A DNA stretch of 57,933 bases, taken from contig JBIJDH010000034.1 of the NCBI GenBank assembly GCA_044344255.1, positions 1 to 57,933 on the forward strand, read 5' to 3'. The DNA is from Myxococcota bacterium (lineage in GTDB: Bacteria > Myxococcota_A > UBA796 > UBA2385). The translations under genes and the position numbers were made by a program. Below, piece by piece: positions 1 to 57,933 of the stretch. A model generated the notes under the pieces. That model worked only from the letters and a program-made list of their open reading frames with translations, made no database searches and was not told the DNA's origin. Numbering within the stretch: the first letter of the stretch is position 1; every line of letters starts with the position of its first letter.

Positions 1-171
1 CAGCTCCGCCGGGAACGGGAGCAGGCTGAGCGGGCGCAGCGGGCGCGGGCGGAACAGGAGCGGCAGGACCAGCTCCGCCGGGAACGGGAGCAGGCTGAGC
101 GGGCGCAGCGGGCGCGGGCGGAACAGGAGCGGCAGGACCAGCTCCGCCGGGAGCGGGAGCACGCTGACCGG
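1..171 (+). repeat. 69-bp coding tandem repeat (2 exact copies plus a partial copy; QLRREREQAERAQRARAEQERQD)
   Basis: Bases 1-69 equal 70-138. A third, diverging copy starts at 139. Confidence 0.95.
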
Positions 172-1173
172 GTGCGTCACGCCGAGGAGCAGGTGGAGCG
201 AAAAGGGTACGCACGTCGCTCGTCTACGGCTCCCTCGCCTGCCCCGGCGAGCGGTCCCGCGGTCGCCCCAGGCGCTGAAGTTATGTCGCCCGCGGCGGCT
301 GGGGCGTTGTTCGTCGCCTCGGCGCTGGCGCTCCCCCTTGGCGCTGTTGTGGTGTTCGTCGGTGTGGACTTCGGCTTCTCTCCAGAAGAGACGACTGCGA
401 GCGGCGGAGCGGTGGCCGGATGGAGCTGGACGGGCCCCAGCGGGTACACGATGAAGGCGGTCCCAGCGGGCAGCTACGAAGTGGGCTGCACGGCGCGCCA
501 GATGGGCTGCGAGGACGACGAGAAGTCGGCGCAGACGGTGATGCTGAGCAGGGGCACTCTGATGGGAAGTACGGAGGTGACGCAAGGGCTCTGGCAGAGC
601 GTGATGGGGAGCAACCCCTCGTACTTCTCGTCCTGCGGTGTCCAGTGCCCGGTAGAGCAGGTGAGCTGGGAAGACGCCGCCCAATTCGCGAACGCGCTGT
701 CGACGCAGGACGGTCTCGATGCCTGCTACACGATCAGCGGGGACAGCGTGAGTTGGCCGCGGGGCCTGAGCTGTACGGGCTATCGGCTGCCGACAGAGGC
801 GGAGTGGGAGGTGGCGGCGCGGGGCGGGCGGGACACGTTGTACGCAGGGGGCGCCGAGCCGGGTGCCGTGGGCTGGACCAGCGAGAACAGCAGCAACACA
901 ACGCACCCGGTCGGGCAGAAGGCAGCCAACGGCTACGGCCTCTACGACATGACGGGCAACGTGTGGGAGTGGACCTGGGACTGGTACGGCGCCTACAGCA
1001 GCGGCACGCAGGTAGACCCGCAGGGCGCTGGCAGCGGCTCCGGCCGGGTCTACCGCGGCGGCGGCTGGTACGTCTCGGCCGCCGGCGCCCGGGTCGCCTA
1101 CCGCGGCAGGTACGGCCCGGCCAACCGCAGCTACTACCTCGGCTTTCGTCTCGCGAGGTCTGACAGACCGTGA
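1..1173 (+). CDS. FGE-sulfatase (SUMF1/CLec-fold) domain protein with coiled-coil repeats and a TM helix; 5'-partial
   Basis: Frame is open from base 1 and continuous with ORF 172..1173. Motifs TEVTQGLW, PVEQVSWEDA, YRLPTEAEWE, NGYGLYDMTGNVWEW, RGG, GFRLAR. Hydrophobic segment ALFVASALALPLGAVVVFV. Confidence 0.9.
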   Translation, partial: QLRREREQAERAQRARAEQERQDQLRREREQAERAQRARAEQERQDQLRREREHADRVRHAEEQVERKGYARRSSTAPSPAPASGPAVAPGAEVMSPAAAGALFVASALALPLGAVVVFVGVDFGFSPEETTASGGAVAGWSWTGPSGYTMKAVPAGSYEVGCTARQMGCEDDEKSAQTVMLSRGTLMGSTEVTQGLWQSVMGSNPSYFSSCGVQCPVEQVSWEDAAQFANALSTQDGLDACYTISGDSVSWPRGLSCTGYRLPTEAEWEVAARGGRDTLYAGGAEPGAVGWTSENSSNTTHPVGQKAANGYGLYDMTGNVWEWTWDWYGAYSSGTQVDPQGAGSGSGRVYRGGGWYVSAAGARVAYRGRYGPANRSYYLGFRLARSDRP

Positions 1174-1574
1174 CGGCCCTTGATCCTTGATCCCCTGATC
1201 ACCTGACGGCTGCTGTTCGGCCGACTGCCTGCTGAATAGGCCGCTGGGCGCTTTCCATTAGGCTGAAGTTGGCATAGGTCGAATAGCAAGAATGGCCATC
1301 AACACGGAATTTGAGACGTATGCGGGCGCTCGCGTTCTATCTACGCCAGAACGAGACCGGTCCGGCGGTGCGCGATCCGGCCCGAAGCTCAGGCCGGCGG
1401 AGCGGAGCTCGCGTGGAGCCTGTCGAGGACCTTCCCTTGATCCACCTCGATCACCGGGCCACCCCCGATCCAGGACCTCCTTACCCCTGTAGCCGCGAAC
1501 AGGCAACGTGGTCAGACAACGCCCAACGCATGGCGGGCCCGTCGAAGTAGGTTGACCACAGGGAGCCTCGATGC

Positions 1575-2393
1575 TCACTCTCCTTCCTCAAATGGACAAC
1601 CTCTCTCGTCTCCGCTGAATTGACGTGCGATACTGCCCACAGTGACTCGACTTATCTTGACCAGATTTTTATCCGCCTTGAAGAAGAGATTGAGCGTTTT
1701 TTCGTTATAGACGACACGAATTTCAGCATCCTCGACTCCCACCCGATAGGTGTCGCCATCGATAGAGAGCATCGGATAGTACATGCACGATTGGTTGACC
1801 TCGAAAACAGCCATTCGTCTTTGTAAACCCACGAACTGGCCTATCCCTCCCATCTCATCAGGAGAAGGCAATTTAGTAGGCTCTGCGCTCTCTGTGCCAC
1901 CAAAGGTCCGAAGTGACTTTCTTTCGTAGAGAGGAATACGGCCACCCTTAGCAAAGGGTGCCGCCCCTCCGGCGGCGAGGTATCCAGCGAGCAAAAATTC
2001 CCATCTAGATTGGGTAATAACGACATATCGAATCTTGGAGAACTCGACCCCTCCTCCTGTTATCCAACCATGATCCGTAGTGACCAGGAGTAAAAATGGC
2101 TTCTGGTCTGCAGGGTGAACTGCGAATACTACAGCAGTAATGGATGAAAGATCTGAAATACTGCTGGCCTCCCACTCCACCAAATAGAGTTCAAAGTCCT
2201 TGAGCTCTGGTCTTGTGGCCAACACCCACTCAACCGCGTCTAGTTCAAGTTGCTCCCTCACGAGATGCACCAGGGCTATCGCCGACACCACTGCCACGGC
2301 AGCGGCCGCGCCGGCCGCAGCCGGTGTTCCCTCTGGCTCGCGGGCATCGGCTTCGCCACTGAGTGCGGCGAGCAGGAGAGTGATCATCATCAA
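1575..2393 (-). CDS. hypothetical exported protein, lower GC than flanks
   Basis: 272-aa ORF with signal-peptide-like N-terminus (MITLLLAALSGEADA). Visibly AT-richer codons. Confidence 0.7.
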   Translation of the reverse strand: MMMITLLLAALSGEADAREPEGTPAAAGAAAAVAVVSAIALVHLVREQLELDAVEWVLATRPELKDFELYLVEWEASSISDLSSITAVVFAVHPADQKPFLLLVTTDHGWITGGGVEFSKIRYVVITQSRWEFLLAGYLAAGGAAPFAKGGRIPLYERKSLRTFGGTESAEPTKLPSPDEMGGIGQFVGLQRRMAVFEVNQSCMYYPMLSIDGDTYRVGVEDAEIRVVYNEKTLNLFFKADKNLVKISRVTVGSIARQFSGDERGCPFEEGE

Positions 2394-2869
2394 GGCGATC
2401 TCGTTGGAAGGTAGAAGTTCGGGAGGTCACAACCCTCGTAATCAACTTCTCGTTGACGCGCCTCTGGCCAATGCCAGCATCCCCCCGACACACGGGTAGC
2501 TCGGCCCAGGGGTCCAAGAAGGATCCAAACATCAACTCAGCCGCGAATAAGGCATCATGGTGCGTTGGATTTGCCCCGATTTCGTAGACAGCCTCGGCCC
2601 CACCCTACCCGTAACCCCAGCCCGAAGGCATCGTTCCCCACCGCCGCCACTCTCCCCCGCGTCGGCGTGAGCCACACATCCGACCGCCCATCTTGCCGCC
2701 CCACCAGCCCCTCCACCGGCCAGGCCGCGCTGTTCGCCACCACCAGCGCGAGCGCCGAGGGCAGCGTGAACCGCACCCGCCCGTCATCCGCGCCGACCTC
2801 CAGGGTGCCGACCATCCGCACGTCGAAGACGAAGCCGAGGCCGGACTCTGCTTCGGGACTCCGACAATC

Positions 2870-3766
2870 CTACCGGCACACTTCGGCGGCCGCTACGGAT
2901 CGCCCTTCGGGCCTTCGGTGCTCCTTCCAGGAGCCGGAGGCGATCACGAGCTCCCCCGATGGCGCCGCGAGCCAATAGGTCCAGGCCAGGGCGCCCGCCG
3001 TACTCCCTTCCACCACCTGCACGACCCTCCGCACGAACAGGGAGCCGCCCTGGCCGAAGCCGCGGAAGCCCTCCACGCGGTCGAGGCAGCGGACGGCCAA
3101 CTCCAGGTCGGCGACCCGGACCACCTCTCCCCTCACCTGCTCCGCCGCCTCCCCGGCGGGCACCATCCCCGGCCAGGCGCCACAATCCAAGAGCCGCCCC
3201 GGGGCGACCGCCGCCCGGATGTTGCGGACACCGGCAGGGGCGAGCGCCCCATGGCGACACTCCCCTCGGAGGAGCGTGCCGTACACGAACAAGGCCTCCA
3301 CCGCGGAGGCGACCTCCCCTCGCGCAGCGGCGGCCAGGGGCTCGAGGCCGGCCGCCTGCCCATGCGCCCGGAGCCCGGCGCGCACAACGGCGAGGTAGTC
3401 CGGGCGGGGCGCCACGAAGGCCTCCCGGCGGGAGGGGACGACCTCGTATGTCTCCACCTCGACCTCCACGCCTTCCTCATCGAGGACCACCACCCGAATG
3501 CGCCGGAGCCAGTGGGGGTGCCCTTCCTTTCGGTTCAGCACCGCCCAGCCGCCGGGCGCCACGTGAAACAGCATGCCCACGACCACAGCGCCAGGGCGGG
3601 GCACGATGTCGAGGGCACCCCCACCGCGGCTCGGCGAGAAGTAGGTGAAGGCCAGCGCCCGGTCGGGCAGGAGCGCCGGGCCGACGGGCGTGAGCAAGTC
3701 GGCCCGGCCCGTGCTTCGGGCGAGGTCCTTCGCGTTCAGGTTCGAGCCATAGGCGAAATAGAGCAT
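2870..3766 (-). CDS. tandem gamma-glutamylcyclotransferase (AIG2-like) domain protein
   Basis: Two GGCT signature starts, MLYFAYGSNL and LFVYGTLLRG, plus LNRKEG and LDRVEG. ATG at 3766 preceded by GAGGGAG RBS. Confidence 0.85.
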   Translation of the reverse strand: MLYFAYGSNLNAKDLARSTGRADLLTPVGPALLPDRALAFTYFSPSRGGGALDIVPRPGAVVVGMLFHVAPGGWAVLNRKEGHPHWLRRIRVVVLDEEGVEVEVETYEVVPSRREAFVAPRPDYLAVVRAGLRAHGQAAGLEPLAAAARGEVASAVEALFVYGTLLRGECRHGALAPAGVRNIRAAVAPGRLLDCGAWPGMVPAGEAAEQVRGEVVRVADLELAVRCLDRVEGFRGFGQGGSLFVRRVVQVVEGSTAGALAWTYWLAAPSGELVIASGSWKEHRRPEGRSVAAAEVCR

Positions 3767-3792
3767 CTTCTCCCTCGATTTTCTCCCTGCTG

Positions 3793-4254
3793 TCATAGAG
3801 CACCCGGGCGACGCCGGCCAGTGAACATTTCCAGGCGCTGGAAGCGGATCCGTTGTTCCACCCAGGAGAGGCATGCCGCCACCGGATGGAGGTCCCGCTC
3901 GATGAGGGGCTCGATGCCGTCCACCGCTTCGAGGTGGAGCAGGCGCTCCTGAAGGTCCGGCGCCAGCTGTAGGAGGCTCAGGACCTGGGTGACCCGCGCC
4001 CGCGTGAGCCCCTGGCGACGAGCGAGGTCCGCTTGGCCCGGTACGAGCCCGTGCTCGATGTCGTGCTCCCATTGATGGGCCAGCGAGAGGAGCTGAGCCA
4101 CACGCGCCGGGCGGCGGCAGGGCTTCCGCGGGGGTGGCACCGGCCCGGGAGGCGGCGCCCCGCGCACGCGGCCCAAGGCCTCCCCGAGCTGCAAGACCAC
4201 CACACGGCGTCCGAGCGCCGGAGCGGGTGGCCCGGGCGGCGGAAGGGGGTTCAC
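3793..4254 (-). CDS. recombinase-associated HTH-like accessory protein
   Basis: LAHQWEHDIEHG...ADLARRQGLTRARVTQVLSLLQLAPDLQE is the motif typical of genes following DUF2924-linked recombinases. GTGA overlap with the recombinase stop. Confidence 0.75.
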   Translation of the reverse strand: MNPLPPPGPPAPALGRRVVVLQLGEALGRVRGAPPPGPVPPPRKPCRRPARVAQLLSLAHQWEHDIEHGLVPGQADLARRQGLTRARVTQVLSLLQLAPDLQERLLHLEAVDGIEPLIERDLHPVAACLSWVEQRIRFQRLEMFTGRRRPGAL

Positions 4255-5864
4255 GCGCCCTCCCCGACCGCGGTGTCCGCCGAAGCGGCGAGATCCGCGA
4301 GCACCACCGCGACCTGCCCGTTGTCGCCCTGAATGTCGATGCGCTCAATGACCGCGCGCAGCAGCCGGTGCTGATTCTCCAGGGTGAGCAAGGGCCAGGC
4401 CCGCTCGAAGCCCCGGAGCATCCCAGCCACCTGCCGGGCGTCCACCTCCGCCGCATCGAGGGCCTCCAGGCGCCGGTGGACCACCGACAGCCGGGACCGC
4501 TTCTGGGCCGCCTGCTCCTCCAGCTCCGCGCGCCGCTCCTGGTCCTCCGGCCGCAGCAGGCTCAACCGGCCTTGGCCGGGGGCGCCTCCCAACCGTTCCG
4601 CCTCCTCGGCCAGCCGCGAGATGTCGCGCGGAAGCTGCTGCCGCTCTGTTTGAAGGTCGCGGCGCTCCCGTTCGACCCGTGCCCCGAGCTCCCGGCAAAC
4701 GTCCTCGACCAGCCCCGGGTCCGCCGCCACCTCCCGCATCTGCGCGACCACCGCCTCCTCCAGGCCCGGGGCCCGGACCGGCGCCGCCGGGCAAGCATCT
4801 GCGCCGAGGCGGTCTCGATTCGAGCACCGGTAGTACCTGTATTCCTGGCCCTTCTTGCGGGTGGAGCCGGCGACGTAGGCGGCCCCGCAGCACCCGCAGC
4901 GCACGAGGCCGCTCAGCAGGTAGGCCGTGTTGCGGCCGCCACCTTCACCGCCGCGACGCCGATCGATGAGGGCCTGCACCGCCTCCCAGCGCTCCCGGGG
5001 CACGATGGCCTCGTGCTCCCCATCCACAAGGGTATCCCCGGAGCGGATGAGGCCCGCGTAGATCGGATTCTGGAGCAGGTTGAGCACCGCCGGCTTCGTC
5101 CACCGCCCCGGGACGCGATCGGCGCCGGGCCGCCCGCGGGTACGGTGCCCTTCCGCATCCAGGGCGCGGGCCACCCCGATGGGCGAGGGGCTCTGGTGGT
5201 AGAGCGCGAAAGCCCGGTGCACGGCCACCGCCTCGCTGGGCTCGATGACCAGCCGCTTGTTCACGTTCGTGTAGCCGATGGGCAGGGCACCGCCGGTCCA
5301 CATCCCCCGCTCCCGAGCCGCAGCAATTTTGTCCCGGGTGCGCTCGGCGGTTCGCTCCCTCTCCATCTGCGCCAGGGCCATCAGCACCGTGGTCATGGCC
5401 CGCCCGAAGGGGGTGGTCGTGTCGAACTGCTCCGTGACGATCACCAGCTCCGTGCGCCGGTCGTTCAACCACTCGACCAACTGCACGAAGTCGCTGGTGC
5501 TGCGGCTGATGCGGTCGAGCTTGTACGCCACCACCACGTCCACCAAGCCATTCTCGATGTCGTCCACGAGCCGCTGGAAGGCGGGGCGGTCGAGCGTGGC
5601 CCCGCTGAAGCCCCCGTCATCATAGCGGGTGTCGAGGATGCGCCAGCCTTCCCGGGCCCGCGTCTGGGCGTGCTGCTCGCAGATGGTGCGCTGGGCGTCC
5701 AGGCTGTTGAAATCCTGGTCGAGGCCCTTGGTCGTCGACTTGCGGGTGTAGATGGCCACCCGCTTCGTCGGCACCGCGGCGCTCCCCGAGGAACGGCTGG
5801 CGGGCCGCCCCAACGGCCGCCCGGGGCCGCGGCTGTGGCGGGTCGTAGGAGGAGGTCGGCTCAT
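4251..5864 (-). CDS. large serine recombinase (resolvase + recombinase + Zn-ribbon domains)
   Basis: AIYTRKST catalytic Ser, YDDGGFSGATLDRPAFQRL, YKLDRISRS, LLSGLVRCGCCG, YYRC, coiled coil. ATG at 5864 overlaps the DUF2924 stop (ATGA). Confidence 0.95.
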   Translation of the reverse strand: MSRPPPTTRHSRGPGRPLGRPASRSSGSAAVPTKRVAIYTRKSTTKGLDQDFNSLDAQRTICEQHAQTRAREGWRILDTRYDDGGFSGATLDRPAFQRLVDDIENGLVDVVVAYKLDRISRSTSDFVQLVEWLNDRRTELVIVTEQFDTTTPFGRAMTTVLMALAQMERERTAERTRDKIAAARERGMWTGGALPIGYTNVNKRLVIEPSEAVAVHRAFALYHQSPSPIGVARALDAEGHRTRGRPGADRVPGRWTKPAVLNLLQNPIYAGLIRSGDTLVDGEHEAIVPRERWEAVQALIDRRRGGEGGGRNTAYLLSGLVRCGCCGAAYVAGSTRKKGQEYRYYRCSNRDRLGADACPAAPVRAPGLEEAVVAQMREVAADPGLVEDVCRELGARVERERRDLQTERQQLPRDISRLAEEAERLGGAPGQGRLSLLRPEDQERRAELEEQAAQKRSRLSVVHRRLEALDAAEVDARQVAGMLRGFERAWPLLTLENQHRLLRAVIERIDIQGDNGQVAVVLADLAASADTAVGEGA

Positions 5865-6607
5865 CGGGCACCCCTTCCCGCCCGCGCCGGGGCGGCCGTG
5901 CCCGCGGCCCCGCTGGCGGCCCGGAGGGCGAAGAAGCGGAAGCCGTTCCAGTCCGTGCCTGTGATGGCCTTGGCCACCTCGGAGAGGGAGCCGTAGGGGC
6001 GGCCCTTCCACGTGCAGCCTTCGTGTTCCACGATGACCTCCTGCTCGACCCCCTTGTAGACGCGGCGGAGGGCGGTCCCGGGCGGCGGCAGTCGGGGATC
6101 GCGGCTGCTGGGCAGCACCGACTCCGCCGATCGCGTGCCCCGCTCCACGCCCGGGCGAGCCGCCGGCTTCGCGGGCGGCACCGCCGCGCCGTGGCCGGCC
6201 CTGTGGGCGCCGATCGGGTGGCGGCGCTCGGCCTCGCACCAGGCGAGCACCTCGTCGATGCGCTGCTTCGCCCGCTCCGTCAGGCCCCCCTCCACGAGGG
6301 TCTGGACGCGGCGGGCGACCTTCTTCTGGAGCCAGTCGCGGTTGCGGGAGCGGCAAGGCTCATCGTGCAGCCGGAGATACTCCTCTGCGAGCTCGGAGAC
6401 CGACAGCGTGGGCAGGATCGACAGGTAGCGGGCGATCTCCGACAGCGGCGGCGGCGAGACCGCGGCGGCTGCCATCGGCCGTCGGCCCATCGGGGCCGAA
6501 AAGGCGGGGTGGAAGGCGGGGGTGGGGGTGGGCATGGGCGCTCCGGCGACAGGAACGGGGACGAGGGTGGTGGGCGGGAGGAGCCGCGCGAGGGCGGCTG
6601 CGATCAC
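5861..6607 (-). CDS. DUF2924 domain-containing protein
   Basis: PPPGTALRRVYKG...WKGRPYGSLSEVAKAITGTDWNGFRFF. Lies directly upstream of the recombinase. Start uncertain. Confidence 0.88.
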   Translation of the reverse strand: MIAAALARLLPPTTLVPVPVAGAPMPTPTPAFHPAFSAPMGRRPMAAAAVSPPPLSEIARYLSILPTLSVSELAEEYLRLHDEPCRSRNRDWLQKKVARRVQTLVEGGLTERAKQRIDEVLAWCEAERRHPIGAHRAGHGAAVPPAKPAARPGVERGTRSAESVLPSSRDPRLPPPGTALRRVYKGVEQEVIVEHEGCTWKGRPYGSLSEVAKAITGTDWNGFRFFALRAASGAAGTAAPARAGRGAR

Positions 6608-7035
6608 CGTCGCGAACGCGAGGTCCGCGGCGGTGACCCCATGTCGGCCTGACGATTCGCACCCGTCAAGCAGGAAGATTCATGTTTCGAAGGAGCGGCT
6701 CGGACACCCGGCGAGGCTTTCGACACGGGCGCCCGAACGCCCTCAATGAGGTCCGCTGGGCCACCGGGCCCAGTGAGCCCCTTTGACTCACTCGAGGCCC
6801 TGGGCACGCCACCGCTGTAGACGAGCGCCAGGAGGGCGGTGGCGAGAAGCTCCACCACCTCCTGCCGACGCGCCCGGCCGATGAACTGTGAGCAACCGGC
6901 CTCGGGGACCATAGGGCGCCGCCCGCCGTCCCCTTGTCGGCTCCCCGGCCGGGTTTCCGGGAGCCCAGGGCGGGGCGCCGAGCCGCCAGCCCGCAACGGC
7001 GGCGAGGGGCTGCCAGGAAAGCGCGTGCGGTTCAT
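6604..7035 (-). CDS. small hypothetical protein upstream of DUF2924
   Basis: Overlaps both neighbours by 4 bp. Helix RRQEVVELLATALLALV resembles small ORFs found at this position in such elements. Confidence 0.5.
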   Translation of the reverse strand: MNRTRFPGSPSPPLRAGGSAPRPGLPETRPGSRQGDGGRRPMVPEAGCSQFIGRARRQEVVELLATALLALVYSGGVPRASSESKGLTGPGGPADLIEGVRAPVSKASPGVRAAPSKHESSCLTGANRQADMGSPPRTSRSRR

Positions 7036-8204
7036 GGCAGCACCCCCCAGCGAGGCTGCACCTTGATGTCCACGCCCGCGTCCACGCCGGTCTCGCGGAG
7101 GCCCTGGACCATGCAGGCCCGCACCACCTCGGCTCCTTCCTCGGCCAGTGCCTCCGGAACCGCCATCACCAGGCCGTCATACATCGTCAGGACCAGCCGG
7201 AGACCCGTTTCGGCCTTGAGGGGCTGGAGGATCGCCAAGGCTCGATCCAGGGCGCTCCCCTCAATGGCCCGAAACAAAGAGGAGATGACCCTCCGCTCCG
7301 CGGCCTCCCGATCGGCCTCCAGGTTCTTCCCTTTGCCCCCCACCTTGCCGGAGAGCTCCGCCGCGCTGAAACGGAAGCAGTGACCATCCGGGGCCCGGAT
7401 GGTGAGGCCTTTCCCGGCATCAACTTGGCGCCGGATGAGCGTCCGGACATCGTCCAGAAAGGCCTTGAAGCCGCCGTAGCGCAGCCACCACTGGTCATGG
7501 ACTCGGCAGGCCCGCTCCAGCGGCACCTGGATACCATCCTCATCGAGGGCCTCTCTCAATCCATACGCGGTGGCACCGCCCACCAGTGCGTTATTGATGA
7601 GCTTCCCAACCTGACGCCGGCGGGCCGCATCGAAGCGGGTGGCGTACATGTCACCGATTCGCTGGTGCATATCCGCCCGAAGATCCCTCTGCAGGCGGGC
7701 ATCACCCGTGAGCGCCGCCGCGATGGCCGGGAAGCAACCCTGGATGTCCGCCAAGACGAGGTCGTGCCCAGGAAGGGTCCGGATGGCGGGCCGCACCGCG
7801 TTCGGGATGGACTGAAGCAGTGCGCGGGGATGGGGGAGGTTCTTGTACCCATGCCGCGTGAGCACAGGGCAACCGTGGTGGCCCAGCAACCGGTAGGCGT
7901 ACCGCCGACCGCCGTGCTCTTCGCGACCTACGGCGTTGTAGGTGAATGGGGTGCCCGTCTTCGCGGACCGGCTGAGCAGCTCCACGATTGGCCCCCTCTC
8001 CACCGTCGTGGACTGGTCGATCCTGGCGAGCCATTCCGCCAGCAACGGCCAGAAGGCATCCGGGTCCATGCGGAAGGGTGCCGGCTTGGCAAACCAGGAC
8101 GCCACCTCATCCCGCGAGGCGGAGGGCCGCTGATCCAGTTGGAGAGTCTCGGGCAGGTTGATGTCAGGCACATTCTCTCCACTATCCGCGGTGTTAATGG
8201 TCAT
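7032..8204 (-). CDS. divergent family A (PolA-superfamily) polymerase domain, no exonuclease domains
   Basis: LQSIP..VRPAIR..PGHDLVLADIQGCFP (motif A), RRQVGKLINNALVGG (motif B), LVLTMYDGLV (motif C), C-terminal IKVQPRWG. ATG at 8204. Confidence 0.8.
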   Translation of the reverse strand: MTINTADSGENVPDINLPETLQLDQRPSASRDEVASWFAKPAPFRMDPDAFWPLLAEWLARIDQSTTVERGPIVELLSRSAKTGTPFTYNAVGREEHGGRRYAYRLLGHHGCPVLTRHGYKNLPHPRALLQSIPNAVRPAIRTLPGHDLVLADIQGCFPAIAAALTGDARLQRDLRADMHQRIGDMYATRFDAARRRQVGKLINNALVGGATAYGLREALDEDGIQVPLERACRVHDQWWLRYGGFKAFLDDVRTLIRRQVDAGKGLTIRAPDGHCFRFSAAELSGKVGGKGKNLEADREAAERRVISSLFRAIEGSALDRALAILQPLKAETGLRLVLTMYDGLVMAVPEALAEEGAEVVRACMVQGLRETGVDAGVDIKVQPRWGVLP

Positions 8205-8251
8205 TGCTTCACCCGTATGGTTGTGGTTTCTCCGATAGGCACTCGCGATCC

Positions 8252-8533
8252 GGCCCGCTCCGCGCCGCTTCGCGGCGCTTCGGGGCCCCCCCTCCTTCCT
8301 CTCCTCCCCGCTCCTGCTCCTCCCCCTCCTGGCGCGCCGGTGCTTGTGTTCGGGTGGGTTCGGGGTTGCGGCCGCCTCCACCCACCCGTCCCCCCACCCC
8401 AGGAACCGGAGCCGAATGTCGGAAGGCGAACGGACGAGAGCACCCTCGGCGACAGGAGGGACAGGAGGAGGGCAGGAGGGCAAAGGAGCCGGGGGGGCCC
8501 CGGAGGCGCCGCGAAGCGGCGCCGGAGCGGGCC
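8252..8533. repeat. long imperfect inverted repeat (~42-bp arms), each arm carrying a GC-stem GAA-triloop hairpin
   Basis: Arm 8252-8292 (ggcccgctccgcgccgcttcgcggcgcttcggggccccccc) is nearly the reverse complement of arm 8491-8533. Confidence 0.85.
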
Positions 8534-8729
8534 CTTTCCATCGCTCACCCCCGACCACTGGCGCCCGATGCCTGAGTGGCCTCCCTCTCGCCCCGGTGGC
8601 CTCCCCTGCGCCCCGGGGGGTTCTCCGTAGAGCGGGGCGCCACTTATCACCATCGAAGGCTTGTTCTACCCCTGTCGCCCCGCGCGCCCCGCTCTTTCGC
8701 GCACACCACTCATTCTCAGAGGGGCCGCG

Positions 8730-8925
8730 AAATAGTTGTTCTTGGGTCCACTTCCGAGACGGCCAAAAACATTTCTTTAACGGACTCTCTATATAGACAT
8801 GGTGTTCTCTTAATGCGGGGCACCCGTCCTTCTCCCCAGCGAGAACACCCTCCCCTGGCTGATTCCCGAGGGCCCCGCCAGGGCGGGGCATCCCGGGGGC
8901 AGCATCGGGGCGGGTGGGGCACCCC
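8730..8925. promoter_or_regulatory. candidate replication origin: AT-rich tract plus GGGGCA(C/T)CC repeats
   Basis: AT-rich 8730-8814 in GC-rich surroundings. Repeats at 8815, 8883 and 8914, just 3' of the helicase gene. Confidence 0.45.
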
Positions 8926-8961
8926 GCGGGGCGGAGCGCGCATGGTCGCTGGCTGCGGGCC

Positions 8962-11900
8962 CTACAGCAGGTCATCGCCATCGCCCACCTCCCCCGGTGC
9001 GGACTGCGACTCATCGTCCTCGCCGATCTCGACGAACGCCTCACGCTTGATGACGACGCAGCGTTGCCGCATGTTGGCCCCAATCGTGACCTTCGACCGC
9101 ACGTGGCCGGATTCTCGCTTGAGCCACCCGCGTCGGGCCCAGGCAGCGATGATGCCCTCCGGTTCGTGACGGAGTTCGCGGAGGATCTCGTCCAGCCGCG
9201 TTGGGAGGAATGCAATGCTGGGCCAGTCCTCCGACATATCCCAGGCGCCGGCCCAGCCGCGGAGCGGCTGCGGAGACTCGCTTTCGCTCGGCCGGCGTTG
9301 ATGTCGGCCCCAGAATTCCCCCTGGTGACTCGTCGCCCAGGAGCGAATCTGCTCCAGCGCTCGCTTCGGAGGGTCGGCCTCGTGCATCGAGGTGACGCTC
9401 GCATTCCAAACAGCGCGCAATACCCCTTCCGGATCGCCCGCAATCCCGAGAACGGTGTGCACGAGGCCACCCGCCAGCTCCAGGCTCGCGAAGTAGGCTG
9501 CCATGCGGCTCGCGACCGGGTGGCCATTCGCGACCAGAAGCCAGGCATTATGCCGCTCTTGAAATTGCTCGCGTAGCTTGTGGAGTTCCGGCCACCGCCG
9601 GTGCAGCTCGAGAACGATCATCGGTCCGGCATGACCGTAGTGGCGCAGGACGGCGGCGTTGAGCTCCGCGGTGAGGCTGGCCGTCTGATCTGTGACGGTC
9701 CCGAATGGCGATCCGGGAAGGACGATCACCCGTGCGCGGGCTCCTCCGTCTTCGGTGAACGAGTTGATCGCGCTCTCGCCTGTAGAGAGCATCACGGTGC
9801 GCCAGCTCCCCGTCTGTCGCATGCCATCGACGCTACCACGGCCGCGCCCCTTTCCACTTGTAAAGTCATAGATCACCTGAGAAACGACCTTCGGCTGCCT
9901 CGCCCGCTTGGTGTCATCGATGATGAAGGGCAGATTCCCCAGCAAGGCCGCCATCCGCTCTATGGACACGCGGGTCTGGTCCCAGGTGGACAGCATCCCG
10001 CCGGCACGCTCGTCGGGGCGGCCCCAACAGGACGCCGCGATCCGCAACACGGTCGTCTTGCCCCGCGAGGTCTCGCCGCTCCAGTCGATGATGAAGTTCG
10101 GTGCATCCGGCAGAAACGGCATCAAGATCGGAACAATCGCGGCGTAGATCGCGAGCACAACATTCGGATAGGGCAGGCAGCGTTTCACCGCTTCCCGCCA
10201 CTTCTCGAAGCTGCCTGCCCCAACAAATGCGGACACGATTTGCCCGCCACCGTCATCGTCTGGAATATGCAGGTAGATCGAGTTGTCCTGCCAGGTGTCG
10301 GGGGTCGTCTGATCCAGCCTTCCACCACTCTGGGCCTGGTCGTTGAGCGGATGGTCGCTACGAAGCAACCGGCTTCCCCAAAGAAAACCACCTTCGCCCG
10401 TACCATCAACCCAGCCCATCACTTGCGAGACGCGCGCACGCGGGAGAACGGAGATGTTCGCGCTCTCGAAGGCCGCCATCCAGCCAACGATCCCGCCTGC
10501 ATTGAGTGTGTGGACGGGTAGGTCGTACCTAGCCAGGGCGAGAATCTTCGCCTTGTCCGCGACATGGTCGCGCATCACCAGGCGGTGGTGCCAGCGGCCG
10601 CCGTAGACCCAGGTCAGGCGCACCGACGTCGTGCCGGAATGCACATCCACCGTCCGACCCGTGATGAGGAGGGGCGCGGTGCAGATCAACTTCTCCTTCG
10701 ACTCGCCTCCAGGGCCTCGAGAAACCTCCACGACCCCGCCTTTCAGCGTGACCGCGAAGGGGTGAGGAACCACCAGGCGGTTCGCCGAGGGGATACCGGG
10801 AACCTCAATCCCCAGCATGGATCCCTCACCCCCGCCCTCGGCGTCATCTCCTTGCTTCGCCTCTCGGCGAAACCGGGTCGCCTGCTTCTTCAGCATCTCC
10901 TCGAGCTTCTTTGCTGGGCCGCCGAGGCCATGCCGATCGCCGATCTGCTCGATGGCGGCCTTCATCGCCTCGGGACGGGCGGCGTAAGCAGCCACCAAGA
11001 GGCTCATCTCCGCTTTATTCCTCATCACCTCCTCGATCGCAGCTTTCGCTTGGCGCTTGTCCACTGCGTCCTGCACCTGCTGCGCGAGGACCTCGATCGA
11101 GGCGATTCCTTGAGCGACCGGGTCGGCGCTCGGTGCTCGATGACCGAGATCGGTGAGAACGATGAGCTGCTCGACGGTAAGCACGCCAACCTGCGAAGCG
11201 AACCTGCCAGAGGTGAGCCGCCATGGGCGCTCGGCGAGGTTGTCGCCCTCCGCCGCCAGGGTGCCCAACACATGCACGCGGGCCCCAGGGCGGCCACCCT
11301 CCATGCTGATCTCAACTACCGCCGTGGCGTATGCCGCGATGATGCCATCGAGCGCCTTACAGACGAGCTCCCGGTTTTCCACCGTGGGGTCGAGATCCGG
11401 CAGGCGATATACGAGCTCCCAGCCGGCCCCATTGCGCCCGGCGAAGGCCGGGCTCGGCAGGCCGGCCTCCAAGAGGCCGTCGTTCAGTTGGTGGGCGACC
11501 ACGGTGGCGGCCTCAACCTCCTCCTTCGTCGCCGAGACGCCGAACGGCCGCTTGGCCTCGATGCGAACGACGAGGTGCCGAAGGCACTCGATGTCGTCGT
11601 CCGCGGCGTAGGCCGGCGACCCAGGCTTGAGCCGGTTGTAGCTCCGCGCTCGCAGGGTGGGGTTCACCGGATTCACCGTGATCCACACGTCGGCGGCGTC
11701 CGCTCCCGTGATCCCTATGCATTCGTGCACCAGGGCGGTGGCATTTCCGAAGTACCCGGCTACCTTCCCCCACAAATGAGCCGGACCCTTCTTAACACCC
11801 CCGAGCCGGACCTCAAGCACTTCGCCGGCCCGCGCGAGCACCTTCCACAACGCCCGCGTCTGCTCCTCTGGGGTCGAAGGTTTGAAGAAGGCCGGCGTAA

Positions 11901-12378
11901 ACTCCTCGCTCCGCTCTCCCGCAGTGTTGCCGTCCGAAGGGGCCCCCGCCTCCGTCTCCACCTTCGGCTCGATTGAAGTCCGCTCCGCCTCCGTTGCCGG
12001 TACCCCCGCCGCAGAGACAGCCTCGTTGTCCCCCTGCGCCTCATTGCCGCCTTGCTCGGCGGGCTCCGGAAGCACCTCGGGTGGATAATTGGCTTCGATG
12101 CGGGCGGTCGTCGCCGGGACGCCGTCGGCCACCATCGGGGCCTCAGGTGGCGACGTGGGTGGACCATCGCCGGAAGGCCCGCCCGACTCAGGCTCCTCCC
12201 GGTCGCGTGGGGGCGGGGTGACAGCGGTGGCGTTCTCGGCCGGCTCACCGACGCTCCCGGTGGCATGCTCACCGGGGGTCGAAGCGGGCGCGTTGTTGTC
12301 GTCGATCACGGGCTTCTCATGGGGTGGAGTGACGAATTGCGTGGTTGCGGGGGATGCGCACAGGTGGCGAGGCGTCAC
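8962..12378 (-). CDS. DUF927 primase-helicase-like protein with degenerate N-terminal primase domain
   Basis: DUF927 region (ICTAPLLITGR...SQVMGW), Walker A SGETSRGKTT, Walker B FIIDD, GKGRGRG, LSTGE, HYGHAG. GTG at 12378 overlaps the xis stop. Confidence 0.88.
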   Translation of the reverse strand: MTPRHLCASPATTQFVTPPHEKPVIDDNNAPASTPGEHATGSVGEPAENATAVTPPPRDREEPESGGPSGDGPPTSPPEAPMVADGVPATTARIEANYPPEVLPEPAEQGGNEAQGDNEAVSAAGVPATEAERTSIEPKVETEAGAPSDGNTAGERSEEFTPAFFKPSTPEEQTRALWKVLARAGEVLEVRLGGVKKGPAHLWGKVAGYFGNATALVHECIGITGADAADVWITVNPVNPTLRARSYNRLKPGSPAYAADDDIECLRHLVVRIEAKRPFGVSATKEEVEAATVVAHQLNDGLLEAGLPSPAFAGRNGAGWELVYRLPDLDPTVENRELVCKALDGIIAAYATAVVEISMEGGRPGARVHVLGTLAAEGDNLAERPWRLTSGRFASQVGVLTVEQLIVLTDLGHRAPSADPVAQGIASIEVLAQQVQDAVDKRQAKAAIEEVMRNKAEMSLLVAAYAARPEAMKAAIEQIGDRHGLGGPAKKLEEMLKKQATRFRREAKQGDDAEGGGEGSMLGIEVPGIPSANRLVVPHPFAVTLKGGVVEVSRGPGGESKEKLICTAPLLITGRTVDVHSGTTSVRLTWVYGGRWHHRLVMRDHVADKAKILALARYDLPVHTLNAGGIVGWMAAFESANISVLPRARVSQVMGWVDGTGEGGFLWGSRLLRSDHPLNDQAQSGGRLDQTTPDTWQDNSIYLHIPDDDGGGQIVSAFVGAGSFEKWREAVKRCLPYPNVVLAIYAAIVPILMPFLPDAPNFIIDWSGETSRGKTTVLRIAASCWGRPDERAGGMLSTWDQTRVSIERMAALLGNLPFIIDDTKRARQPKVVSQVIYDFTSGKGRGRGSVDGMRQTGSWRTVMLSTGESAINSFTEDGGARARVIVLPGSPFGTVTDQTASLTAELNAAVLRHYGHAGPMIVLELHRRWPELHKLREQFQERHNAWLLVANGHPVASRMAAYFASLELAGGLVHTVLGIAGDPEGVLRAVWNASVTSMHEADPPKRALEQIRSWATSHQGEFWGRHQRRPSESESPQPLRGWAGAWDMSEDWPSIAFLPTRLDEILRELRHEPEGIIAAWARRGWLKRESGHVRSKVTIGANMRQRCVVIKREAFVEIGEDDESQSAPGEVGDGDDLL

Positions 12379-12746
12379 GGCTGGACGCCACGGGCCGCCC
12401 GCGGGGGAGGAGTCACCGCGGCTCCGCCAACGGGGATCGGCTCCAAATCGGCCTGGACAGCGGCATGCGGGGGTTTGCCTGTAGAGGCGGATTGTGCATT
12501 GACCGAGGGGGCGGTGCACCCCGGCGTGACCGCCTCTCGGGGCGTCGCCGAATCGGCCAGGCCCTGCGCCTGGGCGTCGAGCCAAACGACGAGATCGCTC
12601 CGGCGGTATCGCCGGCACCCGCCCATCTTCAGGGACGGCAGACGGGCTTGCTGAGCCCAGCGGTACACCGTGGAGGGCGAGAGCCGCAGGAGAGCCGCGG
12701 CCTCATGGACGTCAAGGAGTTCGGGGGTCGCAGGATCGTTTTCCAT
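12375..12746 (-). CDS. excisionase-like helix-turn-helix DNA-binding protein (HTH_17/MerR-like)
   Basis: LLDVHEAAALLRLSPSTVYRWAQQARLPSLKMGGCRRYRRSDL. Confidence 0.88.
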   Translation of the reverse strand: MENDPATPELLDVHEAAALLRLSPSTVYRWAQQARLPSLKMGGCRRYRRSDLVVWLDAQAQGLADSATPREAVTPGCTAPSVNAQSASTGKPPHAAVQADLEPIPVGGAAVTPPPRAARGVQP

Positions 12747-12785
12747 GCTGACCAACGACCAGTCCAGCGTAAGTCTGGATAAAGC

Positions 12786-13997
12786 GTGCCTATGGCGCCC
12801 ATGTCCCAGAAAATGTCTGACCTGCCCCGAATCGTGGAGGCGGCGGTGGAGACCATCGAGGAGTTCCACGCCGAAATCGCTGCTCGTGACGGCGCTACCG
12901 CCATCCAGAAGCGGCTACGGCGGCAACGCGCCCCCACCCGCTTCGATGCCCACGTGCTCGCCCCGCTTGACCTCGCCTTCGCGGCCTACGGCCTTGACAC
13001 CCGTTCCTCGGGTGCTCGGCAGCGACGGGCGGCCTACGAGATGTGGATCGGCGTGCCGCGAGGCATTAGAACCGACCCCATCGGGCCGATGCCCGCCACG
13101 ACAGTCTCGAAACCCTCGTGGGGGATCTACGGCTTCTTGCTCCTCCTGCGTCCCCCGCTTGATGCCGGGTGCGTCATCGCGCTGGGGCACGGAACGGGGA
13201 CGATGGGGCAGCTGCAAGAGCGGCAGCGCAGCTTCGACCAAGCGCACCTTTCCACACCTTGGCGCTGGCTTCGCCCCGGCCAAGAACCGATTCCCCCGAT
13301 GGGCGCTTGGGGCGGCTTGAGCGGAGGCCCCCCTCTCCACCCCTGGTTGGCCGGCTTCGAGCCCAACGCCGCTCTCCAGCCCCGGCTGCGGCCGCTCCCG
13401 GTACGTGGGATCTTCCTGCAGGTCAATGAGTCGGCCATGAAGGGCGTGGAGCTTGGGCTAATCATCGCCTATGCCCTTATAGGCTGCGATGTTCTGAAAG
13501 GCAGCGAGGTGCCACAGGTGCATAGGGCGCTGAAGACGTGGGTACTTTCAGAGTTCGGTACAGACCCAGCTGTCTCGCAGGACGCCCTGGACGCGATCAT
13601 CCCCCGGGTGCATCGACAGCTCCCCACCTTTCAGTTGCCAGCACCACGTTCGCTTCAAGCCTATTTGCGGAAGGCGGTCGTCCGCGAGACACTGGTGGGC
13701 GCGTTGGAGATTTCCCCGACCGACGAGGACGGGCTCGCGCTTCTTCCCCTTGCTGATGAGCAGATCGGGGCCGATGAGGAACTCATCAAGGCGACACGGC
13801 ACGCACATCTACCCGAGGCGCTTGCCACTCTGCCGAACCTGGAGAGAGAGGTGCTCGAGTTGAAGTTCGGCCTGGGTGCCGGCGGCAGGGAGCTTTCGAA
13901 CCAGGACATCGGGCGTCGTCTCGGGATTACCACCGAGGCCGTCGAAGCGCTGGTACTGCGCACAACGGAGCGGATGCGCGCGCGCATGGAGGAGTAG
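12786..13997 (+). CDS. protein with C-terminal sigma-70 region 4-like HTH
   Basis: LATLPNLEREVLELKFGLG...ELSNQDIGRRLGITTEAV. N-terminal part unrecognised. Start could be 12792, 12801 or 12813. Confidence 0.72.
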   Translation: MPMAPMSQKMSDLPRIVEAAVETIEEFHAEIAARDGATAIQKRLRRQRAPTRFDAHVLAPLDLAFAAYGLDTRSSGARQRRAAYEMWIGVPRGIRTDPIGPMPATTVSKPSWGIYGFLLLLRPPLDAGCVIALGHGTGTMGQLQERQRSFDQAHLSTPWRWLRPGQEPIPPMGAWGGLSGGPPLHPWLAGFEPNAALQPRLRPLPVRGIFLQVNESAMKGVELGLIIAYALIGCDVLKGSEVPQVHRALKTWVLSEFGTDPAVSQDALDAIIPRVHRQLPTFQLPAPRSLQAYLRKAVVRETLVGALEISPTDEDGLALLPLADEQIGADEELIKATRHAHLPEALATLPNLEREVLELKFGLGAGGRELSNQDIGRRLGITTEAVEALVLRTTERMRARMEE

Positions 13998-14381
13998 CGC
14001 CCCGGGGGGGGCTGCGGACGGCAGAGGCAGGCGCATTCAACACGTCGCCCCAGCCAACCTGACTCTTCTTCGTGCTCGGCGCGGCAGCGGGGTGCCCAGG
14101 CGTCGTGGGGTCTGCGCAGATCGCACACGAACCGCTACTCGTCGGCGGTCGCTCTCGCCGGGTCGAAGGCGAGTTCCTTGGCTACGGTCACCAGCACCGC
14201 CCGGGCCAGGCCGAGGGGAAGGGCGCCCCTCAAGACTTCGGCGGCGACATGTACTGCCTCGGCCCCGGCGTTGCCTACGTGCTGCGATCCGCCGGCCTCG
14301 CCCCCCCCACGGAACCGGTGCCCGCCGAGCAAAGGAGCTGGTGGGCCGAACCGCTCGGATTCAATTCCGCGAGGGGGGACA

Positions 14382-14906
14382 CTACGATCTGGAGGTCGCA
14401 CGGTGGTTGCCTTCGCTGTAGGCGACCGGCTCCAAGGACCACCAACGAAGCTCCCCTTCAACGGCGGCCAGCACCAAAATGACCTCCGACCTCCTCAATT
14501 TCGCCCGCAGGGCCGCCGCCAGGACCTCCACCGCAAGCCTCTCCATCGCCGCGGGCGCGGCTCGGAAGGTCCCTCCAGCGTCCCCCGGGGGGCGCCCCAT
14601 GGCCGCGCCAGCCGCCCCGGCTACTCCTGCCACCCGGCCGAGGGCGTAGCCGAGCCGCAGCCCGGCCTCCCCTCGCCGCGTCGCCAGCAGGCGAGCCGTC
14701 TCCTCCACTTCCAGCATCAGGGAGCACCAGAGGCTCGGCGGCTGAGCCCCCTCCGCCATCGTCCGAACCCTCTCCAACACGACCCGCAGCCCCGCCTCGG
14801 CGCTGGCGAGCTCGCCTCCCCCGACCAGGACAAGGAGTTCATCCAACACCTCCCCTGGAAGGGGCGGGAGCCGGTGGTCGGGGAGCGGACCTTCGGGGAT
14901 GGACAT
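14382..14906 (-). CDS. hypothetical helical protein
   Basis: Protein-like composition. ATG at 14906 with GAGGG RBS. Confidence 0.55.
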   Translation of the reverse strand: MSIPEGPLPDHRLPPLPGEVLDELLVLVGGGELASAEAGLRVVLERVRTMAEGAQPPSLWCSLMLEVEETARLLATRRGEAGLRLGYALGRVAGVAGAAGAAMGRPPGDAGGTFRAAPAAMERLAVEVLAAALRAKLRRSEVILVLAAVEGELRWWSLEPVAYSEGNHRATSRS

Positions 14907-15127
14907 GGCGGCGCCCTCGTCCCGCACCCTGGCTTCGCGCGGCAGGAGGGTCGAGCGCGGGCCTTCGGATTCTCAAGACCACCGCGGCTTCCGGCGGCAA
15001 CCAGGATGCGCTCTTCCATGGTCCCGGCGAGGCGACCCGACGAGGGACTCCTCCAGCGCCCGGGGTAGCCGTCGGCTCTACGGGGCGCCCTTTCGCCGGT
15101 TTCGGCACAGTCCCCCAAGTCCGAGCC

Positions 15128-15479
15128 ACGCTACGCTACCCGAGAATCCCCATTGAGGGGACGCTACTGGGTACGCACACTACCTGACCTCCTTCGTCCG
15201 CGCCGCGGTCCCGGCACAGACTCGCTTCACGAGGAACCCGTCGCTACCCAGACACCTCCTCTTCCAGCCCTCTCCTCAAAAGGCACCATTCATCGGTCGA
15301 TACGCCCCGGACTTCCAGGGTCAGCACGGCCGCATGTCCCCCGAAACTCTCGATAGCCATGGATCTTCGATCCATTTTCCGAAAAGCGCATGAATGAGAA
15401 AAACACCCATGCTGGGCGCCAAGTAGTCGGCTACGCTACGTGCGCGTGGGACCGCTCCTTGTGGCGACCGCAACGCTAC
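15128..15479 (+). repeat. clustered ACGCTAC heptamer repeats in a divergent intergenic region
   Basis: Exact copies at 15128, 15133, 15161, 15433 and 15473. CGCTAC at 15242. Confidence 0.7.
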
Positions 15480-15510
15480 TCCAGACACTCAACAAGAAAG
15501 GTCCCTCACG

Positions 15511-16227
15511 ATGTCCGGTCGATCCTGCTGGGCCGAGGCCGTCCCCCTCGTAGACTGGCTCATGCGCGTGCATCAGCAGAAGGAGAGCACCGCGAGCCAA
15601 TACGCGAAGCTGCTCTCCGGTGCCGTCAGCCGTGGAATCGACCTCGACGATGAGGCCGCCTTCCTGGCCGACGCGGAGCTTTGCGCCGCGCCAACCCGCG
15701 GACCGCGAAGGACCGCCTTCAAGCTCTGGCGGGAATACCAGGCGGCAACCGGCCAGAAAACTCCCCCCGCCTCGGAGCCGGCGCCGGAGCCCACGCCGAC
15801 CGCCTACCGCGAGCTCCCGAGCTGGGACGCCGTGCCCACGCCCATTCACCCGCCGGAAGTGTGCGCGGCCATCGCCGTGCTGCTCCGCATCCCCACACTG
15901 AGCCCGAGGGTGCTGGAGCGCCTCCGCTGGGGACATCTCCTCCGGACGAGCGACAGCTTCGTCTTCATCGACGACGTGGAGGCCACGGTGTCGCCACCGC
16001 TGACCAACGAACAGAAGCGCGCCCTCGCGGTGCTGTACCACTGGGCCGGGGTCCAACAGCTCCTGGCCCCCATCGTGCCGGTCGAGCCCGGCTCCTCCAC
16101 GGCGGCGGGCCACCGCGAGCTCTACGCCGCGCTCCGATTTGTAGCCGAGCCGCACCGCTCCCTGACGCCAGCGCCAGCGCCGATGCCTTCGCCATCCAAC
16201 ACCCCGCCTCCCGAGGCCCACCCATGA
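15511..16227 (+). CDS. hypothetical protein, paralogous to the next gene; degenerate tyrosine-recombinase-like segment
   Basis: AAIAVLLRIPTLSPRVLERLRWGHL...PPLTNEQKRALAVL. ATGA-coupled to the next ORF. Confidence 0.65.
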   Translation: MSGRSCWAEAVPLVDWLMRVHQQKESTASQYAKLLSGAVSRGIDLDDEAAFLADAELCAAPTRGPRRTAFKLWREYQAATGQKTPPASEPAPEPTPTAYRELPSWDAVPTPIHPPEVCAAIAVLLRIPTLSPRVLERLRWGHLLRTSDSFVFIDDVEATVSPPLTNEQKRALAVLYHWAGVQQLLAPIVPVEPGSSTAAGHRELYAALRFVAEPHRSLTPAPAPMPSPSNTPPPEAHP

Positions 16228-16985
16228 CACAGGAGCCCAACGAGCCCGACGTGTTCGACGTCTTCGGCGCGTTCGCGCCGCCGCCGCCGGTCACCAGGAG
16301 CTACCAACTCGGCGGCGCGACAGAGCCTTGCGGCCCCAATCCCGTTCGGCCGGGTCAAGACTTGGTCTACGACTTCCAGTTCCTCGGCATTCTCACCTCG
16401 GTGGCTTGGTTGCTCAGCAACCTCCTGGAGGACGCCACCCGGCGCGGCGTGAATCTTCGGAACATGGACGACGTAGAGGCGGACCTCGTTCAATTCCGCC
16501 CCTGGCGCCGACGCGCTCAGCGTTGGGCCTTCCTGCTCTATTACAAGGTCCTGGCGCAGCGCATCGACAACTCCACCGCGCTGGTGCCGATGCGGGCCCC
16601 CGTATGGCAGAAGCCAGCTCAACCCACGGCCGGGCACGGCCTCCCCCCGCCCCGCGACCTCGTCCCCGATGATGAGTTGATGGCCGCCCTCTGCATCCTC
16701 GCCCGCCTCCCCCGCCTCGACGGCCGTGCCCTCCAAATGCTCCGCTGGTCCGACATCCACACCACCTGGCGGATGACCTACATCAACAACCCCGTCACCG
16801 GTCGAGGGACGCCCTACCTGACCTGGGAACAGCAGGAGGCCCTCGCTACCCTTCTCGGCCGGGCGCTGCCGGCCGACTCCCTGGTGCCGATCGACCCGGA
16901 CTCGACCTTCCTCCCCCTCTTCCGCGACATGAACCGCCTCCCGCGCCCTGCCCCGTCACGCCGGCCCAGAACCAAGAGGAACTGA
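16224..16985 (+). CDS. hypothetical protein, paralogous to the previous gene
   Basis: MTQEPNEP start at 16224. AALCILARLPRLDGRALQMLRWSDI...PYLTWEQQEALATL. Confidence 0.65.
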   Translation: MTQEPNEPDVFDVFGAFAPPPPVTRSYQLGGATEPCGPNPVRPGQDLVYDFQFLGILTSVAWLLSNLLEDATRRGVNLRNMDDVEADLVQFRPWRRRAQRWAFLLYYKVLAQRIDNSTALVPMRAPVWQKPAQPTAGHGLPPPRDLVPDDELMAALCILARLPRLDGRALQMLRWSDIHTTWRMTYINNPVTGRGTPYLTWEQQEALATLLGRALPADSLVPIDPDSTFLPLFRDMNRLPRPAPSRRPRTKRN

Positions 16986-16987
16986 CC

Positions 16988-17018
16988 ACCCCGAGCCCCC
17001 CGCGGGGGGCGCCGGGGT
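16988..17018. terminator. GC hairpin between convergent genes
   Basis: cccc-gag-cccccc-gc-gggggg-cgcc-gggg. No clear U-tract. Confidence 0.3.
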
Positions 17019-17021
17019 TGC

Positions 17022-17381
17022 CTACCGCGCCGCGTCGAGGGCCTCGAGGTAGGCCCGCACCACCTGGAGGGCTCCCGCCCTTTCAGGCGGCGTCCGATCC
17101 CGCAAGAGGCCCAAGAGCTCGTCCATCTCCGGCGACAGCGGTGGCCGGCCATCGAGGTGCAGCATGCCCCCGAGGAGGCCGTCCAGGTCCGTTCCGAGGG
17201 CCTCCGACAGCACCACCAGGCGCTCCAGCGGTGGGGTTCGCTCCCCGCGCTCGAAGCGACCGATCGTCTCCGTCTCCAGCGGTGGCCGGGCCCGCTCCGC
17301 GAGCTCCGCTTGCGTGAGCCCGGCCGCGACCCGAAGCTGCCGAATTCGCGCGCCCACGCGCTTTCCGATGCTGTCCGCCAT
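17022..17381 (-). CDS. XRE/Cro-family transcriptional regulator
   Basis: IGKRVGARIRQLRVAAGLTQAELAE...TIGRFERGERTPPLERLVVLSEALG. Confidence 0.92.
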   Translation of the reverse strand: MADSIGKRVGARIRQLRVAAGLTQAELAERARPPLETETIGRFERGERTPPLERLVVLSEALGTDLDGLLGGMLHLDGRPPLSPEMDELLGLLRDRTPPERAGALQVVRAYLEALDAAR

Positions 17382-17503
17382 TCAGGCCTCTGGCGGAGGC
17401 TACGGGCGGGCGTCCTCCCACAACAGGATCAAGACGGACGCTCCATTGTGGAAACATGCACAACATGGTTGGATGTGCGACCGATGCCCGGCCAGAGGTC
17501 CCC

Positions 17504-18520
17504 ATGCCCCCTTCCACTCCCGACGAGAAGCCCTGGGTCCAAGTCGCGTACCGGGACCTGCTCTGGCTCGCGAGCCTCGGCCGTCCCCTTACCCATGGGG
17601 CGGCGGTGAATGCCGTTCAGGCAGCGCGACGGAGCCTGGGGCTGCTCCCCTACGCGGGCGGCCGGGCCTCCGACTTGGTCCAGCGATTCACCAAGGGCTA
17701 CGCCCTGTTCGAGCGACATGGTGGGGTACCCCTGTTCCTCAAGGCAGGGCCCAATCAGCTGATGCCGGTCGCCCGAAACTGGAAGGCGGACTGGCGCCTT
17801 TTGTATGCGCCCCGGCACGACGCCGTCCGGGCGATTGCCGACAGCGGCTCGCTCGGACTGGTATCCGCCACAACCGCCGTTCCAGCCGGCGATGCCGTCT
17901 GGCACTTCCGACCCCATGACCCGGTGCTGCCCGAGATCAACGTGGTGGTAGGAGTGGGAGAGGCCACCGCTGCCGAGCTCGCGCGCTTTGTTGCGGGTCG
18001 AAACGCCCAAGGACCGTCGCGCCGCTTCCTCCGGGGACTCCCTGGGGTCTACCTGTATTCGCGAGACAACCGGCTCTATGTTGGGCAGACCGAAGAGGTC
18101 ACCACACGCGAGCGTAGTCATCGTCGGATCGGCGCGATGGACTGGTTCGCTTTCTCCACCCCAGTCACGGAGGAACGGGCTCCCGATGCCAACGTGACAT
18201 CGGCCACCGAGGCTCTACTCATCCAGTTCTGGGGAGAGGTCACCCCGATGATGAACCGCTGCGGGGGCACCGATTCCGCGCCGGAGACGCTTACCGACCT
18301 GAGGGTCGCCGCAGGGCTGGCGACTTCGGCGGCTGCGGCCCTCCTGCGCCTCCATCGGGACGACGCGGGCGTCACTCTTCCCGTCCATCCCAAGCTCGTG
18401 CCCGGGTACTTCCAACTTGGCGGCTCACCCCTCCCGGCACCTGCCGCTGCGAAGGCCGCCGCTTCGGCCCGGCGGCGCCTGGAGAGGGACCCGGCGAGCG
18501 TACCGGGGGAGAGCTCCTGA
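17504..18520 (+). CDS. GIY-YIG nuclease domain-containing protein
   Basis: PGVYLY..DNRLYVGQTEEVTTRERSH...ATEALLIQ...MN. ATG at 17504 with AGAGG RBS. Confidence 0.65.
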   Translation: MPPSTPDEKPWVQVAYRDLLWLASLGRPLTHGAAVNAVQAARRSLGLLPYAGGRASDLVQRFTKGYALFERHGGVPLFLKAGPNQLMPVARNWKADWRLLYAPRHDAVRAIADSGSLGLVSATTAVPAGDAVWHFRPHDPVLPEINVVVGVGEATAAELARFVAGRNAQGPSRRFLRGLPGVYLYSRDNRLYVGQTEEVTTRERSHRRIGAMDWFAFSTPVTEERAPDANVTSATEALLIQFWGEVTPMMNRCGGTDSAPETLTDLRVAAGLATSAAAALLRLHRDDAGVTLPVHPKLVPGYFQLGGSPLPAPAAAKAAASARRRLERDPASVPGESS

Positions 18521-18676
18521 AGTCTGCGGAGGTGCGGTGGCCCGGCATCCCGGTGTGACATCTCAACATCCGCATCGGCCCATGGACTCTCCCGACGCGG
18601 CATCGCACCGTCCCCAAGGTCGCCTCGGGCCGGTACCCGACCGGGTCGATCGCATCCCCCTCCCCTTGGAAATCTC

Positions 18677-20197
18677 ATGAGCAGAAAAGAGATCGACCGT
18701 TCGTCACCCGCCTCCGCGGCCACGGCGCCGCAGCCGGGCTCCACGCCGCGCCGTGAAGGCGGACCCGTCCGACCCCGCGCCGCCTCGGCCTGGGCGCCGC
18801 GCCGGGGCCTTCTCCTGGCTCTCGTTCTGGCCTTCGGCTGCACATCCGACGGCGGCGACAAGGCCGGCGGCAACATCGACGACTCGGGGGTCGCCTCCGG
18901 CCATGACGGTGGCGGGGACGGCTCCGGCGCCGATGGCGCCGATGGCACCGACGGCGCCGACACCGGCGGCCCCGTGGACGCCGATGGCGACGGCTATGCC
19001 GAGGACGACTGCAACGACGAGGACGCCTCCATCCATCCAGGCGCCTCGGAGACCTGCGATGAGGTGGACCAGGACTGCGACGGCGCTACGGACGACGAGC
19101 CCACGGACGGCACCACCTGGTACCAGGACGCCGATGGGGACGGCTACGGAGATGCCGGAGCCCCGGTGGTCGCATGCACCCAGCCCGACGACACCGCCGC
19201 GACGGACGGTGACTGCAACGATGGGGACCCGAACTTCAGCCCCACCGCCACGGATGTGTACGGCGATGGCTACGACCAGAACTGCGATGGCATGGACGGA
19301 ATCGACGCCGATGGGGATGGGTGGCGCTCCATGGCCACGGAGGGGGACGACTGCAACGATGGTGACGCCTCCATCCACCCGGAGGCCACCGAGGTCGGCT
19401 GGGACGCGATCGACCAGGACTGTGATGGGGAGGACCTTCACGACTATGTGCAAGTCTCGGTGGGCTACTCCTTGGCCTGCGCCCTCGCCACGGATGCTCA
19501 TGTGGACTGCTGGGGGAGCCTCACCGAGGTGGTCCCCAGCGCCGCCTTCGAGCAGGTGAGCGCCTACCAGGGGCAGGCCTGCGGGGTCGAGGTGGGAGGG
19601 GCCGTCCAATGCTGGGGCGGCTCCCTCATCCCGCCGACGGATGCCTTCTCCCAGGTCTCCGTGCAGCGGTCCTATGCCTGCGGGGTGGAGACGGACGGCG
19701 ACCTCGCTTGCTGGGGCTCCGACACCTACTCGCTCACGGAGCCGCCCACCGGCAGCTTCACGCAGGTGGACGTTGGTCAGTACAACGCATGTGCCGTTGC
19801 AGCCGATGGCACCCTGGCCTGCTGGGGCTTGACGAGCCACGAGGTGGACGAGCCCCCCAGCGGCACCTTTTCGCGGGTCGCGATGGGGCACAGCTATGCA
19901 TGCGCCCTCGACACGGTGGGCGCGGTTCGGTGCTGGGGCGACAGCAGCTACTTCGAGGGGACCACGCCGCCAGCGGGCACCTATGTGGACGTGACGGTCG
20001 GCTACTACACGGCCTGCGCCCTCTCCACCACCGGCGCCATCCAGTGTTGGGGCGGCGACTACTACGATCTGTTGACGCCACCCGGCGGGGCCGCCCAGGA
20101 CATCGACCTGCGCCACAAGACCGCGTGCTCCATCGATGCCACGGGGGAGATCCTCTGCTGGGGCGACGACGGCTTCGGGGTGGACACCCCTCCGTAG
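18677..20197 (+). CDS. lipoprotein with MopE-like putative metal-binding repeats and RCC1/BLIP-II-like repeats
   Basis: Lipobox LAFGC. Three DADGDG..DC[ND]D...[IF].P.A....DQ[DN]CDG repeats. Repeated VSVG..ACA...G...CWG units. Confidence 0.9.
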   Translation: MSRKEIDRSSPASAATAPQPGSTPRREGGPVRPRAASAWAPRRGLLLALVLAFGCTSDGGDKAGGNIDDSGVASGHDGGGDGSGADGADGTDGADTGGPVDADGDGYAEDDCNDEDASIHPGASETCDEVDQDCDGATDDEPTDGTTWYQDADGDGYGDAGAPVVACTQPDDTAATDGDCNDGDPNFSPTATDVYGDGYDQNCDGMDGIDADGDGWRSMATEGDDCNDGDASIHPEATEVGWDAIDQDCDGEDLHDYVQVSVGYSLACALATDAHVDCWGSLTEVVPSAAFEQVSAYQGQACGVEVGGAVQCWGGSLIPPTDAFSQVSVQRSYACGVETDGDLACWGSDTYSLTEPPTGSFTQVDVGQYNACAVAADGTLACWGLTSHEVDEPPSGTFSRVAMGHSYACALDTVGAVRCWGDSSYFEGTTPPAGTYVDVTVGYYTACALSTTGAIQCWGGDYYDLLTPPGGAAQDIDLRHKTACSIDATGEILCWGDDGFGVDTPP

Positions 20198-20323
20198 GGG
20201 TCCACCCCCTTGGGCCCTCTCTACTGATGCTGGCTCCGTTCACCGCGGAGCGGTTGAGGGTCTGCCCGTCCGGAAGTCGGCCGGACCTTCAGCGGTGCCA
20301 GCTTCCATTGCGAACCCGAGGCG

Positions 20324-22198
20324 CTATCGCGACCGAACCAAGCGGACGCCAATGTCGGCCCAGCGCCCGGACTTCCAGCGGGCAGGGGTGGCGCCGATGT
20401 CCTTCCTATAGCTGAGGCGGCTGTGGAGCGCCGCCTCACCGTCGCGCTCGTCTAGCCACTCGGCGGCGTTCCCATCCCAGTGGTAGAGGCCGCCGGCCCA
20501 CCAGCGGAGGTCCCGCACCGGGGCCGGCCCGGCCACGTCGTCGCGCCCGCCCTCGCAGGACCATGCGAGGCGGGCCTGCTGCACAGCGGGCACGGCGAAG
20601 AAGGCCTCGTGGTCGGCGAGGTTTCCGCGGGCGCATGGATCGTCCGGTGGACCGTCGGGCCAGATGAGTGCGGTAATCTCCGTATGCTCAGTCTCGGTGG
20701 GGAAGCGCCAGCCGTCGGCCTCGGGGTCGCGGCGGCCCCCCGCGCAATCGGGGCCGAGGTCGGGCCAAGCGGGGCGGAGGCCATCCCGGCGGGAGAGGGC
20801 GTTCGCAGCCCGGGCCGCGTCGCACCAAGACAAGCAGACCGCCGGGAGATCGGCCCCAGCGACGAGGAGTCCGAGGTCGGTGTCGCAGTCGAGGGGCGCC
20901 GGCCGGCCCATGAGCGCGGCCCACTCGGCTTGGCTGAGCTCGGTGCGCCGGACGAGGAGCTCCCCCCCGGCGAGGGAGAAGGAGGCGACGGGAGACAGGG
21001 CACGCCAGACAAGCCCTGCTCCCAGGCCGAGCAGCAGCAGGGCGGCGAGCAGGGGCCCGCGCCACCGGTGGAGCAGCCGGGACAGCTCGAACCGGGTGAG
21101 CCGAAGCCCGAGCTCCCGCGCGGAGCCCGCCCTTGCCAGCAGCCAGCCGGCCTCCCCGCCGAGCAACTCCTGGAGGAGGGGAAGGAGGGCCGCCTCGTCC
21201 TCGGCGATGGAGGCCACCGCTGCGGGGTCGACGAGCAGGGCACCTGCGCCCGGGAGGACCACGAGGTTGCGCAACGCGAGATCGCCGTGGGCTGCTCCCC
21301 GACGGTGCAGGTGGCCGAGGACCTGGAGGAGGTTTCGGGCGAGACGGTGCCGCTCCCCCGCCGGCGGTCGGGCGCGGAGCCAGTCACGGGCCGGCTCGCC
21401 GCAGGGGGAGAGCACGAGGAAGGGTCGCCCGTCGCGAACTCCGTGGTCGACCACGGCGGGGAAACCGGGGCCCTGGAGCGCCTGGAGCCGCACCTCGTAT
21501 CGGGCGGCCTCGTCGGGCTTGCGGCTCCAGCGGAAAGCCACCGCGGCTCCGTTTTCGGCGGTCGCGCGGTAGACCCGCGCCTCGACTCCGTCGCCGAGTA
21601 GTGCTCCGAGGCGATAGACCCCGCGGTCGCCCCGCCAGTCCAGGGAGAGGGCGAGGCCCTGGGCCTGGAGCCAGTCTTCCCAGTCCGGTGAGAGGGCATC
21701 CTCGCCGTCTTCGGCCTCGCCGTTCTCCTCTCCCCGGAGGGCCAGCCGCAGGCTGTGGAGAAGGGAGGGACCGAGGTCGCGGGGGACGGCGGGGTCACCG
21801 ATTCGGAGCCCCTCGCCCATCCGCTCCAGGGCGGCAAGGCGAGGCGCCTCCACTCCTTCGGCGGCCGCCCAGTCGCGGAGGAGGGGGACGGCTGCCTCCA
21901 GCAGCCGGGCCCGCTCCGCGATCTCCGGCTCCGCCCGCAGGGCCTCCACGAGGCGGATACCGCCCAGGGCGGTCGCGAACCAGGGCTCCGGCCTCTCCCC
22001 CGAGGCGACGGCGGGCGCCACCGGCAGCCCGGCAAGGGACAGCCGCTCCAGCCGGGCCTGCAGGGCCGCGGGCGCCGGACAGAAGCGGAGGCGGGCGGTG
22101 CAGTTGCCGAGGCGGGCGAGGTAGACTGGGCCGAAGCTCGGGTCCTCCACCTGGAGGCCGAGAGGAGCCTCCGCCGGGGGCTCAGCGGAGCGAGGCAT
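20324..22198 (-). CDS. Ser/Thr kinase-like + TM + degenerate FGE-sulfatase domain protein
   Basis: LGDGVEARVY, HGDLALRNL, TM segment LLAALLLLGLGAGLVW, TELSQAEW, WRFPTETE, GNAAEW, GVRLVR. Start uncertain. Confidence 0.78.
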   Translation of the reverse strand: MPRSAEPPAEAPLGLQVEDPSFGPVYLARLGNCTARLRFCPAPAALQARLERLSLAGLPVAPAVASGERPEPWFATALGGIRLVEALRAEPEIAERARLLEAAVPLLRDWAAAEGVEAPRLAALERMGEGLRIGDPAVPRDLGPSLLHSLRLALRGEENGEAEDGEDALSPDWEDWLQAQGLALSLDWRGDRGVYRLGALLGDGVEARVYRATAENGAAVAFRWSRKPDEAARYEVRLQALQGPGFPAVVDHGVRDGRPFLVLSPCGEPARDWLRARPPAGERHRLARNLLQVLGHLHRRGAAHGDLALRNLVVLPGAGALLVDPAAVASIAEDEAALLPLLQELLGGEAGWLLARAGSARELGLRLTRFELSRLLHRWRGPLLAALLLLGLGAGLVWRALSPVASFSLAGGELLVRRTELSQAEWAALMGRPAPLDCDTDLGLLVAGADLPAVCLSWCDAARAANALSRRDGLRPAWPDLGPDCAGGRRDPEADGWRFPTETEHTEITALIWPDGPPDDPCARGNLADHEAFFAVPAVQQARLAWSCEGGRDDVAGPAPVRDLRWWAGGLYHWDGNAAEWLDERDGEAALHSRLSYRKDIGATPARWKSGRWADIGVRLVRSR

Positions 22199-23141
22199 GG
22201 AGATCCCCAGGGTGAAGCTGACCATAGGCCTCAAGCCCTTCGAGCTCTTCGAGGGCGCCCTCATCGGCCGGGCCCGCGGGGCCCAGGCGCGGGTGCACGA
22301 CCCGCGGGTGTCGGAGGCCCACGCCCTCCTTAGTGTGCGCGACGGGGCCTGGTGGCTGCTCGCCCTGCGTGGTCCGCTCGAAGATGTGGACGGTAGGCCC
22401 CTCGGCACCGCGGTCCGGCTCCAGCCGGGGCTCTGCCTCCGCCTCGGCGCCGGCCCCAACGTGGAGGTGGTCTCGCTCCCGACTGTCCCCGAGGGAGGGT
22501 CCCTCGCCACAGACCAGCAGCTCTGGCCGGTGCTGGAAGGCAGCCACGTCTATCTGCGCGGTGAGGGCTGGGCGGAGCGGGACGACTACCAGGACGAGGA
22601 GGTCGAGGGTGTGCTCAGCCGCGACGGGGAGCAGGGCTGGACCTGGCAGCCGCGGGGAGGTCCGGCCCAGCGGTTGGCAGAAGGCGCGCGCCTGCGGGCC
22701 GGGGACCGGGAGTGGATCTGGCGGATGGGCCATGGCACCTGGACTCGTGGCGACCTCCAACTCCGGTGTCGCGGGGAAAGGGTGGAACTCGTGCGGGGTG
22801 GCGCTGTGCTGGTCCTTGAAGGGCTCATCGGACAGCTCGTCGCGGAGCTCGCCCGAGAGGAGCGGGAGAACCCGGGGGTGGGCCTCTCCAATCACTCGCT
22901 TCAGCTCCGGCTGTACGCCGACTGCCTGGCCGACGCGGGGGGCACCGCCCGAAACCGGATCGTGACCCTCCGCGGTCGAACCAACAAGGAGGCCGAGGGT
23001 CTCGTCCCGGAGGGCCTCATCTTCACGCGGGAGGGCCGCAACCGCCTGCGCATCGACCCGGCCCACATCGATCCCGGCGCGGTGGAGCCGGCGGTGCCCC
23101 CGCTCAGCGACGGACGGGGCAGTCGACATGGGGGATCCTGA
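22197..23141 (+). CDS. FHA domain protein with probable C-terminal winged-HTH
   Basis: LIGR...DPRVSEAHALL FHA motif. C-terminal LQLRLY...RNRIVTLRGR resembles an OmpR-type output domain. Confidence 0.75.
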   Translation: MEIPRVKLTIGLKPFELFEGALIGRARGAQARVHDPRVSEAHALLSVRDGAWWLLALRGPLEDVDGRPLGTAVRLQPGLCLRLGAGPNVEVVSLPTVPEGGSLATDQQLWPVLEGSHVYLRGEGWAERDDYQDEEVEGVLSRDGEQGWTWQPRGGPAQRLAEGARLRAGDREWIWRMGHGTWTRGDLQLRCRGERVELVRGGAVLVLEGLIGQLVAELAREERENPGVGLSNHSLQLRLYADCLADAGGTARNRIVTLRGRTNKEAEGLVPEGLIFTREGRNRLRIDPAHIDPGAVEPAVPPLSDGRGSRHGGS

Positions 23142-23544
23142 GCTCCATCTCCGCGTCGGGGTCTGTCCATCGGCAGCCGTCGTTGCCCTTGTCGTGCCGG
23201 GGCTCGAAGAGGAAGAGGTGGTAGACCACGTCCCCATCGGGGGCTCCCCAGACCTCGGCCCCCGGGTCGAGCAGCAGGACGTCCTTGTCCGAGGCGAGGC
23301 GCGACGCCCCGATGGGGTTCGCGGCCCCGGGGAACTGGATGGTTTCGCCCTTGTCCGTCTTCGCGCAGACCCACCCTTCCCGTCCACGGACGCGGATCCG
23401 AAAGAGCTCCCCGGAGCAGACGGCGGTGGCGGGTCGCCAGTCGGCAGTGCAGCCGGCCACCGTAGGGCCCGCCGGGGGGCAACGCGTCTCGACGGTCACC
23501 GTCATGGTCGGGATAGCTGCGGCAAGGAGGAGCATCAGGATCAT
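23104..23544 (-). CDS. small secreted Cys-containing protein
   Basis: Signal-like MILMLLLAAA. Six Cys. ATGA-coupled to the caspase gene. Confidence 0.7.
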   Translation of the reverse strand: MILMLLLAAAIPTMTVTVETRCPPAGPTVAGCTADWRPATAVCSGELFRIRVRGREGWVCAKTDKGETIQFPGAANPIGASRLASDKDVLLLDPGAEVWGAPDGDVVYHLFLFEPRHDKGNDGCRWTDPDAEMELRIPHVDCPVRR

Positions 23545-25268
23545 GAGACGGACCGGACGAGGCGAACACCAAGGGCACTCCCCCGGGCGGAAACCGGGAT
23601 CGAGCTCCGGACGCTCACCCCCGCGACGGCGGGGTGGAGGTGCGCGGAGCCGCCGCGGGCTACCCGGGAGTGCTTTTGTTGAAGATCCGCCTGTGTTTCA
23701 CCGCGGCCGCCCCTGCTCCGATCGTAGCGATCCCAGCACCACTCCTTTACATTTCCGGTGAGGTGGCAAAAGCCGCCCTGATTCCCACTGTCCGCAGGAG
23801 CAAGATTAGGCCATTCGTCTTCCTGGGCCGTGTTCGCACCGGTAATTAGCTCTTCCATGCTGTCCATTCCACCGGCAAAAGGCGTGCGGTATTGGCCGCT
23901 CGACAGTCGTGCTGCCACCTCCCATTCGTCCTCGGTTGGCAGACGCCAGCCGTCCGCTCCCGGCACCTGCTCCACCTTGACCACTTCGCCCCTTTCGTCG
24001 CGGATGAAGCGATAGGCTTTGCGGAGGCTGGAACCCGCACCGTTGCAGAGGTCGGTTGAGGCATTGGCGAAAAGAACACTATCCAACCAGGATATGTTGA
24101 CCATAGGCAAATCCGCTCCTATGTAGTCCCTGTCAGAGATGCGCTCCGTCACAGACAGCAGCCCTACCGACTTACCTGCCAGGCGCTCCCAGAGTGCTTG
24201 AGTCACCTCGGTACGCATCATTCGGTAGGGTGCCACCGTCGCGTGGATTACACCGTCGTCCCATCCACAAGGGCGACCGCCCTCATCGTCCACTTCAGGG
24301 ACGCAACCGAGCAACACTGGGCCGTCCGGGTCCAAGAGCACAGTCACCACGCCGAGGATGGCATCGGGGTCGGCCCCACGACTCTCACCCGGACTCAAAG
24401 GCACCAGAACAACGGGCTGCTCCAAATAATTCACGTTGGCCGGTCGCTGCCGCCCGGTCGTGGTTCGGATTACCTCCCGTCGGGCCTGGGAGAGCGCGTC
24501 GCTCACGCTCACCCCAGGCGCAAAGAGGTACTTGAGCAGCGCCGCGGTGTAGGGGCTGTTGACAGCTTTGTCGTTGGCGATCTCAAAGGCTCGGGCACCG
24601 GGCTCGGTGGCGAAGCCCACCGTAGTGTTCCTCGACACCTTTCCGCTAATTGTGGCCAGCCCCCCTTCGTCAGATCCTCCCCCTTTGCCATCGGGTCGGT
24701 TTCGGCAGCAGTCGAGGAGAACCACCACGGGCGGCCCTTCGCTCAAGCTCCCCCCTCCGGCCTGTGGTCGGGCGGCGTCAATAACGGAGTAGATTTCCTT
24801 CACGGGGAAAACGAGAGAGAATTGTCCATCATAGATGGGGACATCGGTGATGGGGACGATGTAGTTCTCACCGGTAAGTTCGTCGCGAAACCCATGAGCC
24901 GAGATGAAGAGCGCGCCCTCGTCCGCCTCCTGGAGAGCCGCGCCGAACAGACCAATCGCCACAGAAAGCTCATCGCGGGTGCAATCCACCCAGACCTTAC
25001 CTCCCACGAGACTGTAGCCGCACTCACCCAGCTTTGCAGCCATCGCTCTGGCGTCCGCCTCAGCGAGCTGAAGACGTTGGAAGTTGGACTTCTCTTTGTA
25101 CCTTTGAATCCCGGCGACCAACGCCACTTTGCTTCCGGTCACGGTGCCCGGTGGGTACCGCACTCCCTTCGCACCTTCCGGGCTGGGCCGTGCCAGCGCC
25201 GGGGTCAGGACCGACGAGGCGAGTGCGGTGGCGCTGGCGGCGCCGAGGAGGAGCTGGCGACGGTTCAT
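23541..25268 (-). CDS. Tat-exported caspase-family (peptidase C14) + FGE-sulfatase domain fusion
   Basis: Tat signal MNRRQLLLGA. ALVAGIQRY, catalytic FISAHG and LLDCCRN, NSPYTAALL, QRP. FGE motifs TEVTQ, WRLPTEDEWE, GNVKEWCWD, RGGS, GVRLVR. Confidence 0.92.
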   Translation of the reverse strand: MNRRQLLLGAASATALASSVLTPALARPSPEGAKGVRYPPGTVTGSKVALVAGIQRYKEKSNFQRLQLAEADARAMAAKLGECGYSLVGGKVWVDCTRDELSVAIGLFGAALQEADEGALFISAHGFRDELTGENYIVPITDVPIYDGQFSLVFPVKEIYSVIDAARPQAGGGSLSEGPPVVVLLDCCRNRPDGKGGGSDEGGLATISGKVSRNTTVGFATEPGARAFEIANDKAVNSPYTAALLKYLFAPGVSVSDALSQARREVIRTTTGRQRPANVNYLEQPVVLVPLSPGESRGADPDAILGVVTVLLDPDGPVLLGCVPEVDDEGGRPCGWDDGVIHATVAPYRMMRTEVTQALWERLAGKSVGLLSVTERISDRDYIGADLPMVNISWLDSVLFANASTDLCNGAGSSLRKAYRFIRDERGEVVKVEQVPGADGWRLPTEDEWEVAARLSSGQYRTPFAGGMDSMEELITGANTAQEDEWPNLAPADSGNQGGFCHLTGNVKEWCWDRYDRSRGGRGETQADLQQKHSRVARGGSAHLHPAVAGVSVRSSIPVSARGSALGVRLVRSVS

Positions 25269-25297
25269 CGGAATCGACCTCTGGAACAGAGTGAAGC

Positions 25298-25807
25298 TTA
25301 CTCCGCAGCATGCCGGTGGAGCAGGGCGAAGTCCACGGTGATCGGATCACCGGCCCGGAGGTGCCGCGGGGCGGCGGGGAGGAGCACGGACTTGTAGACG
25401 AGGCTGATGATGGGGCCGGGATCGGAGGGCGCTCCCGCCTCGACCGGCGCCGCGACCACCGGCTCGTCGGGCCGCACGGCGAGGGTGAATCGCTCCCAGC
25501 CGGTGGGCGGCACCACCTCGCACCAGCCTTCGGCGGGGAAGCGCCGATCCTCGCCGGCCTCCACCCGGGGCGGGCCCAGGGCCGCATCCCAGAGAGGGTT
25601 CTCATCGCCGGCGGTGCCGTGGTTCCACAGGCGGGCCTCACCAGAGACGGGGGAGCGTAGCCAAAAGGCAACCTGGTCGCCATCCTCGATGGGCGCGCCG
25701 GGCCCCTGCACGAAGGAGCGCCCCCCGCGCTGCACCTCCACGCGGAGGAGGGGCCCTGTCGCCTCTCCCGGCAGGAGGAGCGACAGCAGCAGGACGAGAG
25801 GCCTCAC
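25298..25807 (-). CDS. secreted DUF4384-like (Ig-like) protein
   Basis: Signal MRPLVLLLSLLLP. IEDGDQVAFWLRSPVSGEARLWNHGTAG..NPLW...RFP...PPTGWERF matches the DUF4384 pattern. GTGA-coupled to the upstream gene. Confidence 0.65.
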   Translation of the reverse strand: MRPLVLLLSLLLPGEATGPLLRVEVQRGGRSFVQGPGAPIEDGDQVAFWLRSPVSGEARLWNHGTAGDENPLWDAALGPPRVEAGEDRRFPAEGWCEVVPPTGWERFTLAVRPDEPVVAAPVEAGAPSDPGPIISLVYKSVLLPAAPRHLRAGDPITVDFALLHRHAAE

Positions 25808-26514
25808 CGACCACCCCGATGGGGGTCTACCGAGTTCGTACGCAGCCCGATGGCCACATGGCCGCTCACGCTATAGCCATAGGTGGTCTCGGCCACCCGG
25901 TTGCCGTTCCCCTCGAGCTTCCCGACCATCGGGCGAAGGAGCCCGTGGACATCGGTGTAGCGCCCGGCCTCAATGCCCACCTCCATGCCTTCGGCCACGA
26001 GGAGACCGGAAACGATGCGCAGCGGGCTGCCCGCGCGCTCCAGGGTCTCCAGGCAAGCGGCGGTGGGCACGAGGCTACCAAGGGCCACCTGCTCGACGCC
26101 GACCCCAACGAGCCGGGCGGAGACGATGAGCCGGGCCCCGCCCGCTGCCTCCACGGTGCCCACCTTGCCGGAGAGCTCGCGGGCCTGGAGGTTCCAGCTC
26201 CCCTGGTCCGCGCTCGTATAGGAGGGCAGGGCCACGGCGCTGTGCTCGACCGGCACCCGCTCGTAGCAGTCCTCCCCACCCATGAACTTCGCCCCGTTCG
26301 GGAGCTGGAGGTCGCCCAGGTGGAGGTCGCCCCGGGGGGCAGTCGGCTGGTAGCCCGCCTTCTCGGTGAGCGAGGCGAGGCCGGCCAAGGGGTCGTCGAG
26401 CACAGCGCCGACCGTGTCCGACAAGGTAGCGCGAGTCGCCTTCACCTCGTGGGCGAGGCAGCCGGAGAGCAAGGCAGCCAGGAGCGAGAAGAGGCCTGCG
26501 GGGTTGTTGCGCAT
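25804..26514 (-). CDS. lipoprotein with gasdermin-like motif pattern
   Basis: ATG at 26514 with GGAGG RBS. Lipobox LSG-C19. Segments DDPL..L.EKAGY..APRGDLHLGDL, LRIVSGLLVAEGMEV and HVAIGLR are colinear with bacterial gasdermin motifs (by eye). Confidence 0.65.
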   Translation of the reverse strand: MRNNPAGLFSLLAALLSGCLAHEVKATRATLSDTVGAVLDDPLAGLASLTEKAGYQPTAPRGDLHLGDLQLPNGAKFMGGEDCYERVPVEHSAVALPSYTSADQGSWNLQARELSGKVGTVEAAGGARLIVSARLVGVGVEQVALGSLVPTAACLETLERAGSPLRIVSGLLVAEGMEVGIEAGRYTDVHGLLRPMVGKLEGNGNRVAETTYGYSVSGHVAIGLRTNSVDPHRGGR

Positions 26515-26971
26515 CGAAGGGCCCCCTCCACTGGGGCCACTCCTCAAATAGGCCAGAGAGAAGGCAGCCGACAGAGGGGCCTTCACTTCGTGTGCATTTC
26601 GTGTGCGGCTGCAGTCGTCTGGGCGGCGCTGCACGCCACCAGCGGTGCGAGTCCACCCAGCGGTTGATTGGTTTTAGCCTACCCCGACCCGAGGGCCGCG
26701 CGCTGTCCACCGCCAGCCAGTAGATTGTGCGGCCGACGCCCATGGCCGAGCCAATAGCGCGAGGCTGCCGCCCTCTCCCACACCAATAGCCAACCCTGAT
26801 CTCGCCCCCCCCCCGCGCTGAGAGGCCCGAACGAGCGGTCGGCGCCAAGCTGCTGCTGCTTGGCGGTCCGCTTCGAGGCGTTGCCGGAGTCCCCCCGCTT
26901 GATCCGGAGGGTTGCGGTTCGGCGGTGCCCAAACCGTCGGCGATCGGAGCATTGCCCTCCTTCACTCACCG

Positions 26972-26992
26972 CGGCAGGGCACACCCCTGCCG
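26972..26992 (-). terminator. hairpin 3' of the RHH gene
   Basis: cggcaggg-cacac-ccctgccg. Confidence 0.35.
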
Positions 26993-27002
26993 GGGCCGCT
27001 CC

Positions 27003-28544
27003 CTACGCCACCCGTATGGCCTGGGCCGCCTCCCCCGCCCCCAGCCGCTCCAGCTTCTCCGCCAGCGCCTCGCGGATGAAGGAAAGGCGGGTGCTGTAGC
27101 CGGCCGCGGCGATGGCCTCGTCCATCCGCGCGACGGCCGCCTCCACCAGCCGGACCGGCATGACCTTCTGGGGCGCCGCCGGGTCCCGCTGGGTGCGCTC
27201 GACCCGGCCCACCTTGATGCGCCCCTTGCGGGCCTCGCGGATCTTCCAGATGAGGTAGCCGCGGTCGATGGAGCCCGTGTCGCGACCGATCTCCACGAGG
27301 TAGGCCGCCTTCAACTCCTCCACCGTGAGATCCGCCAGCGGCCGCTCCTCGACGGAGACGGCGACGCTGGTGCCGGAGGCCCCATCGGCGCCCTCGGCGG
27401 GATCCAGACCGGCGAGCTGCCCGCGAATGGCCGCAACGACCCCGGGCCGGCTGTGGGTTCGGCGGTTGCCGATGAGGGCGTGGAGCTTGCCGCGGGCCGC
27501 CGCAGCATCCTTAGCCCCGCCGATCTCCTCCACCTGCACCAGCAGCGCCCGCTGCATGGCGAGCTCGGCAATCACCCGCGACTGGAGGGCCCGCGGGGGG
27601 CTCGAAGCGGCCATGAGGTCGATCACGGCGATGCTGGAGAGGGCGCGGACGACGTTCACGCGCTCGTCGATGTCCCCGCGGGCCTGACACATCTCGACCG
27701 GGTCCACGCTAGGCGCGGGCTCGGCGGTGGCTCCGCCCTCGGCGGCGGCACCCGTCGCAGCGTCGGCGCCCTCCGGCACGCCGCGGCTCCTGAGGGCCTC
27801 CCGCTCGGCGATGACCTCGCGAACCCGGCTGAGCAGACCCGGCCGCTCAACTACGCGACGAAGGTACCGGAGCTCCTCCAGGGCGCGGAGGGCCGCCTGC
27901 ACATCGGTGGAGACCAGGAGCCCCTCGACCTCCGCGAGGTAGCGCCGCTGCCGCGCCAGCTCCGCGTCCACCGCCGTCTGCAGCCCGGGCGTGGCGGCCA
28001 TCCGTTCGAGGACCGCGGCGTCGGACACCCGGTAGAGACGCCGGATGCGGTCCTTGGCGGTGCGGGCATCGCCCCAGGGGTCGGCGGGCCCGGCGGACGC
28101 CGGGGCCACTTCGGAAGCCGCCGGAAGAACCGCGCCGGCGGCACCGGGCATGGGCTCGGCGTTCCCGTCCTCGGGCCCAGCGGGGCGGGGGGCCTCCGGG
28201 GCCGGCTCGGTCCCCTCCCCTTCAACCTCCTCGGCCCCCGTCGCCCCCGCGTCGGGCTGGGTCGGCGGGGCCTCCAGGATGCCCGTCGAGGCGGCCGGCG
28301 GCTCCTGGCCCGCCTCCACTTCTGAAGCGGGCGTGGCGGGCGTGGCGGGCGTGGCGGGCTCCGTCGTCCCGCTCGCGGCCTGGGCGACCTGGGCCTCCAA
28401 GATGCGGCGCCGCAAGGAGGGCTTGTTAGGCGCCCGGCTGCGCTCGCCGGTGAGCCCCTCCAGGATGGTCCAGAGTTGGGGAAGGGTGAGCGGGAGGAGG
28501 GCCTCATCGGTCAGGAGGCTCATCGAGGATGCAGGCATGGTCAT
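27003..28544 (-). CDS. multidomain protein with C-terminal ribbon-helix-helix (CopG-like) domain
   Basis: KVMPVRLVEAAVARMDEAIAAAGYSTRLSFIREAL. ATG at 28544 with GGAG RBS. Internal duplication and PAT repeats. Confidence 0.72.
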   Translation of the reverse strand: MTMPASSMSLLTDEALLPLTLPQLWTILEGLTGERSRAPNKPSLRRRILEAQVAQAASGTTEPATPATPATPASEVEAGQEPPAASTGILEAPPTQPDAGATGAEEVEGEGTEPAPEAPRPAGPEDGNAEPMPGAAGAVLPAASEVAPASAGPADPWGDARTAKDRIRRLYRVSDAAVLERMAATPGLQTAVDAELARQRRYLAEVEGLLVSTDVQAALRALEELRYLRRVVERPGLLSRVREVIAEREALRSRGVPEGADAATGAAAEGGATAEPAPSVDPVEMCQARGDIDERVNVVRALSSIAVIDLMAASSPPRALQSRVIAELAMQRALLVQVEEIGGAKDAAAARGKLHALIGNRRTHSRPGVVAAIRGQLAGLDPAEGADGASGTSVAVSVEERPLADLTVEELKAAYLVEIGRDTGSIDRGYLIWKIREARKGRIKVGRVERTQRDPAAPQKVMPVRLVEAAVARMDEAIAAAGYSTRLSFIREALAEKLERLGAGEAAQAIRVA

Positions 28545-29204
28545 GTTCTCCGTGGAATCCGCGGAGGGCGTCCCCGCGGTCACGTCCATCCATGCCGTGC
28601 GCGATCCTAAAGCATCAACCAGTATTTTAAGAAAGTTGAGTGTGCCCGGGAGCTGCCTCGGGAAGCTCTCCGCGAGCCGCCGGGATGGTCTCACTGGGCC
28701 CACCTTCTCTCAGAGGTCGGGGCTTTTAGTGCCCCCTGGTACCAGACAATTCATGAGGGAGGCGGCCCCACAGCTCCACGAGGGGGCACCAGAAAATCGG
28801 TCGATTCGCGGCGGCCCCGGCCGACTTTCGGCCGTTTGCTCGTGCACTTTCCTCTTGTGCCGAGACCTGTCAAAGTCTCGGAACATGCCGGGAGCCCTGG
28901 TGCCCCCTGGGGAGGGCGGAGGTGGGCCGAAGAGGCCCGCGCAGGGCAGGTACGAGGGGGCACCAGCAGTCGGGTTGTCCCTTCAGGTGCGGCCCAGGCT
29001 GGCCGGGGCCTTCCGGGAGCCCAAGGCCGCGATGACCTTGAAGGGCGGGGAAGGCATCCTGGTCTCACCCTCTTCCTCTCCTGGGCGCGGCCCGCGTACA
29101 GCGTGGCGTGAACCCCGAGGAGTGGATGGCCGACAACCTGGTCCGGGGCACCGTGCGCGGCAGCACCGCGGAGGAGTTCCTGCCCTGGGTCCGAAAGGAC
29201 GGAA

Positions 29205-29235
29205 GCGGCGCGGCGCGGCGCGGCGCGGCGCGGCG
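29205..29235 (+). repeat. (GCGGC)6 simple sequence repeat
   Basis: Six perfect pentamers. Confidence 0.9.
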
Positions 29236-29439
29236 AAGCGGGAACCCGAGAGGTCTGCGGCGTAGCCGACGGGTCGCGGGTGGGGGAGTGGTGCTCGTCT
29301 GTACGGTTACCCAAGAGGGTAACCGCGGCCTCGACGTGCGGGGCCCCGGCCCCCGCTGCCAACGGAGCTGGCCGATCGCGCCCCGATCCGGGGTGGACTA
29401 CTTCCGGTGAGCAGAGGTAGTCTACCTGAGGTAAGCGCT

Positions 29440-31683
29440 CTATTCCTGCCCATTGCCAGCCCTACTCTCGGCGGGCCACCATGATGGAAGAGCAAGCTCT
29501 CGCAGGGTAGCCTTCATGATGCTTGTTCGTGCATCGCGAAAGTTACCTTGCATGCGAGGCTGGATACACCGAGCTGTCGCAGCCGACCATACAGCAAGTT
29601 CGATTGAGCCTGCCCCGAGCAGCCGAGCAAGTTGTTGACGCTCCGAGTGCCCCTCACCCTCATCAAGAATAAATGCGAATCGAAACAGCAGGTCTACGAA
29701 GTTGAGATGAACCACCTCATCTTGTTGAGCCCGTTCGAAAAGAATCCTTAGCTCTTGCTGAATGGATCGGTCTTTGTGGACACTCGAATCCGGCGATATC
29801 AACAAGAGACGAAGATCCCGCTGATCATCGGCCCAGAGTGCCGAGACTCCCGACGGCTCAGCAAGATAGGAAAGCACGCGCCTACATGCAGAGGGTTCGA
29901 TTCGCCCGGAAATCGATTCAACTATTGCGCGACCAGCCGGATTATCCATGAACGACACACCTGGCCACGCCAGCAACCGTGCCAGATCGCGATAGAGCGA
30001 TACATGATCCACCTTGGTCTTGATGATCAGGTCATCCAAAAGTTGCCGCTCAACATCCCGCAAGGCGACATACTGTGGTATATTCGTCCATGATGCCCAT
30101 TTCGCGACCTGGGTGATAAGGCTCGTTGCGTCGGCTGCGACGAGCGGAGCATTGGGGCCATCAAATGCCAAGACGCCGAATGCAAGCGTTTTTACAAGCG
30201 AAAGGTGCTCGGAGGCATGCGTAACCTCGATGTTAACTGCGTCAGTGGCTCGCTGCCCTGCGGCGCTGTCCAGACATTGGTTCCAGCTGCGTGTGGCCAA
30301 CTCGTATAGCCCTCGAACTACTCGATGCGGAGAAATGACACGCTCACGGGCCTGTTTTGCGATCCACTCGCTGAGCACCTGCGAGGTCTTAGCTTCGCCT
30401 GATTCGAGAAGTCGCCGATACTCACGCCGAGTCACTGCATGTGGTGTTTCGAGGAGACTTGCCGCATAGCTGACTTGTATACCCGGAACACCAGTGCGAT
30501 CAATCAGCGCCAAAACAACAGCCTCGGCCCTATTCAGTTCGCTTGGCGGAACCCTGGCGTGCTCACAGAGCTCTCGAATCCGACTCACAGTTTCCTTCTG
30601 CCCGTCACGGTTTCGAAACGCGGAGAAATACCTCATGGGTGCTATCTTATCGAGTACAGTAGGATCCAGGAGCACCGTGCGAGCCAGAGTCGGCCACGTC
30701 GCCTTCAACAACTGCGTAATAAGTATCGCTTTCCAACTAAGCTCGTCCGGATCATGACGCGCAATTTCTTGCTCGAGAGACCAAAGATGTCGAATAAAAT
30801 GGCGAAGTGCCCTGGGATTCTGAGGACAAAGATCAAACACGCTTCGAAGGGCATCTTTGTCAACAAAAGTGGCGTAGGTGTCCACGTCGCGCTCGGCGAT
30901 TGCCCAAAGGCCGGCAGGTGTGGGATCTGGAAGCCGTTTTGGAAAGTCGATGATCTTGTCTATGAACATGAGACCGTCTCCCCATCCTGGGTGATGAGCG
31001 GCAAGAGCCTTTCCCACCATCTCTGGATCAAGCGCGAGGATGAAGGCCACGCCATCTACATCGAGGATCTCCTTCAGTGCAAAAAGGAGGCTCGGCAACA
31101 GATGCGGTTCAACTCGGTCAACGTCGTCCACCAGCACGAGGATCTTTCGGGGGGCCACATCGTCCCGCAACCGAACCAGATCAGAGCGTCCGACTTGGAG
31201 AAAATCTTCCGTAAGTGCGTTCAGCATCTTGGCTGCGGAGCCCACAAATTGCTCTCCACCCAGCACATCCGCAGCACCTTTCATCACTCCCGCAACCTTC
31301 TGCTTTGCATTCACTTTCGAGTTCCCGCTCGCTTTGACACCAGCTGCTGTGCACGCGCCGAGCACCGACCGAAAGAATCCGCCCCACATGGTCTCTTCGG
31401 AGTTGAAACCCCAAGGGTTGAAATCCACAGATATGTGCCCATCCGCCTTCGCCATCGTACGGATAAACCCAAGGATCGACGACTTCCCTGAACCCCATGG
31501 GCCGTGCACTCCGATGCGGAGCGACCAGTCATCTGGAGCTTTGGTCGCCAAGTCATAGACACTACGCGCGAACCACCATCGATCGAGCGCATCCTGATTT
31601 TCAGTCCAGACTGGCGCATCGGGGCCTGCGGATTTCACCTTCGTCACTTCTGCCTCGCGGTGTTCGCTCCCGCCTACCTTCAT
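29440..31683 (-). CDS. KAP-family P-loop NTPase
   Basis: IGVHGPWGSGKSS, FNPW, LVLVDDVDR, FIDKIIDFP, NPRALRHF. Lower GC than flanks. Confidence 0.92.
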   Translation of the reverse strand: MKVGGSEHREAEVTKVKSAGPDAPVWTENQDALDRWWFARSVYDLATKAPDDWSLRIGVHGPWGSGKSSILGFIRTMAKADGHISVDFNPWGFNSEETMWGGFFRSVLGACTAAGVKASGNSKVNAKQKVAGVMKGAADVLGGEQFVGSAAKMLNALTEDFLQVGRSDLVRLRDDVAPRKILVLVDDVDRVEPHLLPSLLFALKEILDVDGVAFILALDPEMVGKALAAHHPGWGDGLMFIDKIIDFPKRLPDPTPAGLWAIAERDVDTYATFVDKDALRSVFDLCPQNPRALRHFIRHLWSLEQEIARHDPDELSWKAILITQLLKATWPTLARTVLLDPTVLDKIAPMRYFSAFRNRDGQKETVSRIRELCEHARVPPSELNRAEAVVLALIDRTGVPGIQVSYAASLLETPHAVTRREYRRLLESGEAKTSQVLSEWIAKQARERVISPHRVVRGLYELATRSWNQCLDSAAGQRATDAVNIEVTHASEHLSLVKTLAFGVLAFDGPNAPLVAADATSLITQVAKWASWTNIPQYVALRDVERQLLDDLIIKTKVDHVSLYRDLARLLAWPGVSFMDNPAGRAIVESISGRIEPSACRRVLSYLAEPSGVSALWADDQRDLRLLLISPDSSVHKDRSIQQELRILFERAQQDEVVHLNFVDLLFRFAFILDEGEGHSERQQLARLLGAGSIELAVWSAATARCIQPRMQGNFRDARTSIMKATLRELALPSWWPAESRAGNGQE

Positions 31684-32033
31684 CGCTGGCCATGAGCTGT
31701 CAATGGGCGCCTCATGAAACCCCGGTCGGGGAAGGCAAACTGATCGGGTGATCGAGGCCCTATCGGGAGAGTAGATCGAGCGTTCGGCGGGGGATGCGCG
31801 TTCGGCGGAATGCCACTAAGCGATCGGCTGCCCGATGTCAGCGGACTGCTGGGCGGCCAAACTGACCACGCGGTGCGGGCCGGAGCGCGCTCGCCCCACA
31901 GTTGGAGGAGACCGCTGCGCAGCGGTGGGTGATGACGTCGGCCGAACGGTGGGGAACCCGGGGAAGGGACGACTCGTATGGTCTGCCGAGGCGCTGCCCC
32001 CGCGCTACCCGCGAGGTCCCCACAACGACACGG

Positions 32034-32879
32034 TCAAGCACCAGCCCCCTCCTGTTCCCCCGGGGGAACAGCTCCACCCCCTTCCTCCTTCGAATCCACG
32101 ACCTTCGCCCCAACCCGGGCCTCGATCTCCGCCACCCGAGCGGAGAGCTGCGCCCGCACGGCAGCGAGCCCCTGGAGGCCCTTTTCCACCTCCTCCAAGT
32201 AGATCCGCGCTTCGGTCACACCGTACTTGAAGATTTCGGCGTCGTTGACTTCGGTCAGATCCACCGTCTCCATTGCCTTCCGAAGCCGGTTGAACACCTT
32301 CACGAAGGTCGGGAGCGGCGGCCGTCCTCGCGGAGCCCCGTCGCCTTCATCGCCGCCGGCCCCACGGAGTTTGCGGACCTCCTCCTCCAGCTGCCTCTTG
32401 CTGAGGCTCTTTTCCACGGCTCGCTTGGCCAGCCGGACTTTCGCCTTGTCATCCGGCACATGCAGCAGGAGCCGATGGTGGCTCAGCGGCAGCGCCTCGG
32501 CGATCTCGTCACCGAGCAGCTGAAGCTGCGGCTGGAGCTTGACCGCGTACCAGAGGAAGCTGGCCGAGACCCGAAGATCGTCCCGATCGGCCAGCGCCCG
32601 GAACGAGGAGTGCTCCTTGGCCCCGCTTTCGAACACGCCGAAATCGTCCACGAAGAAGTTCTTGAGGAGGTATCTTCCGATCTCCCGTGCGGTCTCCAGA
32701 CCCTTGCCTGTGTAGATGCGGTTCACTTCCCGAACGGCCTCCTCCACGAGGCTGTCATCCACGCTCTCGCTGCCGGGAGGCCTGGTGGCCGGAACGGTGA
32801 CCGCTGTGGTGCTCAGTGCCGCGACGCTGGGGGTAGACGTGAAGGTGGCGGCAGGGGAGGCGGACTTGCGGCTTGCCAT
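32034..32879 (-). CDS. DUF1016/YhcG N-terminal-like putative DNA-binding protein
   Basis: EIGRYLL...LPLSHHRLLLHVPDDKAKVRLAKRAVEKSLSKRQLEEEV resembles the LSWSH...WS.R.L motif. No nuclease domain follows. Confidence 0.55.
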   Translation of the reverse strand: MASRKSASPAATFTSTPSVAALSTTAVTVPATRPPGSESVDDSLVEEAVREVNRIYTGKGLETAREIGRYLLKNFFVDDFGVFESGAKEHSSFRALADRDDLRVSASFLWYAVKLQPQLQLLGDEIAEALPLSHHRLLLHVPDDKAKVRLAKRAVEKSLSKRQLEEEVRKLRGAGGDEGDGAPRGRPPLPTFVKVFNRLRKAMETVDLTEVNDAEIFKYGVTEARIYLEEVEKGLQGLAAVRAQLSARVAEIEARVGAKVVDSKEEGGGAVPPGEQEGAGA

Positions 32880-32906
32880 TGGGCTTCCTGGGGTGCGGGC
32901 CGTGCA

Positions 32907-32936
32907 ATCAGAGCGCGAAGTGGCGGTCGATGTCAA
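32907..32936 (-). promoter_or_regulatory. candidate sigma70 promoter
   Basis: Perfect TTGACA (32936-32931) with a weak -10 (TCTGAT), upstream of the ATG at 32879. Confidence 0.35.
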
Positions 32937-33149
32937 GCGAGGGGACTTTGTTGTCACCGCGCGGAGTACGCCGACTCAGGCCGACGCTGTCCCTACACCC
33001 GAGCCGAGCGCCCACACGCGCCCGTCACCGAACATCCTCCCTCCGTGCGAGCCACCGCCGCGACGCATCGCAACCCCTCCGCGGTGTAGAGTCCCCGCCC
33101 CGCTGACACCCACCGGTCGCCCTTCCAGGCTGGCCAGACCCGGACACCG

Positions 33150-33791
33150 ATGTCCCCCACCCTGCCCACGAGCCCGGCCACCTCTCCCGCCTCCGAGGCC
33201 CGCGCCTTCACCGAGGCAACCCTTCTCGGCCTGCACGCCCTGGAGGCCCGGGAGGGCCGGCCGCGGCGCTTCGGGGCGGAGGCTGACGCCCGCTGGGCTC
33301 GCTTCTCGGACGGTCGCCTCGGGCTCGCCGCGCGCCTCAACCTGCTGCTTCGGGACGCCGCGGTGGCTTGGCCTGCCGCCTTCGCCCCCGCCCGGGTCTT
33401 TGCCCTCCCCGGGCTCGCCGACGACGAGCCCTTCGGGCCCTGGTCCCTGCCTGCGCTTGGCGGGCGGCAGCTCGAGGCCGCCTTCGCCCCGAGCGCCACA
33501 CCGCCCACCTTCGCGGGGGCTTGCGCGGCTTGGGGCGCGTCGCTGCGTCCGGTGGCCCTGCCACCCTTGGGCCCGGCGCGCCGGCTCCTGCTCGACGGGC
33601 CGAGCGCCATCGCGGCTGCACTCGCTGCCTTCGCCGTCGACGGCGAGCTCGATTGGGCCCGTCAAGTCACGCTCATCGCCGCCACTCCCCTGGCCCGCCA
33701 CCTCGCCGGGCTGTCGAGCGTCTTCGCGGGTGCGGCCTCCGCGGCCCCCCTCATCGCACAGGCTCCTGCCGGGGCGGAGGTCATCGGCTGA
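33150..33791 (+). CDS. hypothetical protein leading the BREX operon
   Basis: 213 aa. Stop is 3 bp before pglW. Same C-ending codon style as the BREX genes. Confidence 0.75.
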   Translation: MSPTLPTSPATSPASEARAFTEATLLGLHALEAREGRPRRFGAEADARWARFSDGRLGLAARLNLLLRDAAVAWPAAFAPARVFALPGLADDEPFGPWSLPALGGRQLEAAFAPSATPPTFAGACAAWGASLRPVALPPLGPARRLLLDGPSAIAAALAAFAVDGELDWARQVTLIAATPLARHLAGLSSVFAGAASAAPLIAQAPAGAEVIG

Positions 33792-33794
33792 GGC

Positions 33795-36700
33795 ATGGAC
33801 AAAGCCACCATCATCGGGAGTGCGGGCCCGGACGAGGTCCTCGACACCATCGCCCGGGATATCGCCCGCAGCCTCGGGGGCGATCCTGACGCGGCCGTCT
33901 TCGTGCAGCACGAGCTCCTGGAGCCCAGCACGGGACGTCGGTATCCGCTCCCCCTGATGGTGAGCAGCCGCAGCGGCATCACCCTCGTCCACCTCGTGCG
34001 AGGCGAGGGCGCCCTCAGCCCCACCGAGGCCGCCTGGACCTGGCGCCGGGGCAGCGCCCGAACCACTGAGCCCGCTCCCTTCGCCGAGGCCAACGAGCTC
34101 GCCCGTCGGCTGCGCGAGCGGCTGCATGCGGGCGGCCAGCCGGGGCTCGCCGTCGAGGCCCGGGTGCTGCTCTGCCACCCCTTGCACCTCGACGCCGGCG
34201 CGACCCTCCAGCACCCGATGCTCTGCCGCCGGGAGTCCAATGCGGACGGCCTCCTCCCCGCCCTGCTGTCCGTGCTTGAGGCCGCGCCCACCGCCGTCGA
34301 CCGCCCCACGCCCACCGCGCTGCAGGCCGCGCTCCACGCCGCCCACATCATGCCCGCCCGCCACGCCACCCTCATCGGCGGCTACCGGCTCGGCGGGCTG
34401 CTCAACGAGGGGGAGCACTGGCAGGAGTACGCCGCCACCGCCGACGCCGACCCCGCCGTCACCGCCCGCGTTCGCCTGTTCACGGTGCGCGGCGCCAGCG
34501 ACCCGGAGCGGAAGCAGAGCCTGCGGCGGGCCGCCGAGCGGGAGGCCGAGCTCCTCCGCCACGTCGGCGCTTGCCCCTCCATCCTCCGCCTCCACGGGAC
34601 CCACGCCCTCGGCCAGGATGGGCCCCCCGCCCTGGTCTTCGAGCCCTTCACCGGCGGCGTGGACCTCCGCACCTTCCTCGACGCAAACCCACACCTCCCC
34701 TTCGATCCGCGCCTCGACCTCGTGCTCGCCCTCGCCCAAGCCGTCGAGCGCTGCCACCGCCACGACATCACGCTGCGCAACCTGTCCACCCGCTCGGTGC
34801 TCGTGCGCAAGTCGGCGACGGGAGGCGTCGAGCTGCGCCTGCACCACTTCGAGGGGGCCGTGGCCCGCTTCGCTGAGGCGAGCACGCTCGGGACCCGGCA
34901 CCTCGACTGGTACACCGCTCCCGTGGACCGCGCCTTCGCCGCGCCCGAGCGTCTCGACGGCAACGCCGACACGGTCGCCACCGACCTCTACTCCCTCGGC
35001 GCGGTGGCCTACTTCATCTTCTCGGGCGCCCTACCGAGTGAGGGGAGCGGCGGGCTCCCCGGCCTGCGCCAGCGGGTGTTGGAGGGGGAGGGCCTGCGCT
35101 TGCGGGACCGCCGTGACGACATCGACGCCCGCCTCGACGAGCTCGTCGCCCGCGCCACCCACCCCGAGGCCGCCGCCCGCCCGGACAGCGCCCAGGCTTG
35201 GTCCGCCGCCCTGCTCCGGGACCTTCGCCCTCACGCGGCCGACCCCCAGCACTTCGTCCCCGCCTTGACCGCCACCCCTGGGGACTGGCTGGACGCCGAC
35301 CTGCAGGTGGAGAGCGTGCTCGGCGAGGGCTCCACCGCGCGGGTGCTCGCGGTGCGATGGCAGGGGGAGCTCTGCGCCCTCAAGGTCCCTCTCGACGCCG
35401 ACGTCGCCCGCATGGTCTCTGCGGAGAAGGTCGTGCTCGAGGCTCTGCACGCGGACGGCAGCCTGCCCCACCTCGTCCGCCCCCTCGGCGCCCCCCGCCT
35501 CGAGGGCCGCCCCGCCCTGCTCCTGAGCTGGGCCGGCCCCCGCACGCTGGGCGCCGAGCTGCGCCGCAGCGGCGCGCTCTCCCTGGACTTCTGCCAGACC
35601 CTGGGCGACCAGCTCTACGCCACCCTGGGCGAGCTCCACGCCCGAGGGGTGCAGCACCGCGACATCAAGCCCGACAACATGGCCTTCTCGTCGATCGGCC
35701 ACTCCGCCCGCGAGCTCTGCCTCTTCGACCTCTCCCTTTCGGCGCTGGACGGCACCCAGGTGCGGGCCGGCACCGCCGAGTGGCGCGACCCCCACCTCGC
35801 CGCCCGCGGGGCCTGGGACAGCGCCGCCGACCTCTATGCCGCCGCCCTGGTGCTCTACTACGCCCTGGTGGGCGAGCGCCCCACCCAGGAGACACGCACC
35901 GGCCGCCACCGCCTCGTGGCCGAGCTCTATGACCCCGCCCTGCGCGGCGCTCTCGAGACCTTCTTCAAGCGGGCGACGGACCCGGACCCCGCCCGCCGCC
36001 ACCGAGACGCCGCCGAGGCCCGCCGCGCCTGGCTCGGCCTCTTCGCCGACGACCGCACGAGCCTCGCCCCCAAAGCCGACCTGAGCGCCCTCGCCCTCTC
36101 GCACCCCGAAAGCCCGCTCGGAAGCCTCGGCCTCTCCGCCCGCGCCGCCAACGCCCTGTCCCGCGCCGGCTGTGCCACCGCCCGCGATGTCGTGCTGCTC
36201 GAGCGGAACCTGCTCGGCCTCCTCCCCGGGGTGGGCGGCGGCACCCGGGCCGAGATCGGCGAGGTGATCGGCCTGTTGCGCGAGCGCTTCGCCTCCCGGC
36301 CCGACCTGGACCCCACCGCCTTCCTCCCCGGCCTTGACCTCCCCGCCGTCGATCTTGCCGCCGCCGACCCCGCTTTGCCCGACGCCCTGGCCCTCGGCCT
36401 CCGAGCCGGCGGGCTCAGCTCCCTCTCGCAGATCGGCACGGCCCAGGCGGCGCGGGTCTCCCGCATCGCCGAGGCCGCCGGCAGCAGCGCCGAGGCCCTG
36501 CGCAGCCTCCTCCTCTCACAGAAGGGCGTCACCCCGGGCCTCCTCGGCGAGCTGTCCCGCACGCTGCTCAGCCCGCGCCCCCGCGGCGCCCAGTGGCGGG
36601 CCCGACTCGCTCTACTCTTCGGGCAGAAGGCGCCGCCGGAGGGGCTGGGGGCGATCCCCCGCGGCCTCCTTCGGACCCGCGAGCTCGCACCCGCCCTCGG

Positions 36701-38057
36701 CGTGAAGACCTCCGACCTCCACAACGATCTGAAGAAGGCCCGAGAGCACTGGGCCTCCGAGGCCGCGTCCCTCCAGCTGGCCGAGCAGGCCGTCGCCGCT
36801 GCGCTCGACGCCCAGGGCGGGCTCTGCCCGCTGCCGGAGCTGGCCGCCGCTCTGGTCGCCCGCCTCGCCCCCACCAGCCCCAACCGGGCGGAGGCCGAAG
36901 CCGAGGCCACCGCCCTGGTCCGCCTCGTCGCGGTCGCGCGGCCGGAGGCGCCCCCCGTCCACCTCCGCCGTCTCGGCCCAGGGGGTACGGTGGGCTGGGC
37001 GGCGACCACGGCGGCCGCCCTCGACGCCCTCTCCCGCCTCGCCGCCGACGCCGACGCCCTGGTCAACCACGAGGAGGTGGTGGACCCTTCCGCCGCCCGC
37101 TCCGCCCTGGCCGCGGCGCTCCCGCCCTTCGCCGCCACCCCCTTCGAGCTCTTGCTGCCTCGCCTCGGCCTCGCCATCTCCCGGGCCGCCCTCTCCACCC
37201 GCAACGAGCTGTACCGCCGCGGCCTCTCTGCGGAGCGGGCGCTGCGCCTCATCGCCCCCGCGCTGCACGGTGACCAGAGCCCCGAGGACCTCCAGCGCCG
37301 CCTGCGGGCCCGCTTCCCCGAGGCAGAGGCCCTGCCCGCGCGCCCCGCCCTCGACCGCCTCGCCGAGGCCGCCGGCCTCCTGTGGGTGAGCGACGCCGCC
37401 CGCTACCGTCGCCCCGGCGCGGCCCAGCCCACCTCGCTCCAGAGCCTCCTCACCACCGGCAGCACCGGCGCGGCCGGCCCCTGGACCGACCCCGAGCACC
37501 GGGCCGACAGCTTCGCCCTCCGCCTGCGGGGGGCCTGGGAGACCGGCGGCTTCCGGGCGCTCCGGGTGTCGGCCCGCCTCGCCCCTCGCGCCGCGGCCCT
37601 GTTGCTCGACCGCTTCCCCGCCCTCCGACACCAGAGCCTCGACAAGGTGCTGCTCGAAGCGCTGCGGGCGGAGATCGCCGAGGCCGAGGCCGACGCTCGG
37701 GCCCTCCTCGCCCTCGAGCGACAGGGGCCGTCGGGGGCGCACTGGGGCGACCTGCACGCCGCCTTCTTCGTGCCCGCCTTCGCCCGCGTGACGGCCGGCT
37801 GGGCCGCCGCCCCCGCCACCCCGCTCCTGCTCACCGACCCCGGGCTCCTCGCCCGTTGGGGTCTGCAGGAGCCCCTGCGCACCTTCATCGACAGCGTGAA
37901 CGAGCGCGGCTCCATCCGCTGGCTCTTGCTGCCCACCTACGACGACCACCAGCCCGCCCACGTCGCTCACCCGACGCTCGGCCCGCTGCCGATCCCCACC
38001 CAATCTCCCGCCCACCAGCTCCGCGTCTCCGGCGCCTGGCTGAACCTGGGATCCTGA
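33795..38057 (+). CDS. pglW: BREX type 2 serine/threonine kinase PglW
   Basis: NERD-like N-terminus, pseudokinase, second kinase (LGEGSTARV, HRDIKPDN), RpoA-CTD-like LGLSARAANAL...GVGGGT, ELYRRGLSAERAL. Operon context. Confidence 0.92.
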   Translation: MDKATIIGSAGPDEVLDTIARDIARSLGGDPDAAVFVQHELLEPSTGRRYPLPLMVSSRSGITLVHLVRGEGALSPTEAAWTWRRGSARTTEPAPFAEANELARRLRERLHAGGQPGLAVEARVLLCHPLHLDAGATLQHPMLCRRESNADGLLPALLSVLEAAPTAVDRPTPTALQAALHAAHIMPARHATLIGGYRLGGLLNEGEHWQEYAATADADPAVTARVRLFTVRGASDPERKQSLRRAAEREAELLRHVGACPSILRLHGTHALGQDGPPALVFEPFTGGVDLRTFLDANPHLPFDPRLDLVLALAQAVERCHRHDITLRNLSTRSVLVRKSATGGVELRLHHFEGAVARFAEASTLGTRHLDWYTAPVDRAFAAPERLDGNADTVATDLYSLGAVAYFIFSGALPSEGSGGLPGLRQRVLEGEGLRLRDRRDDIDARLDELVARATHPEAAARPDSAQAWSAALLRDLRPHAADPQHFVPALTATPGDWLDADLQVESVLGEGSTARVLAVRWQGELCALKVPLDADVARMVSAEKVVLEALHADGSLPHLVRPLGAPRLEGRPALLLSWAGPRTLGAELRRSGALSLDFCQTLGDQLYATLGELHARGVQHRDIKPDNMAFSSIGHSARELCLFDLSLSALDGTQVRAGTAEWRDPHLAARGAWDSAADLYAAALVLYYALVGERPTQETRTGRHRLVAELYDPALRGALETFFKRATDPDPARRHRDAAEARRAWLGLFADDRTSLAPKADLSALALSHPESPLGSLGLSARAANALSRAGCATARDVVLLERNLLGLLPGVGGGTRAEIGEVIGLLRERFASRPDLDPTAFLPGLDLPAVDLAAADPALPDALALGLRAGGLSSLSQIGTAQAARVSRIAEAAGSSAEALRSLLLSQKGVTPGLLGELSRTLLSPRPRGAQWRARLALLFGQKAPPEGLGAIPRGLLRTRELAPALGVKTSDLHNDLKKAREHWASEAASLQLAEQAVAAALDAQGGLCPLPELAAALVARLAPTSPNRAEAEAEATALVRLVAVARPEAPPVHLRRLGPGGTVGWAATTAAALDALSRLAADADALVNHEEVVDPSAARSALAAALPPFAATPFELLLPRLGLAISRAALSTRNELYRRGLSAERALRLIAPALHGDQSPEDLQRRLRARFPEAEALPARPALDRLAEAAGLLWVSDAARYRRPGAAQPTSLQSLLTTGSTGAAGPWTDPEHRADSFALRLRGAWETGGFRALRVSARLAPRAAALLLDRFPALRHQSLDKVLLEALRAEIAEAEADARALLALERQGPSGAHWGDLHAAFFVPAFARVTAGWAAAPATPLLLTDPGLLARWGLQEPLRTFIDSVNERGSIRWLLLPTYDDHQPAHVAHPTLGPLPIPTQSPAHQLRVSGAWLNLGS

Positions 38058-38058
38058 C

Positions 38059-41000
38059 ATGGCCGCCGCCGCCGACCTGCTCCCCCACCTCCGGCCCCTC
38101 GTGGCCACCCTGTCGGTCGACCTGACCCGCCGCGCCGCCGACCCCGGTGTGGAGCCGGCGCTGCGGGAGGAGCACGCAACCGAGCTCGAGGCCCGCCGCA
38201 CGGCCGACCCCTTCTCCGTCTGGGTCGGCTTGCGGGCCCAGCAGATCGCCGCGGCCTGGGTGCTCTCGGCTCTCTTCGTGCGGGCCCTCGAAGACCGCGG
38301 CCTCATCGCGCCCGAGCTCAAGCGGGCCCCCGACCGCCGCGCCCTCCTCCAGAGCCTGTTTCCCTGGCTCGACGACCGCGATCTCCTCCGCCTCACCTTC
38401 GAGGGGCTGCGCGCCAACCCCGCCCTGCACGCCGTCTTCGACGCGGCCCACAACCCCATCTGGACCCTCTCCCCCTCCGCCGAGGGGGCCCGCGCCCTCG
38501 TGGACGCCATGAGCGACCCCCACGGCATCGGCGGCCTCGACCTCTCCGGGGAAACCCGCTGGCTCGGCGATGTCTACGAGCGCCTCGACGACGGCGTGCG
38601 CGAGCGCTTCGCCCTCCTCCAGACGCCCGACTTCATCGAGGACTTCCTCCTCGACCAGGCCCTATCCCCCGCCATCGCCGAGGCGACCGCCCTGCGCATG
38701 GTGAGCGTGCTCGACCCCACCTGCGGCTCCGGCCACCTCCTCGTGGGCGCCTTCCGCCGCATGTTCCGCGCACATCAGGAAGCCGACCCCCGCGGCCGCG
38801 CCGAGACCCACGCCCGGCTGGCGCTGGCCTCCGTCCACGGCATCGACATCAACCCCTACGCCGCGGCCATCGCCCGCTTCCGCCTCCTGCTCGCCTGGGT
38901 GGACGCGGTCGGCCTCCGGAGCCTGTCCGACCTCGCCGCCCTCGACCCCCAGGTGGGCGCCGGCGACAGCCTGCTCGAGGCCGCCGGGGGCGAAGCGGGC
39001 GGCGGGCTCTTCGCCGGGCTCTCCGACGATGCCCGCGGTAGCGTGGTGGTGAACCCCGCCTGGATGCCCCAGTCGCCTGCCGTGCGGCGCATCCTCGCTC
39101 AGGGAAGACGCTTTACCGTGGTGGTGGGGAACCCGCCCTACATCACGGTGAAGGACCCGGTCCTGAACGCGGTGTACCGGGAGAAGTACCCCCGCTCGGC
39201 CACGGGGCTCTACCAGCTCGTCACCCCCTTCGTGGAGCGCTTCTTCCAATTCGCCGAAGGGGGCGGCCACGTCGCGATGATCGTCGGCAACGGCTTCATG
39301 AAGCGCAACTTCGGGGCCTCCCTCATCGAGAACGTGCTGCCGGGGCTCGACCTCCAGATGGTGGTGGACACCTCCGGTGCTTACATCCCCGGGCATGGCA
39401 CGCCCACGGTCATCCTCCTCGGGTGCAGCCAGCCGCCCTGCGGGCCCGCCGTGCGCGCGGTGATGGGCAAGCGGGGGGAGCCCACCACCCCCGATGACCC
39501 GCGCCAGGGCAAGGTCTGGAGCGCCATCCGCGACCACCACCGCGATGTCGGCTACGACGACGACTACATCAGCGTCGTGAACATGGAGCGGGCGACGCTG
39601 AGCAAGCACCCCTGGTCGCTCAAGGGCGGCGGCGCGGCAGCCTTGCAGGACCTCATCGAGTCCATTGCATCCCATACTCTAGCATCCACCGGCGCGGAAA
39701 TTGGCCGCACCACCCACACTGGCCTTGATCCGGCGCTCATTGTGAACCGAGGGTATGCCTGCCGGGTCGCTCCCGACAGAAGCGTCGCATTGATTCGAGG
39801 TGAGGACGTTCGGGATTGGAGCCTGTCCGATGCCGAATTCTGCCTGTTTCCATACTCCAGTATTGACGCATCGCCTATCCAGCCGACTCGAATCTCCGAG
39901 CAGATCCACTACTGGACGCTCCGAACCGTCCTGCGGTCTCGAGTTGACTTCGGCAGAACGCTGGAAGAGCGCGGAATGCAGTGGTGGGAACACTCAATGT
40001 TCTTTCCGCAGCGGTTCCTGGCCCGACGTGCCATCGCCTTCGCCTTCGTCGCCACCCACAACCACTTCATCATAGACCGCGGCGGCAAGGTCTTCAAGCA
40101 GTCGGCGCCCATCATCAAGCTGCCCACCGAGGCCACCGAGGACGAGCACCTCGCCCTCCTCGGCTACCTCAACAGCTCCCTCGCCTGCTTCTGGATGAAG
40201 CAGGTGAGTCACGAAAAGTCGTCGGCCAGTCAGCGCCATCACCCCGACCCCGAACGGTATGCGTACGAGTTTGCGGGCACTTCTCTTGAGCAGATACCCA
40301 TTCCCGACAAACTCATAGGCCTGGCCGCGATTTCCCACAGAATCGACGCATATGCTCGGTTAAGAGCCGCAGCGAGCAACATGCAAGGATCCCTGGGTGA
40401 ATCTCGGACCGAAGATTCGGTGCGAAACACGCTCTGTGAACGATGGAAAGTAAACGACCGCATTCGCGAACAGATGATCACACTTCAGGAGGAGCTGGAC
40501 TGGCAGGTCTATTTCCTGTTTGGCATCTGCTCCGCTGATCTCCTCGGACCGGTTGAAAGCTGGTTGGCGACAGAGGTGCCCAGCACCCCAAGAGGCCAAC
40601 GGCCTTTCGAGATATTCGGCGGTCGAAAGAGCTATGTTCGCCGAGATCACGAACTCGTTGCGGTGGACGAGGCTGAGGTGAGGTCCGTGACGGTCCTCGA
40701 CGAAGAGCTGCTGAGGCTCTACCGTGATCGGGCGGCCGCACTCAAGTTCGCTCCCCTCGCGCTGCTTGAATCTCCCCTCTACAAACGACAGTGGCGGGAC
40801 ACCGACCAGAACACCATCGAGTCAAAGTACAGAGAAGAGGAGGACATCGCCGCCCTTACCCAATTCCTCCTCGACCGCGCCGAGGCCAACCTCCGCGACG
40901 AGGCCGAGCTCTGCTCGCTTCGCTCCCTCGCCCGACGCCTCAGCGATGACCCAGCGGTGATGGCCGCCGCCGCCGTGCTGTCCGGGGAGCGGGCCCCGGA

Positions 41001-42051
41001 CCTCGCCCTCGTGCTCGGCCCTCTCGTCGAGGCGAAGAGCGTCCCCGCGCTCGCCGCGCTCCGCTACAGCGACGCCGGCCTCTTGAAGCGCCGGGAGTGG
41101 GAGAAGACCTGGGAGGCCCAGCGGGCCGAAGACGCCTGGGCCGCCGCCGACCCCGCCACCCGCGGCCCTGCGCCGCCCGCGCCGCCGCTGCCGCCGAAGT
41201 ACGGGAGCGGCGACTTCAAGAAGCCCAGCATCTGGACCCAGCGCGGCAAGCTCGACGTGCCGAAGGAGCGCTTCTGGTCGCTGCCCGCGGTGGACGCGGG
41301 CGGGCTGCGGGTCGGCTGGGCTGGCTGGGACGCGCCCACCCGCATGGCCGCCCTGGCCGCCGCCGCCGAGGCCCACCCCGAGCCCGAGGTCCAGACCCCC
41401 ACTGTCGCTACGATGCTCGAGCTCCTACCCGAGCTCCTCCAGTGGTGGGGCGAGGACCGGCGCTACGGCGAGCCCCTCCGCGAGGTCTGGCCCCCGGCCA
41501 TCGAGTCCTTGCGCCTCGGCCTCGGCCTCTCCGAGGCGGCGCTGCGCGACTGGTGCCCTGCCGGCCGCGGCCGCCCGGCTCGCGCTCCGGCGCCGGCCAC
41601 CGACTCGGAGGGCGCCCCGCCCCGCCGTGGTCGCCCCCGCAAGGCGGCCGCTCCGCCCGTCGAAGCGGCGGGTCCGACGCCCGCCGAAGTGCCGCAGCCG
41701 AGCCCGCCGCCCTCCACCCTCCGGCCGAGCTTCCACCCCGAGGCCCCCGCCCAGGCCACCCTCTTCGGGCTCGCGCCGCCTCCCACCCCTGCCGCCGCAT
41801 TCGCCCCTGCGGCCCCCGAGCCACCCCGCCGCGGCCGCCCACCCCACCGCCTGGAGCCCGGGGCCCTCGAGGCTCTGGTCCGCCCCCTCTGGCCTTTCTG
41901 GACGGAGGGCGTGGGACGTCAGTCGCTCGTACAGCTCAGCGGCGCCCCGCTGGCCGCCGTTCAGGAGGCCGCCGACGCGCTCGTCGCGGCGGGGCGGTGG
42001 GCCCTCATCAAACGAAGGCCGATCTTGTGGCGGCCGGCGGGCGGAGAGTAG
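38059..42051 (+). CDS. pglX: BREX type 2 adenine-specific DNA methyltransferase PglX
   Basis: [63 protein letters not shown]. Confidence 0.96.
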
Positions 42052-42057
42052 ACCCGC

Positions 42058-42714
42058 TCAACGAATCTCGGCGTTGAGCGCCTCGACGAGGTCTACGACG
42101 AGGGTGCAGGGCGCCGCGAGAGCCGGGGTGGCATCGAGAAGGGCGGCGTGGAGCTGTTTGAGCTTTTGGGCATGTCGGATGCCCACGGGCTGCCGGCTGC
42201 TCAGGAGGCTGTACATGTCCGGATCATTCTTCTGGTACCGGGCGCGCAGCCCGGCGCGCGACAGCACCTCGCTGAGCTTGGCCGCCACGACATCTCGGTG
42301 GAGAGCGCTCTCGCTGTACTGGAAATGCAGCAAGTACCAGAGCTCGAAGGACTGGTTCGACCATGCGGCTCTCCAAACCTCAGGCCGTGTCGAATTCATG
42401 GCTCCGATCGAGGCGGCTGCCTCATTGAACTGCTGAGCCGAGAAGTCGTCTTTGTCGTACACCACCCAGACCTGGTCAAAATAGCTGCCCCCCTTCGCCC
42501 CCACTTTTGCCAGCTTCTCGGCCTGAGCGACCAGGGAGGTCGTGTTGTACCCCTTGCCATGAACCGAGACATGAACCTCGGAAGGGACGGGGAAGGCGCG
42601 GAAGTAGTTGGTCTCCGTCACCTCCCCTTCGCAGACGATGAGAAACCGCTTTCGGAGCGGGCGACTCGCCACGGGTCGTCTGCCCGTCCTCCCGGCACGG
42701 CTATTGCCGCTCAT
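42058..42714 (-). CDS. rloB: RloB-family (AbiLii-like, TOPRIM) protein
   Basis: FLIVCEGEVTETNYF, VWVVYDKD, WSNQSFELWYLLHF, PCTLVVDLV. Confidence 0.92.
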   Translation of the reverse strand: MSGNSRAGRTGRRPVASRPLRKRFLIVCEGEVTETNYFRAFPVPSEVHVSVHGKGYNTTSLVAQAEKLAKVGAKGGSYFDQVWVVYDKDDFSAQQFNEAAASIGAMNSTRPEVWRAAWSNQSFELWYLLHFQYSESALHRDVVAAKLSEVLSRAGLRARYQKNDPDMYSLLSSRQPVGIRHAQKLKQLHAALLDATPALAAPCTLVVDLVEALNAEIR

Positions 42715-44027
42715 TCGCCTTCACCACCGCCCAGGGCTCTGGCGAGGACGGCTCGGGCGTTGCCGAAGAAAGGCACGGCACCGTAGCGGCCGTCGAGGTA
42801 GTCGTCCTCGTAGCGCGCGTCATTGCGCACCCTCTTGCCGTCCGGAAGACGGATCTCAGCGAGCGAGTAGAGTTCGGTGCCCCCGGTTGTCCGAGACTTC
42901 TCTGTGAACCAGAGCTGGTCCCGCCGAAGCAGCGTGCGCGTCAGCAGGTTGGTGTCATGGCTCACGAAGATTAGCTGCGCGTTGTGGCGGTTGACTTTGG
43001 GATCCTGGAACAGCTCCACGACGCCCTTCGCCAGGAGGGTGTGAAGGCGAGCATCGAGCTCATCGATGACCACGGTCTGCCCGGTGGCGAGGGCCTCCAT
43101 CAGGGGCCCGGCCATCGCGATGGCTCGGGCCGTCCCAGCCGACTCGTCCCCGAGCTCGAAGGTCTGCCCCTGACGAAGGGTCACGATTCGAGCGCGCTTA
43201 CGTGCCCATGTTCGCCTCCTGGGGTTGACATCACCCCCTATAACTGCGCCCTCTCCCTCAATCAGCACCTCATTCTCCATCATGACGGTTTCCACAGCAT
43301 CAATTCCGAAATCCATGCTCTTGATGAAGTCCTGAATCGCCGACCTGTCCGGACCCTCGATCAGACGCGAAGTCGTTCGGTTGAGCCAGAGGTTATCGCT
43401 AAGGCCATTGTTGATGAGCAGACTGCTAAACCATCTAACGACGGACCGAGCCTGCTCATGGTTGAACTGGCTGGCAACGGACACATGAAGCGCCTCCTTT
43501 CGAGTGTGAGCCTCAACCTCCGGCACCCGCTGCCAGCCCTCACCAGCCTCGTAGTGGTCCACGTCCCCAAGGGGATTCGCCCGGCGCTCGAACCAGCGAA
43601 CTTCCTCCTCTTCTCCCGCTGGCCGCACAAACAACCACTCACGTGAGATTCGCTCGCGGGTCCAGGCGACGCCGTAGCGCACTTGCAGTCCGGCCACGCC
43701 GTACACCACCTCCACTTCGCTTGGGCTCTGGGCCAGAGCTTCGTCAAAGCGGTGCGGCTGGGCAGGCAGCTCGTCGCCATCCTGGCCGCGCGCGGAAGTC
43801 AGCACCAACCAGCGGAGGGCGAACATGGCCTTCAGGAGGTTGGACTTGCCGCTCGCATTCGCGCCGTAGATGCCGGCCACCCGGAGGAGGCGACCATGCT
43901 GCGTGTCGGCGACATTGCGCTCGTCTACCCCCTTGTCGCGCTCGCTCAGCCGCTCTTCGGCCTCCATGCTCAGGGTGACACGGTCACGGATGGATCGATA
44001 ATTGGTAACCGAGACCTCGATCAACAC
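42711..44027 (-). CDS. RloA/AbiLi-like AAA (ABC-type) ATPase
   Basis: NYRSIRD, IYGANASGKSN, ESAGT, VIDELDARLH, QLIFVSHD, RRDQLWFTEK, YLDGRYGAVP. Coupled to rloB. Confidence 0.92.
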   Translation of the reverse strand: MLIEVSVTNYRSIRDRVTLSMEAEERLSERDKGVDERNVADTQHGRLLRVAGIYGANASGKSNLLKAMFALRWLVLTSARGQDGDELPAQPHRFDEALAQSPSEVEVVYGVAGLQVRYGVAWTRERISREWLFVRPAGEEEEVRWFERRANPLGDVDHYEAGEGWQRVPEVEAHTRKEALHVSVASQFNHEQARSVVRWFSSLLINNGLSDNLWLNRTTSRLIEGPDRSAIQDFIKSMDFGIDAVETVMMENEVLIEGEGAVIGGDVNPRRRTWARKRARIVTLRQGQTFELGDESAGTARAIAMAGPLMEALATGQTVVIDELDARLHTLLAKGVVELFQDPKVNRHNAQLIFVSHDTNLLTRTLLRRDQLWFTEKSRTTGGTELYSLAEIRLPDGKRVRNDARYEDDYLDGRYGAVPFFGNARAVLARALGGGEGE

Positions 44028-44051
44028 GGGCTCTTGCCCTCCTCTGCCGCC

Positions 44052-44080
44052 ACCCTACAACCGCGACCGAGGCGCGTCAA
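44052..44080 (-). promoter_or_regulatory. sigma70-like promoter for the RloA/RloB pair
   Basis: TTGACG-17 bp-TAGGGT, ~25 bp upstream of the GTG start, with an AGAGGA RBS. Confidence 0.5.
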
Positions 44081-44233
44081 CGGGACCGCGTGAGATTCTC
44101 ACACAGCGACGGCACGTTGCCGAGCCCAACCCGAACCGCCCCTTCTGCCTGCCCCGGGCCACACGCAAGCGCCGCCCCCCGATGATACCCGGGGAGGCCG
44201 AAGCCTCGGACACACCACCGGGGACCGACACTG

Positions 44234-47200
44234 ATGAGCACCGATGTCGATGAGGACCGCCGCCTGATGACGCTCTTGCGCCCCCTCCTCGAGCTCCCCG
44301 CCGAGCTCAACCGGGTCTCCTTCGTACAGTCCTTGTCCCGCGCCGTGGCCGATCCCGCGGCCACGATCGCGCAGTACGCCATCACACCCGACCTGCTGCG
44401 CAACTTCGAGGAGGCCCTCTCGGCGGTCAAAGCGGCCCTCGACGGCGGCCGAAGCCAGCCCATCTTCCTGCGCGGGGCCTTCGGCTCCGGCAAGTCGCAC
44501 TTCATGGGCGTGCTCTACCACCTGCTCGCCGGGGCCCCGGAGGCGCTCGGCCACCCGAGCCTGCACCCCCTCACCGAGCGAGCCAGGGCCCTGCATGGCC
44601 GGCGCCTCCTGCAGCTCCACTTCCACATGCTCGACAAGCCGAGCCTCGAAGCCGCCATCTTCGGCGGCTATGTCGAGCATGTACGGGCCCATCACCCAGA
44701 CGCCCCGCTCCCCGCCCTGTTCCGCGACGCCGAGCTCTTCGACAACGCAGACACCCTGCGCCGGAGCATGGGCGACGAGGCCTTCTTCGGGGCGCTGAAT
44801 CAGGGGGCGGGGTCCTCGGCCGCCGCCGCCTTCGGAAAGCGCGCCGCGGTGACGGTCTGGGACCGCGACCGCTACGCCACGGCCCGGGCCTCCGGCGAAG
44901 CCGCAACCCGCGCCGCCCTGTTCAACGCCCTCGTGCGCACCCTCCTGCCCGCCTTCGCCCGGCAGCAGGACCGCTGGGTCGACATCGACAGCGGTCTCGG
45001 CGTCCTCTCCCGCCACGCCCACAGCCTCGGCTACGGCGGCGTGGTGCTGTATCTCGACGAGCTCATCCTCTGGCTGATGACGCTCGCCGCCAGTCGGGAG
45101 TTCGTGCAGCGGGAGATCAACAAGCTCGTCAAGCTCGCCGAGGCCGGCGACGAGCGCCGCCCGGCCCCCATCGTGAGCTTCATCGCCCGCCAGCGCGACC
45201 TGCGCGAGGTGGTGGGCGATCAGGGCACCGGCGCCGAGCGGGCCATCATCGACGAGACGCTCGGCCACCACCGCGCCCGCTTCGCCAGCATCGAGCTCTC
45301 CGAGCGAAACCTGCGGGCCATCGTGCCCGTGAAGGTGGTGCTCCCGAAGAGCGCCTCCGACCGCGCCCAGCTCGACGAGGGCTTCGCCCAGCTCTGGAGG
45401 AAGGCGAAGGACGCCCGCACGGCCCTCGGGGGCGTGGAGGGCACCGAGGCCGATTGCCGGCAGGTCTACCCCTTCTCCCCCGCCCTCATCGAGGTGCTGG
45501 TCGCCCTCTCCGACCGCCTCCAGCGAGACCGTACCGCCATACGCATCCTCGTCGAGCTCCTCGTCGAGCACCTGCCCGACCTCGAGCTCGGGCAGGTCGT
45601 ACCGGTGGGCGACGTCTTCGACCTCGTCGTGAGCGCTGACGACGCCGTGGACGAGACCAGCCGCCGGGCCTTCGCCCTCGCCCGCGACCTCTACCGCCAC
45701 GAGCTCCTGCCCCAGCTCCAGAAGCGAAACGGCACGGGCGACCCCTCCCGCTGCCAGCGGATGCGGGAGGGCCACCCACTGCGCCTCGGATGCTCGGGCT
45801 GCCGCGAGCTCACCTGCCGGAACGAGAACCGCCTGCTGAAGACGGTGCTGCTCGGCGCGCTCGCGCCACGGGTGCCGGTGCTCGAGGGCCTCACCGTCTC
45901 CCGCCTCGTGCACCTCAACCACGGCGCCGTCACGCTGCCCACCGCGATGATGTGCGTGCGCACGACGGCGGGCAAGCTCAGAGATGTCCACCGCGAGGTG
46001 CGGGCCCTCGAGGTGAGCGAGGGCGATGACCCGCGGGTGTCGGTCAGCTTGCACACCGTCGATCTCAAGCCCGTGCTCGCCCGCGCCGCGAGCCGGGACA
46101 GCGTGGAGGCCCGCAAGCGCGCCCTCCGGAAGCTGCTGTTCGACGAGCTTGGCGTCGACACCCGGGCCGACGGGGCGGTGCCGCACAAGCTCGCGCTCCA
46201 CCACATCGAGCGACCGGGCCTCGTGCGCTTCTGCAACGTGCGGGAGGCCTCCGCCGACGAGCTCCGCTGCCCGAGCCAGGTCTTCTGGCAGGTGGTGGTG
46301 GACTACCCCTTCGACGACCCCGGCTACGGGCCGAAGGAGGACGAGGACCGCCTGCGCGCCCTCTTCGACCACGGGGAGGCGGTGTGTTGCGTGGCCTGGC
46401 TCCCCACCTTCTTCGCTCCCGCCACCCAGGAGGAGCTCGGTGAGTACGTGCGCCTGCAGGCCATCCTCACCGAAGGAGACGCCGGGCGCTACCTCGTCGA
46501 CCTGCCGATGGACAAGCACGGCCAGGCCCGCCAGGAGCTCGAGAGCCTCCTCACCCGCCGGACAGCCAGCCTGAAAGAGGCGCTCAACAAGGCCTACGGC
46601 CTGCTGCGGGTGAGCGAAACCGACACCCAGCTCGACCTCAACCGACGCGCCCCCCACCACGCCATCGCGCTCTGGGACCAGCGCGAGCTGCCGCTGGCCA
46701 AGGGAGCCGACCTCGCGGAGGCCCTGGCCGCGCTCGGCGAGGCGGCGTTGCGCTTCCGCTTCCCGGCCCACCCCGAGCTCGGCGCCCCACCCCGGGCCCC
46801 GCGCGTCGGGAAGCTCCGCGCGCTGCTCCAGCCGGTGATGGAGGGGGAGGGCGGCGTCATCGAGCTCGTCCCCGACGACCGCGCCCTCGCCGCCGAGCTC
46901 GCCGTGCCCCTGCGCCTCGTCACCCTCGCCGGCAGCCGTTTGCAGCGGAGCGACAGCCTTTTCGACCGCGTGAGCGCCAACCTCGGGCAGGCGAAGGTCG
47001 AGTCCCCCACCCCCGCCGACCTGCACCGGGCCCTCGATCCCCAGGGGCAGCAGGGGCTCACCGACGAGCTCCTGGCCCTGATTTCCTGGCTCTGGGCGGC
47101 GCGGGTGCGGCGGGTGCCCACCCTCGGCAGCCGCCCGTTCGAGTGGCCCCCGAACGCCCGTCTCCCGGACAATCTCCGCTTCGAGGCCCCCGACCTCCCC

Positions 47201-48028
47201 AGTGAGGCGGCCTTCACCCTCGCCACCAACCGGGCGCTGACGCTCAACCAGAAGATCAGCTCCGCCGTGCTCAACCTCCGCAGCCTCACCGATCTCGACC
47301 GCGCCTTCGAGCGGATCAAGGCCGAACCTCGGGCCGCCGCCGCGCGACAGATCCCCGCCCTCCTCGCCAGCCGGACGGCGGCCCTGGAGGGTGAGGCGGG
47401 GCCACGGGACCAGACGGCGGCGGCGCTGGCCATGTGGATCGCCGCCCTCGACGCCCCGGACCCGACGGCCCGGGTGGAGGCGCTGGCGGCCGCCCCGGAC
47501 GGCACCAGCGCGACCGCGGTGGGCGCGGCCTTCCGGAGCGCGGTGGAGGTGAGCCGAAGCCTCGCCGACCACGGCTGGTCCACCCTCGAGCTCCTGGGAG
47601 CCCACCGCGCCGCCGGCCCCGTCGCCACCCGCGCGAGCGACCTGTGGGCCGAGGCCCGCGCCCTGCTCAAGGCGGACGAGCTCAGCTCCCCCTTGGAAGC
47701 CGGGCTCCGTGAGCTCGTCACCCGCGCGGTTCTGCTGCTCACACAGGTCCACCAGCTCTCCACTCCGCCGGTCGCCCCTCCCACCCCGGCAGACCTCCGC
47801 GCGCCGCCCCCGCAAGTGCCCCGGCAGCGGCCAGGCCTCGTCATCCAGGGCGGCCCCCTCGGGCCCGTCCCCGCGCCTGCGCCGGGAGCGGAGGTCTCGG
47901 TGGACATCCCCGCCCTCTACTTCGGGGCCGATGAGGTGGACGCCGTGATGGGCCATCTTCGCATGGTGCTCTCCGAGGCTCTGGCCAAGGGGGGCTCGAT
48001 GAGCCTCCGCGCGGTGATTCGCCGATGA
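44234..48028 (+). CDS. pglY: BREX type 2 ATPase PglY
   Basis: FLRGAFGSGKSHFM, VVLYLDELILWL, PIVSFIARQRDL, YPFSPALI, LQRDRTA, RLVHLNHG, VVDYPFDD. Confidence 0.93.
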   Translation: MSTDVDEDRRLMTLLRPLLELPAELNRVSFVQSLSRAVADPAATIAQYAITPDLLRNFEEALSAVKAALDGGRSQPIFLRGAFGSGKSHFMGVLYHLLAGAPEALGHPSLHPLTERARALHGRRLLQLHFHMLDKPSLEAAIFGGYVEHVRAHHPDAPLPALFRDAELFDNADTLRRSMGDEAFFGALNQGAGSSAAAAFGKRAAVTVWDRDRYATARASGEAATRAALFNALVRTLLPAFARQQDRWVDIDSGLGVLSRHAHSLGYGGVVLYLDELILWLMTLAASREFVQREINKLVKLAEAGDERRPAPIVSFIARQRDLREVVGDQGTGAERAIIDETLGHHRARFASIELSERNLRAIVPVKVVLPKSASDRAQLDEGFAQLWRKAKDARTALGGVEGTEADCRQVYPFSPALIEVLVALSDRLQRDRTAIRILVELLVEHLPDLELGQVVPVGDVFDLVVSADDAVDETSRRAFALARDLYRHELLPQLQKRNGTGDPSRCQRMREGHPLRLGCSGCRELTCRNENRLLKTVLLGALAPRVPVLEGLTVSRLVHLNHGAVTLPTAMMCVRTTAGKLRDVHREVRALEVSEGDDPRVSVSLHTVDLKPVLARAASRDSVEARKRALRKLLFDELGVDTRADGAVPHKLALHHIERPGLVRFCNVREASADELRCPSQVFWQVVVDYPFDDPGYGPKEDEDRLRALFDHGEAVCCVAWLPTFFAPATQEELGEYVRLQAILTEGDAGRYLVDLPMDKHGQARQELESLLTRRTASLKEALNKAYGLLRVSETDTQLDLNRRAPHHAIALWDQRELPLAKGADLAEALAALGEAALRFRFPAHPELGAPPRAPRVGKLRALLQPVMEGEGGVIELVPDDRALAAELAVPLRLVTLAGSRLQRSDSLFDRVSANLGQAKVESPTPADLHRALDPQGQQGLTDELLALISWLWAARVRRVPTLGSRPFEWPPNARLPDNLRFEAPDLPSEAAFTLATNRALTLNQKISSAVLNLRSLTDLDRAFERIKAEPRAAAARQIPALLASRTAALEGEAGPRDQTAAALAMWIAALDAPDPTARVEALAAAPDGTSATAVGAAFRSAVEVSRSLADHGWSTLELLGAHRAAGPVATRASDLWAEARALLKADELSSPLEAGLRELVTRAVLLLTQVHQLSTPPVAPPTPADLRAPPPQVPRQRPGLVIQGGPLGPVPAPAPGAEVSVDIPALYFGADEVDAVMGHLRMVLSEALAKGGSMSLRAVIRR

Positions 48029-50721
48029 TCCCGCGCCTCACTGTGGGCGATCTCCTCGCTCAGCTCCGCGACGCCCGACGGGCCGATGACGAACGCCCGG
48101 TGCTGATCCTGGGCCACTTCCCCGACCTGCCAGAGGAGGGGGCCACCCTGCCCGTGGATGGCCACGAGTGGAGCGTGCTCCCCGTAAAGGGCGAGCTCGG
48201 CCTGCGGGAGGCGCTGGTCCGAGTGGAGGAGGACAGCGCCCTCTGCCTCCTCCTCGACGAGGACCTGCGCCTGCCGGTCGACATCGAGCCCCGCGTCGCC
48301 CGCGGCCGGGTGCAGCATGTGCACCGTCGCGCCCGCCTCGCCCAGATGTTCGGTGCCCAGGAGGTGGCGACCGCCCTCCTCACCTCCCCCCTCGCCACCG
48401 TGTTGCTCGAGGCACAGGTGCCCGGGCTGCGGCCGATCGGCGGTACCCTGCTCCAGCTCGATGAGGCTTGGCGACAGGTTCTCGAGAGCTGGCTCGGCCT
48501 ACAGGTCAGCCAGGGCCTGAAGGGCCTCGCTGTCGCGGCGGTGGAGCGCCCCCTCCGCGCCCGCGACCTGCTCCAGCAGTGGCCGAGCCTCCAGCAGGAG
48601 CTCGGCCTTGCAGTCGAGCGGCTCTTCGGCGGGCCCCCGGCGGGGCTCCTGTGGCGGGCCTGGAGCAGCGGTCACGGCGCAGAGGCCCTGGCCTTCGTCC
48701 TCCTCCTCCACGGCGCCCGCCTCGCCCCGGACCCGCGGACGGCGGAGGCCCGCCTGCAAGGGGCCCTCGGCTACGCCCCGGGCGCTGACGCCCGACTCAC
48801 CGATCCCGCCGTCTGTGGCCCCCTCCTCGGCCAGCTCCCCGAGCTGCTCTCCGCCCTTCCGGGCAGCGCGAAGGAGGCCGTCCTCCGCCTCGCCGAGGGG
48901 GTGGCGCACCAGGAAGAGGCCCAGCGCGCGAGCCCCTTCCTGCCCTGCGCCGCGCGGGCCCTGGACGCCGAGCTCGCGGCCCTCCTACAGGCCTGCGCGC
49001 TCGCCCCGAGCCCGGAGCTCGTGCGCCAGGCCATCCGAGTGGTGGGCCGCCTGGACCTCCACGAGGGCGACCGCCACCAGGCCGGCGCCGCCGACCGAAG
49101 CGCCCTCCGCCAAGCCTCGGCCCGGCTCACCCTCTGGCTCCTGGAGGGGGCGCCCGAGGCCCGCCGGCTCGGTACCGTCGGCGCCCTCGCCCGCTGGTAC
49201 CACGACGAGGGGGCCTGGGTGGACCTCGCCCGCCAAGCCCTCCGCGACCACGCCCGCCCCGCCGATCCCCTCGGAGCCGCCGCCCTTACCCTCGTCGAGC
49301 GGGTAGACGCACACCGTCGTGCGCTGGACCGCATCTTCGCAGAGGCCCTCGTCCGACTCCCCCTGGGGGAGCCCTCCGACGGCGTCGGCAGCGTGGCAAC
49401 CCTCACCCGAAGCCTCGTGGCGCCCTTCCTCGCCGACCGACCCTCCCGCCGCCTGCTCGTGTTGCTCATGGACGGGATGAGCGCCCCGGTCTGCCGATCC
49501 CTGCTGACCGGCCTCGATGGCTGGGGCCGGGTCAGCTGGCGCCCGGAACGGCAACCGCCCGGTTGGCTCCCTGCCCTGGCCGCCCTGCCCACCCTCACCG
49601 CCACGAGCCGCGCCGCCTTCTTCGCCGGGAAGCTCCAGGCCCGCTTCGGCGACGAGCCGGAGAGCCGCGACCTCGAACGCTGGCGCAGCAACCCCGCGGT
49701 AGCCGAGCTCGGCGCCGAGGGAGAGCCCCCACCCCTCTTCCTCCGCGCCGGTGTCGGCGACGACGCGGCCCTATCCCCCGAGCTCACCCAGGCCCTCCGC
49801 CGCAGCGACCTCCGCCTCGTGGCCGCCGTCGTCAACGTCGTGGACGAGCAGCTCGGGGGCAGCGGGCAGGTTCGGGTCGACTGGAGCACGCCTCGGTCGG
49901 TGCCCGTGCTGCGCGCCCTCCTCGACGAGGCCGAGCGCGCCGGGCGCTGTGTGCTCCTGGTCTCCGATCACGGCCACGTCTACCCCCGCCAGAGCCTCGG
50001 CCGCCTCGCCGAGGGCGGGGGTCGCCGCTATCGCACCGTCGCCCGCGGCGAGGCGCTCCGCGACGAAGAGCTGCGTCTCCCCGAAGGCTGTTGGCGCGCC
50101 AACGGCGTCGCCGCCCTGGTCGATGAGACCCTCGCCTGGGGACAGGGCAGCGGCGGCGCCCACGGCGGGCTCAGCCTCGCCGAGGTGGTCACCCCCGTGG
50201 CCCTCCTCGCGCCCGAGCGGGCCGCCCATCGGCAGAACGACCCCAAGCTCGCCGTGGCCAGCGACCCGCCCCCCGCCTTCTGGCAGCTCAAGGCCCCCGT
50301 CCAGGTCGCGGCCGCGGCCTCTCCCACAGGCCCTTCCTCCCCGAGCCTGCAGGTGGGCCTGTTCGGGACGCCGCCCCCGCAACCCTCTCCGCCTATGGCT
50401 GTCGCCCAGGGCCTCCACCCCCTGGCCGCCCACCTCAAGGCAAGCCCGCGCTTCGCCGAGGTCTGCCATGGCCGCCCCGCGGCCCAGCGGGAGGACGCCA
50501 TCCTCCTGGTCGACCGCCTTCTCCGCAAGGACCCACCCATGGAGGGTTGCGACGCTCTCGCCCAGGCCCTCGGCGAGCCCTGGCGCCGGGTGGAGCGTCG
50601 AGTGCGAGAGGCGAGCGGCCTGCTCTCCGACGGCGGCCTCCCCCTCCTCGAGCTCGACCTCGGCGCCCGGGTCCTCCGCCTCCACCTCGGCGCCCTCTGC
50701 GAGGAGTACGAGCTCCGATGA
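48025..50721 (+). CDS. pglZ: BREX type 2 phosphatase-fold protein PglZ
   Basis: LLMDGMS, LPTLTATSRAAFF, VVNVVD, LVSDHGH, GAHGGLSLAEVVTP. ATGA overlap with pglY. Confidence 0.93.
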   Translation: MIPRLTVGDLLAQLRDARRADDERPVLILGHFPDLPEEGATLPVDGHEWSVLPVKGELGLREALVRVEEDSALCLLLDEDLRLPVDIEPRVARGRVQHVHRRARLAQMFGAQEVATALLTSPLATVLLEAQVPGLRPIGGTLLQLDEAWRQVLESWLGLQVSQGLKGLAVAAVERPLRARDLLQQWPSLQQELGLAVERLFGGPPAGLLWRAWSSGHGAEALAFVLLLHGARLAPDPRTAEARLQGALGYAPGADARLTDPAVCGPLLGQLPELLSALPGSAKEAVLRLAEGVAHQEEAQRASPFLPCAARALDAELAALLQACALAPSPELVRQAIRVVGRLDLHEGDRHQAGAADRSALRQASARLTLWLLEGAPEARRLGTVGALARWYHDEGAWVDLARQALRDHARPADPLGAAALTLVERVDAHRRALDRIFAEALVRLPLGEPSDGVGSVATLTRSLVAPFLADRPSRRLLVLLMDGMSAPVCRSLLTGLDGWGRVSWRPERQPPGWLPALAALPTLTATSRAAFFAGKLQARFGDEPESRDLERWRSNPAVAELGAEGEPPPLFLRAGVGDDAALSPELTQALRRSDLRLVAAVVNVVDEQLGGSGQVRVDWSTPRSVPVLRALLDEAERAGRCVLLVSDHGHVYPRQSLGRLAEGGGRRYRTVARGEALRDEELRLPEGCWRANGVAALVDETLAWGQGSGGAHGGLSLAEVVTPVALLAPERAAHRQNDPKLAVASDPPPAFWQLKAPVQVAAAASPTGPSSPSLQVGLFGTPPPQPSPPMAVAQGLHPLAAHLKASPRFAEVCHGRPAAQREDAILLVDRLLRKDPPMEGCDALAQALGEPWRRVERRVREASGLLSDGGLPLLELDLGARVLRLHLGALCEEYELR

Positions 50722-52088
50722 CCGACCCCACCCCCCGCGGCCCCAGCCGCCTCGTCCGAGATGAGCTCATCCACGCCCTGCGCAACGGCTCCGTGCCCCG
50801 CCGGGGGCTCGACCTCGTCGCCGTCGGCACGGAGCGCTTCTCCGGCGCCCTCGACGAGGAGCTCGCCCGTGTGGCCCGGGGTGGGGCCCAGTTCAAGGCC
50901 ATCCGCGGCGAGTACGGCGCGGGCAAGAGCTTCATGGCCCGCTGGTTCCAGCAGCGGGCCCTCGCCGCCGGCTTCGCGGTGGCGGAGGTGCAGATGGGGC
51001 AAGTCGACATGCCCCTCTACCAGCTCGAGACGGTCTACCGCCGCGCCGCGGCCGCGCTGCGCACCCGGGACTGGGAGACCGGCGCCTTCCGCGCCATCGT
51101 GCAGGGCTGGCTGCTCTCCCTCGAGGACGCCGCCCTCGCCGCCGGCGCCCCCGCCGACGATCCCGACCGACTCGGCCTCGCAGTGGAGCGCCTCCTCGAG
51201 CAGCGCCTCGCCGCCATCCACCAGCGCTGGCCTGCCTTCGGCGCCGCGCTCCGGGCCTGCTACCGCGCCATGCTGGCCGAGGACCACGCGGCGGTCGAGG
51301 CCCTCCTGAGCTGGCTCATGGCCAGCCCCCAGGTGGGCGCCACGGCCGTCCGCGGGGCCGGCCTCCGGGGCAGCATCGACCACACGGGGGCCCTCTCCGC
51401 CCTCCAGGCCCTGCTCATCCTCCTCCAGCAGACCGGTCGGCCGGGCCTCATGCTCGTGCTCGACGAAGTGGAGACGTTGCAGCGCCTCCGCTCCGAGCCC
51501 CGCGAGAAGAGCCTCGACACCCTGCGCAAGCTCATCGACGAGCTCAGCGCCAACGCCTACCCCGGCCTCTACCTGCTCATCACGGGGACGCCCGCCTTCT
51601 TCGAGGGCCCGCGCGGCGTGCGTTCGCTGCCCCCCCTGGCGCAGCGGCTGTTCACCGACTTCGGCCCCGACCCCGCCTTCGACTCCGCCCGCGCCCCACA
51701 GGTCCGCTTGTTGCCCTTCGATGAGGCCCGCCTCCTCTCGCTCGGCCAGCGGGTCCGCGCCCTGTACCCGGCCTCCCACCCCGATCGGGTACACGAGCGG
51801 GTGACCGACGCCGTCCTCGCCCGTCTCGCCGCCGAGGTGATGGGTCCCCTCGGGCGCGCCGTCGGCGTGGTGCCTCGCGTCTTCGTTCGTAAGCTCGTGA
51901 GCGGCGTGCTCGACCGGGTGGACGAGCACCCTACCTTCGACCCCCTCACCGGCGGCTCCTTGTCCCTTCGGGCGGAGGATGTGGCCGCCGCCGAAGCCGA
52001 GCAGCAGCGCGCCGAGCGCGACGGGGCTGAGCTCTCCGGCGCCGAGCGTACGGGCACCGACGCCCTCGACGCCCTCGACCTCCCGTGA
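50718..52088 (+). CDS. brxD: BREX ATP-binding protein BrxD
   Basis: ALRNGSVPRRGLD, RGEYGAGKS, LVLDEVETLQR, ITGTPAFF, LAQRL. ATG at 50718 overlaps the pglZ stop. Confidence 0.93.
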   Translation: MTDPTPRGPSRLVRDELIHALRNGSVPRRGLDLVAVGTERFSGALDEELARVARGGAQFKAIRGEYGAGKSFMARWFQQRALAAGFAVAEVQMGQVDMPLYQLETVYRRAAAALRTRDWETGAFRAIVQGWLLSLEDAALAAGAPADDPDRLGLAVERLLEQRLAAIHQRWPAFGAALRACYRAMLAEDHAAVEALLSWLMASPQVGATAVRGAGLRGSIDHTGALSALQALLILLQQTGRPGLMLVLDEVETLQRLRSEPREKSLDTLRKLIDELSANAYPGLYLLITGTPAFFEGPRGVRSLPPLAQRLFTDFGPDPAFDSARAPQVRLLPFDEARLLSLGQRVRALYPASHPDRVHERVTDAVLARLAAEVMGPLGRAVGVVPRVFVRKLVSGVLDRVDEHPTFDPLTGGSLSLRAEDVAAAEAEQQRAERDGAELSGAERTGTDALDALDLP

Positions 52089-54136
52089 GCTTCGGCCGCC
52101 TCAGCCCGGCCCTGCAGTCGCAGATCGTCAGCGGCCTCGGCTGGGCCCAGCTCCGGCCGGTCCAGGAGCAGACCATCGCTGGGGTGCTCGACGGCGACAA
52201 CTGCGTAGTCCTCGCTCCCACCGCCGGCGGAAAGACGGAGGCGGCCCTCTTCCCCGTCCTGTCCGCCATGCACGAGGGGCGCTGGGCCCCCACCTCCGCC
52301 CTCTACGTGGCCCCCATCCGCGCCCTCCTCAACAACCAGGAGGCCCGGCTCCAGGAGCTCGCCTCTTTGCTCGGGAGGAGGGCCGCGAAGTGGCACGGCG
52401 ACGTGACCGACGCTGCGCGGCGGCGCTTCGTCCGCGAGCCCGCCGACCTGCTCGCCACCACCCCAGAGTCCCTGGAGGCGCTCCTGATGTCGACGCGCCT
52501 CCCCGGGCGGCAGCTCCTCTCCCAGGTGCAGGTCGTCATCATCGACGAGGTGCATGCCTTCGCCGCCGACGACCGGGGCGCCCACCTGATGGCTCTCCTG
52601 GAGCGCATCGCCCACCTCGCCGGCCGCGACATCCAGCGCATCGGCCTCTCGGCGACCGTAGGCGATCCCGCGGAGATCGCCGACTGGCTCAGCGGCTCCA
52701 GCGCCCGCCGGCGCAGGGTCATCGATCCCGGCGGCGCGCGGAAGACCGCCGAGGTGGTGCTCGACCATGTGGGCAGCCTGGAAGGCGCCGCCTCGATCAT
52801 CGAGCGCCTGCACCCCGGACGTCGCCGCCTCGTCTTCGTGGACAGCCGCCGCCGCGTCGAGGCGCTCGGCTCGCTGCTGAGCGCGAAGGGGATCCACACC
52901 TTCCTCTCCCACTCCTCCCTCTCCCTCTCCCAGCGGGCCGCCGCCGAGCGCGCTTTCGCCGAGGAGCGGGACTGCGTCATCGTGGCCACCTCCTCCCTCG
53001 AACTCGGCCTCGACGTGGGTGACCTCGACCACGTCTACCAGATCGACGCCCCGTCCACGGTGTCAAGCTTCCTACAGCGCATGGGCCGCACCGGGCGCCG
53101 CGCCGACACTCGGCCGAACTGCACCTTCCTCACCACGAGCGACGAGGGCCTCCTCCAGGCCGCCGGGCTCCTCCACTGCTGGCGCCAGGGCTTCGTCGAG
53201 CCCGCCGCCCCGAGCCGCCGCGCCGCGCATGTCCTGGCGCACCAGCTCCTCGCCCTGGCCGCCGGCGCCCAGGGCCTCAATCTGGATGCGGCGCTCCACA
53301 CCCTCCGCGGCGCGGCACCCTTCCGCGACTTGGACCCCCAAGACGGCGCGGCGCTCGCGGCGCACATGCTCGCGGCCGACATCCTCACGGAGGCGGACGG
53401 CCGTCTCCTTCTCGGAGCGGAGGGCGAGCGACGCTACGGTCGGCGGAACTTCTTAGAGCTCTACGCCGTCTTCTCCGCACCCTCGGTCCTCACCGTATGG
53501 CACGGGGCCGAGGAGATCGGCACCATCGACGCCTGGTTCCTCCTCGGGGATGACAAGCCCGGCGCCACATTCGTCCTCGGCGGCCGGGCCTGGGCGCTGG
53601 AGCAGGTGGTGTGGTCGAAGGGCACGGCCAGCGTGCGCCCTGCGCCCACAGGTGCGGCACCCCGCTGGTTGGGTCAGCCCCGGCTGCTGTCCCGTCCTCT
53701 CTGTGAGGGTATCCGCGACGTGCTCGTGGGCGACGATATCCCGGCGGAGTGGAGCCGCCGCGCCCGAGCCGCGCTCATGGAGGAGCGAGAGACTCATGAG
53801 GCGCTTCGCGACGAGGAGTCCCCCTTGGTCGCCGAGGGCAAGAACCTGCGGTGGTGGACCTTCGCAGGCGGCAAGGCGAACAACCTCCGGGCAGCCCTCC
53901 TCCGCCGGGAGCTCGGGGACCGGGTGAGCGCCAACAACCTCTCCATCACCATCGCCGACGAGGCTGCCCGCAGCGACGTGGCCGTGCGCGGCGCCATCCG
54001 CGGGCTGGTGCCTACCTGGGAGGAGGCCGAGGCGCTGGTGGAGGGGGTCGCGCGGGGGCCGATGAGCAAGTTCCAGCCCTGCCTGCCGGAGCGGCTCGCC
54101 CGGAGGTTGATGGCGGATCGGCTGATGGAGCCGTGA
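52085..54136 (+). CDS. brxHI: BREX Lhr-like DEAD/DEAH helicase BrxHI
   Basis: APTAGGKTEAA, TTPESLE, DEVH, GLSAT, ATSSLELGLDVG, QRMGRTGRR. Confidence 0.92.
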   Translation: MSFGRLSPALQSQIVSGLGWAQLRPVQEQTIAGVLDGDNCVVLAPTAGGKTEAALFPVLSAMHEGRWAPTSALYVAPIRALLNNQEARLQELASLLGRRAAKWHGDVTDAARRRFVREPADLLATTPESLEALLMSTRLPGRQLLSQVQVVIIDEVHAFAADDRGAHLMALLERIAHLAGRDIQRIGLSATVGDPAEIADWLSGSSARRRRVIDPGGARKTAEVVLDHVGSLEGAASIIERLHPGRRRLVFVDSRRRVEALGSLLSAKGIHTFLSHSSLSLSQRAAAERAFAEERDCVIVATSSLELGLDVGDLDHVYQIDAPSTVSSFLQRMGRTGRRADTRPNCTFLTTSDEGLLQAAGLLHCWRQGFVEPAAPSRRAAHVLAHQLLALAAGAQGLNLDAALHTLRGAAPFRDLDPQDGAALAAHMLAADILTEADGRLLLGAEGERRYGRRNFLELYAVFSAPSVLTVWHGAEEIGTIDAWFLLGDDKPGATFVLGGRAWALEQVVWSKGTASVRPAPTGAAPRWLGQPRLLSRPLCEGIRDVLVGDDIPAEWSRRARAALMEERETHEALRDEESPLVAEGKNLRWWTFAGGKANNLRAALLRRELGDRVSANNLSITIADEAARSDVAVRGAIRGLVPTWEEAEALVEGVARGPMSKFQPCLPERLARRLMADRLMEP

Positions 54137-54286
54137 AGATTGAAGAAGCTGCCGTACGCAGGGTTCCTCACCACGGGCCCCGCGTCAGAGCCCGCCTTAT
54201 CCCTCGCCTCAGGTCAGCCCCACCTTCTCAGTCTCGGGCCGCGGCATCTTTGGCGAGGCCCCGGGAGCCGCTGGGGGCCCCCGGGG

Positions 54287-54334
54287 GGCCCACTTCTGGC
54301 GAGCACAACCGGCCCATTTCTGCCGAGCGGTGAA
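54287..54334 (-). mobile_element. IS21-like terminal repeat remnant
   Basis: Two 18-bp direct repeats (ggcccacttctggcgagc and ggcccatttctgccgagc) at 24-bp spacing, located where the IS66 tnpB homology stops. Confidence 0.5.
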
Positions 54335-54400
54335 GGAGCAGCGCATGTCGACCTGCTCGACCGCCAGGAAGATGCGTACGGACGAAGGCAGGCTCAACAT
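54332..54400 (-). pseudogene. IS66 accessory protein TnpB, truncated
   Basis: MLSLPSSVRIFLAVEQVDMRCSF, after which homology is lost. Confidence 0.8.
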
Positions 54401-54721
54401 GCGCGCAACACGCCGATGAGGCCGGCGAGCGCATCGCTGTCGAAGCCCGGCTCGACCTCAACAAGGACGTCCCCGACGTGAACCCGGAAGGGGCGTGGGC
54501 CGACCGGCGCGGGGGGGGAGCAGCTCGATCAGCTGAACGCACGGCCCCCGAGGGGCGAGGTCCGGCTGAAGCCGGCGTCGCCAGACCTCCAACAAGCGCG
54601 GGTTGACCCGGTGCGCCCGGGCCCAGGCGCTCGGGGACTGGCCGCTCTCGGCGAGGGCGTCCAGGCAGCGGGTGGCGTCGGCGGCGTCTGCGATCTTGCG
54701 GGGCAGGGATAGAGCGGGCAT
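54394..54721 (-). pseudogene. IS66 TnpA-like HTH protein, frameshifted
   Basis: ESGQSPSAWARAHRVN...WRRRL. The C-terminus FRVHVGDVLVEVEPGFDSDALAGLIGVLRAC is in another frame, near the G8 run at 54511-54518. Overlaps the tnpB start. Confidence 0.75.
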
Positions 54722-54859
54722 GGGTACCTCCGGGCCCTGTGATCACACAGCAGGGCGGAGAGTGCCTCCGGGGTTCATTGACCGGCCACGGCGCCTCGCC
54801 CGAGAAGGGGCTCTCCCCGGGTAAACGCTCCGTCACCCGGTGACGGCCGCGGCGGGAGA

Positions 54860-55170
54860 TGCGATGACCGCGTGGATACCGCAAGAGGGGCTTCGCGACC
54901 CAGCTCACGGCCGAACAGCGCGTGCCGCTCCTCCAGATGCGTCGCGAGAACCCATCGGCCCCGGTCGACCTGATCCTCGACGCTGCCGTCAGGACCCGCG
55001 TCGTTGCCAACGACCGGGTTTCAGTGAGTACGCTCCGCCGGCTGTTCGCCGCGGTCGGGACAACGCGGTCGGCGGCGACCCACCGAAACTGGCGGGAGAC
55101 GCGGATCCGCGCGCGCTTTGAACCGAACGCCGGACTGTTCGCCAAGGCAGACCTTGGCCGGGATGCGGGA
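54860..55170 (+). pseudogene. fragment of an rve/Mu-like (IS481-related) transposase
   Basis: QLTAEQRVPLLQMRRENPSAPVDLIL...VSVSTLRRLF resembles the pre-catalytic HTH of such transposases. No DDE core follows. Confidence 0.5.
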
Positions 55171-55200
55171 CGTTCTTGCCCGGCCGGCGCCTCCGCGGTC

Positions 55201-55794
55201 CTAGCTGGCGGTCGAGACCGCCGAGCAAATGCCACAAAGCCCCGTGGTCGCTTGGTACGCACATGACCCCTGCGGCGCAATCTCGAGGAACGAGTACAAC
55301 TCGTCCGCGCTCAGAGCCCCATCCCGGTTTAGGGCATTCGCCACTGCGAGCACCACTGACCAGTGGTCCCTGAGTAGTTCGACAGCAAGGGTCTGCGCTG
55401 CCGAGAACACCTCGTCACGGTCAATCGACAGCTGCTTTCCCACTACGCCGGCAGCAACCTTCGCTTTGAGACGATCTCCTATGTTCGAGCCATCGAGCGA
55501 AACCAAGCGGGCCTCCTCCATGCGCCCGCCCTTGATGTGCCAAGTCATCTCGGCGACCTCACCGCCTGACGCAATCGACACCTCAGCACGAAGCTTCTCC
55601 GCCGTCCAGCCATCCCCATCTCGCCATTCACACGACATCTCGCCGGTGTCGCGGTCCTTCCCGATCCGCGCAAAGACAACACTCTTGCGCAGGCAATAGG
55701 CAACGACCACATGGCCAGCTTCGTGTACGGCGGTCAACATCCAACAGACTCCACGGGGTGTACTGGCCCAGCGTGATCCAGACTCGGGGGTCAA
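55201..55794 (-). CDS. stand-alone FtsH/M41-like zinc metallopeptidase domain protein
   Basis: TAVHEAGHVV, GGEVAE, GD, LLRDHWSVVLAVANAL...LSADEL. Start may be 55740. Confidence 0.8.
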   Translation of the reverse strand: MTPESGSRWASTPRGVCWMLTAVHEAGHVVVAYCLRKSVVFARIGKDRDTGEMSCEWRDGDGWTAEKLRAEVSIASGGEVAEMTWHIKGGRMEEARLVSLDGSNIGDRLKAKVAAGVVGKQLSIDRDEVFSAAQTLAVELLRDHWSVVLAVANALNRDGALSADELYSFLEIAPQGSCAYQATTGLCGICSAVSTAS

Positions 55795-55798
55795 GGGT

Positions 55799-56130
55799 GT
55801 AACGAATCAGTGTTCTGTGGGCGAGGAGGGGGCGTCGGTGTCTCGGGCATATGCGGGTGTCCGCTGGCGGCTTCCCTGGCGGCGACGGGCCCGTGCCTCC
55901 CGAGCGGCTTCGAGCTTGACGGGGGCGCCCGGAGGCACGACGAGGGGGACTTGCTCGCTGCCGAGGGGCGGCCGCGCTCCCGCTCAAGCGCACCGTAGAC
56001 GCCGTAGCTGTCGGCCACGATGATGCCGCTGTACTCATCCAAGATGGAGCGGGCGGCGTTGTTGCCGCGGCTGAGCAGGATCTGCGCATAGGTAGCATCG
56101 GGCTGCGCCACCTGATAGATCTGGCGGATG
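55799..56130 (-). mobile_element. IS66 right-end remnant with internally deleted TnpC fragment
   Basis: SRGNNAARSILDEYSGIIVADSYGVY resembles the IS66 TnpC core. GTAA terminus at 55799. Confidence 0.7.
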
Positions 56131-56832
56131 AGCAATGAAATTGCAGCACAGGTTGTGACGGGCGTCTTCACGCTCATCGCTGCGGGCGCCGGCTGGTGGC
56201 TGACGGCGGTGTCTGACGTGATGGTGCGGCGTCGCGCTCGTCGCGCAGCACTCGGAGAGGTTCTCGCTATCCTTCTTGAGGTGCGACACCGTTTCGTGAC
56301 GCTCCGATACGTCGGACGACTCGTTGACCGGTTCCCGGCAGAGCACCGGGCAGCGTGGCTCTCTGCAGTTGAAGGCTTCGAGGGGCTGCTTCCTGATCTC
56401 GACGGCCTCGCGGAGAAGTACGAACTTTCGCTGTCGGTGTTGTCGCAGGAGAGTCCGGTACTGGCCTTCCGGCTCCGCTTCCGAGACCGTGCCTTTGGGC
56501 AGGTGTCGCAGGTCAGGGCGCTGCTGGAGAATGTCGTCGATGGGCAAGCGTCGGAGGAGATTCTTCACGGCATCAGCCGAACCCTAGGCTCGGCGTCGAT
56601 CGACGGCTTGGACACGACGATTCGGGAGGTGGCACTGTCGCACGGCCTACTTACTCGGTTTCAAGTGAGGAAGGTGCTCGGCAAGTCCGACGACACCACC
56701 GATTCCGACATGGAGGCATTTTTCACGGACTACCTGGCAACCCTCATCCGGGCTTTCCCGAACGAAGAGGCCGAGATTCGAAAGTTCTTCACGGACGCGA
56801 GAATCATCAGGTCGCTACCGGCGACGGCCTGA
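56128..56832 (+). CDS. hypothetical protein with N-terminal TM helix
   Basis: 234 aa. VVTGVFTLIAAGAGWWL followed by RRRARR and a helical body. Confidence 0.75.
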   Translation: MSNEIAAQVVTGVFTLIAAGAGWWLTAVSDVMVRRRARRAALGEVLAILLEVRHRFVTLRYVGRLVDRFPAEHRAAWLSAVEGFEGLLPDLDGLAEKYELSLSVLSQESPVLAFRLRFRDRAFGQVSQVRALLENVVDGQASEEILHGISRTLGSASIDGLDTTIREVALSHGLLTRFQVRKVLGKSDDTTDSDMEAFFTDYLATLIRAFPNEEAEIRKFFTDARIIRSLPATA

Positions 56833-57076
56833 TCGTCGGCGACGTCACAATGGCGAGGCACCCAGCCACGGGCCGCGTTCGCCCCTTTCCCGGCCGCTGC
56901 GGCTGCACCCGACACCGAGGTCGACGGGGCCCGGACGAACGGTGCCGAAGGTCGCGGTGGGGTAGTTGATGGGGTGGAGTGCAGCGGCACGTCGTCGTCG
57001 CGCAGAGTCAGCGGCAATGATGGGCTTCTGGCGTTGACCTTGAGGTCCCGACGCGGTACCAGATTCGCTCCCTGGA

Positions 57077-57826
57077 GTGACCTTGCCCCACGTAATCAGC
57101 ATGATCAACTGGAAGGGCGGCGTCGGCAAGACCACGTCCACCCTTCATATCGGCGTAGGGATCCGGCTCGCCGTTCCCACCGCGAAAGTCCTGCTCGTCG
57201 ATCTCGACCCGCAATGCAACCTCTCCTACCTCGCTCTCGGAGTCGAGGGCTACGTCAAGCGGGTGTACCAGGATGGCGTTCCAACTCTGAAGAACCTCTT
57301 CGATGGCTACTTCCTGGGGGCAGCCCCCGCTCTTGACAAGTTAATTGTCAAGGGTTCCGTCGCGGCCTCGCCAGGAATGGTGTGGAGCGACGTAGATATT
57401 CTCTTGTCTCATCAGGAGCTGATTCTCCTCGACCTGCAGCTCGCCCGGACTCGGAAGAGCGGTACTGATCACCGGCAGGAGACGTCTTACGAGCTCGATA
57501 AGCTCCGAGTCTTGGCGAACGCTTTGGATGGGGTGCGAGACAACTACACCCACATCATCATCGATTGCCCTCCCAACGTAAACCTCGTGACACAAAACGC
57601 ATTCCTTGCCAGCGACCACTACTTGGTACCGGCAATTCCTGACTTCCTTTCAACGGTTGGCATTTCCTTGATCAAGCAGAAAATGATCGAGTTCGACACC
57701 GACTTCGCGGGGATGCACGAGTACGCCCGTTACCCTCGCCCGTACAAATCAACCAAGTTCCTTGGCATTGTCTTCAACATGGTGGACGAGTACGGGGGGG
57801 GTCCGAACAGGGCAATCGCATCTTGA
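57077..57826 (+). pseudogene. ParA/Soj-family ATPase, C-terminally interrupted by ISAs1
   Basis: NWKGGVGKTT, VDLDPQCNL, IIDCPPN, YLVPAIPDFLS, LGIVFNMV. The stop lies inside the IS end that begins at 57808. Confidence 0.8.
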
Positions 57827-57933
57827 CGGGGCAAGAGGTTAGCATGTGTTGATCTCTTACCGCCGGGCATCTGCCGCGGCCTCGGAGGTCGCCATGGCGA
57901 CGCTGCTGGAGCACTTCGACAACCTGCCAGACC
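57808..57933 (+). mobile_element. ISAs1-family insertion sequence, left end (runs off the window)
   Basis: CAGGGCAATCGCATC terminus. GGAGG RBS then ATG at 57894 encoding MATLLEHFDNLPD, the ISAs1 transposase N-terminal pattern. Confidence 0.8.

Follow-up and report, generated by a model that had tools for sequence, protein, structure and literature searches.

To our knowledge, chain initiation by a primer-dependent Pol I-type enzyme has been characterised in a single case, CcPol-MP. In the portions of Bebel et al. (2020, PMC7581432) that we consulted, CcPol-MP and Cch2 of SCCmec constitute a characterised PolA-based primase-helicase module near serine recombinases. According to the same portions, CcPol alone is strictly primer-dependent and needs the OB-fold protein MP to prime, and CcPol-MP primes with dNTPs only. 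Excerpts of the literature on related islands place the SaPI and Cch2 origins just downstream of the helicase gene, describe SaPI primases as helping SaPI replication without being essential for it, and name defence genes as frequent cargo of islands of this kind. A further precedent is TV-Pol (Iyer, Abhiman and Aravind 2008, PMC2579912), a predicted primase-polymerase displacing AEP prim-pol modules.

TV-Pol and CcPol are the closest architectures to P0001, the product of a polymerase gene in the window (the whole 57,933-nucleotide stretch of DNA analysed here). The genes considered are the following.

4251-5864, minus strand: large serine recombinase with Resolvase, Recombinase and Zn_ribbon_recom domains; likely start ATG at 5864.
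5861-6607, minus strand: DUF2924 gene; start uncertain, stop overlapping the recombinase start in ATGA.
7032-8204, minus strand: P0001 polymerase gene; 390 aa, polymerase-domain-only family-A polymerase.
8962-12135, minus strand: helicase gene, classed with the SaPI-Rep/Cch replication initiators; 1057 aa when read from M162 of a long ORF, the length also given by a gene call.
11059-11916, minus strand: AEP-primase-like N-domain of the helicase; catalytic motifs degenerate; assigned from motifs and sub-threshold matches.

The gene order is helicase, non-coding spacer, polymerase, DUF2924 and large serine recombinase. We propose that P0001 is the predicted replicative DNA polymerase of a serine-recombinase island with an upstream helicase, and likely also its primer-maker, a reading to which we give an even chance of being correct.

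Two kinds of evidence set the length of P0001. GC content at codon positions 1, 2 and 3 is 0.70, 0.48 and 0.81 in the 390-aa ORF, compared with a flat 0.62, 0.73 and 0.70 in the open frame upstream (8205-9548), and the homologues start at the same site as this ORF. Together, the codon-position contrast and the shared homologue start indicate that 390 aa is the real length, and the same evidence rules out both an 838-aa open frame and the 649 aa given in the public annotation of the genome (P0154). That annotation leaves the gene unnamed, and the sole homologue with a recorded name is a 'hypothetical protein'. Rfam and tRNA scans of the whole window gave no match, a promoter scan found none, and a terminator scan returned only two chance-level sites, both within the polymerase gene.

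The match of P0001 to Pfam DNA_pol_A (PF00476) spans residues 135-387 and just passes threshold (36.4 bits; cutoff 34.3); a profile built from 41 members of its family matches Taq Pol I with an E value of 2.4e-23. With the AF2 model (pLDDT 94.6, pTM 0.92), Foldseek returns KlenTaq and Pol I as best matches (E 3e-14), and VIA-align superposes it on Aquifex Pol I with a Z score of 25.5 (322 aligned residues, rmsd 3.2). Other DNA polymerases score nearly as high (apicoplast polymerase, 25.4; Klenow, 24.7; Pol theta, 23.6; T7 DNAP, 20.5), whereas RNA polymerases score far lower (yeast mtRNAP, 13.6; T7 RNAP, 12.9; N4 RNAPII, 10.7). Fold matches in BFVD are ordinary phage PolAs. Model residues 1-388 superpose on Klenow 508-926, the polymerase domain alone, with nothing ahead of the thumb, and neither Pfam nor NCBIfam finds an exonuclease domain in P0001. 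The core comprises thumb helices (48-83), a beta-hairpin (91-105) bearing the invariant R100, the residues D153, D343 and D168, and R197..K201. On combined sequence and model evidence, P0001 is confirmed as a family-A DNA polymerase that consists of the polymerase domain alone, without an exonuclease. An earlier note on this DNA had described just such a minimal enzyme, with the motif changes given below, and had named structural comparison with Pol I and T7 RNAP as a check; the Pfam match, AF2 fold and motif alignments all agree with its description, and the structural comparison returned a polymerase fold with Pol I as the best match.

The active site is recognisable but altered; the pair of Asp residues that bind metal, the Arg and Lys of motif B and the motif-1 Arg are all kept. 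In motif A, vlaD153IQGCF158P aligns with DYSQIEL, placing F158 at the steric-gate position in lieu of Glu; in motif B, R197xxxK201LINN205ALVG209G aligns with RRxxKxxNFGxxYG; and in motif C, MY342D343G344 aligns with VHDE. Relative to Pol I, the changes are E710 to F, F762 to N, Y766 to G, Q849 to R, H881 to Y and E883 (Klenow E883) to G; R312 and E315 complete the set of key positions. R100, D153, D168, K201, E315 and D343 are invariant in all 41 family members (R197 is present in 37), and this family-wide invariance argues that the P0001 motifs did not arise by chance. It also means that homologues keep both catalytic Asp residues, D153 and D343, as the earlier note's reading called for. The family is unnamed and consists of proteins of ~370-405 aa, and its signature is present in 73 of 151 sequences compared. 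The gate Glu occurs in none of the 56 signature-bearing sequences with motif A aligned, compared with 44 of 72 other PolA matches; the residues found at that position in the 56 are His (29), Phe (19), Asn (6), Gln (1) and Trp (1). Asn or Ser, both polar, occupies the F762 position in 43 of the same 56. Family-wide, the nucleotide pocket has changed at E710 (to H/F), F762 (to N/S) and Y766 (to G/F/A/C), and HDE has become [YF]DG. In four longer relatives (1017-1056 aa) the polymerase carries a fused SF2-helicase N-terminus, and these proteins too bear the family signature.

The window helicase matches Pfam DUF927 (PF06048, E 4e-30; best stretch ~9811-10233) and Cch HTH_56 (PF18662, E 9e-8; ~9046-9366), and has an acidic C-terminal tail (~8965-9036). 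Among solved structures it matches 8tch_A, a 'pathogenicity island protein' (E 3.9e-34), and Cch 5dgk_A (E 2e-12); in PHROGs it matches phrog_8841 (E 7e-95), and its score against NCBIfam SCCmec Cch1, 58 bits, lies far under the cutoff of 700. In its N-domain, the three motifs read VVRIEAK (I, versus hhDhD), NGAGWE (II, versus SGNGxH) and VEIS (III, versus VD), following the AEP motif names (I DxD, II sGxGxH, III Asp) that we take to be those of Iyer et al. 2005. Five homologues of this domain keep DxD (5/5), SGNGxH (4/5) and the motif III Asp (5/5), whereas the window reads R-x-E, NGAGWE and Ser at the corresponding positions. Neither the His nor any of the three acidic residues survives, and judged by these motifs the domain looks catalytically dead. 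With the catalytic residues gone from the primase-like domain of the helicase, P0001 likely makes the first primer.

Profile evidence for the AEP-like domain is sub-threshold. Pfam LigD_Prim-Pol appears below threshold in two of four genomic homologues of the domain (E 7.6e-5 and 0.017), Pfam gave no match on the domain itself or on P0158, PHROGs gave weak phrog_19 matches only, and no solved AEP structure was among the matches of profiles of up to 6 sequences. An AF2 model from a 2-sequence alignment reached pLDDT 39 and does not confirm the AEP fold. Separately, an ESM Atlas lead for this domain carried RepB_primase on 18% of one cluster. Across loci, four intact AEP-helicase genes, from two related genomes, are on contigs (lengths unknown) without a PolA-like match; in polymerase-bearing loci, the helicase AEP domain is dead in one, absent in one and interrupted by the contig end in one.

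Between helicase and polymerase lies a 757-bp non-coding spacer (8205-8961) with three origin-like features.

8245-8540, no strand assigned: imperfect long hairpin just upstream of the polymerase start; 74-nt arms (8262-8335 and 8449-8522), 76% complementary.
8576-8615, no strand assigned: two tandem 20-nt repeats, 85% alike (family D5).
8730-8820, no strand assigned: AT-rich trough, GC 0.42-0.43 versus ~0.70 regionally, ~150 bp beyond the helicase stop.

One arm of the hairpin is pyrimidine-rich and the opposite arm purine-rich. Folded as ssDNA, it reaches -115.4 kcal/mol versus -84.0 +/- 4.2 for shuffled sequences (z -7.4), and none of 100 shuffles was equally stable. The hairpin may serve as an element for single-strand initiation, as part of an origin or as a structured leader, and the trough is a candidate unwinding region.

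Relatives of P0001 share its linkage to helicases. In all three loci examined (the window, G292 and L038), the P0001-type polymerase is helicase-linked; in G292 and L038 (Myxococcota MAG) the homologue lies directly 3' of a P-loop helicase-like gene. The AEP domain of the L038 helicase is undetectable (E 0.35), and the L038 spacer, likewise origin-like, contains three tandem 9-nt repeats and a 20-nt inverted copy (95% complementary). More distant searches yielded little: P0001 as a single-sequence query found no match in genome contigs, the family alignment found none in viral contigs, and tblastn of P0001 found none in a phage collection. Against a plasmid collection, tblastn gave eight weak matches (identity <30%, query coverage 44-64%), one on an annotated polA and seven where no feature is listed. 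A metagenome-contig match to the family alignment, 31 residues inside a 137-aa ORF, was dismissed as spurious, and the PolA-like genes of G257, G377, G321 and G032 fall outside the P0001 family, being either host Pol I or divergent PolAs of greater length.

We envisage that the island's replication could proceed as follows. The recombinase would excise the island, and the helicase, acting like SaPI Rep and Cch2, would recognise and open the repeat-bearing spacer 3' of its gene. P0001 would synthesise DNA on the exposed strands, starting either without a primer or on a very short one, like CcPol-MP, most likely with dNTPs as substrate. The dead AEP domain or the acidic helicase tail could hold the template or the polymerase. 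No excised or circular island was seen in low-depth lake-water contigs from four runs, where the sequence was identical and no joint was convincing, all sides being <30 letters. Several further points count against this reading. First, CcPol requires MP to prime, and no ORF with a coding signature occurs beside P0001 as a possible partner, whether in the 757-bp spacer or in the 425-bp stretch that follows the gene. Second, the association of the polymerase with a dead or missing AEP domain draws on the few loci counted above. Third, Klenow E883 is replaced by Gly in P0001, which may affect catalysis. Finally, primers could come from host DnaG or from a recombinase-made 3' end.

This last point leads to the alternative that fares best, in which P0001 would be a primer-dependent polymerase only, serving elongation or gap-filling in replication or after integration, with primers supplied by host DnaG, another element protein or a 3' end from nicking or recombination. 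The behaviour of CcPol without MP in the consulted parts of PMC7581432 favours this possibility, as do the lack of a flanking MP- or SSB-like ORF, a fold and motifs nearest to ordinary Pol I polymerase domains, and the dispensability of SaPI primases in the excerpts cited above. However, it leaves unexplained why the polymerase keeps company with helicases whose primase is dead or missing and is absent from contigs with intact AEP-helicases, nor why the nucleotide pocket has been remodelled family-wide. We regard it as unlikely, though it deserves more weight than the alternatives that follow.

A bolder version of the priming proposal is that an AEP primase decayed where it stood and P0001 took over its priming role. 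The dead domain, still fused to the helicase, would then act as a template holder like MP, and the remodelled pocket, with its His/Phe gate, O-helix Asn/Ser and Gly for Tyr766, would seat the initiating nucleotide, possibly a ribonucleotide. Such a takeover would represent a second independent route from a Pol I-type enzyme to a primase, seen midway through the displacement, and we consider it doubtful.

Still less probable is that P0001 synthesises RNA, using rNTPs to make RNA or mixed primers for the island or acting as a small RNA polymerase. RNA is the product of most primases. T7 RNAP residues Y639 and H784 hydrogen-bond the 2'-OH, and in P0001-family members a gate His and O-helix Asn/Ser could in principle do the same; the universal absence of the gate Glu from the aligned signature-bearing sequences and the frequent Asn/Ser at the F762 position also favour rNTP use. 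Nevertheless, the replacements at the gate are bulky, with His or Phe accounting for 48 of 56 and no small residue among them, and in other polymerase families the steric gate can be an aromatic residue. The fold is also DNA-polymerase-like, with the Z-score gap described above (20-25.5 against 10.7-13.6), and 390 aa include no promoter-recognition or N-terminal RNAP domain. The inference in the earlier note from a lost steric gate to rNTP use and RNA synthesis is therefore weak, the more so given the dNTP-only priming by CcPol-MP reported in the consulted parts of PMC7581432.

Finally, we think it very improbable that P0001 belongs to anti-phage defence or repair, for example as part of a helicase-polymerase accessory of a nearby BREX system: a type-2 BREX/Pgl set does lie on the same contig (33.8-54.1 kb) and a BrxA gene immediately follows the polymerase homologue in G292, but PADLOC has no match for the polymerase, helicase, DUF2924 or recombinase, the helicase is of replication-initiator type, defence genes are frequent island cargo in the literature excerpted above, and no BLAST-level relatives of the window's other genes accompany the L038 polymerase.

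The P0001 family offers a compact, confidently modelled enzyme with a consistently remodelled pocket, no recognisable partner ORF and a helicase seemingly without primase chemistry. If P0001 primes, simple residue swaps could show which pocket and thumb changes permit initiation. Otherwise, the locus would still be, as far as we found in the literature, the first SCC/SaPI-like helicase-PolA-serine-recombinase replication module outside Bacillota, and P0001 a useful small exonuclease-free polymerase scaffold.

Comparison with known polymerases places P0001 close to Pol I. It shares one fold with Klenow, KlenTaq and Aquifex Pol I over its whole length, with motifs 1, 2, A, B and C recognisable, but lacks both the 3'-5' and 5'-3' exonuclease domains and has an extra invariant Glu (E315). 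Its thumb region is slightly shorter than that of the Aquifex enzyme, 372 model residues spanning 409. T7-like single-subunit RNAPs, by contrast, have a promoter-binding N-terminal domain for which 390 aa leave no room. The phage enzymes divPolA1 and divPolA2, as described in the consulted sections of Yutin et al. (2024, PMC11348598), are likewise divergent extra family-A polymerases with palm residues kept and accessory domains reduced. They differ in being phage-encoded beside a regular polymerase; in addition, divPolA1 has an inactivated exonuclease domain, and divPolA2 has a novel N-domain and no homologous thumb. The piPolB of pipolins (Redrejo-Rodriguez 2017, PMC5695915, as cited in the consulted parts of Rice 2023) offers a functional parallel: this polymerase of mobile elements has been proposed, or shown, to do its own priming with no dedicated primase, although it belongs to family B and has no sequence kinship to P0001.

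The likeness to TV-Pol suggested in the earlier note holds for architecture and for helicase linkage, seen in all three loci. P0001 has the minimal TV-Pol core, namely a short two-helix thumb, a beta-hairpin Arg (R100), two Asp residues, a fingers Asp (D168) and RxxxK, and its family shares with TV-Pol (PMC2579912) the lack of nuclease domains, the position beside or in fusion with helicases, and the occurrence near resolvase-type recombinases on mobile elements. This likeness is drawn from the published description of TV-Pol; against the Microcystis phage LMM01 record, the P0001-family profile found only the phage's split ordinary PolA (E 7e-4). The P0001 family is much nearer to bacterial Pol I, with a direct Pfam match, whereas TV-Pols reach PolA only by iterations or HHpred (PMC2579912), and the partner helicase of P0001 is DUF927/Cch-type rather than D5-type.

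The parallels with CcPol-MP and the PolA-SSB primases, taken from the consulted portions of PMC7581432 and of Rice (2023, PMC10061031), extend to the module as a whole. As in the window, an exonuclease-less family-A polymerase shares a module with a self-loading helicase; a large serine recombinase adjoins the module, the island carries conflict-related cargo, and an origin-like sequence sits just 3' of the helicase gene. Within the same portions, the differences are equally specific. CcPol keeps the E710 and F762 equivalents (E174 and F225), in contrast to the H/F and N/S of the P0001 family; PolA-SSB primases have a 3'-5' exonuclease remnant or other SSB-binding N-terminal segment that P0001 lacks; and no MP-like ORF was found flanking P0001. 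The order of the CcPol module is also reversed in the window, where the helicase comes first and then the polymerase. In SCC elements the Cch/DUF927 helicase is not paired with CcPol but accompanies RRM-only proteins in Rice's table (PMC10061031, the part consulted). The PolA-SSB primases in that part of Rice's survey all come from Bacillota, whereas the host of P0001 is a Myxococcota-like lake MAG.

The polymerase gene, P0001, lies on the minus strand at 7032-8204 and encodes 390 residues by ORF translation. Its reading frame is open upstream as far as 9548, and the public call of the same gene, P0154, runs to 649 residues. GC by codon position is 0.70/0.48/0.81 within 7032-8204, as in coding DNA, and shows a flat pattern of 0.62/0.73/0.70 over 8205-9548, and family members share the same start point in the family alignment; 390 residues is therefore the right length, and the longer call starts too far upstream. 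The Pfam model DNA_pol_A scores 36.4 bits over residues 135-387 (gathering score 34.3), NCBIfam returns PolA models only, all far below threshold, and PHROGs gives phrog_17 'DNA polymerase' (E 3.6e-16). An AlphaFold2 model from a 41-sequence alignment (pLDDT 94.6, pTM 0.92) has KlenTaq and Pol I as its best solved Foldseek matches (E 3e-14), and its BFVD matches are ordinary phage PolAs. In a second, independent structural alignment against representatives, Z-scores were 25.5 for Aquifex Pol I (322 aligned residues, rmsd 3.2), 25.4 for the apicoplast polymerase, 24.7 for Klenow, 23.6 for Pol theta, 22.6 for Pol nu and 20.5 for T7 DNA polymerase, versus 13.6, 12.9 and 10.7 for the yeast mitochondrial, T7 and N4 (RNAPII) RNA polymerases. 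These scores, and the correspondence of model residues 1-388 to Klenow 508-926, indicate that P0001 as modeled is a complete polymerase domain (thumb, palm and fingers) and nothing more, of DNA-polymerase type rather than RNAP type. An earlier note had described P0001 as a minimal 390-residue family-A enzyme without an exonuclease; the gene's length and the model both bear this out, and the fold, compared with Pol I and T7 RNAP, is that of a polymerase.

Motif positions were set by alignment with Aquifex and Taq Pol I. D153 occupies the catalytic Asp position of motif A and F158 that of the steric-gate Glu. In motif B, R197 and K201 align with the Arg and Lys, N205 with Phe762/667 and G209 with Tyr766/671, and in motif C Y342-D343-G344 stands opposite His-Asp-Glu. 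R312 and E315 sit on the helix corresponding to that of Klenow Q849, and Klenow E883 is lost. We take Y766, Q849, H881 and E883 to be the Klenow equivalents of the aligned positions. The numbering of E710 (the gate) and F762 follows excerpts of Bebel et al. (PMC7581432). Thus, the same note's picture of rewired nucleotide-selection motifs around retained catalytic Asp residues in motifs A and C is upheld, and D153 and D343 are both invariant among the 41 aligned family members.

P0001 belongs to an unnamed family, and these changes are a stable trait of that family rather than the decay of one copy. An exhaustive phmmer search with P0001 of 1.84 billion cluster representatives gave 229 proteins when the cutoff was E<=1e-3, 76 when it was E<=1e-10 and 29 when it was E<=1e-30, mostly 370-405 residues long; a word-indexed search found one close relative only (63% identity). 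In the 41-member family alignment, R100, D168, K201 and E315 are also invariant, and R138, H180, R197, N204, W239, W240, R312 and G344 nearly so. We tallied pocket residues in 151 sequences (P0001 and the best 150 of the 229 matches) aligned to the family profile, and 73 of the 151 carry the signature R312, E315, D343 and G344. Motif A is aligned in 56 of these; among them, Glu never occurs at the gate (29 His, 19 Phe, 6 Asn, 1 Gln, 1 Trp), the F762 position is 29 Asn, 14 Ser, 5 Leu and eight others once each, and the Y766 position is 18 Gly, 12 Phe, 8 Ala, 7 Cys, 5 Ser, 2 Asn, 2 Met, 1 Val and 1 His. In the other 72 PolA matches with motif A aligned, which do not bear the signature, the gate is 44 Glu, 16 His, 5 Gln, 4 Phe, 2 Asp and 1 Ser, and the F762 and Y766 positions are mostly Phe and Tyr. 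It is these tallies that argue against decay. The single family member with a recorded name is a 'hypothetical protein' of a Myxococcota MAG. Searched against a sample of 401 genomes of the window's phylum, the family profile matched host Pol I almost everywhere and gave full-length family matches in just two, the window's own genome and G292, a genome of the same family, which is a result of that search rather than proof of absence.

The polymerase belongs to a minus-strand module ordered helicase, 757-bp spacer, polymerase, ~425-bp spacer, DUF2924 and large serine recombinase, with these features:

8962-12135, minus strand: helicase gene, 1057 residues, starting at M162 of the long open frame that contains it
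8965-9036, minus strand: acidic tail of the helicase, ending …EDDESQSAPGEVGDGDDLL
8730-8820: AT-rich trough, GC 0.42
8576-8615: two tandem 20-mers, from a repeat search
8245-8540: hairpin of ~290 nt pairing a pyrimidine-rich arm with a purine-rich one, from ssDNA folding

The M162 start agrees with a 1057-residue gene call and with codon-position GC, and both spacers are without coding signature. The DUF2924 stop and the likely ATG of the recombinase share an ATGA at 5861-5864, which suggests translational coupling. Because of its DUF927 and Cch HTH_56 domains, its match to phrog_8841 'DNA primase/helicase' (E 7e-95) and its matches to the solved structures 8tch_A, a 'pathogenicity island protein' (E 3.9e-34), and Cch, 5dgk_A (E 2e-12), we assign the helicase by homology as a SaPI-Rep/Cch-type replication initiator.

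The N-domain of the helicase (residues 235-520 of the long frame) has no Pfam match. Its homologues are P0158, a stand-alone 255-residue protein, and four genes in G292 and in G257, another genome of the phylum; a P-loop helicase follows the domain in three of those four. By MAFFT, motif I is hhDhDPxRP in all five homologues and VVRIEAKRP in the window; motif II is SGNGxH in four of five (W for H in P0158) and NGAGWE in the window; motif III is VD in all five and IS in the window. The hhDhD, SGNGxH and VD positions are presumably the three classic motifs of archaeo-eukaryotic primases (AEPs). LigD_Prim-Pol is matched below threshold by two of the four genomic homologues (E 7.6e-5, 22.8 bits with a cutoff of 27.4; E 0.017), and the ESM Atlas lead is RepB_primase. 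The AF2 model of the domain reaches a pLDDT of only 39, and its profiles matched no AEP among solved structures. If the AEP assignment is right, the window's N-domain would be a primase domain that has lost every catalytic residue.

The 757-bp spacer looks like a candidate origin, by analogy, because in SaPIs the helicase gene is directly followed by the origin, and for Cch2 by the binding/priming site (for Cch2, excerpts of PMC7581432). As ssDNA, 8245-8540 folds at -115.4 kcal/mol, versus -84.0 +/- 4.2 for shuffles (z -7.4). In L038, a Myxococcota MAG locus, the helicase-polymerase spacer contains, at 9155-9271, three tandem 9-nt repeats (TGGTGAACYT) and, at a distance of 80 nt, an inverted copy of 20 nt with 95% complementarity. 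This spacer resembles an iteron-type origin, with an overall fold of z -2.1 only.

Other loci bear on why a polymerase of this kind accompanies a helicase. In G292 the homologue is preceded by a P-loop gene that the contig end truncates on its 5' side, and in L038 by a 547-residue P-loop protein with no detectable AEP domain (E 0.35). The L038 protein shares 31% identity with the product of the G292 gene (E about 1e-21), and it is also homologous to the helicase portions of the AEP-helicase fusions. Four relatives have an SF2 helicase fused to the family polymerase. Conversely, four contigs with intact AEP genes (G292:C209, G292:C63, G257:C139 and G257:C359) have no PolA-like match. Together, these loci suggest that the polymerase accompanies helicases without a working primase and that intact AEP-helicases do without the polymerase, a pattern read per contig from few loci in related genomes. 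The same displacement logic was the basis on which Iyer et al. predicted primase-polymerase activity for the TV-Pols, the Transposon-Virus polymerases (PMC2579912). L038 also has, by eye, a tyrosine-recombinase-like ORF nearby. Divergent PolA-like genes occur in two further mobile-looking loci of the phylum: a 1425-residue protein that matches PolA weakly and is encoded next to a tyrosine integrase and an MmeI-like enzyme (L024, G257:C478, 7326-11603), and a 751-residue PolA near a DnaB-like helicase (L025, G377:C276, 2364-4619).

We propose, at about even confidence, that P0001 is the replicative DNA polymerase of an excised island and probably also its primer-maker. After excision, the initiator helicase would act at the spacer, and P0001 would replicate the island DNA together with it, probably making the primer as well. 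In other polymerase families the steric gate is, as a rule, an aromatic residue. Sugar preference leans towards DNA over RNA because bulky His or Phe replaces the gate Glu, the fold is that of a DNA polymerase, and CcPol-MP, the SCCmec PolA-type primase with its OB-fold partner MP, primes with dNTPs only (excerpts of Bebel et al., PMC7581432). The same excerpts report that CcPol needs MP to prime, and codon-position GC and adjacent ORFs reveal no MP-like ORF adjoining P0001; this counts against priming. Speculatively, the putatively dead AEP domain or the helicase's acidic tail could stand in for MP. Acidic tails of SSB and T7 gp4 recruit partners, and by analogy the helicase tail may tether the polymerase.

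The window, at 57.9 kb, is an entire contig of an 8.18-Mb assembly of 83 contigs, and outside the module it carries other cargo, including a type-2 BREX/Pgl set (33795-54136):

33795-38057: PglW-like kinase
38059-42051: PglX methyltransferase with DUF7008
42058-44027: RloB and AAA_21 pair, on the strand opposite to BREX and interrupting it
44234-48028: BrxC/PglY
48025-50721: PglZ
50547-52088: BrxD
52085-54136: Lhr-like helicase

In G292, BrxA directly follows the polymerase homologue (L003, G292:C474, 59-679; Pfam E 1.4e-40), so that BREX genes accompany the family in two of three loci seen. A KAP-family P-loop NTPase (29440-31683; PADLOC matches PifA and QatA) lies in a patch of GC 0.575 versus ~0.70. 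At 23541-25268 a caspase (Peptidase_C14) is joined to an FGE-sulfatase domain, and at 18677-20197 a protein combines MopE metal-binding motifs with RCC1 repeats; both are characteristic of the large genomes of predatory or social bacteria. Left of the recombinase lies an ORF without family assignment, at 1575-2393; its GC of 0.527 is markedly low, and it may represent foreign DNA close to the island edge. The window sequence is present in lake-water metagenome runs.

Full-text literature searches turned up no paper dealing with a module of this kind or with the biochemistry of any TV-Pol except CcPol; excerpts of Bebel et al. (PMC7581432) likewise state that no other TV-Pol is characterised. 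Motifs were compared with the literature by text, and supplementary alignments and figures could bear on them. As described in excerpts of PMC7581432 and of Rice 2023 (PMC10061031), CcPol-MP-Cch2 and the PolA-SSB primases of Bacillota islands generally resemble the window's module, and the conflict-related cargo of PolA-SSB islands resembles that of the window. In contrast to those systems, so far as the excerpts describe them, the window's polymerase has a different pocket and no exonuclease remnant, no MP was found in its module, the gene order is reversed, the helicase is Cch/DUF927-type with a degenerate AEP domain, and the host lies outside the Bacillota. The earlier note had also likened P0001 to TV-Pols. 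Sequence kinship with the named TV-Pols is at most putative: in Microcystis phage LMM01 the family profile matched the regular split PolA only. By main-text description, the TV-Pols of 2008 are farther from Pol I in sequence than the window's polymerase; by architecture and context, P0001 fits the published definition of a TV-Pol (Iyer 2008 main text, PMC2579912).
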